From Okeania sp. (GTDB taxonomy: Bacteria; Cyanobacteriota; Cyanobacteriia; Cyanobacteriales; Microcoleaceae): DNA of 32,000 nucleotides. The notes under the pieces were generated by a model. The model ran no database searches. It was not told the DNA's origin and saw only the letters and a list, made by a program, of their open reading frames with translations. A program made the position numbers and the translations under genes. Each line of letters opens with the position of its first letter. Within the stretch, counting starts at the first letter, position 1. The DNA lies in the NCBI RefSeq assembly GCF_035285525.1, contig NZ_JAYKGW010000104.1, positions 1 through 32,000 of the forward strand, read 5' to 3'. Shown here piece after piece: positions 1 to 32,000 of the stretch.

Positions 1-206
1 AGGGGGGAGAAAGACTGAAAGGGAAGGGGGAGAAGGACTCCCCTCTCTCTGCAAGAGAAGGGGGAGAAAGACTGAAAGAGAAGGGGGAGAAGGACTCCCC
101 TCTCTCTGCAAGAGAAGGGGGAGAAAGACTCCCCTCTCTCTGCAAGGGAAGGGAGAGAAAGACTCCCCTCTCCTCGCAGGAGAGGGGTTGGGGGAGAGGT
201 CTTAAG
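1..206. repeat. Tandem array of a G/C-rich hairpin repeat, same family as 8489-8654 and 11871-11956; cut by the window edge
   Basis: The unit GGGGAGAAAGACTGAAAG.GAAGGGGGAGAAGGACTCCCCTCTCTCTGCAAGAGAAG occurs at 2-60 and 61-117. Shortened copies lie at 118-151 and 152-206, ending GGGGTTGGGGGAGAGGTC. Confidence 0.75.
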
Positions 207-272
207 CATCGCCCGAAAATATTAAGAACGGGCAAGATAGATGCCCATTCCACAGTTTGATATAAAAACTTC

Positions 273-1175
273 TTAATTGGCGATAATTTCCAGAATACCT
301 CGGTCTCCATCAAGATTAGCTTCCACTCCCACAGGTAAAGCAGCATTAGGACCATCATGGCCAAAGGGAAGTTCAGAGACAATAGGAATATTCAAATCAG
401 ACAAGCGATCGCGCAATACTTCCTCCACAGTAAACTCAGTCAAATTCATTCGTCCAGGGGAACAGTCACTAAACCTCCCTAGAGCAATACCTTTAATCTG
501 CTGTAAAACACCAGCCATCCGCCACTGGGTCAACATTCGGTCAATACAATAAGGAGGTTCATTCACATCTTCTAAAGCTAAAATTGTCCCACTCAAATCT
601 GGTTGATATTTAGTACCTAATAAATGACTTGCTACAGTCAAGTTGGCTGGCATTAAACTGCCCTTTGCTTGGCCACCACCCCAACCATTTCCTTTGAGAG
701 GTTCTAAGGGACGACCCTCCACTAAATCAAATAGTCTTTGAATGGACCATTCTGGTTCAGCAGATAATGTGGCCAATAATGGACCATGAACGCAGAAAAA
801 GTCCATCTGGCTAAAAGTCCAGAGTAGAGCGGTAATATCAGAAAAACCAATCAACCATTTAGGAGGGAACGATGAGTCATGATTTGGGTATTGCCAGTTT
901 TCTAACAAGCGAGTAGCACCATAACCACCCCGAGAGCAAAGAAGACCACGACAATTTTCATTATTAATAGCTGTTGCTAATTGACTATAGCGACTTTCAT
1001 CTGTACCTGCTAAATAACCCCATTGTTTGTCATAGTTGGGAATAAGTTCCACTTTATAGCCATGCGATCGCCAAATTTCTATTCCTTTTTGTAGACCATC
1101 TAATTCTCGTAAACAACCACTAGGAGAAACAACTTGTAGTAAGTCACCTGGTTTTAAGTAGTTTTGATTTAGCAC
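273..1175 (-). CDS. LD-carboxypeptidase (peptidase S66, muramoyl-tetrapeptide carboxypeptidase family)
   Basis: 300-aa ORF with a GTG start at 1175, 11 nt after the upstream stop. S66 hallmarks are present: N-terminal GDLLQVVSPSG, nucleophile elbow GFSDITALL, acidic EDVNEPPYCIDRML and C-terminal FGH. Confidence 0.85.
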   Translation of the reverse strand: MLNQNYLKPGDLLQVVSPSGCLRELDGLQKGIEIWRSHGYKVELIPNYDKQWGYLAGTDESRYSQLATAINNENCRGLLCSRGGYGATRLLENWQYPNHDSSFPPKWLIGFSDITALLWTFSQMDFFCVHGPLLATLSAEPEWSIQRLFDLVEGRPLEPLKGNGWGGGQAKGSLMPANLTVASHLLGTKYQPDLSGTILALEDVNEPPYCIDRMLTQWRMAGVLQQIKGIALGRFSDCSPGRMNLTEFTVEEVLRDRLSDLNIPIVSELPFGHDGPNAALPVGVEANLDGDRGILEIIAN

Positions 1176-1186
1176 AATTATTTATA

Positions 1187-1618
1187 TTATTTTGTAGTCT
1201 TATTCACAACTAGGATATTACGATTTCCTGGATTTAATTTCTCATAGATAAATTTATCAACACTTTCATAAATCAAGAATATTCCTAATCTCCCGATCGA
1301 GCGTTCTTCTAAGGTTTTTTGTGTAGTTAAAGTTTCTTCTTCTAAAATATCTGGATCGGTAGGATCGTAATGTTTACCTGTATCTTCAATATTAATAGTT
1401 AGACTTTCCTCATCTATTTCCGCTTGTATGCGAATATCTCCTGATAAACCAGCTTCATTATATCCATGAGTAATAATATTTGTTACTATTTCATCTACTG
1501 CTAAACATAATTTATATGATGCTTTCTTTTCTAAACCAGCTTCTGCTGCTGCTGATTTAATATATTTACGAACTTTTCCTAAATTATCTAGTGTTCCTGG
1601 TAATATTAATAGTTCCAT
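1187..1618 (-). CDS. RsbW/SpoIIAB-like anti-sigma regulatory factor (serine protein kinase, HATPase_c fold); Slr1861-like by position
   Basis: 143-aa ORF with ATG at 1618. It has an N-box-like DEIVTNIITHGY and a G1-like IEDTGKHYDP, and its size is typical of partner-switching kinases. It sits directly downstream of the PP2C phosphatase. Confidence 0.8.
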   Translation of the reverse strand: MELLILPGTLDNLGKVRKYIKSAAAEAGLEKKASYKLCLAVDEIVTNIITHGYNEAGLSGDIRIQAEIDEESLTINIEDTGKHYDPTDPDILEEETLTTQKTLEERSIGRLGIFLIYESVDKFIYEKLNPGNRNILVVNKTTK

Positions 1619-1707
1619 AAATACTCCTTTCTTTAGTTTTGTTTTTAATAAAAAGTAAAATCAATTATTGCACAAAAATCACTAATTATTTATCAAATAA
1701 TTCAATT

Positions 1708-1775
1708 TTAAAGCCTCCTCTTTCAAGGGAAAAAATATTTTTTTCCTTGGAGGTAATTATCAATTATCCATCAAT
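1708..1775. repeat. Dispersed AT-rich hairpin repeat ending in AATTATCAATTATCCAT; second copy at 23127-23223
   Basis: TTAAAGCCTCCTCTTTCAAGGGAAAAAATATTTTTTTCCTTGGAGGTAATTATCAATTATCCATCAAT contains CCTCC...GGAGG and CAAGGGAAAAAA/TTTTTTCCTTG arms. It lies between the phosphatase stop and the kinase start. Confidence 0.6.
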
Positions 1776-1806
1776 AAACCTACTCCCTATTTTCTAATAA
1801 TTTTAG

Positions 1807-3183
1807 CTAATTTCTGCGAACTGCTAACATTGTAATATCATCAAATTGTGGTGCATCCTCCATATAATCAAACAATTTATTTTTAATGCGCTTCATCAAT
1901 TCTAATGCAGAATCAGGAGGTTTTTCCACCAATTCTTTTAGCCTTTTGTCTGTAAATAACTTTCCTTCAGGACATTTGGCTTCCGTTACGCCATCAGTAT
2001 AACCTATAAGTATTTCTCCAGGTTCTAACTGAACTTCCTTAATTTGAAACTTCATATTTGGCATCATCCCCACCGCAGGTCCAGTTGGGTTTAGGGTTTG
2101 TTTTATACCATCTTGATTAAGAATAAATAATGGTTCATGGCCTCCATTCACATAACTAAGTAAACCTGTTTTTGGGTCTAGCACCCCAAAAAATAATGTA
2201 GCAAACATACTCATTTGCCAGTGGTTTTCGGCAACGTAGTCATTAGTCAGGCGAACAGCTTGAAGAGCTTTATTGTGAGCCAAATTAATTGAACTTCCAG
2301 TTTCTTGTAGTTGATTTTCCTGAGAAGAAAAGATGCGAATTAAGCTACGGAATAAAGCCATAAACAACGCTGCACCTACTCCCTTATCACAAACATCTGC
2401 TATTACTAAACCTATTTGATCATTGCCAAGGGAAAAAGCATCATAAAAATCTCCTGCTACTTGTTTAGCTGGATGAAAACAAGCAACTATTTCCCACTCA
2501 TCCAACTTAGGAATATCGTAGGGAAGAAAATCTATTTGAATTTGTCTACCCTTTTCTAATTCATGGTCAAGAGCTTTAGAATAAGTATCTAGTTTTCCAT
2601 AAAGTCTGGCATTTTCTAGAACTAACCCTATGTGTTCTGCAGTTGCTTCCATTGACTCTGCCATTCTCTCAGTAAAATGATTAGGTTCAGAGTGCAATAA
2701 AGTAATAATACCAAGGACATCTTGATTATTAATAATAGGCACACCTAATGCGGAACGAACTATATAAGGTTGATTAGGTAAAGTTAACCAGCGATCATCC
2801 TGTTCAGTATCCGTAATTAATCCTATTTGACGGTTACGACATACCCAACCTGCTAACCCTTGGTCTAAAACACTACCAATTAGTTGAGCGCGTTGTTCGG
2901 GGGTTACTTCCGTGCGAGTGAGAATAGCATCTACAATTTTCCCAGATACAGGGTCTAGTAAAAATAGACTTCCCTTTTCGGTAGCAGTGACATCAGCACA
3001 AACATCTAAAGTTTTTTGTAATGCTCCTCTAATTACTCCTCCTGGCCTAGCAGTGCATTTTGTTGTTACTTCAGTTAATACTTTTTGAGCTACTACGAAG
3101 GCTGCTAGTTCTTTTGTGACTTTGGCCATTTCCTGCTTTAGCAAGTTTAGTTCTTCCCGGAGTTTTTCTTCTGTAGTTGCCAT
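1807..3183 (-). CDS. icfG: GAF-domain PP2C/SpoIIE-type serine phosphatase (RsbU/IcfG-like)
   Basis: The ORF track extends to 3273, but those 30 extra codons (TTG start) translate a MITE (3214-3306). I prefer ATG 3183 (MATTEEKLREEL, coiled coil). The central region is GAF-like (GSLFLLD, ALGVPII...LGIITLLH). C-terminal PP2C motifs are GDFYD, VIADVCDKGVGAALFM, GYTDGVTEA and DDITMLAVRR. The symbol is assigned from cluster synteny with Synechocystis slr1856-slr1861. Confidence 0.8.
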   Translation of the reverse strand: MATTEEKLREELNLLKQEMAKVTKELAAFVVAQKVLTEVTTKCTARPGGVIRGALQKTLDVCADVTATEKGSLFLLDPVSGKIVDAILTRTEVTPEQRAQLIGSVLDQGLAGWVCRNRQIGLITDTEQDDRWLTLPNQPYIVRSALGVPIINNQDVLGIITLLHSEPNHFTERMAESMEATAEHIGLVLENARLYGKLDTYSKALDHELEKGRQIQIDFLPYDIPKLDEWEIVACFHPAKQVAGDFYDAFSLGNDQIGLVIADVCDKGVGAALFMALFRSLIRIFSSQENQLQETGSSINLAHNKALQAVRLTNDYVAENHWQMSMFATLFFGVLDPKTGLLSYVNGGHEPLFILNQDGIKQTLNPTGPAVGMMPNMKFQIKEVQLEPGEILIGYTDGVTEAKCPEGKLFTDKRLKELVEKPPDSALELMKRIKNKLFDYMEDAPQFDDITMLAVRRN

Positions 3184-3213
3184 TTCTAATAATACTCTTA
3201 GTCTGTTAATAAT

Positions 3214-3306
3214 AGGACTTACGCACGCGCAACCTATTTCTGTCATTGCGAGGAAGGAGCGAAGCAATCTCAAATGACCAAAACTCAGCGATTATGCGTA
3301 AGTCCT
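3214..3306. mobile_element. MITE-like element, TIR AGGACTTACGCA / TGCGTAAGTCCT
   Basis: Perfect 12-nt terminal inverted repeats at 3214-3225 and 3295-3306, with an internal CATTGC...GCAATC hairpin. Confidence 0.75.
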
Positions 3307-3440
3307 GAATAATATAGAAACCATCTCAGGAGATAGACGGAAAGATTATTGTATGTCAATAATCTTTCCTCTTTTAATTATGACTTATATAGAATCCGGC
3401 TACAAGTGTATATGTTCATAATTTTATCTACACTTTCCAC

Positions 3441-3477
3441 TCCCCATCTTCCCATCTCCCCATCTCCCCATCTCCCA
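3441..3477. repeat. STRR-like tandem octamer (TCCCCATC), about 4.5 units
   Basis: TCCCCATC TTCCCATC TCCCCATC TCCCCATC TCCCA read directly. It is enclosed by the inverted repeats ATATAGAATCCGG / CCGGATTTTATAT. Confidence 0.8.
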
Positions 3478-3649
3478 AAACTATATAACGAGTATTCAAC
3501 CGGATTTTATATTACGCATAACCATAATACCTAGTATGGGACAAATGGCATTTGCCCCATACATACATACAATTGTTGTATAGCTTCACATTTTGCCTAA
3601 TTCGTGTTAATCTCATAATTTGTAAAGTTCCTACACGCTTGATCTTAAC

Positions 3650-3780
3650 AGGACTTACCCATGAGTAACACAATTTCGACGTTTGAGACTACTATCCTTA
3701 CGGACTGCGACCCATTCATGTCGCGGAGCGAAACCCTGACGCTCGTATCGGACAGAAACACGTTGTTCTGCGTAAGTCCT
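3650..3780. mobile_element. MITE-like element (131 bp), same TIR family
   Basis: AGGACTTACCCA at 3650-3661 and TGCGTAAGTCCT at 3769-3780. Confidence 0.7.
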
Positions 3781-3842
3781 AATTAATTCTGACAGTTCAA
3801 TACCTCTATAGCTAGGTAATTTTAGAGCATCTCAACCGTTGG

Positions 3843-4339
3843 TCAACCTTTATCAATTTTATTACATAGCAGCTTTTGGTAATAAGAGGCTAAAAAGCCT
3901 TGATATTTCTCTAAAAGGTCATCAGACAAAAATTTCCCTCCCTTAATGGAACCTCTACAGAGATGGCTTTGACAATTACAATTAGGAACAGCGACTGAAA
4001 TCCATTCAGACATACAATAATCAAAAGTTATTTCTTCTCCTTTCGCAATTGGTTTCATTGCCACCAAATTATATCCATTAAACCTATTTGACTTAATCCC
4101 ACAATTTGGCTCACAGGAATGATTAACCAACTCAAAAGGTTCATCTAGCCTCACATGAGCATCTATGTCAATTTGCAGAGTTTGCCAAGTTCTCTCTGGC
4201 ATTTTGCCTATGGGCTTCCCTACTATGACAATATCGTTAGCATCAAAATCTCTATTAGCAAAGACCCCCTCCCTTTATCAGAAGTTTTTAATACAACTAC
4301 ATAAGATGATTTTTTATGGTTAATTTCTTCGTTTAACAT
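3843..4339 (-). pseudogene. SET-domain protein-lysine methyltransferase, interrupted by a 1-nt frameshift in a C5/G5 homopolymer (4265-4269)
   Basis: From ATG 4339 the reading is MLNEEINHKKSSYVVVLKTSDKGRG, and that frame stops at 4225-4223. The other frame continues VFANRDFDANDIVIVGKPIGK into the 119-aa ORF 3843-4202. SET motifs are present: NHSCEPN, GEEITFDY and the post-SET cluster CNCQSHLCRG. The total of 497 nt is one short of 166 codons. Confidence 0.75.
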
Positions 4340-4368
4340 CATTAAGTGCTTCTGCCATTATTAGAAAC

Positions 4369-4456
4369 TGGACTTACGCAGTACCGCTATAGCGAGTATG
4401 GGGGAATGCCATTCACCCCTACAGATAGTCTATAATTTCGTTTTTTCGTAAGTCTT
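4369..4456. mobile_element. MITE-like element, degenerate right TIR
   Basis: TGGACTTACGCA at 4369-4380 and TTCGTAAGTCTT at 4445-4456, about 30 nt upstream of the SET start codon. Confidence 0.6.
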
Positions 4457-4505
4457 GAGAAACCTACAATTTTCTATAAAAATAGATAATTTTCTATAAA
4501 ATTAC

Positions 4506-4669
4506 AGGACTTACACGGGAGGCACTATATATATATATAGAGTCCTGGTGCGTTGTGCGTTGTACGGTTTACATATCGCGTAGCGTTTCAGCGCTTGAGC
4601 CGACATATAAAGCGGAGCTTTGCGGAACGCAAAACACACCCTACCAGTAGCGTTCATGGCTTTAGTCCT
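4506..4669. mobile_element. MITE-like element (164 bp), related to 10636-10795
   Basis: Begins AGGACTTACACGGGAGGCACTATATATATATATAG and ends GGCTTTAGTCCT. It shares the CACTATATAT and GGTGCGTT blocks with 10636-10795. Confidence 0.65.
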
Positions 4670-4898
4670 AAATTATTTGAAATTTAGCCGTTGCTGATTA
4701 TGGGTATGATTTTGCCCCCCGATTTCCCCAAAGTTGAGGGGCAAAACTATGAAATTCTAGTAAAATTGGGGATGCGGGGGGGGCTTGATCAAAACCAAAC
4801 AATCGCCCATTCATACTTCAATTCACCAACGACGAAATTTATATACTCCAAAGCTCAGGGTTTGCAGACCAAACTCTTACAGTTCAATATTGTAATAA

Positions 4899-5237
4899 TT
4901 ACGCTTCTATTTGAGCTGCATCATACTCATCCAGCAAATAAATACTCTGGTCGAAACCAGTTTTAGTAATAGTTTCCTTTACTGTTTCTTGAACGCCTAC
5001 CATATAAATGTCAACCCCTGTTCCCATTTTTTGTTTAGCAAAAATCAATACCCGTAGACCTGCACTTGCCATAAATTCTAGTTCTTGCATCATCAAAACC
5101 AGTCTTTTTGGACTTGTAGCTGCTGCTTCCTCTACTTTGGTTTTAAAATCAGGAGCTGTAGCTCCATCTAATTCTCCAGATAATGTTATTTTCGCAATAT
5201 TATCTTTGATTGTTTCTAGGGTTGCTGTAAAAGCCAT
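4899..5237 (-). CDS. STAS-domain anti-sigma-factor antagonist (SpoIIAA/RsbV-like); Slr1859-like by position
   Basis: The track start (GTG 5285) is unlikely. ATG 5237 (MAFTATLETIKD) has AAGGA 8 nt upstream. The protein shows a STAS pattern with the phospho-acceptor context EFMASAGLRVL. Confidence 0.8.
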   Translation of the reverse strand: MAFTATLETIKDNIAKITLSGELDGATAPDFKTKVEEAAATSPKRLVLMMQELEFMASAGLRVLIFAKQKMGTGVDIYMVGVQETVKETITKTGFDQSIYLLDEYDAAQIEA

Positions 5238-5411
5238 AATTTTTCCTTTGTTGTTGATCTTTTTATGATTTTGTAGAAATTTCACTGGGGAGTGAAATTT
5301 TTGTCCTCTTTATAATATAATATCAGTTTTTAGGTTAAAAAAATTAGCATCAGAAAGCTCACACAAGAGTAGAAAAATTAAGAGACTATTCTTCCAACTA
5401 ATTCCTCTATC

Positions 5412-5514
5412 AGGACTTACACGGGAGGAACCCGGTTTCTACAGTAAATCATTGTTTTTGACAATAAATATCCACCCTCGTACCCGGTTTCTGGGTTCGC
5501 GTGGCTTTAGTCCT
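5412..5514 (+). mobile_element. MITE-like element, about 102-bp subfamily with internal AACCCGGTTTCT / AGAAACCGGGTT boxes
   Basis: AGGACTTACACGGGAGGAACCCGGTTTCTACAGTAAATCATTGTTTTT...CCCGGTTTCTGGGTTCGCGTGGCTTTAGTCCT. The first 48 nt match the inverted copy at 7787-7879. Confidence 0.8.
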
Positions 5515-5542
5515 GTCTATAACTCCCATTCATCCTGACTCT

Positions 5543-5605
5543 GTAGGGACGTTGCATAAGGGCATCCCTACGAATCTGTACGGACGTTGCATGAAACGTC
5601 CCTAC
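5543..5605. repeat. Two GTAGGGACGTT...-type hairpin repeats abutting the glgX stop
   Basis: GTAGGGACGTTGCATAAGGGCATCCCTAC (5543-5571) and GTACGGACGTTGCATGAAACGTCCCTAC (5578-5605). No U-tract follows on the minus strand. Confidence 0.65.
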
Positions 5606-5608
5606 TCC

Positions 5609-7729
5609 CTATTTACTTACCAGAATAACTACAGAGCGATCGCCCAGGAATAACCCATGTTGATTTTCCAAAACAGGTTCGCTTCCTGGTTCCCAAGCAT
5701 CTTCTGGGGAAGCACAAGCAGTATTAGCAAAAACGTGCCACTTTTTCCCATCTGATAAACCAGGAATATCAAACCAGAGAGTATCCCAGTGCATATTCAT
5801 TGCCACATAAATATCATTATCTACCTCTGTTGCTTCTCTTGCGTGTTTACCACAAAGCATAAAAGCCAAAGTCCGAGAATGAGAAGACCAGTCAGCATTC
5901 CAAACCTGAGTACCATGCCAAGTAATGTCTAAATTTCCACTACCCGCATAATCTTGATTGCGGAAATGGTAACGATTTCTCAATACTGGGTGTGCTTTCC
6001 GAAATGCAATACAATTCTTCACAAACTTGAATAAGTTGGCATTTGTTTCCAGAAATTCCCAATTTAGCCAATTTAATTCGGAGTCGTGGCAATAAGTATT
6101 ATTATTACCATTTTTACTCCGCCCTATTTCATCACCCATCAATAACATCGGAACACCTTGACTCACCATCATAATTGCGATCGCATTTCGCATCTGACGA
6201 CTACGCAAAGCATTTATTCCTGGGTCATCAGTCCAACCTTCTGCCCCACAGTTCCAACTTTCGTTATCATTAGCACCATCATTATTATTTTCACCATTAG
6301 CTTCATTATGCTTACCATTGTAAGACACCATATCTGCTAAAGTGAAACCGTCATGGGCGGTAATAAAATTAATAGATGTTGCTGGAGCGCGACCTTGCCC
6401 AGCATAGAGGTCTGGAGAACCTTGTATCCGTTGTGCCATTTCCCCTACAGCACAATCACCCTTAATAAACCTGCGAATAGAATCCCGATATTTACCATTC
6501 CATTCTGCCCAACGTCCAAAAGCGGGAAAAGAACCCACCTGATATAAACCACCAGCATCCCAAGCTTCTGCAATCAACTTACAGTTAGCTAAAATTGGGT
6601 CAAAAGCCAAAGTTTCTAATAGTGGAGGATTTGCTAATGGTGCGCCCCAAGGATCCCGTCCCAGAATTGAAGCCAAATCAAACCGGAAACCATCAATATG
6701 ATATTCACTCGCCCAATAACGCAAACAATCTAATACCACATTTCTGACAATTGGGTTATTACAATTAAGAGTATTACCACAACCACTAAAATTAAAATAA
6801 TAACCTTCGGGTGTTAACATATAATATGTCTTATTGTCAATACCCCTAAAAGAAATTGTCGGACCGTTTTCATTTCCTTCCGCCGTGTGGTTAAACACAA
6901 CATCTAAAATGACTTCAATGCCATTCTTATGCAGTTCCTTAACTAGAGCTTTTAACTCATCTATCTGCATCCCCAACTTACCTGTAGCAGCATATCCAGC
7001 TTTAGGAGCAAAAAAACCGACCGTACTATAACCCCAATAATTGTAGAGCATCTCCCCTGTAATCGGGCTAGGACGAGAATTTTCAAACTCATCAAATTCA
7101 TAAACAGGCATTAACTCAATAGCATTAATACCCAATTCTTTGAGGTAAGGAATTTTTTCCCGAATGCCAGCAAATGTTCCTGGATGTTTGACACCAGAAG
7201 AAGGATGAGCAGTAAAACTGCGAACGTGCATTTCATAAATAATCTGATCTTGTGGGGGAATCTCTAGAGGGCGGTCATTTTCCCAGTCAAAATCATCAAA
7301 AGCAATTCTCGCCCGATGTTGATAAATATCATCCCAGTTTGGTGTTTTTCCCCAAACATCGCGACCCCCAATAATCTTAGCATAAGGATCCATGAGAATT
7401 TTACTTTGGTCGAACCATTGACCGTCATGGAAATTATTTGGTCCATCCATGCGATAACCATATTCAATATTTTCAACATCGAGGTTGAATACAATCATAG
7501 AATAGACATTTCCTATCCGAAATTCTTCAGGAAAAGGAATTTCTGCCATTGGTTGGGGAGCGCCTTTTTCAAATAAGACTAACGTACAGGATGTAGCGTG
7601 GGAAGAAAATATGGAAAAATTTACTCCCCCTGACATCATCGTTGCACCAAATGGAAAAGGGTTTCCCCTACGGAATTTAAAGTCACCGTGACTATGGGTA
7701 GGATGAATATCAATACGGTCTTGTAACAT
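5609..7729 (-). CDS. glgX: Glycogen debranching enzyme GlgX (isoamylase, GH13)
   Basis: 706 aa with ATG at 7729. The GH13 conserved regions are present: DVVFNHT, GFRFDLAS, IAEAWD and FITAHDGF. There is an N-terminal CBM48-like segment (GVNFSIFS). Confidence 0.92.
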   Translation of the reverse strand: MLQDRIDIHPTHSHGDFKFRRGNPFPFGATMMSGGVNFSIFSSHATSCTLVLFEKGAPQPMAEIPFPEEFRIGNVYSMIVFNLDVENIEYGYRMDGPNNFHDGQWFDQSKILMDPYAKIIGGRDVWGKTPNWDDIYQHRARIAFDDFDWENDRPLEIPPQDQIIYEMHVRSFTAHPSSGVKHPGTFAGIREKIPYLKELGINAIELMPVYEFDEFENSRPSPITGEMLYNYWGYSTVGFFAPKAGYAATGKLGMQIDELKALVKELHKNGIEVILDVVFNHTAEGNENGPTISFRGIDNKTYYMLTPEGYYFNFSGCGNTLNCNNPIVRNVVLDCLRYWASEYHIDGFRFDLASILGRDPWGAPLANPPLLETLAFDPILANCKLIAEAWDAGGLYQVGSFPAFGRWAEWNGKYRDSIRRFIKGDCAVGEMAQRIQGSPDLYAGQGRAPATSINFITAHDGFTLADMVSYNGKHNEANGENNNDGANDNESWNCGAEGWTDDPGINALRSRQMRNAIAIMMVSQGVPMLLMGDEIGRSKNGNNNTYCHDSELNWLNWEFLETNANLFKFVKNCIAFRKAHPVLRNRYHFRNQDYAGSGNLDITWHGTQVWNADWSSHSRTLAFMLCGKHAREATEVDNDIYVAMNMHWDTLWFDIPGLSDGKKWHVFANTACASPEDAWEPGSEPVLENQHGLFLGDRSVVILVSK

Positions 7730-7786
7730 TTATTTTTGTTAGTATACGGTTGAGTACGGGCACGACTTTAATGAACAGGACTAACG

Positions 7787-7879
7787 CAGACAAACCTATC
7801 AACCCGGTTTTTTGTAGATGTTTATGTGTGGAAAAACAATGATTTACTGTAGAAACCGGGTTCCTCCCGTGTAAGTCCT
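7787..7879 (-). mobile_element. MITE-like element, about 102-bp subfamily, inverted relative to 5412-5514
   Basis: AGGACTAACGCA at 7787-7798 and CGTGTAAGTCCT at 7868-7879. The reverse complement starts with the same 48 nt as 5412-5459. Confidence 0.8.
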
Positions 7880-7900
7880 GCATTATTAATTATCCATTAT

Positions 7901-8242
7901 TTATTCCTTGAGTTTTTCGATTCCTTCATCAACTTTTTCCACAGTTATGAAAAAGTCTAGAAACCCAGTCACAGACATAGTATCTTGAAGCTCTTCAGAA
8001 AGTCCTACCAATACAACTTTTCCTTCTTGAGTTTCTGTTTGTCGATATAATGATAGTAACATTCGTAACCCAGCACTAGACATATATGGCACATTGGTCA
8101 TATCCATCAGGATTTTGCTACCGGGTTCCGCTAGAGGTACAACTTGTTTTTGAACATTAGGTGCTGTATTAGCATCAATGTCTCCAATTAGTTCTACTAC
8201 TTTAATTTCTTCTTCTGTTCTAATATTAATTTCGATTGCCAT
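7901..8242 (-). CDS. STAS-domain anti-sigma-factor antagonist (SpoIIAA/RsbV-like); Slr1856-like by position
   Basis: The track start (GTG 8308) translates a dispersed repeat (MLGFVPQPNL), so I prefer ATG 8242 (MAIEINIRTEEE). The protein shows a STAS pattern with PYMSSAGLRMLL. Confidence 0.8.
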   Translation of the reverse strand: MAIEINIRTEEEIKVVELIGDIDANTAPNVQKQVVPLAEPGSKILMDMTNVPYMSSAGLRMLLSLYRQTETQEGKVVLVGLSEELQDTMSVTGFLDFFITVEKVDEGIEKLKE

Positions 8243-8277
8243 TTGATTTAGTGTAATAATACTTGGATGTTTTAGAT

Positions 8278-8409
8278 GTAGGTTAGGTTGAGGCACGAAA
8301 CCCAACACAGTATATGTTAATTCAATAAGGTACCTGAATGATTACATTTTTTCAACGTAGGTTGGGTTGAGGTACGAAACCCAACACAGTATATGTTAAT
8401 TCAATAGGG
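8278..8409. repeat. Tandem duplication (period 79 nt) of a hairpin repeat GTTGGGTT-N9-AACCCAAC plus a 30-nt tail
   Basis: GTAGGTTAGGTTGAGGCACGAAACCCAACACAGTATATGTTAATTCAATAAGG (8278-8330) and GTAGGTTGGGTTGAGGTACGAAACCCAACACAGTATATGTTAATTCAATAGGG (8357-8409). Confidence 0.8.
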
Positions 8410-8488
8410 TGTCTTAATGAAATGTAACACACCACCTACCCATATATTATCGGTGCATTCCGCACTCTACTTAACTAATGTACTTAAA

Positions 8489-8654
8489 ACCTCTCCCCTA
8501 ACCCCTCTCCTGCAAGGAGAGGGGAAAAATTCCTCCCCCTTCTCTTGCCGACAAGGGGGTTGGGGGGTTAGGTTTCACCTTCTGGTTAAGGAGAGGGGAA
8601 AAATTCCTCCCCCTTCTCTTGCAGGGAAGGGGGTTGGGGGGTTAGGTTTCACCC
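8489..8654. repeat. G/C-rich nested-hairpin small dispersed repeat, 1.7 copies
   Basis: ACCTCTCCCCTAACCCCTCTCCTGCAAGGAGAGGGGAAAAATTCCTCCCCCTTCTCTTGC...GGGGGTTGGGGGGTTAGGTTTCACC, followed by a second partial copy from 8588. CCCCTCTCC-TGCA-AGGAGAGGGG forms a hairpin. Confidence 0.8.
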
Positions 8655-8669
8655 ATACTGTTTCTGGTT

Positions 8670-10490
8670 TTAGTTAGGTACAATATTGACCTTAACTGTC
8701 ACCCGCTCCTTAGTCTCAGGCAACTTCACAAAAAGTTTATCCGCATCAAAATCACTGTAGGGTTTACCATCAATTTCTACAGAACCAATTTTTATGCTAC
8801 CAGGAGGCAAAATATCCGGCGACACTCGCAAAATATTATCAGGGAAACCACCAGGAATAGGTTTAAAGTAGAAATCCATTGGTTGCTTAGTCACCAACAA
8901 ATTAGTATAAACCGCAGCCAAATAACATAACTCTGTCGAGTGATAACCACTCATAGAGTGGGAACCTTTACCCCGTTCATTACCACTTGCCAAGAAAGGA
9001 ATACCATTAGCAAGAACATTGAAATAAACCCCACCATCTTCTGTATCTAAGAACCAAGCGTTATAAAAAGCAGCAGCTTCTCGTGCTAACCGATGATATT
9101 CTTCTTCTTTGAGTGTTCCTGCTAGAATATAATAAGCTAGAATAGACTGTTCTTGCTGCCACCAAGCTTTGCGATCATGCCAAACAAAACGGTGAGTCTT
9201 TTCACCTTCTCCTAATGCTCTTTCCACCACATCATACCAACCACCTCGTTGTTGGTCACTACCCACTGCTGGCATCACTTCAGCAATTTTCTTCGCTAAA
9301 TCAACATAAGTATCCTTAGATTTGAGACTATTCATCCGCATCAAGTTCCAAGCAATTTTCATGTTGTGACCAACTACTGCTCGGTTTTGCTGCCATCCCC
9401 AGGTCTGGTCTGGACTCCAGTCTTCAAAGAATTTTTCGTTAACAAATGGGCAGTTTTCATAATCAGGGAAACGCTTTTCAATAGTATCAAAAGTGTATTC
9501 GAGCATATCTGCATATTCTGGTTTTTCGGTTGCTAACCAAAGATTAATTAGATATGCTGGTGCATGGTCTCCCACTGAGTTCCAGTTTTTAGTTCCTTTA
9601 TTCCGACCTAATGACTCACTTAAAGGATCCAGAGTAATAGGATCGAGGTGGGAATAATAACCACCCCGTTCAGTTTTATCTAAGAAAAAGTCATTAAACA
9701 ACTTAATTGTTTTCTCGGTATCATCTATGATCCGAGGATCCCCATTGAGGCGATAAGTTTGCAAAGGACCTGCGAGAGCATAAATTTGTTCGTAAGCGGG
9801 AATAGCATCATAGTCATCGCCAAATTCTGAAGTAAAAATTTTCTGTTCCCGTTCCCCTTGCACATCAATACCGTGATACCAATAAACGATACCTTCGTCT
9901 AAGTCTACAAACCTCATGTGGTCTCGTAGATAGTCAGTACCTTTTTCTGCTGCTTCTAAGAAAACTTCTTCCCCAGTCATCATGTATGCTGTTGCCATTC
10001 CATAAACCATCCGGGAGATAGTGTCAGTTTCTTGACGGAAGTTTACCTGTGATTTTGCTCCAGAAAGACTTAAGGTGGTGCGGTAGTTACGGTAGTCGAT
10101 TTCTTCGTTGCCAAATTGAGCTTTGACATAAAAATTAGCTAGAGACCGAACTTGATCTACCCACCAGTTTTGTTTTTCAAATTTGTAACTATCTGCTTTA
10201 GCACCGACAAATACTATTTGTTTGGCTTCAAATATGGGACTATCTGGGTAAAATACCCCATAAGTGAATAGATAACGACCAGGTTGCAACATGGAGCGCA
10301 TAGAACCTGTAGCATCTGGATATGCTTCGTCTAAGTTTTGGATAATTTTAGCATAACTGGTAGGAGTTAACTTAGCTTGAAATTCTCTACCATCGGTTGT
10401 TTTGATGCCAAAAATATCTGTGGTTGAGTCGAATTTAGTAACGTACCCTGCGATTAGATCGGAGAAGGTAAACTCTACTGGGATAGTCAT
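8670..10490 (-). CDS. AGE-superfamily (N-acylglucosamine 2-epimerase-like, (alpha/alpha)6 barrel) sugar isomerase/epimerase or glycosidase-like enzyme with N- and C-terminal extra domains
   Basis: 606 aa with ATG at 10490. AGE-like motifs are GGYYSHLD, NSVGDHAPAYLINL, VVGHNMKIAWNLMR, GGWYDVV and HDRKAWWQQEQSILAY. About 130 extra aa lie at the N-terminus, and the C-terminal tail (about 80 aa) looks beta-rich. Confidence 0.6.
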   Translation of the reverse strand: MTIPVEFTFSDLIAGYVTKFDSTTDIFGIKTTDGREFQAKLTPTSYAKIIQNLDEAYPDATGSMRSMLQPGRYLFTYGVFYPDSPIFEAKQIVFVGAKADSYKFEKQNWWVDQVRSLANFYVKAQFGNEEIDYRNYRTTLSLSGAKSQVNFRQETDTISRMVYGMATAYMMTGEEVFLEAAEKGTDYLRDHMRFVDLDEGIVYWYHGIDVQGEREQKIFTSEFGDDYDAIPAYEQIYALAGPLQTYRLNGDPRIIDDTEKTIKLFNDFFLDKTERGGYYSHLDPITLDPLSESLGRNKGTKNWNSVGDHAPAYLINLWLATEKPEYADMLEYTFDTIEKRFPDYENCPFVNEKFFEDWSPDQTWGWQQNRAVVGHNMKIAWNLMRMNSLKSKDTYVDLAKKIAEVMPAVGSDQQRGGWYDVVERALGEGEKTHRFVWHDRKAWWQQEQSILAYYILAGTLKEEEYHRLAREAAAFYNAWFLDTEDGGVYFNVLANGIPFLASGNERGKGSHSMSGYHSTELCYLAAVYTNLLVTKQPMDFYFKPIPGGFPDNILRVSPDILPPGSIKIGSVEIDGKPYSDFDADKLFVKLPETKERVTVKVNIVPN

Positions 10491-10535
10491 GTTTTGATTA
10501 TGTTTAAACTATGTTGACAAGTGAGGTACTTTTAT

Positions 10536-10605
10536 ATCCTTGCCCCCCTTTGTCAGGGGGACTTTGAAGACTCCCCCTTACAAAGGGGGATTTAGGGGGA
10601 TCATA
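10536..10605. repeat. G/C-rich hairpin small dispersed repeat flanked by direct repeats (GTACTTTTAT / GTACTTTAT)
   Basis: The hairpin TCCCCCTT-ACA-AAGGGGGA lies at 10572-10590. The flanking direct repeats are at 10526-10535 and 10606-10614. Confidence 0.65.
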
Positions 10606-10635
10606 GTACTTTATAAATATGGCGATTGCTATAAC

Positions 10636-10795
10636 AGAACTTACGCAAAGACACTATATATGATATCGTGTATGGGTGCGTTGCGCTACCGCTAACGCAC
10701 TAGACCGACACTTACCCATGAACCCTATTATTAGGGTGCGTTACACTGACGTTAACGCACCGATAAGCTATATATAGTCCCTTTGCGTAAGTCCT
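10636..10795. mobile_element. MITE-like element (160 bp)
   Basis: AGAACTTACGCA at 10636-10647 and TTGCGTAAGTCCT at 10783-10795. Confidence 0.7.
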
Positions 10796-10813
10796 ATTAT
10801 AAACATTTACGAT

Positions 10814-10848
10814 CAACCGGGTTTCTGGGTTTGGTGTGCGTAAGTCCT
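10814..10848. mobile_element. Solo right end of an about 102-bp-subfamily MITE
   Basis: CAACCGGGTTTCTGGGTTTGGTGTGCGTAAGTCCT, with no matching left end. Confidence 0.5.
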
Positions 10849-10897
10849 GCTTTGGTTAAAACTATAATGGATAATGAAAACTATCTCTAATTATCCA

Positions 10898-11497
10898 TTA
10901 TCCATTAGACTCGATAGCTTCGACAAATTTTTCCATAAATTCATCTGTGACACCAGGGTGCTTTGCAGTGATTAAGTTACCATCAATAACTAAATCTGCT
11001 GTTTGGTCTCCATCAAAGATGACATCTGCTCCAGCATTTTCTACATCACAAATGATATTATGAGCGCAAGTTACTTTTTTATCTTTAATCATTTCATTGT
11101 CTGCACAAAATAGCCATAAACTATGACAAATTGCACCTAATTTTACGTTCTCTGTATTAACAGCATTGCGCAAAAATACTACTGCTGGTGCTTGATTTTT
11201 TTCACCTTTCTTGGGGTTTACCTGATAACGCAATCTATCGGTTGCATAAGCACCAATACAGATGATACCTTTATAGTCTTCAGGTTTAACGTCATTTACT
11301 TCTGTAGTGACTGTAACTTGTTCTTCAACAACGTTATTTTCTGGGTTAGAACCAAAGTGTAATTCTGGTTGTCCCCACAAGTGAGTGATGTATTCTACTT
11401 CGTAGCCTTTTGTCGGAAAAAATTCATTAAATTTACGATATTCTGTCGAATCGAAATGATCTTCAATTAAAACGCCAATTTTACCTTTTGTTGCCAT
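10898..11497 (-). CDS. DJ-1/PfpI-family protein (class I glutamine-amidotransferase-like fold)
   Basis: 199 aa with ATG at 11497. It starts KIGVLIEDHFDSTEY and carries a nucleophile-elbow Cys-His (GAICHSLW) and LITAKHPG. Confidence 0.7.
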   Translation of the reverse strand: MATKGKIGVLIEDHFDSTEYRKFNEFFPTKGYEVEYITHLWGQPELHFGSNPENNVVEEQVTVTTEVNDVKPEDYKGIICIGAYATDRLRYQVNPKKGEKNQAPAVVFLRNAVNTENVKLGAICHSLWLFCADNEMIKDKKVTCAHNIICDVENAGADVIFDGDQTADLVIDGNLITAKHPGVTDEFMEKFVEAIESNG

Positions 11498-11558
11498 TGT
11501 TTTTTTTGAATCCTGATTTTCTTGAGTATAACTTAAAAAATGAATCTAAATAATAAAT

Positions 11559-11607
11559 ACCTCTCCCCCAACCCCTCTCCTACAAGGAGAGGGGAGATAT
11601 GCTCCCT
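11559..11607. repeat. G/C-rich hairpin small dispersed repeat (left-half copy)
   Basis: ACCTCTCCCCCAACCCCTCTCCTACAAGGAGAGGGGAGATATGCTCCC. Confidence 0.7.
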
Positions 11608-11715
11608 CTGACAAATCTGCCTTTCAAAGCTATGCTTTACCCACATCTTTCTTAACATTTCTCAAAGAGCAGGGATTAGGTATCAGGAGAACTGGGAAAT
11701 GGCGGTATCAGGTAG

Positions 11716-11758
11716 GCAGCATAGATGCTCATAAAAGTCAAGCCATCTGCTGTTTTTT
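11716..11758 (+). terminator. Candidate intrinsic terminator on the plus strand with no annotated plus-strand gene upstream
   Basis: CAGCA(ta)GATG pairs with CATCTGCTG (9 bp, 2-nt bulge, 16-nt loop), followed by TTTTTT at 11753-11758. Confidence 0.35.
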
Positions 11759-11870
11759 AAATCTCGAAACCATTAACCAATAAGGCTTTCAAAATTGTAA
11801 ATAATTATGTGGGTAATGGATAGCTTTCAAAAAAGGGCAGGGGAGGGGAATAGAAAGGAGGTTAATAAAT

Positions 11871-11956
11871 ACCTCTCCCCTAACCCCTCTCCTACAAGGA
11901 GAGGGGAAATATACTTCCCCAACGCTAGCAGGGAAGGGGGTTGGGGGGTTAGGTTT
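11871..11956. repeat. G/C-rich nested-hairpin small dispersed repeat (full copy)
   Basis: ACCTCTCCCCTAACCCCTCTCCTACAAGGAGAGGGGAAATATACTTCCCCAACGCTAGCAGGGAAGGGGGTTGGGGGGTTAGGTTT. Confidence 0.8.
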
Positions 11957-12031
11957 TTTCAAGCTAGACAAACTACTACATTAGCTGAAACAGTTGGCTT
12001 TCCTTAAATTTGAGTATCTAACTATTTAGCT

Positions 12032-12595
12032 TTATGTAGTAATCAATTTCAATAATGATTCATTAGCAAATACATCCCGGTAGAACGTTAATTGTTCAGT
12101 TTTCAAGTAGCAACCACCTCGGTGACCGCGACGTACCCAAGTCACATTACCTTTAGCAATGGTTTCGTTAGTTTCTAAGTCTACACTCTTCCATTCAAAA
12201 TATGTATGCTCTCCATAGAACATCACGATTGGCCAGCACATAATAACACCTGGTTGAGAAATCAACGCCCACCAATGCTGTTCCCGTTCTTTTTGTTGTT
12301 CTAAACCCCGGTAAGGTCCATCTTGGCAAAAATAAACTAAATCTTCGCGATATTCATCAGTTAAAATATCACCACGTCCTTGTCTCAAAGCTTCGCAATG
12401 ACTTGGCCACCACTCTTTATTTTCTTTTTCTATTTGTTCTAATGTGTAGTCAGGACCAATTTCTGGTAATGTTGCTTCTTTCATAGCACAGATTTTTTCT
12501 GCTAGAGCAATCATCTCTTTTGCAACATCAGCACTTGCTGGAACAGCTCTAGAGTAATCTGCTGTTAAATCTTTGTAGTAACTTGTACGCGCCAT
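12032..12595 (-). CDS. Hypothetical protein, possibly NTF2/SnoaL-like fold
   Basis: 187-aa ORF in an AT-rich genome with ATG at 12595 and AGGAG 5 nt upstream. It is Trp/Cys-rich. The C-terminal beta-like segment NVTWVRRGHRGGCYLKTEQLTFYRDVF resembles SnoaL-type proteins. The fold call is weak. Confidence 0.55.
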   Translation of the reverse strand: MARTSYYKDLTADYSRAVPASADVAKEMIALAEKICAMKEATLPEIGPDYTLEQIEKENKEWWPSHCEALRQGRGDILTDEYREDLVYFCQDGPYRGLEQQKEREQHWWALISQPGVIMCWPIVMFYGEHTYFEWKSVDLETNETIAKGNVTWVRRGHRGGCYLKTEQLTFYRDVFANESLLKLITT

Positions 12596-12646
12596 AATAC
12601 TCCTATTAGTTAGTTGTTTTGTTACCTATTTGAAATTAAAAGTTAC

Positions 12647-12745
12647 AGAACTTACACAAAAACCGGGTTTGTCAAAAATTTTGTAGTTTAAATAAGAAAA
12701 ATTAAGGTGATAAACCTGGTTTCTTGTTGGGGGTGCATTAGTCCC
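12647..12745 (+). mobile_element. Degenerate about 102-bp-subfamily MITE in a 153-nt intergenic spacer
   Basis: Begins AGAACTTACACAAAAACCGGGTTTG and ends AAACCTGGTTTCTTGTTGGGGGTGCATTAGTCCC. Confidence 0.6.
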
Positions 12746-12748
12746 AAA

Positions 12749-13687
12749 TCAATCAGTCAACTGATTAGTCAACATTAGTTCTGCTACATCATTTTGCAAT
12801 TGATTAGCAGCTCCAATATCCATAATCAACTGTGCTACTGTTGAGCTTCGTTGACCTGCCAATGTCATTTTACCATCATAGACAAATGTGTAAGCAGTTC
12901 TTTCTGGAAATGGTCTTATTTCTTTGACGTACTTACTGTGTTCGCTTATCAACTCTTGATATTCTTGAGATATAAAAAGTTGTTCTAGGTCTAAGCGATT
13001 CCAGAAAGCTATTTCCATAGCAGCTTGATAGTTGAGTTCTGGTGCTTCAGAGTGGGATACTCCACCTGCATCCGGCCTAGTGTTATCTACTTCTTCAAAT
13101 AGATGTAATCGTAGTTTCAATACTTGAGGCATTTTGGCTAGAGCTGGTGCAAACCTTTCTTTATAGTATACCCGAAACTCTTCCACACTTACTCCATCCG
13201 CTTTCCTAATCATGCAGTGGTACTTTTCTAATCCTTGAGAACCATTAGGAGAACCATTGGCAATTCCATCTTTGAAAGTGATAGAGTTACCAGGTGTGGT
13301 ATTATAACCTATGGCTTTGCTAAAGATGTTATGCTCATCATCCATCAAAATAGTTGCCGCTTTGAACCATGTTTCCCGGTCTTCTACTGTTTTGAAGGTT
13401 AATTCAGCAATACCATCAAAGTTTTCTTCTGGAGTAGAAGCATCTACTAAATCTCCAATACTAGGCCATACTCCCCCATCATTATGGGCAACATGAAATT
13501 GCCAATATTGGTACTGACCTGGTAGACGGGCACAAACTGGTCCGTGAACATCTCTCCAATAGTCATCAAATAGTTCCAGGGTTATTCCTTTTCTTTTCCA
13601 CAGGAGAACATAAAAAGCCACTTGTGCTTCCTGGTCGCGACTTGAATAGTCGGCAATTTCTCCTTTTTTGATTGGAGTTGATACCAT
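12749..13687 (-). CDS. Tandem EthD-like (dimeric alpha/beta-barrel) domain protein
   Basis: 312 aa. Two EthD-type openings are visible: VAFYVLLWKRKGITLELFDDYWRDVHGPV and KYHCMIRKADGVSVEEFRVYYKERFAPAL. Confidence 0.55.
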   Translation of the reverse strand: MVSTPIKKGEIADYSSRDQEAQVAFYVLLWKRKGITLELFDDYWRDVHGPVCARLPGQYQYWQFHVAHNDGGVWPSIGDLVDASTPEENFDGIAELTFKTVEDRETWFKAATILMDDEHNIFSKAIGYNTTPGNSITFKDGIANGSPNGSQGLEKYHCMIRKADGVSVEEFRVYYKERFAPALAKMPQVLKLRLHLFEEVDNTRPDAGGVSHSEAPELNYQAAMEIAFWNRLDLEQLFISQEYQELISEHSKYVKEIRPFPERTAYTFVYDGKMTLAGQRSSTVAQLIMDIGAANQLQNDVAELMLTNQLTD

Positions 13688-13861
13688 AGTTTACTGCCTT
13701 TGTTGTTTTTCAGATATTTAAGGAGTCGATCTCTGGTTCTGCTGAAGTGACCAAAGTAAAGATTTTTGAAGCTTTAGAATCTAACTTCAGTGCTTCAACC
13801 AGAACCATGCTAGCACAGTTTAATAATTCTCCCTCATGGAAATTGTCAAAAATGCTGGTAA

Positions 13862-14227
13862 TTACTTTGGTGGGAATAATTCGTTTAATTCCTCTTTTAA
13901 TTCTCCGAGAGCGCCGAAGCAACCTGCTGCTTTATTAAATCCGGCATAAACACAGGTGAATACTAGCAGTTCCTCTATTTCTTCCAAAGTAGCTCCTTGA
14001 GACATTGCCATTTTCACATGAGCGCCAAATGGGTTTCCTGGACCAACATGATCTTGATTAACCACATCTATTGCTACTGTGATTAGAGCTTTGGTTTTTT
14101 GGTCTATTATGGGTAAACCCCATGCTTCTCCTGCTACACGAGTACAAAAGTCCCCAAATTTAGGATTTATGCTATTTAAGCCTTCTTGAAGTGCTTGGTC
14201 GTCCAATACCGCGTTTTTGTATGCCAT
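13862..14227 (-). CDS. Carboxymuconolactone decarboxylase (CMD/AhpD-like) family protein
   Basis: 121 aa. The CMD pattern reads FGDFCTRVAGEAWGLPIIDQKTKALITVAIDV...HVKMAMSQGATLEEIEELLVFTCVYAGFNKA. Confidence 0.8.
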   Translation of the reverse strand: MAYKNAVLDDQALQEGLNSINPKFGDFCTRVAGEAWGLPIIDQKTKALITVAIDVVNQDHVGPGNPFGAHVKMAMSQGATLEEIEELLVFTCVYAGFNKAAGCFGALGELKEELNELFPPK

Positions 14228-14390
14228 AGTTTTAGTTGCTTGCTCTAGTTATCTTTAATTTTTGTCTTGTGTTTAAGGGCTGCGATCAAATTAGCCTTGT
14301 CCTCCATCATCACCTTCTGATATTGAGTGAGTAGATAATCGTTACTATATTTAATTTAAGATAATGTGGACAAACTAATTTATTGTCCTT

Positions 14391-14497
14391 ATGACTTACA
14401 CAGAAACCCCATCGAACCAGGAAATTTCCCTATCTGAACAGCAAAACAATAATTAGGGCAATAAACTCCCTTTATTGCTTGGGCGTGCGTAAGTCCT
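14391..14497. mobile_element. MITE-like element
   Basis: ATGACTTACACA at 14391-14402 and TGCGTAAGTCCT at 14486-14497. Confidence 0.65.
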
Positions 14498-14700
14498 AGT
14501 CCATATTAATCTACTTTTCGCCGCTCGATCTACTAACTTTTATTAGCTTTGCCCTAGAAAATTGTTTCCTATCTAAATCTAAACTATCATTAGTTATTTA
14601 TCTTTTTTTATTTCCAAAGAGAAGTTTAATATTTTTTTTATAAATGTTATATAGCTTATTGTAGCTTTTTGAGTTAGCATATATTAGTTATTCGTAAATC

Positions 14701-14780
14701 AAGACTTACCCAAAAAAACTGGTTTTAAAATAAATTAATCATTGTTTTTGACAACAAACGTCTATACTATAAGTAATCCT
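14701..14780 (+). mobile_element. Degenerate or truncated about 102-bp-subfamily MITE
   Basis: AAGACTTACCCAAAAAAACTGGTTTTAAAATAAATTAATCATTGTTTTTGACAACAAACGTCTAT...AAGTAATCCT. Confidence 0.45.
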
Positions 14781-14881
14781 AAATGAGTTGAAAAAACTGT
14801 ATGGATTTGGTTTCCACATCCCATTATGAAGCTTGGTTTGGAGACCAAACGTTAGATAAAATATTACAATTTAAAATAGGC

Positions 14882-14984
14882 ATAACTTACGCAAGTGAAC
14901 CCAGAAACCGGGTTGTTTTTCCTCAATATTTATTGTTAAAAACAACGATTTATTCTAAAAACCAGGTTGCTTTGCCTAAGTCCT
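14882..14984 (-). mobile_element. About 102-bp-subfamily MITE
   Basis: ATAACTTACGCAAGTGAACCCAGAAACCGGGTT...AAAACAACGATTTAT...AAACCAGGTTGCTTTGCCTAAGTCCT. Confidence 0.75.
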
Positions 14985-15166
14985 GATAGGATTACTAACG
15001 GATTGGAACGGCGCTCGGAATATAATGATTCGAGCTTTGCAACTTATCTACTATCACTTTAATCGGCGATCCATACAGATTCAAAGTTGACTACTTTTGG
15101 TGAACTTTGAGTAGGTTAAATGTTCCACTTAATTGTATGAATTTTACGGAATAGAAATTATTAATT

Positions 15167-18100
15167 ATGGCTGACGTTGCACTAAGAGACGCAAAAATTA
15201 TTGGTCAAGAAAACTTTGAATTATGGAGTCAAGGTTTTGATCCAAATGGTTATCTAGACGTATTGCCTCACCCAGATATAGTAGTTCCTTTTAAGAACCC
15301 TATTGAACAGTGGCAAAACAATCCAGAAGGAAGCGGTGGAGATTACTTTTCGAGCTGGGGTCCAGATGAGATATTAGATGTACAACTCTCAATGGAAGAG
15401 ATAGATGAATTAGAGATATCAGGTTTAGGGATTCTGAAGTCAGGAGATGGATTAGTTGATTGGTTGCCTCGTCTTAACCCTGATGACGGACTACCTGTTT
15501 TCGATGAAAATGGAGAACTTCTACCTAGCTTCACCCCTTATGAACTACTTAGAGGCTATCAGGGTACTTTTCCTGATGGTACAATTTCTGAGCCAATGAT
15601 TCCAGGGCCAACTTTAGTGGGTGAACCAGGGGACAAGTTACAACTTACTCTGACAAATAATTTAACAAAGGTAGAGGAAGCAGGAAATACTACAGCAAAT
15701 GTATCATCTAACCTACATACCCACGGTTATCATACATCTCCTCTCGGTCATGGTGATAATGTTCTACATTTACTAGATTCTGGAGAAACCTTTGAATATG
15801 ATATTCAGATTCCTATAGACCAAACTGCTGGTCTCAGTTGGTATCACCCTCATTTTCATGGATACACCAATACTCAACTAGCAGCAGGGTTAGTAGGTAT
15901 GCTGCAAGTTAACCCTAGATTTGATGAACCAGACCTAGATAAATGGAATCCAGCTTCGGAAAATTTCTATTTGATGAGCCTTAATACTTTTGGTCTTCAG
16001 CAAGTAGATAGACCAGGTTCACCAGACGACCCCCTCAACCAAAATCCTGATATTTCTTTGCCTGCGGGTACACCTATACAAATTGAAGGATTGACAGATA
16101 ATGGTTTGCCGATTTATGAACTATCGGATGCTGTATTTATAGGTTATAATGCTAAACCACTTCTCTATGACCCCGAACAACCTTTGGGTAGAAATGAAGA
16201 TGGTACAAATAATCCAAATTTATTTGAATATGGCGGTGGTGTTTTGCAGGCACCAGCAGAAAACGTTATTCATACTATTAATGGTCAATATAACCCGACA
16301 CTTGAGTTAAAAACAGGTGAGTTACAAACATTTTCACTTTTGAATGCAGATGTTAATTCTCACCATATTCTTCAGTTATATAAAGAAGAAATCGGTCCTG
16401 ATGGGGAAATAATTCTCGAACTCCAAGATATGACTTATGTCGGTCTTGATGGTGACTCTTTCCCTGGTCGCGCGACAGAAGAAATTCGTAGAACTTTGGA
16501 AGACTCACCAATTTTCCAACCAGGACAACGGATCACTATAGATCATTCTTTTACAGAACCTGGTACATATTATTTGTTATCTAATGGTACGCCAGAAATT
16601 GTTGGTGAAGATAGTCCAGAGTTAATTCAGACAATGACCAATAAATTGGCAGAAGGTCAGGAAGCTCAGGGATTTGATGACGGTCACTATACTTGGGGAC
16701 CCCAGGTTTTGATGACTTTTGATGTGACGGGTGCAGAAACTGCTGCGGCTCCGATTCCAGAAGCTTATGATAGCCTCACAGAAACAGTTAATGCAGTGAT
16801 AGATAGAATAAATGCAGCAGAGAATGGTGTTGGTGTTGACCGAGAACGTACATATATTTGGAGTGCAAATATTGGTGGAGCGATCGCTGAAGGTAATAAT
16901 CCTGATGACTTAGAAGTAAAGACATTCGAGGGAACTTACAAAATTAATGGTGGGTATTTTGCTGGAGAGAATGAGACTCCACTAGCGATGCCAATGTTAG
17001 GTACAGCAGAAATATGGAATGTATTTAACATCTCTGGTTTCAACGAAAACAACTTTCCTGAAGGGGTTCCAGATATTCCCCTTTTAGAATGGCATCCATT
17101 CCACATTCACCAAAATCCTTTTACAGTTTTAGATATCAACGGTCAGCGACTGGCAGATTTAGATAATACCTATCTACCATATATAGAGGGTGATACTATT
17201 GCTCTACCTCCGAGTCATCAGGAGGGTACAGTCACAGAAACTAACCCTTATGGTGTAGCAGAAGTTGCTGGTAACGCTTCCCTAGTCAGAATGTATATGG
17301 AGTTCAATGACTATGACGGTAGTTTTGTTAACCATTGTCATATTCTGTTCCACGAAGATGCTGGTATGATGGCAGTTGTGCGGGTGATTCTGAATACAGA
17401 TGATACTTGGTTAGGGTTAAGCAATGAAGAGGGAGATGCTAATGGTACAAGTATAGAACTACTCCGGGGTAGCGGTGTCACAAGACCTAGTTTGAATTTG
17501 AGACCTTTTGGTTCCGATTTTACAGGTGGGGTAGATATTGATATTAATGATGTCAACTTTTTGCTACCGTTTGCAGGCAATAATGTTAGCGATAATACCA
17601 CAGATGTTGTGGCGATGGAAATTGAAGGGGAGCATACAGTTAGAGTATTTGATGGTAGGTCATTATTTAATCTGCAAGCACAGGGGATAACAGATGTTGA
17701 TGGTAATGATACTAGCTTACAAATTGTTGAATTTAATCCTTTCCAAGGAGTAAATGGTATTGCAGGGGAAAAAGCTTCTGTTGCTACTGGGGATATTACT
17801 GGCAATGGTTTTGCTGACATCGTTACGGGTATAGTTACAGAAAATGGGGTATTGATTGAGATTTATGATGGTGAAAATTTTGGGCTGCTTACCAGTATAG
17901 TTGTTGATGGATTAATCTCTGATATAGATGGTTTAGAGAATAATCTCAATGTAACTGTGGGAGATGCTGCTGGAGATAACTTTGAGGATATCTATATTGC
18001 TAATCATGGTAAGTTAACGATTTTGAGCGGTATTGATATTGAGAACAAGATTGCAGCAGGTGAAGACATTCAGGCAAGTCATGTAGCAGCGTTAGATGAG

Positions 18101-19222
18101 CCTATTAGTCCCTATGGAGAAAATTACACCGGGGAGATTGAGATTACCTCTGGTTATGTACTCCAGCGACCTGAACCAGAAGATGATAATCCTCCTACTG
18201 AAGATTTTTATCTCCGTGAAGAGGCTTTTGGTACTACTGTTCAAGGTAATAATGCTAATATTACTACATTGGCTGTTGATACGGAACAGTTGGCAGAAGG
18301 TGATGAGCAAGTCAAGATTTGGACTTACCTTGGAGGAGGACACCACGGACATGGAGGAGAGGATGCCGCTAGCGATAGCACACATACTAATCATAACCTA
18401 GAAGCCAGTCAAGTAGAGAGTAATGATGAAGGGACACAAGCAGAGTCTAATCTGCCAGTTCGTCTAGATGCTGCATTTACCCCTGAAAGTGCAATTACCA
18501 ATATATCTGGTACTTTTGCTGACGTTCCTGGAAATCAACGAGGGGAACCTGTTTTATTTGTTCAAAATGCAGAAGGAACTCGTGAGATATTTCAAATCCG
18601 GGGTGGAAATCTCTTGGGTGAAAATACAATCGGTACCACAGGAGATGATAGTATTGATGGAGGTAATAATGGGGACAATATCTACGGACTGGAAGGAGAT
18701 GATGTCCTTAATGGTAATTTGGGGAACGATTTATTACACGGTTTTCAAGGTGATGATTCTCTCAATGGTGGTGCAGGAAACGATTCTTTCCGTGGTGGAA
18801 AAGGTGACGATATTCTGACTGGAGGAGAAGGAGCAGATATTCTCAATGGGGAACAAGGAGATGATACCCTGACAGGTGGAGCGGGTACGGATTTATTTGT
18901 TTTCGATACCGATCTGGTATTCGATACAAGTACATTAGGTGTTGATTCTATAACTGACTTTAATGAAGCAGAAGATTTAATCGAACTCGATGCTGTGACT
19001 TTCACCGCTTTTGATACAACAGAGAATATGCAAGCTAGTTTTGCTGTTGTCTCCAGTGAAAGTGATGCTGCTACATCAGAAGCATTTATTGTTTACGATG
19101 GTACAAGTGGTAATTTGTACTATAACGTTGATGGTACTGTTCCTGGTTTCGGTAGTGGCGGTCAGTTTGCAACATTAGAAGGTGCGCCAGCGTTAGCCGC
19201 TGAGAATTTGATTTTGGGTTAG
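15167..19222 (+). CDS. Leaderless three-domain multicopper oxidase (laccase-like) fused to FG-GAP/VCBS-like repeats, a His-rich linker and a C-terminal RTX (hemolysin-type Ca-binding) repeat/T1SS-type tail
   Basis: 1351 aa. All four Cu motifs are present: HTH (15716-15724), WYHPHFHG (from 15839), HPFHIH (from 17093) and HCHILFHEDAGM (from 17333). FG-GAP-like segments are ATGDITGNGFADIVTG and VGDAAGDNFEDIYIAN. A GGGHHGHGG stretch lies at 18332-18358. About nine GGxGxDxxx nonapeptides lie at about 18632-18895. The C-terminus reads DLIELD...LYYNVDG...GGQFATLEG. There is no N-terminal Sec or Tat signal. Confidence 0.85.
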   Translation: MADVALRDAKIIGQENFELWSQGFDPNGYLDVLPHPDIVVPFKNPIEQWQNNPEGSGGDYFSSWGPDEILDVQLSMEEIDELEISGLGILKSGDGLVDWLPRLNPDDGLPVFDENGELLPSFTPYELLRGYQGTFPDGTISEPMIPGPTLVGEPGDKLQLTLTNNLTKVEEAGNTTANVSSNLHTHGYHTSPLGHGDNVLHLLDSGETFEYDIQIPIDQTAGLSWYHPHFHGYTNTQLAAGLVGMLQVNPRFDEPDLDKWNPASENFYLMSLNTFGLQQVDRPGSPDDPLNQNPDISLPAGTPIQIEGLTDNGLPIYELSDAVFIGYNAKPLLYDPEQPLGRNEDGTNNPNLFEYGGGVLQAPAENVIHTINGQYNPTLELKTGELQTFSLLNADVNSHHILQLYKEEIGPDGEIILELQDMTYVGLDGDSFPGRATEEIRRTLEDSPIFQPGQRITIDHSFTEPGTYYLLSNGTPEIVGEDSPELIQTMTNKLAEGQEAQGFDDGHYTWGPQVLMTFDVTGAETAAAPIPEAYDSLTETVNAVIDRINAAENGVGVDRERTYIWSANIGGAIAEGNNPDDLEVKTFEGTYKINGGYFAGENETPLAMPMLGTAEIWNVFNISGFNENNFPEGVPDIPLLEWHPFHIHQNPFTVLDINGQRLADLDNTYLPYIEGDTIALPPSHQEGTVTETNPYGVAEVAGNASLVRMYMEFNDYDGSFVNHCHILFHEDAGMMAVVRVILNTDDTWLGLSNEEGDANGTSIELLRGSGVTRPSLNLRPFGSDFTGGVDIDINDVNFLLPFAGNNVSDNTTDVVAMEIEGEHTVRVFDGRSLFNLQAQGITDVDGNDTSLQIVEFNPFQGVNGIAGEKASVATGDITGNGFADIVTGIVTENGVLIEIYDGENFGLLTSIVVDGLISDIDGLENNLNVTVGDAAGDNFEDIYIANHGKLTILSGIDIENKIAAGEDIQASHVAALDEPISPYGENYTGEIEITSGYVLQRPEPEDDNPPTEDFYLREEAFGTTVQGNNANITTLAVDTEQLAEGDEQVKIWTYLGGGHHGHGGEDAASDSTHTNHNLEASQVESNDEGTQAESNLPVRLDAAFTPESAITNISGTFADVPGNQRGEPVLFVQNAEGTREIFQIRGGNLLGENTIGTTGDDSIDGGNNGDNIYGLEGDDVLNGNLGNDLLHGFQGDDSLNGGAGNDSFRGGKGDDILTGGEGADILNGEQGDDTLTGGAGTDLFVFDTDLVFDTSTLGVDSITDFNEAEDLIELDAVTFTAFDTTENMQASFAVVSSESDAATSEAFIVYDGTSGNLYYNVDGTVPGFGSGGQFATLEGAPALAAENLILG

Positions 19223-19224
19223 AC

Positions 19225-19326
19225 AGGACTTACGCAGATGAACCCAGAAACCCGGTACGAGGGTAGATTATTACTGCTCAAAACAACGATTTATCCTAGA
19301 AACCGGGTTTCGCGTGGGTAAGTCCT
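19225..19326 (-). mobile_element. About 102-bp-subfamily MITE starting 3 nt after the MCO-RTX stop codon
   Basis: AGGACTTACGCAGATGAACCCAGAAACCCGGT...AGAAACCGGGTTTCGCGTGGGTAAGTCCT. Confidence 0.8.
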
Positions 19327-19402
19327 ATTATAATTAGTCAAGGGTGGGAAATGGAGTGATGTTTCCCACTCTATTCAAATACAACTAATAATTTTCTCAA
19401 CT

Positions 19403-19696
19403 TTGAAATACATTATTTTTTCAGTTGCTTTATTAATGTTTTTATTTGCTGTTGCGCCTCCCGCAGCAGCATCTTTTTGTCGTAACTACAACGGTAATAA
19501 AATTTGTATTTTTAGCATTAAACGTAGTGCTAAAAACTATTGGGAATATCGAGCGGAAGTAAGTATTAATGGTGTGAAAAAGCCATTAGAAATTTATAAT
19601 TGTCGTACTCGACAAAAAATTCAAAAAAATGGCAATATTATTAAATTTACACCTAATGGCGCAGGTCAATTAATTTGTAATGTTCTGAATAAATAG
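19403..19696 (+). CDS. Small secreted Cys4 protein (hypothetical)
   Basis: 97-aa ORF with a TTG start. It has a signal-peptide-like N-terminus (MKYIIFSVALLMFLFAVAPPAAAS), and the mature part is Lys/Asn-rich with four Cys. No family recognised. Confidence 0.5.
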   Translation: MKYIIFSVALLMFLFAVAPPAAASFCRNYNGNKICIFSIKRSAKNYWEYRAEVSINGVKKPLEIYNCRTRQKIQKNGNIIKFTPNGAGQLICNVLNK

Positions 19697-19984
19697 GGTT
19701 TGTTGAAAAATTCTTTTTTAAGGAGTAGGAGAGCGGAGAAGTAAAAGAGCCGGAAAGTATTTTTTTTCTCAACTCCTAAAATGGTAACTTTTTTATTTTT
19801 CGGGAACCGTGCATTAATAACTGAAAACTAGGTAATTTGTCCAGACCGAAAAAGGCACTTACCTTTATCTATAAAGACTTTACTGAGAAGCAAGAGAGAA
19901 TTATATAACAGATAGTTGAAATATTCCACTTCTGTTTTGAAATTTTCAAGTTCCATATTTCAAAGTTAAATTTAACCTATAAAC

Positions 19985-20251
19985 CTAAAATTCTTGACAA
20001 TTTGCCTGTACAATTTTTCTAACTTCTCCAGGTTCTAATTTCATTAATTTCTGAGTTGCCTGAATTTGAGTGGGTTGATTTTCTAATTGTTGACGCTCAA
20101 TTAATTCCCATTCTTCTGCTGTTTTTGTGTAGCGCCTAGATGTAGCTCTATCCATATTTAAAGATGTAGCAACTTCATTCAGAGATTCCCACCCTGGTTG
20201 GTTCCGCATTCTATGTAAATAGCGAGTCATTATATCAATATCAATTTTCAT
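19985..20251 (-). CDS. Small hypothetical protein with a putative helix-turn-helix
   Basis: 88 aa with ATG at 20251. The HTH-like segment is SLNEVATSLNMDRATSRRY. It stands alone between AT-rich spacers. Confidence 0.45.
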   Translation of the reverse strand: MKIDIDIMTRYLHRMRNQPGWESLNEVATSLNMDRATSRRYTKTAEEWELIERQQLENQPTQIQATQKLMKLEPGEVRKIVQANCQEF

Positions 20252-20436
20252 AGTTTATTTTTCTAGTTATTTTCTACAATTAAAATTATACTAAATTCAG
20301 CCATAGAAGTTACACCAAATTTGAAACTAAAATTGGTGAACTATACAAAACTTAATCTTATTGTTATAGTAGTATTAATTTCCAGGTCATCTTGGAAAAA
20401 TAATGACTGCTGGAAAACTTTAACCCACTAATTTTT

Positions 20437-20640
20437 ATGAGTAATTTATCTTCATCAGCGGAAAACTCTGAACCAAAACAGACAGAAACCAATATTTCTA
20501 AAACCGAACCAAAACCCAGTTATGTCAAACTAGCCATGAGAAATATGGTGAGAAAAGGTGGTACATCTATCAAACATTTTGCCTTAACAGCTATTACACT
20601 AATAAGTATCTTAGTTGCTCTTGCCTACCTAACCCGTTAA
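20437..20640 (+). CDS. Small C-terminally anchored membrane protein (cyanobacterial DUF3285-like, from memory)
   Basis: 67 aa with a polar N-terminus and a single C-terminal TM helix (FALTAITLISILVALAYL). It lies directly upstream of ybeY. Confidence 0.55.
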   Translation: MSNLSSSAENSEPKQTETNISKTEPKPSYVKLAMRNMVRKGGTSIKHFALTAITLISILVALAYLTR

Positions 20641-20715
20641 CAAAGTCAGAAATCAAAAGTTGTTTTTGTAATGGGGATTTAAGCCTCGCTCCAAAAACGT
20701 TCCCCCTAAAAAAGC

Positions 20716-20759
20716 AGAGTTTTAGACTCAATTATTTTAATAATTAAAACTCTATTTTA
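20716..20759 (+). terminator. AT-rich stem-loop plus U-rich tail between the small membrane-protein gene and ybeY
   Basis: AGAGTTTT...AAAACTCT (8 bp) encloses AATTATT-TT-AATAATT (7 bp) and is followed by ATTTTA. The stem is weak (no GC). Confidence 0.3.
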
Positions 20760-20781
20760 CAACGGAAAGGAGAATTTACGG

Positions 20782-21336
20782 TTGTATTTGATAGTAAACA
20801 TTCAGGATTGTTTTTGGTCGTCCTCTCTATTAGAAGTAGAAAAATTAAAACTTCCAGATCATAGGGACAGAAATTGTCCCATATCTTTGCAGACTTGGGA
20901 ATATTGGTTCCAGAAATGGCTAGAAATTATACAACCAGAGATTCCGCTGTGTCAAAACTACGAAATTAGTCTACGTCTGACAGATGACTCAGAAATCAAA
21001 ACCCTGAACAATCAATATCGTTACCAAAATCAGCCAACAGATGTTTTGGCCTTTCCTACTCTAGAAATAGATTGTCCTCAACCAGAAATAGATTCTGATT
21101 TACAACTATACCTAGGTGATATAGTAATTTCTATTGAGACAGCATCTCAGCAAGCCATCAAACAGGGGCATCCATTAACCACAGAATTAGCTTGGCTAGC
21201 TGTTCATGGCTTTTTACATCTTTTGGGATGGGATCACCCTGATGAAGAAAGTTGGCAAGAGATGGTCAAACAACAGTTATTTTTACTTCATGCTGTGGGA
21301 ATTACTATAGAAGAAGAAGTCATTATAGACAATTGA
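20782..21336 (+). CDS. ybeY: rRNA maturation endoribonuclease YbeY
   Basis: 184 aa. The TTG start has GGAG about 10 nt upstream. The zinc motif HGFLHLLGWDH is present, along with TDVLAFP and GDIVIS. Confidence 0.9.
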   Translation: MYLIVNIQDCFWSSSLLEVEKLKLPDHRDRNCPISLQTWEYWFQKWLEIIQPEIPLCQNYEISLRLTDDSEIKTLNNQYRYQNQPTDVLAFPTLEIDCPQPEIDSDLQLYLGDIVISIETASQQAIKQGHPLTTELAWLAVHGFLHLLGWDHPDEESWQEMVKQQLFLLHAVGITIEEEVIIDN

Positions 21337-21427
21337 TTAAGTTCATAAATCATGAATAATTATTCATATATCAATTATCCATTATTTATGAGTCTTGCAT
21401 AAAAAATTAAACTGAGGCGGATAGTTT

Positions 21428-21937
21428 ATGAAACTCAATGAGTCATCAATCTCCTACGATCAAGTTCCTTTCTTACATCAACCAAAAAATTCTGCTACTT
21501 TGAAACCAAATAATTCTCAACAGACATTAAAATTGAATAGGGAATTATCTTGGAAAGTAGCAAATAATATTTTTAATAGTTTCAAATATGCCTGGGCAGG
21601 ATTGTCTTATACTTTCCAAACTCAACGTAATTTTCGGATTCATACTTTTATAGGTACTCTTGCTATTAGTTTAAGTATTTTATTGAAGTTACAACCAATA
21701 GAAACTGTTGTGATTCTGTTAACAATTGGATTAGTATTGGCTATGGAATTATTGAATACTGCCATTGAGTCCCTGGTAGATTTAACTGTTAAACAGCATT
21801 ACCATGAATTAGCAAAAATTGCTAAAGATTGTGCGGCTGGAGCGGTTTTGGTTTCAGCAATAGTGGCATTACTTGTTGCTAGTTATTTGATTTTACCTCC
21901 TTTATTATATCTAGTTATTTCTGCTCTTGGCAGTTAA
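21428..21937 (+). CDS. dgkA: Diacylglycerol kinase / undecaprenol kinase family (DgkA)
   Basis: 169 aa. Prokaryotic DAGK motifs are present: FRIH, AMELLNTAIESLVD and AKDCAAGAVL. There are three TM segments. Confidence 0.85.
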   Translation: MKLNESSISYDQVPFLHQPKNSATLKPNNSQQTLKLNRELSWKVANNIFNSFKYAWAGLSYTFQTQRNFRIHTFIGTLAISLSILLKLQPIETVVILLTIGLVLAMELLNTAIESLVDLTVKQHYHELAKIAKDCAAGAVLVSAIVALLVASYLILPPLLYLVISALGS

Positions 21938-22408
21938 CAATTAAATTCTTTGTTATCCTTGACTAGAAAATATTTGATTTTCATAACAAATATTACTTTT
22001 ACTATAGCAATTCCCAATAGGTTGTCACAATTCAAAAACTAGAAAGAAGCTCCGAAACACCCACCTTTTCCTATTCCCTAAAAGTAACTAAATTTTTGAC
22101 ACGAATCAAATAGGATTGCTATAGAATTGTAAATATAAAACACTAAAAGATGGTATGATTTCAATTATCCATTATTAGTACCTTCGGTTAAGGCTAGAGA
22201 CGTAAGCATTTCCTGCGGAATGCTGGGCAAATAGCCGTTAGCTATTAGTTATTAACTCATCTTTTGAGGAGGAATGAGTTTTCAAGAAGTCAAGTATAAA
22301 TAATCAAGATAATCAGCTAATCTTCGTTGAAAAGCTGATAGCTGAATGCTTACCTGGAGACTGAAGATATTATTTGTGGTTAATTAGGGAATAAAGGAGT
22401 AAGATAAG

Positions 22409-22996
22409 TTGATTATAGTTATTGATAATTACGATAGTTTTACCTACAACCTAGTACAATATTTAGGTGAGTTGGGTGCAGAATTAAAAGTTGCAGCTAA
22501 TGTTAAAGTTTACCGGAATGATAAAATTTCTATAGCAGAAATTAGGGAGTTAAAACCTGATGGAGTTGTGATTTCTCCAGGTCCTGGTCGTCCAGAAAAT
22601 GCCGGAATTTCTCAAGCATTAATTCAAGAATTAGGTGATAATTTACCTATCTTAGGAGTGTGTCTTGGTCATCAAAGTATTGGTCAAGTATTTGGTGGAA
22701 AAATTGTGGCTGCTTCAGAATTAATGCACGGTAAAACTTCAGAGATTTATCATAATCAAGTAGGAATTTTTCAAGGATTAGATAATCCAATCATTGCAAC
22801 TAGATACCATAGTTTAGTGATTGAGAAGGAAAGTTTTCCTCAAGTATTAGAAATTACTGGATGGGTTGAGGATGGAACTATTATGGGTATTAGACATAGA
22901 AATTATCCTCATATTCAGGGGGTACAATTTCATCCCGAAAGTATTTTAACTAATTCTGGAAAGTTATTGTTGAGAAATTTTTTGGTAGAGCTTTGA
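22409..22996 (+). CDS. trpG: Anthranilate / aminodeoxychorismate synthase component II (class I glutamine amidotransferase)
   Basis: 195 aa. The TTG start has AAGGAG 9 nt upstream. Motifs are IIVIDNYDSFTYNLVQYLGELG, GVCLGHQ (catalytic Cys) and GVQFHPES. TrpG and PabA cannot be told apart from sequence alone. Confidence 0.88.
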   Translation: MIIVIDNYDSFTYNLVQYLGELGAELKVAANVKVYRNDKISIAEIRELKPDGVVISPGPGRPENAGISQALIQELGDNLPILGVCLGHQSIGQVFGGKIVAASELMHGKTSEIYHNQVGIFQGLDNPIIATRYHSLVIEKESFPQVLEITGWVEDGTIMGIRHRNYPHIQGVQFHPESILTNSGKLLLRNFLVEL

Positions 22997-23126
22997 AGTT
23001 AAATTATTACTTTATTTTTTTGATACAGGGGGTTCCATTTTTATTGAAGTATAACCAATCGCAGGCAAGATGCCCTATGAGATTTTTACCAAAGAATTAA
23101 TAATTAAATAATTAAATAACTCAGGT

Positions 23127-23223
23127 TTAAAGCCGACCCTTTCAAAAGTAAAAAAATAAATTTTTTCCTGTTATTCAATCCTATCTGTTTTTAGGGAGAG
23201 GTAATTATCAATTATCCATTATT
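23127..23223. repeat. Second copy of the AT-rich dispersed repeat seen at 1708-1775
   Basis: TTAAAGCCGACCCTTTCAAAAGTAAAAAAATAAATTTTTTCCT...GAGAGGTAATTATCAATTATCCATTAT. Confidence 0.55.
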
Positions 23224-23562
23224 GCATATTTACCTTGTATTTCATTTGCCAGAAATATTTTGTAAAACGATAAACTAAAGATTTCATTGATAACTGATAA
23301 CTGATTAAAACGCTCCCCAGTAAATTTGATTATTACTATTTTTAGTATCTGTAGAATCTGAAGATAAATTAACATCAACAATCTCCTGATTTGGAAAAGA
23401 TGTAATTCTTAATTCATCACTTATTGTTATAATATTTTATTGTCAGGAATTTGGAAACCAAACCAAAACTCAAGATGGGATTTGGAAACCAAATTCCTAC
23501 ATTTTTTTTGACAAATTATTCTATATTGTTATAGCGTCAAACTTATAGTCAAATAAATTAAG

Positions 23563-24354
23563 ATGAAACGACGAAAATTTATACATTATCTACAGACAAG
23601 TTTATTAGCTGTAACTGGAATAGGTTTAATCTCTAAAATTCACCCTTCTTATGCACAAACAGAAGAATCTTTAACTATTAAATGGTTAGGACATACTTGC
23701 TTTTTATTTGAAGGTGGAGGTACTAAAGTATTAGTAAATCCTTTTCGTCAAATAGGTTGTACTACCGGATATCGAGAACCAAAAGTAGATACAGATTTAA
23801 TATTGATTAGTAGTAGATTATTTGATGAAGGAGCGGTAGAAGGTTTTACAGGTAATCCCGGACCAATATTATTATATGAATCTGGAGTTTATCAGGTTAA
23901 TGGTAGCCAAATTCAAGGTATCCGCACCATAAAAGATAGAGAAGGTGGACGTAGATTTGGTACTAATGTTGCTTGGTTATGGCAACAGGCCGATATTAAG
24001 ATTTTACACTTAGGAGCATTAGCTAGTTCTATTGGTATAGAAGAGAAAATTTTAATGGTCCGTCCAGATGTCCTATTAATTCCTGTAGGTGGTGGCCCAA
24101 AAGCTTACACTCCTTTAGAAGCAAAACAGGTTTTGGAAGTGCTAAAACCGAGAATTATAATTCCGACTCACTACAAAACTGAAGCTGCTGATGAAAGTTG
24201 TGATATTGTTCCTTTAGAAGATTTTCTTTCTGTGATGGAGGGAACTCCAGTCAAAGTTGTAAATCAGGATACAATTTTTATTACCAAAGGTGATTTACCC
24301 CCAGAAGGCACATTAATAGAAGTTTTAAGTTATAAATTCGATCCGTTACAGTAG
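23563..24354 (+). CDS. Exported MBL-fold metal-dependent hydrolase with a Tat-like signal
   Basis: 263 aa. The twin-arginine N-terminus reads MKRRKFIHYLQTSLLAVTGIGLISKIHPSYAQ. The body is of the type WLGHTCFLF...IIPTHY. Confidence 0.7.
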   Translation: MKRRKFIHYLQTSLLAVTGIGLISKIHPSYAQTEESLTIKWLGHTCFLFEGGGTKVLVNPFRQIGCTTGYREPKVDTDLILISSRLFDEGAVEGFTGNPGPILLYESGVYQVNGSQIQGIRTIKDREGGRRFGTNVAWLWQQADIKILHLGALASSIGIEEKILMVRPDVLLIPVGGGPKAYTPLEAKQVLEVLKPRIIIPTHYKTEAADESCDIVPLEDFLSVMEGTPVKVVNQDTIFITKGDLPPEGTLIEVLSYKFDPLQ

Positions 24355-24396
24355 ATTTTAAGCATGAGAAGTACATATAAAAATAATTAAATCTAT

Positions 24397-24497
24397 AGGA
24401 CTTACACGGGAGGAACCCGGTTTTTAGGAGAAATGGTTGTTTTGAGCAATAGATGTCTATGAGAAACCGGGTTTCTGGGTTCATCTGCTTAAGTCCC
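24397..24497 (+). mobile_element. About 102-bp-subfamily MITE
   Basis: AGGACTTACACGGGAGGAACCCGGTTT...GAGAAACCGGGTTTCTGGGTTCATCTGCTTAAGTCCC. Confidence 0.8.
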
Positions 24498-24647
24498 GAT
24501 TTATTATTAGCGATCGCTATCAAAAGATAAAAATATTTTGAAAATACCTCATTCAGAAGTAGAATAAGAATGGGGTTTTTTAGTAAAAAAAAATAATCAC
24601 ATTTAAAGTTCAAAATCAGATTTTTTGTCTATACTTATTTATATATC

Positions 24648-24739
24648 AGGACTTACGCAACTGCAACGTATTTTCGTCCGATACGACCGAAGGGAAATAA
24701 TCTCAAACCCCTGTTTTTCCTACCTCATCGGTAAGTCCT
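24648..24739. mobile_element. MITE-like element (92 bp)
   Basis: AGGACTTACGCA at 24648-24659 and ATCGGTAAGTCCT at 24727-24739. Confidence 0.7.
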
Positions 24740-24748
24740 ATATATATC

Positions 24749-24849
24749 AGGACTGACCCATGCGAAACCCGGTTTCTAGGGTAAATCATTGTTTCTGACA
24801 GCAAACATCTATGAGAAACCGGGTTTCTGGGTTCACCTGCGTAAATCCT
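24749..24849 (+). mobile_element. About 102-bp-subfamily MITE
   Basis: AGGACTGACCCATGCGAAACCCGGTTTCTAGGGTAAATCATTGTTTCTGAC...GAGAAACCGGGTTTCTGGGTTCACCTGCGTAAATCCT. Confidence 0.8.
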
Positions 24850-24907
24850 GTATATTTAAAAATCGGGTTGATGAGAGTAAGGCAAAAGGTATAGCAATCC
24901 TATAACT

Positions 24908-24990
24908 ACTCCCTATTCCCTACTCCCCCACTCCCTCACTCCCTCACTCCCCCACTCCCTCACTCCCCCACTCCCTCACTCCCTACTCCT
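24908..24990. repeat. STRR-like C-rich tandem octamer CACTCCC(T/C), 7 units plus degenerate flanks, ending 4 nt before a start codon
   Basis: Seven 8-nt units lie at 24929-24984, flanked by ACTCCCT/ATTCCCT/ACTCCCC and ACTCCT. The ATG is at 24995. Confidence 0.85.
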
Positions 24991-24994
24991 TAAT

Positions 24995-26185
24995 ATGAAT
25001 TTAACTTTTTGCATTATTGTTAAAAATGAGGAAAAAAATTTGCCAAAATGTTTGGCAAGTGTGAAAAATGTGGTAGATGAAATAGTTGTTTTAGATACAG
25101 GTTCCACAGATAGAACTCCAGAAATAGCTAAAGAGTTTGATGCCAAAGTACATTATTTTGAATGGTGTAATGATTTTGCAGCAGCACGGAATGAAGCTTT
25201 GAAATATGTTACAGGTGATTGGGTTTTAGTATTAGATGCTGATGAATATTTATCACCAAAAATAGCTCCATATATTAGAGAAGCTATTCAAAGCAATCAC
25301 CACATTTTAATTAATTTAATTAGAGAAGAAATAGGGGCAAAACAGTCTCCTTATTCTTTAGTTTCTCGTCTCTTTAGAAATCATCCAGAGATAAAATTTT
25401 CCCGACCTTATCATGCCATAGTTGATGATAGTATTTCTGATATTTTAGCAAAACAACCTGATTGGCAAATAGGTTCATTGCCAGAAATAGCAGTTTTACA
25501 TGAAGGTTATCAAAAAGGAGAAATTACTTCTAAAAATAAACTGGAAAGAGCCAAGGCAGCAATGGAAAGTTTTATCAAAAATAATCCTAATGATGCTTAT
25601 GTTTGTAGTAAGTTAGGAGCTTTATATTTAGAAGTTGGTGAAAGAGAAAAAGGAATGGAATTATTGTTTCGAGGTTTGCAAGATTTAGAAGTAGATAAAA
25701 CTGTTTTGTATGAGCTAAATTACCATTTAGGAATTGCTTATCGACAAAAGCAAGCAACAGAAATGGCAAAGCATCATTATCAAATAGCAACTGAGTTAAA
25801 TATTTTGCCTAAATTGAAGTTAGGAGCATACAATAATTTAGGTAGTTTACTGAAAGAAGAAGGAAATTTAGAGGCAGCCAAAATTAACTTTGAAATTGCT
25901 TTACAGATAGATCCTAATTTTAAAATTGGTTATTATAATCGAGGTATGGTATTAAAAGAAATGGGTTGGTTTACAGAAGCGATCGCCTCCTATCAAAAAG
26001 CAATTCAAATTGATGCTAACTATGCAGAAGCTTATCAAAATTTGGGAGTTGTATTGTTCAAAGTTGGTCAAGTATCAGAAAGTTTAGAAGCGTTTGGAAA
26101 AGCTATTAGTTTGCATGAAAAATATAATCCTATTGAAGCAAAGCGACTAAGAGAAGTATTAAAGTCAATGGGTTTTGTGTTATAA
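24995..26185 (+). CDS. Family-2 glycosyltransferase with C-terminal TPR repeats
   Basis: 396 aa. The GT2 N-terminus reads IIVKNEEKNLPKCLASV...VVLDTGSTDRT...ARNEAL...VLVLDADE. The C-terminal half has TPR-type A-Y-N-L-G repeats (AYNNLGSLL, GYYNRGMVL, AYQNLGVVL). Confidence 0.85.
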   Translation: MNLTFCIIVKNEEKNLPKCLASVKNVVDEIVVLDTGSTDRTPEIAKEFDAKVHYFEWCNDFAAARNEALKYVTGDWVLVLDADEYLSPKIAPYIREAIQSNHHILINLIREEIGAKQSPYSLVSRLFRNHPEIKFSRPYHAIVDDSISDILAKQPDWQIGSLPEIAVLHEGYQKGEITSKNKLERAKAAMESFIKNNPNDAYVCSKLGALYLEVGEREKGMELLFRGLQDLEVDKTVLYELNYHLGIAYRQKQATEMAKHHYQIATELNILPKLKLGAYNNLGSLLKEEGNLEAAKINFEIALQIDPNFKIGYYNRGMVLKEMGWFTEAIASYQKAIQIDANYAEAYQNLGVVLFKVGQVSESLEAFGKAISLHEKYNPIEAKRLREVLKSMGFVL

Positions 26186-26246
26186 ATGCGCGACATGAAA
26201 AGCGGAGCATTCCCTATACGAAAACGCCCCTACAGATGCTATAAAC

Positions 26247-26312
26247 AAGACTTACGCAAAGAAACCCGGTTTCTGCGATCAACCGGGTTTCTGGGTTCGT
26301 CTCCGTAAGTCC
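26247..26312. mobile_element. Short MITE-like element (66 bp)
   Basis: AAGACTTACGCAAAGAAACCCGGTTTCTGCGATCAACCGGGTTTCTGGGTTCGTCTCCGTAAGTCC. Confidence 0.65.
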
Positions 26313-26369
26313 GGATAACTATATTGTGATATCATGTCCGGATAATCAGTGATAAAAAAACCTTTTCCC

Positions 26370-26397
26370 TTCTGGCTTCTGGCTTCTGGCTTCTGCC
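26370..26397. repeat. STRR-like tandem heptamer TTCTGGC x4
   Basis: TTCTGGC TTCTGGC TTCTGGC TTCTGCC, just 3' of the pentapeptide-repeat gene stop (26403). Confidence 0.8.
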
Positions 26398-26402
26398 TTC
26401 CA

Positions 26403-27710
26403 TTAACGTCCTAACTTATTTGGAATACCTTCACAACCACCTGGAATAGTTTTTCTACTTTTTTCTCCAGACCAAGCACAACAATAATAACGTTGTTCCT
26501 CAGATAACCGCTTAACTCCAGTAAAGTTAACATTTTCCACCACAGCACCAGTGTAAGTACCAGTCTGATAGTTAGGTACATGAGTGCGACCGCGAGGAGT
26601 AGCACTTTCAGCAGTACCATAGAAAAATCTTGCTCCCCTCAAATCAGCACCTATCAAACTTGCTTCATATAAAATAGTACGCGAAAAATTAGCCTTTACC
26701 AGATCGCAACCCTCAAGGTTAGCTCTCACCAGATTAGCATCACTTAATTCTGTCCAGCGCAAATCTGTTTTACTTAACTCAGCACCAGCTAACATTACTC
26801 CTAAATCAATAACACGAGTACCATGTTCCCGATCTTCAGCATAACCACCTTGACCATCAAATATGGGACGACCTAATAAGCGATCGCGCTTAATAGGTGT
26901 CAGCAGTCTAGATTGAGATAAAAACCTAAGTATTTTGGCTTTCCCCTCACCATCCACACTTTTAATAATAGCTGCTGTACGACCTTCAGCGATCGCCCGT
27001 TCCTGTGGCCAATCTTCCAAAAAACCTTTTTCATCCATTGCTAACTCAGAAACCCCTTGAAAGTAAGCATCAATAGTTTGTTGTTGAGTAATGCGGTTTT
27101 GTTGAATAGTTAAATCTTTAGAAATAACATATTGTCGCCAAGCTACATATACAGCAATAATAGCAATTAAAATTTGACCCAACGCACCAATCAGTTCCCC
27201 TACTGCTCCAATAGCATCCCAGTTAATCTGGATATTCCGACTACCAACTTCCCCGTTTGCCCCACTTAACATCAGCAAACCGACTATTGCTGCCAAGATA
27301 CCAAAACAGGCAATAACTAGATCCCGCCAAGCTGGGGGAATCATAGTCTTCCAGACTTTACCCCAACTAGGCCAAATCATTCGGATTGAAGCTACCATCG
27401 TGACAATAGCACTGGTATAACCAAGTAGTACATTATCTATAGCTAATCCTAGAATCATAATTGCGATCGCTGCTAGGGCAATAATAGATGCTAATTTATT
27501 TCCTAGTCTTCTATCCTTTTGATTTTCCGCTAAACTATTGTGTTTGCTAGAAGCGGGCAGCATTTGTTCTATTTCGTTATCAATGAAATTTAACTGGTCT
27601 ATCGCTGTTGTTTTTACAGGAGTAATTGCTTCCTGGGTATCATTTAGACTTTCTAATGTAGGACTAGAATTAGGATTATTAGTTGGAGAATAGTTATGAT
27701 TATTATTCAT
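26403..27710 (-). CDS. Membrane-anchored pentapeptide-repeat protein
   Basis: 435 aa with a polar N-terminus and about four TM helices (aa about 75-190). The pentapeptide run is AELSKTDLRWTELSDANLVRANLEGCDLVKANFSRTILYEASLIGADLRGARF. Confidence 0.8.
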   Translation of the reverse strand: MNNNHNYSPTNNPNSSPTLESLNDTQEAITPVKTTAIDQLNFIDNEIEQMLPASSKHNSLAENQKDRRLGNKLASIIALAAIAIMILGLAIDNVLLGYTSAIVTMVASIRMIWPSWGKVWKTMIPPAWRDLVIACFGILAAIVGLLMLSGANGEVGSRNIQINWDAIGAVGELIGALGQILIAIIAVYVAWRQYVISKDLTIQQNRITQQQTIDAYFQGVSELAMDEKGFLEDWPQERAIAEGRTAAIIKSVDGEGKAKILRFLSQSRLLTPIKRDRLLGRPIFDGQGGYAEDREHGTRVIDLGVMLAGAELSKTDLRWTELSDANLVRANLEGCDLVKANFSRTILYEASLIGADLRGARFFYGTAESATPRGRTHVPNYQTGTYTGAVVENVNFTGVKRLSEEQRYYCCAWSGEKSRKTIPGGCEGIPNKLGR

Positions 27711-27920
27711 AGCATTTTTTCATCCCCTGGAAAGGGAAGGCTGGAGACCTTATTTTTTGGTCAAATACTTTATTATAAGTTAAGAAAGGAAATAGATAAC
27801 ATAAAACAGGGAGTCAACAGGATATATAATTAATTTTGCTGATGAACGAATACTATTTCTCTGTAACGATGCACTTAATAATTATTACTCAAGAATGGTC
27901 AAGATTTAGGCAAAAAATTA

Positions 27921-28005
27921 AGAAACTGGGTTTATTACCCTGATTATTTTTGTTCAAACCCGGAAATTTCTTTGAGCAACCAGGTTTCTAGATAAATTCT
28001 AATTA
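27921..28005. repeat. Degenerate MITE-derived repeat; related copy at 31943-31990
   Basis: AGAAACTGGGTTT...CAAACCCGGAAATTTCTTTGAGCAACCAGGTTTCTAGATAAATTCTAATT. Confidence 0.5.
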
Positions 28006-28123
28006 ACAATTTGTCTCAGTGTTTATGCACAGAAACTAGATTTTTTCTATTAGAATAAAAGTAAGAGGTAAAAAAATACCTATAAAAAATCAAGATGTAG
28101 CGATTTTAGTAAATTAAAATTTT

Positions 28124-28693
28124 ATGAATTCTCAAGTTCAAGTTACAGTTAATAAAGAAAAACTAAAGAATCCGCCCTTAGAAATACATTATTTGGGCGA
28201 TCGCTCTTTACGTCAGTCAGCCAAGCGAGTTGCTAAAGTAGATGATGATATTAGGCAATTGATACGAGAAATGCTCCAAACTATGTATAGTGCTGATGGT
28301 ATTGGTCTAGCTGCACCCCAAGTGGCTGTCCAAAAACAAGTTATTGTGATTGATTGTGAGCCAGATAATTCTGCTACCCCCCCTCTAGTTTTGATTAATC
28401 CTACAATTAAAAAATACAGCAATGATATTTGTGTGTTCCAAGAAGGATGTTTGAGTATTCCAGGGGTTTATTTAGATGTTAAACGTCCCTCAGTTATTCA
28501 AGTTGCTTATAAAGATGAAAATGGCCGTCCTCAAACTCTTCAGGCTAAAGAATTATTATCTAGGGCAATCCAGCATGAAATGGATCATCTTCAAGGAGTC
28601 CTTTTTGTAGACAGAGTAGAAAATAAATTGGCACTTAATGAAGAGTTAGCTAAACATAAGTTTTCTGCCAAAGCAGTTAAATCTATTACTTAA
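28124..28693 (+). CDS. def: Peptide deformylase
   Basis: 189 aa with all three motifs: GIGLAAPQV, EGCLSIPG and QHEMDHL. Confidence 0.93.
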   Translation: MNSQVQVTVNKEKLKNPPLEIHYLGDRSLRQSAKRVAKVDDDIRQLIREMLQTMYSADGIGLAAPQVAVQKQVIVIDCEPDNSATPPLVLINPTIKKYSNDICVFQEGCLSIPGVYLDVKRPSVIQVAYKDENGRPQTLQAKELLSRAIQHEMDHLQGVLFVDRVENKLALNEELAKHKFSAKAVKSIT

Positions 28694-28710
28694 ATCTAAA
28701 TACTTCAGTA

Positions 28711-28835
28711 TAGTAATCCCCGTGCCAAAGAAACCAGGTTTATGGGTCTTGGACTATTCCCTAGAGAAAACTTAAATAGTAATCCCCGGCCTAAAGAAAC
28801 CCGGTTTCTTTAAGAAACCGGGTTTATGGGTCCTG
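28711..28835. repeat. Direct duplication of TAGTAATCCCCG..CAAAGAAACC.GGTTTATGGGTC with an AAGAAACCCGGTTTCTT palindrome
   Basis: The copies start at 28711 and 28777. The second carries AAAGAAACCCGGTTTCTTTAAGAAACCGGGTTTATGGGTCCTG. Confidence 0.65.
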
Positions 28836-28896
28836 TTTTTTCTACAGATGTGATTTCTTATGGCTATAAATAAATTTGTAAATTTGGACAAAAAAT

Positions 28897-29097
28897 ATGG
28901 TAGGAACTCCTAAATCAACTTTATTTCTGGGTGGGTCTTGTGTAGCAGCGATCGCTGCAGTTGGCTCTATTTTTGAGTTATCCTCTGGAGAACCAGAGCT
29001 AGGTAGTTTAGTAACAGGGGTAATTCTCAGTTTAAGCATACCTCTAGCAGCTTTACTTTTTTATTTAGCCATTCAAGACGCTAAAGCAAATCAGTAA
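28897..29097 (+). CDS. Small two-TM membrane protein (hypothetical)
   Basis: 66 aa with two hydrophobic helices (LFLGGSCVAAIAAVGSIF and LVTGVILSLSIPLAALLFYLAI). Confidence 0.5.
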   Translation: MVGTPKSTLFLGGSCVAAIAAVGSIFELSSGEPELGSLVTGVILSLSIPLAALLFYLAIQDAKANQ

Positions 29098-29266
29098 AAA
29101 ATTCCACGATAATGAATAATTTTCCATTGACAATTGCTCATTTTTTCCAACTTCTAAATAGTAGGGCAAAACTATTTATATATAATTTCGTCTCTAAGTT
29201 TGACAGATTTAGAAGTTAATGCACAATTAATTAATTTTGCTTAAGCACTTAGTTTCAGGAATCGGT

Positions 29267-29361
29267 ACTGTTCCCTGTTCCCAGTTAAGTGTTCCCGGAA
29301 AAAACTATTGCCTATTGCCTAAAAAAAACTGTTCCCTGTTAAGTGTTCCCTGAAAAAAAAA
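29267..29361. repeat. Direct repeats ACTGTTCCCTGTT..AAGTGTTCCC.GAAAAAA (x2) with CTATTGC tandem between them, 20 nt upstream of a start codon
   Basis: Copy 1 is at 29267-29304 and copy 2 at 29328-29361. CTATTGCCTATTGCCT lies at 29304-29319. Confidence 0.7.
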
Positions 29362-29380
29362 CCACTAACTATCTGAAAAA

Positions 29381-30739
29381 ATGGCATTTTTGCGACAACT
29401 GTCTACAAACAAGTTATCTAACAAAGAACTCATAAAGAAGTATCTATCTGAGACAGAAGAGATGATACTAGGACGAGACCCCACTTGTCAAATACTGTTA
29501 GATACAGAAACCTATAAAATGGTTTCTCGACGCCATGCAATAATTCGTCTCAATACTGAGCAAAGTACAACCAATGGGATCAAATGGGAAATTTGCGATC
29601 TCAATAGTGCCAACGGTACTTATATTAATGGACAAAAAGTACAAGGCTCCCAAATTTTAAGGGTAGGCGATCTGATTCGCTTGGGCAATAATGGACCAGA
29701 ATTTATCTTTGATAATCAATCGACCGAACAATCAACCATATCAGTATTACCATCAGCAAACCTTAATTCACCCCCTATCAATCCTGTCGCCAGTGCTGAA
29801 GTTGAAGAGACTGATGTGATAACTTTAACGCAATTATTTCCGATTGCTTCTACAGGAAAACAATTGGTAAAAAAAGCTTATCTTTATCCAGGTATTATCA
29901 CTGTAATTTTTGTGGTTTTAATGTTTTTAACAGTGGGTAAAACAGGGGCTTTTAATTTACTTTTAGCAACTTACATTGCTAGTGGAGCTTATTATTTTAT
30001 TTATCAACTTTGTGGTAAACAAAAACCTTGGTGGATATTATTTGGAGCGGCTTTAACAACTGTTTTAATTTTATTAAGTCCAATTCTCACAGTTTTTCTA
30101 GAAGTATTTCGGACAATACTTCCTGGGAATGTATCAGTAAATCCTCAGCAAGTAGGGTTTATAGATTTTCTAATTAGAATGTTCTTCGGAGCCGGATTAA
30201 TGGAAGAATTACTGAAAGCATTACCTGTGTTTTTAGCATTATTAATAGGTCGTAGTTTACATTCTCCCTGGCGACAAAAAATAGGAGTTTGGGAACCTCT
30301 AGATGGAATTTTATTAGGAACAGCTTCCGCAATAGGATTTACTTTATTAGAAACTCTAGGGCAGTATGTTCCGAGTATTGTGGATAGTGCCAGTTTACAA
30401 TTAGGAGTAGGTGCTGGTGAATTGGTAGGATTACAATTATTAATTCCCAGAATTTTAGGGTCAGTTGCTGGACATATAGCTTATAGTGGTTATTTTGGTT
30501 ATTTTATAGGATTAAGTGTTTTAAGACGACGCAATAGTTGGTTAATTTTAGGAGTTGGGTATTTTACTGCTTCTATTCTTCATGCTTTATGGAATGCTTC
30601 TGGAGTTTTAAATATATTTCTTTTAGCATTTGTAGGAGTAGTTTCTTATGCTTTTTTAGGAGCAGCAATTTTAAAAGCAAGAGTTTTGTCTCCAACAAGG
30701 AATGAAAATTTTGCGACTCAAGCTATAATTAATAAGTGA
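29381..30739 (+). CDS. FHA-domain protein fused to a PrsW-family intramembrane metalloprotease
   Basis: 452 aa. The FHA domain spans aa about 28-110 (ILGRD...SRRHAII...NSANGTYINGQKV...GDLIRLG...EFIF). The polytopic C-terminal half carries the PrsW motifs MEELLKALP (EExxK, from 30203), GHIAYSG and LHALWNAS (HxxxN). Confidence 0.8.
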   Translation: MAFLRQLSTNKLSNKELIKKYLSETEEMILGRDPTCQILLDTETYKMVSRRHAIIRLNTEQSTTNGIKWEICDLNSANGTYINGQKVQGSQILRVGDLIRLGNNGPEFIFDNQSTEQSTISVLPSANLNSPPINPVASAEVEETDVITLTQLFPIASTGKQLVKKAYLYPGIITVIFVVLMFLTVGKTGAFNLLLATYIASGAYYFIYQLCGKQKPWWILFGAALTTVLILLSPILTVFLEVFRTILPGNVSVNPQQVGFIDFLIRMFFGAGLMEELLKALPVFLALLIGRSLHSPWRQKIGVWEPLDGILLGTASAIGFTLLETLGQYVPSIVDSASLQLGVGAGELVGLQLLIPRILGSVAGHIAYSGYFGYFIGLSVLRRRNSWLILGVGYFTASILHALWNASGVLNIFLLAFVGVVSYAFLGAAILKARVLSPTRNENFATQAIINK

Positions 30740-30781
30740 GGAGGTAGGGAGTAATAATGAAATAAGTTTAGAACATTACTC

Positions 30782-30815
30782 AATTTTGTTTTTTGGGAAA
30801 CAAAATTTTCTTTGC
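30782..30815 (+). terminator. AT-rich stem-loop plus T-rich tail downstream of the FHA-PrsW gene
   Basis: AATTTTGTTT-TTTGGG-AAACAAAATT (10-bp A/T stem) followed by TTCTTTG. Confidence 0.3.
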
Positions 30816-31069
30816 CATCAATATTGTACTTTGGAAAGAAGTTAATATTGGAGAGACAAAAAAAAGATCGCCCTATTTGAAGAAGTTAGAGCGATAATAT
30901 TTTTAACTGGCGATTAACTCTTTACCTGTTAAATGCTAAACACTCTTAGGTCGGAACTGGTCACGCCAATACGACGTATTGTTACCGATCAGAACATTTA
31001 CTTATTGCTAAGTAGGCTGGACTAACCATTTAAGCGACTTGAGCGCTTTGATTAGATTTGTGGTTAGTC

Positions 31070-31684
31070 TTAGCTTTTAGTAGTTATTTTAATCTTGAGG
31101 TTATCAAAACTCATATTTCTGAACTCACCCTTCGCTGGGGTATCTATTAAAAAGCCAATCTTAGCTCCTAAGTTAGGATCGTTGTCAGCAAAAGTATAGT
31201 TAAAAGACCATTCCTTTGTTTCTCCCCATGTAACACGAGGCTTTAAACTAGATGTTTCAATAGCAGTAGTAAGTAATGTACCAGTATTATCCTTATCTCC
31301 TCCCACAGTCAAGCCAATATAATCAGCATGAGCAAGCTCCGCTGATACTCCGTTTTGATCTTTAGGTCCATCGAAGTTACAGACATCAATAGTTATAGTA
31401 TAGTCACCAGCAAGTAAAGGAAAATCGAAATTAACAAAAGCTTTTCCTCCATATTCAGGGAAACTATTAGCCATTCCTAGTGTTTTTGAACCAGCAGTCG
31501 CTTTACAACCCTCAGCTCCATCAGGGAAGAAGTGTTGCTCTGAGTTTACAGTCCATTCACCATCATCTTCTATGTCATTTTCAATTACTATAACCTGTTC
31601 TTGAGCAGCAGCTATAGTTGGATTAATACCAAAACAAGTCAATGCTAATAGCACTGAAATTGCCCATACTAATATTGATTTCAT
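31070..31684 (-). CDS. Secreted hypothetical protein (signal peptide, beta-rich)
   Basis: The track ORF starts at TTG 31714. ATG 31684 has AGGAG 9 nt upstream and yields MKSILVWAISVLLALTCFGINPTIAAAQ. No family recognised. A 9-bp hairpin GACTAACCA...TGGTTAGTC (31020-31069) abuts the stop. Confidence 0.6.
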   Translation of the reverse strand: MKSILVWAISVLLALTCFGINPTIAAAQEQVIVIENDIEDDGEWTVNSEQHFFPDGAEGCKATAGSKTLGMANSFPEYGGKAFVNFDFPLLAGDYTITIDVCNFDGPKDQNGVSAELAHADYIGLTVGGDKDNTGTLLTTAIETSSLKPRVTWGETKEWSFNYTFADNDPNLGAKIGFLIDTPAKGEFRNMSFDNLKIKITTKS

Positions 31685-31942
31685 CTCAGGAGTCTCCTGT
31701 TTTTGTGGTTTCAATGTTAACGTGATTTTTTAACTATAGATAGGTTAAATAACCCAGTCCTTAACCCCCATAGGGTTAGATTTAGGTACTTTTTAAACCT
31801 TTTTGATACATGATGATAGAAATTTAATATTTTCTTTATAAATAGAAATTGCACTAAAAATATTAATCATATCATGGTTTATACAGCTAAACAAAAAACT
31901 AAGTTTATTGTATTTATTATTGTTTTTTAGTCTTAGTTTTAT

Positions 31943-31990
31943 GGGAAATTTCTTTGAGTAACCTAGTTGTTTCTGTGTAAGTTCTAATTA
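31943..31990. repeat. Degenerate MITE-derived repeat, related to 27955-28005
   Basis: GGGAAATTTCTTTGAGTAACCTAGTTGTTTCTGTGTAAGTTCTAATTA. Confidence 0.45.
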
Positions 31991-32000
31991 CCAAAAATTT

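Follow-up and report, generated by a model that had tools for sequence, protein, structure and literature searches.

A leaderless multicopper oxidase with a predicted beta-propeller and an RTX tail in Okeania sp., one variant of a large cyanobacterial family

The window considered here, i.e. the whole stretch of 32,000 nucleotides of Okeania sp. DNA that was analysed, carries a long multicopper oxidase gene, several genes on the opposite strand and two MITE-like elements:

10898..11497, reverse strand: DJ-1/PfpI family gene, found near the oxidase gene in 5 of 14 loci
12032..12595, reverse strand: gene for a 187-aa cyanobacterial protein, NTF2-like according to one source, a conserved neighbour (locus comparison)
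12749..13687, reverse strand: gene with a double EthD domain, a conserved neighbour (profile scan, locus comparison)
13862..14227, reverse strand: CMD (AhpD-like) family gene, divergent neighbour with conserved linkage to the oxidase (profile scan)
14877..14985, forward strand: upstream copy of a MITE-like element, within an intergenic region of 940 nt
15167..19222, forward strand: whole oxidase gene (ORF call and NCBI protein match)
about 19223..19326, forward strand: MITE-like element, downstream copy of about 105 nt, directly 3' of the stop codon

The oxidase ORF, located where a preliminary description of this DNA had placed it, encodes a product of 1351 aa, with a mass of 145 kDa and a pI of 4.05 computed from the sequence, and the NCBI entry "multicopper oxidase domain-containing protein [Okeania sp.]" matches it at 100% identity. 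The protein is very acidic (226 D+E vs. 45 K+R) and its sole Cys, C724, is the T1 copper ligand. Based on profiles and two AlphaFold (AF2) models, both with a pLDDT of 87 and with pTM values of 0.91 and 0.78, its layout comprises an N-terminal domain (aa 1-130), an oxidase (aa 131-745), a propeller (aa 746-1155) and an RTX roll with a cap (aa 1156-1351), with the following features, all on the forward strand:

15167..15556, forward strand: family-specific N-terminal domain, aa 1-130 (alignment, AF2 model, profile search)
15557..17401, forward strand: three-domain multicopper oxidase, aa 131-745 (Pfam, AF2, Foldseek)
15716..15724, forward strand: copper motif 1, H184-T-H186 (HTH, aa 184-186), invariant in 65 sequences
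15845..15853, forward strand: copper motif 2, H227-P-H229 (HPH, aa 227-229; sequence and alignment)
17093..17110, forward strand: copper motif 3, H643-P-F-H646-I-H648 (HPFHIH, aa 643-648; sequence and alignment)
17333..17368, forward strand: copper motif 4, HCHILFHEDAGM, aa 723-734 (sequence and alignment)
17402..18631, forward strand: FG-GAP/integrin-alpha-type beta-propeller, aa 746-1155 (AF2 pLDDT 87, Foldseek)
17789..17821, forward strand: FG-GAP calcium-loop motif GDITGNGFADI, aa 875-885 (Pfam search, sequence)
17960..17992, forward strand: second FG-GAP calcium-loop motif GDAAGDNFEDI, aa 932-942 (sequence)
18332..18442, forward strand: His-rich acidic disordered loop, aa 1056-1092, GGGHHGHGGEDAASDSTHTNHN... 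(AF2, alignment)
18632..18901, forward strand: RTX beta-roll of 10 in-register nonapeptides, aa 1156-1245 (Pfam, PDB, AF2, sequence)
18902..19219, forward strand: serralysin-like C-terminal cap with a presumed uncleaved type I secretion signal, aa 1246-1351 (NCBIfam, Foldseek, composition)

It is extremely improbable that this gene is a chimera created during assembly from an oxidase gene and an unrelated RTX gene. MITE-like repeats are frequent in the Okeania genome and can in principle confuse assemblers; the upstream copy added here shares 84% identity with the one already reported after the stop codon, whose terminal inverted repeats occupy 19225-19245 and 19306-19326. The oxidase ORF, however, contains no repeats, and the propeller strands run on at either side of the His-rich loop in the AF2 model. 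Since independent assemblies (P0003, P0004, P0006-P0009) encode proteins with this architecture from end to end, 51-78% identical over 100% coverage, and since GC (0.40-0.42) and GC3 (0.25-0.27) are uniform across all four gene segments, misassembly is excluded in practice, and with it the mis-joining of two ORFs that the preliminary description had envisaged.

The protein starts with the hydrophilic stretch MADVALRDAK, where no Sec or Tat leader was found, as initially described; an in-frame TAG at 15152-15154, 15 nt 5' of the ATG, blocks any 5' extension, so that a longer leader-bearing start is impossible. The N-terminal domain is well folded in the AF2 model and holds, from residue ~5, the conserved motif LxxA(Y/K)IIGxxNF..WSQGF..YL.VLPHPD, with neither a Pfam match nor sequence similarity to PDB entries. 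In the oxidase proper, Cu-oxidase_3 (aa 144-251, 39.1 bits for a cut-off of 21) and Cu-oxidase_2 (aa 601-740, 37.3 bits for a cut-off of 20.4) match above the Pfam thresholds, as does HemolysinCabind further downstream (51.6 bits for a cut-off of 23), which substantiates the oxidase and RTX domains proposed at first reading. The four copper motifs announced there occur in order, motif 2 being followed by the invariant H231 and motif 4 reading H723-C724-H725-ILF-H729-EDAG-M734, which includes both T1 Cys and axial Met; none of the 12 copper ligands varies in the alignment of 65 relatives. The model of this part (pLDDT 87, pTM 0.91) finds its best PDB matches among bacterial three-domain laccases, led by the Thermus laccase (6wcn/2xu9, E 4e-33, TM(target) 0.78), and also CotA, McoP and CueO. 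From ligands and model, a catalytically complete three-domain laccase-type oxidase is thus predicted, with the three-cupredoxin fold of Tth-MCO (Thermus thermophilus 2XU9/6WCN), Bacillus CotA, E. coli CueO and Pyrobaculum McoP, and with the same four copper motifs, T1 Cys, axial Met and Cu-oxidase_3/_2 profiles as bacterial three-domain enzymes. Unlike the latter, the oxidase part is ~300 aa larger, owing to the N-terminal domain and long insertions in the middle domain, and the protein has no Sec/Tat leader, no Met-rich lid and ~600 extra fused residues; sequence identity to the solved structures is just 14-18%.

Downstream, the AF2 model displays a seven-bladed FG-GAP/integrin-like propeller, for which Foldseek retrieved the PVL lectin (5mb4/2bwm), integrin alphaV (7y1t/6avr) and integrin alpha5 (9nab). 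The integrin/VCBS-like repeats formerly recognised are consequently well founded, but their extent (aa 780-960) was underestimated. With the Psathyrella velutina lectin PVL and the integrin alpha head, the propeller shares blade topology and DxDxDG-like calcium loops, at modest Foldseek TM values of 0.28-0.41 and with a Pfam FG-GAP score of 17.6 bits that is under the cut-off (22.1); PF01839/PF13517 are recorded in 84 of 92 relatives. In the family alignment, G875, D876, G879, D880 and G881 of the first calcium loop are near-invariant, as D933 and D941 of the second are invariant. Differing in this from PVL and integrin propellers, the Okeania domain bears a conserved His-rich disordered loop. 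Its GGGHHGHGG segment (aa 1056-1064, 18332-18358) had been correctly positioned but taken for an inter-domain linker, whereas the AF2 model, with a pLDDT <50 over aa 1059-1092, sets it between propeller blades, a place conserved family-wide where nearly all relatives hold 2-10 His.

Searching for the distribution of this fusion, about 92 cyanobacterial clusters, e.g. from Trichodesmium, Nostocales and marine Synechococcus, were found to have the oxidase-propeller core in common, with interchangeable C-terminal tails (RTX, DUF4114 and others) and with a leader missing in nearly all members. The Okeania protein is not a one-off but represents one of the tail variants within a large family; this family is widespread in cyanobacteria and so far unstudied, no report on it being found in the literature searches.

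As for the tail itself, the preliminary description rightly saw an RTX block, which it counted as about nine GGxGxDxxx nonapeptides at 18632-18895; there are 10, over 18632-18901, with the pattern GxxGxDx(L/I/F)x, and the strict GGxGxD fits only 4 of them. In the AF2 model the block forms 10 short strands with a 9-residue period, and its PDB sequence matches are CyaA RTX blocks. The cap gives partial NCBIfam matches to serralysin and SMc04171 and resembles, by Foldseek, alkaline protease/serralysin C-terminal domains; its last 60 aa, ending in ...AENLILG, are devoid of K and R, and the curated "T1SS C-terminal target" model gave no match in the NCBIfam profile search of the protein. An enzyme placed N-terminal to a nonapeptide beta-roll and a cap is the arrangement of serralysin/alkaline protease, Pseudomonas MIS38 lipase and AlgE epimerases, and the Okeania protein is leaderless, acidic and Cys-poor like such RTX passengers of type I secretion. 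It departs from them in that the passenger is a four-copper oxidase with a propeller, a combination not found in the RTX review (PMC3034196) or the other literature searched, and in that cognate ABC/MFP genes are not adjacent.

A type I secretion route is nonetheless predicted as the most likely one. Cyanobacteria are the richest in RTX proteins, 35 being present in Trichodesmium IMS101, and RTX S-layer proteins are acidic and cysteine-free (PMC3034196). Across the family, Cys makes up 0.10% of residues vs. 1.44% in neighbouring genes (P(<=1 Cys) = 7.5e-8), 72 of 92 relatives having exactly one. Besides, Sec/Tat-like leaders occur in four relatives, all of which lack a C-terminal tail, and tails of 53-370 aa occur in 45 of the 59 leaderless members, a leader-or-tail pattern which points to extracytoplasmic action with the tail as export device. 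The other 14 leaderless relatives are nearly tail-less, so an RTX-dependent route fails to explain the whole family. They fit a protein that is no type I substrate, remaining intracellular or being freed via lysis, vesicles or another leaderless route, with the RTX region as a Ca-dependent structural or adhesive module; so do the cytoplasmic-looking neighbours and the lack of linked type I secretion genes at the Okeania locus and at six annotated homologous loci. This scenario seems unlikely, as cytoplasmic Ca2+ is too low for folding of an RTX roll (PMC3034196), and Cys depletion, acidity, the leader-or-tail pattern and the Sec-type leaders of some relatives all point outside the cell.

Regarding the gene neighbourhood, nothing relevant had been noticed at first. 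This holds for secretion and copper functions, a scan of 21 window ORFs having detected no domains of ABC transporters, MFP, TolC or copper chaperones, but overlooks a conserved CMD/EthD/NTF2-like block. Of the 14 loci compared, which come from Oscillatoriales, Nostocales, Chroococcales and marine Synechococcus, 12 have this block within 10 kb of the oxidase, with the gene order shuffled. An SLH-OprB porin is close by in 8 of the 14 loci, and CHRD-cupin, quinone reductase and CDF genes in 4 each. The 187-aa NTF2-like protein is highly conserved among cyanobacteria and, with 915 homologues, present in far more of them than those seen with the oxidase, so linkage need not imply shared function.

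Taken as a whole, the protein is probably a laccase-type oxidase exported by type I secretion and folded by calcium outside the cell, with its propeller and RTX roll. It would be synthesised copper-free; seawater, with its millimolar Ca2+, would allow the RTX roll and the propeller calcium loops to fold, and four coppers would be taken up extracellularly, a step in which the conserved His-rich loop possibly assists. Anchoring of the enzyme to envelope or sheath glycans may be the role of the propeller. Outside the cell, O2 would be reduced to water with oxidation of a diffusible reductant. As substrate, a small phenolic or quinol compound ranks first, as a serious though tentative candidate suggested by the recurrent oxidase neighbours in other genomes, namely EthD, CMD, NTF2/SnoaL, VOC, ABM, DJ-1, quinone reductase and a secreted CHRD-cupin or tyrosinase; Fe(II) or Mn(II) comes a close second, as a possible one, and Cu(I) third, as an improbable one.

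By analogy with Fet3p/FOX1 ferroxidases or bacterial Mn-oxidising multicopper oxidases, the enzyme, exported in the same way, might rather be a surface metal oxidase acting on Fe(II) or Mn(II) at the envelope, for Fe(II) re-oxidation prior to uptake or for Mn oxide formation, which is conceivable but doubtful. The family spans sheath-less marine Synechococcus and filamentous forms, which favours a universal substrate, and the very acidic surface, the His-rich loop and the nearby CDF cation-efflux genes and SLH-OprB porins are in line with metals. Metallo-oxidases (Thermus MCO, McoP, McoC, CueO, McoA) are among the nearest structural matches, but organic-substrate laccases (CotA, bilirubin oxidase) match equally; iron permease, FutA and Mn transporter genes are all absent beside the oxidase among the window ORFs, and the genes most regularly found near it code for small redox or tailoring enzymes rather than for metal handling. 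In Aurantimonas and Erythrobacter, Mn(II) is oxidised by MopA-type RTX heme peroxidases. As large secreted oxidative enzymes with RTX repeats, they are the closest functional parallel to an oxidase exported by an RTX tail, although their heme peroxidase domain performs peroxide/superoxide chemistry, not four-electron O2 reduction, and homology is confined to the RTX block. RTX-tailed heme peroxidases of this Mn-oxidising type (Anderson 2009, as cited in PMC6890756) are among the proteins that matched through the RTX block only (P0104, P0107, P0110, P0112).

A copper-detoxifying cuprous oxidase, functional counterpart of periplasmic CueO/CopA, is less plausible still, indeed distinctly unlikely. 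CueO (55.8 bits) and CopA (28 bits) are the top NCBIfam enzyme matches and the HCHxxxHEDxGMM motif resembles that of CueO, but these scores are far under the equivalog cut-offs (525 and 479), the protein has no Tat leader, its 615-aa oxidase part contains 12 Met and no Met-rich segment, and no cop or cus genes lie within the window. Besides, related Okeania genomes have a separate oxidase for which these traits are found: sharing the same copper motifs, the CueO-like enzyme of Okeania sp. SIO2C9 (L045 9755-11218) differs from the window oxidase by its 487-aa length, its twin-arginine leader RRRFLSL..., its Met-rich MGMMGRGMMG and an adjoining CxxC metal-binding gene.

The window, of 37% GC, contains one long open reading frame (15167-19222, + strand; 1351 aa), the product of which is 100% identical to the NCBI/UniRef entry P0001, "multicopper oxidase domain-containing protein [Okeania sp.]". 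This points to a marine filamentous cyanobacterium of the Microcoleaceae as the source, and means that the databases already have the gene, if only under a generic name. The protein is a laccase-type oxidase carried as the passenger of an RTX/type I tail, together with an integrin-like propeller. While each of these modules is familiar, their combination in a copper oxidase is unusual, as is the leaderless and cysteine-free design. The oxidase and RTX domains announced in the preliminary description are supported by profiles, as Cu-oxidase_3 (aa 144-251, 39.1 bits for a cut-off of 21), Cu-oxidase_2 (aa 601-740, 37.3 bits for a cut-off of 20.4) and HemolysinCabind (51.6 bits) from Pfam all exceed their curated cut-offs. 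The middle-domain model PF00394 found no match in the protein, Pfam FG-GAP remained below threshold (17.6 bits vs. 22.1) and the NCBIfam matches, namely to RTX hemolysin, serralysin, the SMc04171-type calcium-repeat protein, CueO and CopA, were only partial and sub-threshold. Structure was predicted with AF2 in two overlapping halves, aa 1-760 (pLDDT 87, pTM 0.91) and aa 741-1351 (pLDDT 87, pTM 0.78), with about 64 relatives aligned for each.

Copper motifs of the oxidase protein
aa 184-186: motif 1, HTH
aa 227-229: motif 2, HPH
aa 643-648: motif 3, HPFHIH
aa 723-734: motif 4, HCHILFHEDAGM

The four motifs occur in canonical order and bring together ten His, one Cys and an axial Met (H184, H186, H227, H229, H643, H646, H648, H723, C724, H725, H729 and M734), all invariant in an alignment of 65 sequences. 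The cupredoxin-1 signature was rightly recognised at the outset, its residues G147, P148, P154, G155 and D156 being just as invariant in these 65 sequences. Because ligands and signature residues are conserved to this extent, the status of pseudo-enzyme is very unlikely. Regarding the fold, the best PDB match of the aa 1-760 model in Foldseek is the Thermus thermophilus laccase (6wcn/2xu9, E 4e-33, TM(target) 0.78 for 6wcn), followed by whole-chain matches to CotA, Pyrobaculum McoP, Campylobacter McoC, CueO and Aquifex McoA. The three-cupredoxin fold, middle domain included, is seen both in the model and in the alignment to whole laccase chains, whereas the MnxG-type Mn oxidase has six cupredoxin domains. 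With motifs in order, invariant ligands and a modelled three-domain fold matching whole bacterial oxidases, the complete laccase-type enzyme originally proposed is supported. The PDB oxidase matches cover about 440-500 of the 745 N-terminal residues, the remainder corresponding to middle-domain insertions and to a family-specific N-terminal domain (aa 1-130), for which a PDB sequence search gave no match.

Downstream of the oxidase, a propeller (about aa 746-1155) is modelled with confidence except in two loops, at aa 1005-1021 and 1059-1092, and its Foldseek matches are seven-blade FG-GAP propellers, the Psathyrella velutina lectin (PVL) and the heads of integrins alphaV and alpha5. It contains two GDxxGDxFxDI calcium-loop motifs, and PF01839 and/or PF13517 are recorded for 84 of the 92 relatives. 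The FG-GAP/VCBS-like repeats of the preliminary description thus hold as regards propeller fold and calcium loops, but their extent is about aa 746-1155 and not 780-960. The second low-confidence loop is the acidic, His-rich segment, whose GGGHHGHGG stretch was exactly placed at 18332-18358 but wrongly taken as a linker: since four more confident strands (aa 1098-1155) follow it before the RTX roll, it is a loop within the propeller and not an inter-domain linker. The position of this loop, with 2-10 His, is kept in nearly every member of the family.

The RTX block consists of ten in-register nonapeptides GxxGxDx(L/I/F)x (aa 1156-1245), of which only four fit the strict GGxGxD pattern; the start at 18632 was correct from the beginning, the number of repeats being ten instead of about nine. 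In the model, the block forms ten short strands with a nine-residue period, and Foldseek retrieves for the C-terminal part the calcium beta-roll domain of serralysin and alkaline proteases, the RTX region also matching CyaA, lipase and serralysin. The last 60 aa contain no K or R and seven D+E, and end on a hydrophobic stretch (...ENLILG) as in serralysin-type tails. Uncleaved type I secretion signals, which occupy about the last 60 residues, follow no strict consensus, and no curated T1SS-target model was matched in the profile search of the protein.

At the other end, the N-terminus is hydrophilic, and an in-frame TAG at 15152-15154, 15 nt before the ATG, leaves no room for a hidden N-terminal extension, so that the reported absence of a Sec or Tat leader stands. 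In the closest full-length relatives, the maximum 12-residue hydropathy at the N-terminus is 0.3-1.2. A double-glycine (C39-type) leader was considered for the N-terminal segment ..AKIIGQ.. and rejected, as the residue following the Gly varies, the model places the segment with confidence (pLDDT about 92) in the folded N-terminal domain and 25-220 extra residues precede it in some relatives.

The composition is typical of exported proteins. For 145 kDa and a pI of 4.05, the protein counts 226 acidic vs. 45 basic residues, and its sole cysteine, C724, is the T1 copper ligand; exactly one Cys is likewise present in 72 of the 92 family clusters. Cys frequency is 0.10% in the family vs. 1.44% in neighbouring window genes, from which about 19 Cys would be expected at the size of the protein (P(<=1 Cys) = 7.5e-8). 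Such acidic, cysteine-free composition has been described for type I substrates, e.g. S-layer proteins, and no group has more RTX proteins than the cyanobacteria, Trichodesmium IMS101 alone counting 35 (PMC3034196). Among RTX passengers, this same review mentions no copper enzyme, oxidase or laccase (PMC3034196).

About 92 clusters of 1050-1600 aa came out of the homologue search, at 31-78% identity and mostly 85-100% coverage, all with the N-terminal domain, oxidase and propeller in common. Their named sources include Microcoleaceae, Trichodesmium, Floridanema, Argonema, Aerosakkonema, Phormidium, Calothrix, Mastigocoleus, Anabaena, Nostoc, Mojavia, Gloeothece, Geminocystis, Snowella, Crinalium, Pseudanabaenaceae and marine Synechococcus. 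The family is spread widely among cyanobacteria of ecological importance, from Trichodesmium and its relatives to heterocystous forms and marine Synechococcus. As to the distribution of the fusion, the protein is a member of a sizeable cyanobacterial family, not a one-off. The C-terminal tail varies: precomputed Pfam assignments give RTX in 31 of the 92 clusters, DUF4114 in 21 and PF18885 in 3, the module being unassigned or absent in the rest. In a neighbour-joining tree of the oxidase core, indicative only as it bears no support values, the RTX-like tails turn up here and there in several clades, marine Synechococcus among them. The same full-length architecture in relatives from independent assemblies (homologues P0003, P0004 and P0006-P0009), together with uniform GC (0.40-0.42) and GC3 (0.25-0.27) in all four gene segments, matching those of neighbouring genes, led to the rejection of recent transfer as well as of the misassembly named at the outset. 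A promoter and terminator scan gave signals at or below shuffle expectation. In marine Synechococcus, very large ORFs located beside the oxidase gene (locus L010, 13564-17361; locus L022, 6235-9777 and 16201-20640) cluster with the family by BLAST; they may be paralogues or share propeller/repeat domains only.

In the alignment, 45 of the 59 leaderless members extend 53-370 aa past the last propeller strand. Sec/Tat-like leaders occur in just four sequences, P0049 and P0071 from cyanobacteria and the distant P0099 and P0100 from outside that group, and all of them end 0-9 aa beyond the propeller; for the four to be found together among the 18 short-tailed sequences, the probability is 0.005, uncorrected for phylogeny. 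This leader-or-tail pattern supports an action of the family outside the cytoplasm and a tail that would stand in for a leader. It does not account for 14 members with neither leader nor tail. No leader and a C-terminal tail of at most 32 aa are found in the homologues P0046-P0048, P0078, P0079, P0084, P0086, P0087 and P0089-P0092, which are still cysteine-poor.

Multicopper oxidases normally reach the periplasm folded and copper-loaded through Tat, or through Sec. In the export proposed here, by contrast, a four-copper enzyme would pass a type I channel unfolded, its metal sites taking shape only once it is outside. The copper-free chain would leave C-terminus first and in one step via an unlinked ABC/MFP/TolC system; Ca2+ would then drive the extracellular folding of RTX roll and propeller, copper would be loaded there, possibly via the His-rich loop, and the lectin-like propeller could retain on envelope or sheath glycans an enzyme oxidising a diffusible reductant while reducing O2 to water. 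In Pfam scans of 21 window ORFs, no ABC transporter, membrane-fusion protein, TolC-like channel or copper chaperone was found, as first noted, and no cop/cus gene; the three transport components were not found in six homologous loci either; type I secretion genes are often unlinked to their substrates in cyanobacteria.

The view that nothing relevant lies nearby proved incomplete. Divergently from the oxidase gene and upstream of it lie GlcNAc-2-epimerase-like, STAS and isoamylase genes and the following block:

13862-14227, - strand: CMD/AhpD-like gene
12749-13687, - strand: double-EthD gene
12032-12595, - strand: gene of a 187-aa conserved protein, called NTF2-like by one source
10898-11497, - strand: DJ-1/PfpI gene

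This block (10898-14227, -), with or without DJ-1, recurs across cyanobacterial orders at the oxidase loci L001, L004-L006, L009-L011 and L085-L087. The neighbour genes listed here are no farther than 10 kb from the oxidase in Microcoleaceae, Nostocales HT-58-2, Rivularia, Mastigocoleus, Tolypothrix, Calothrix, Gloeothece and marine Synechococcus, with shuffled order and orientation. A scan of a genome collection, saturated by ordinary oxidases of about 400 aa, gave 9 true family loci among the matches listed, and six exact-protein look-ups completed the gene context.

Neighbours of the oxidase gene, from all-against-all clustering of the ORFs of 14 loci
CMD/EthD/187-aa group: 12 of 14 loci
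SLH-OprB porin: 8 of 14
DJ-1: 5 of 14
CHRD-cupin: 4 of 14, one case being itself RTX-tailed
Flavodoxin_2-type quinone reductase: 4 of 14
CDF cation-efflux protein: 4 of 14

Besides, SnoaL, glyoxalase/VOC and ABM domains occur near the oxidase in individual loci, and HpaB, an O-methyltransferase and a halogenase in the Gloeothece locus. The conserved neighbours have no leaders, and NCBIfam gave at most weak family-level matches for the neighbour proteins. The 187-aa protein, without match in Pfam, NCBIfam or PDB, has 915 cyanobacterial homologues (75-92% identity), all named "hypothetical protein" only; its gene is far commoner than the oxidase and occurs in taxa not seen among oxidase carriers, so the block exists independently of the oxidase. 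The linkage is suggestive of a shared function and is no proof of it. Secreted-looking proteins also lie near the oxidase, namely a tyrosinase-CHRD-Calx-beta-RTX protein in Argonema (L003, 530-3202) and CHRD-cupin(-RTX) proteins at L001 (6065-8665) and L004 (5652-7682); no counterpart of these CHRD fusions was found in the window.

As for the role, equivalence to CueO in copper detoxification is unlikely, since the protein has neither Tat leader nor Met-rich lid, scores 55.8 bits with the CueO model for an equivalog cut-off of 525, and Okeania sp. SIO2C9 carries a separate oxidase of 487 aa with a twin-arginine leader. Unlike the window protein, without leader or Met-rich segment, this SIO2C9 oxidase exhibits an RRRFL leader and an MGMMGRGMMG segment, and a CxxC metal-binding gene is adjacent. 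At this locus (L045, 9755-12332), a membrane-anchored CxxC protein of 232 aa comes after the oxidase, the two likely forming the copper-resistance pair of the genus.

The sequence does not decide between an organic and a metal substrate. A phenol or quinol is the substrate to be named first, if tentatively, given the small redox and tailoring enzymes that recur in the neighbourhood, the quinone reductase, and the cupin and tyrosinase partners, which are secreted; Fe(II) or Mn(II) would come second, as a possible choice favoured by the occurrence of the family in marine Synechococcus, which has no sheath, by the neighbouring CDF and porin genes and by a surface rich in His and acidic residues, and Cu(I) seems quite improbable. 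A wider and rather doubtful proposal is that the whole family, from Okeania and Trichodesmium to Nostocales and marine Synechococcus, would be a leaderless, cysteine-free oxidase exported unfolded, with interchangeable C-terminal modules (RTX, DUF4114 and others) as export device and copper loaded outside via the His-rich loop, taking part in an extracellular redox cycle with the neighbouring redox genes and the CHRD-cupin/tyrosinase partners. Such a cycle could be, e.g., quinol/semiquinone chemistry yielding superoxide, or Fe/Mn cycling at the cell surface. If true, the family would offer a molecular candidate for those extracellular redox activities of marine cyanobacteria that still lack an assignment. 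Activity at the cell surface would bear on the handling of iron, manganese, copper and phenolics in seawater and sheaths, on metalloenzyme maturation after type I secretion, and on biotechnological use as a naturally secreted laccase scaffold.

No study of the family or of an RTX-fused multicopper oxidase was found in full-text literature searches. Extracellular laccase activity is reported for Arthrospira maxima, with no gene assigned (PMC6251991). In a survey from 2011, cyanobacteria accounted for 34 laccase-like genes, and 76% of the laccases of bacteria had a predicted signal peptide (PMC3192119), so that the leaderless family is an exception. The secreted FG-GAP protein Npun_R6586 of Nostoc punctiforme (PMC5702739) was also considered, and no link to the family was found.

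Around the gene, a MITE-like element of about 105 nt with terminal inverted repeats lies on both sides of the oxidase (14877-14985 and 19223-19326), in the same orientation and with 84% identity between the two copies. In the window, the 16-nt core of the element is found 13 times vs. 0.24 expected, with further positions at 5482, 10816, 12653, 24466, 24767, 24818, 26264, 26282, 28733 and 28817; a 61-aa ORF (14801-14986) inside the upstream copy is probably spurious. Directly downstream of the oxidase, a 97-aa ORF (19403-19696, +) with a Sec-type leader and four Cys is 75% identical to the gene at the matching position in Microcoleaceae MO_207.B10 (L001, 13871-14161), no counterpart being found in more distant loci. 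Further away, a 452-aa protein (29381-30739, +) has an FHA domain at its N-terminus and, in addition, an intramembrane protease domain of the PrsW family. Finally, window positions 273-10490 are syntenic with 13563-22018 of L004, from the heterocystous Nostocales HT-58-2, the shared genes being DJ-1, the GlcNAc-2-epimerase-like gene (67% identical), STAS, isoamylase (78% identical), a STAS/anti-sigma kinase and a SpoIIE phosphatase module; to our knowledge, synteny of such length between cyanobacterial orders is unusual.
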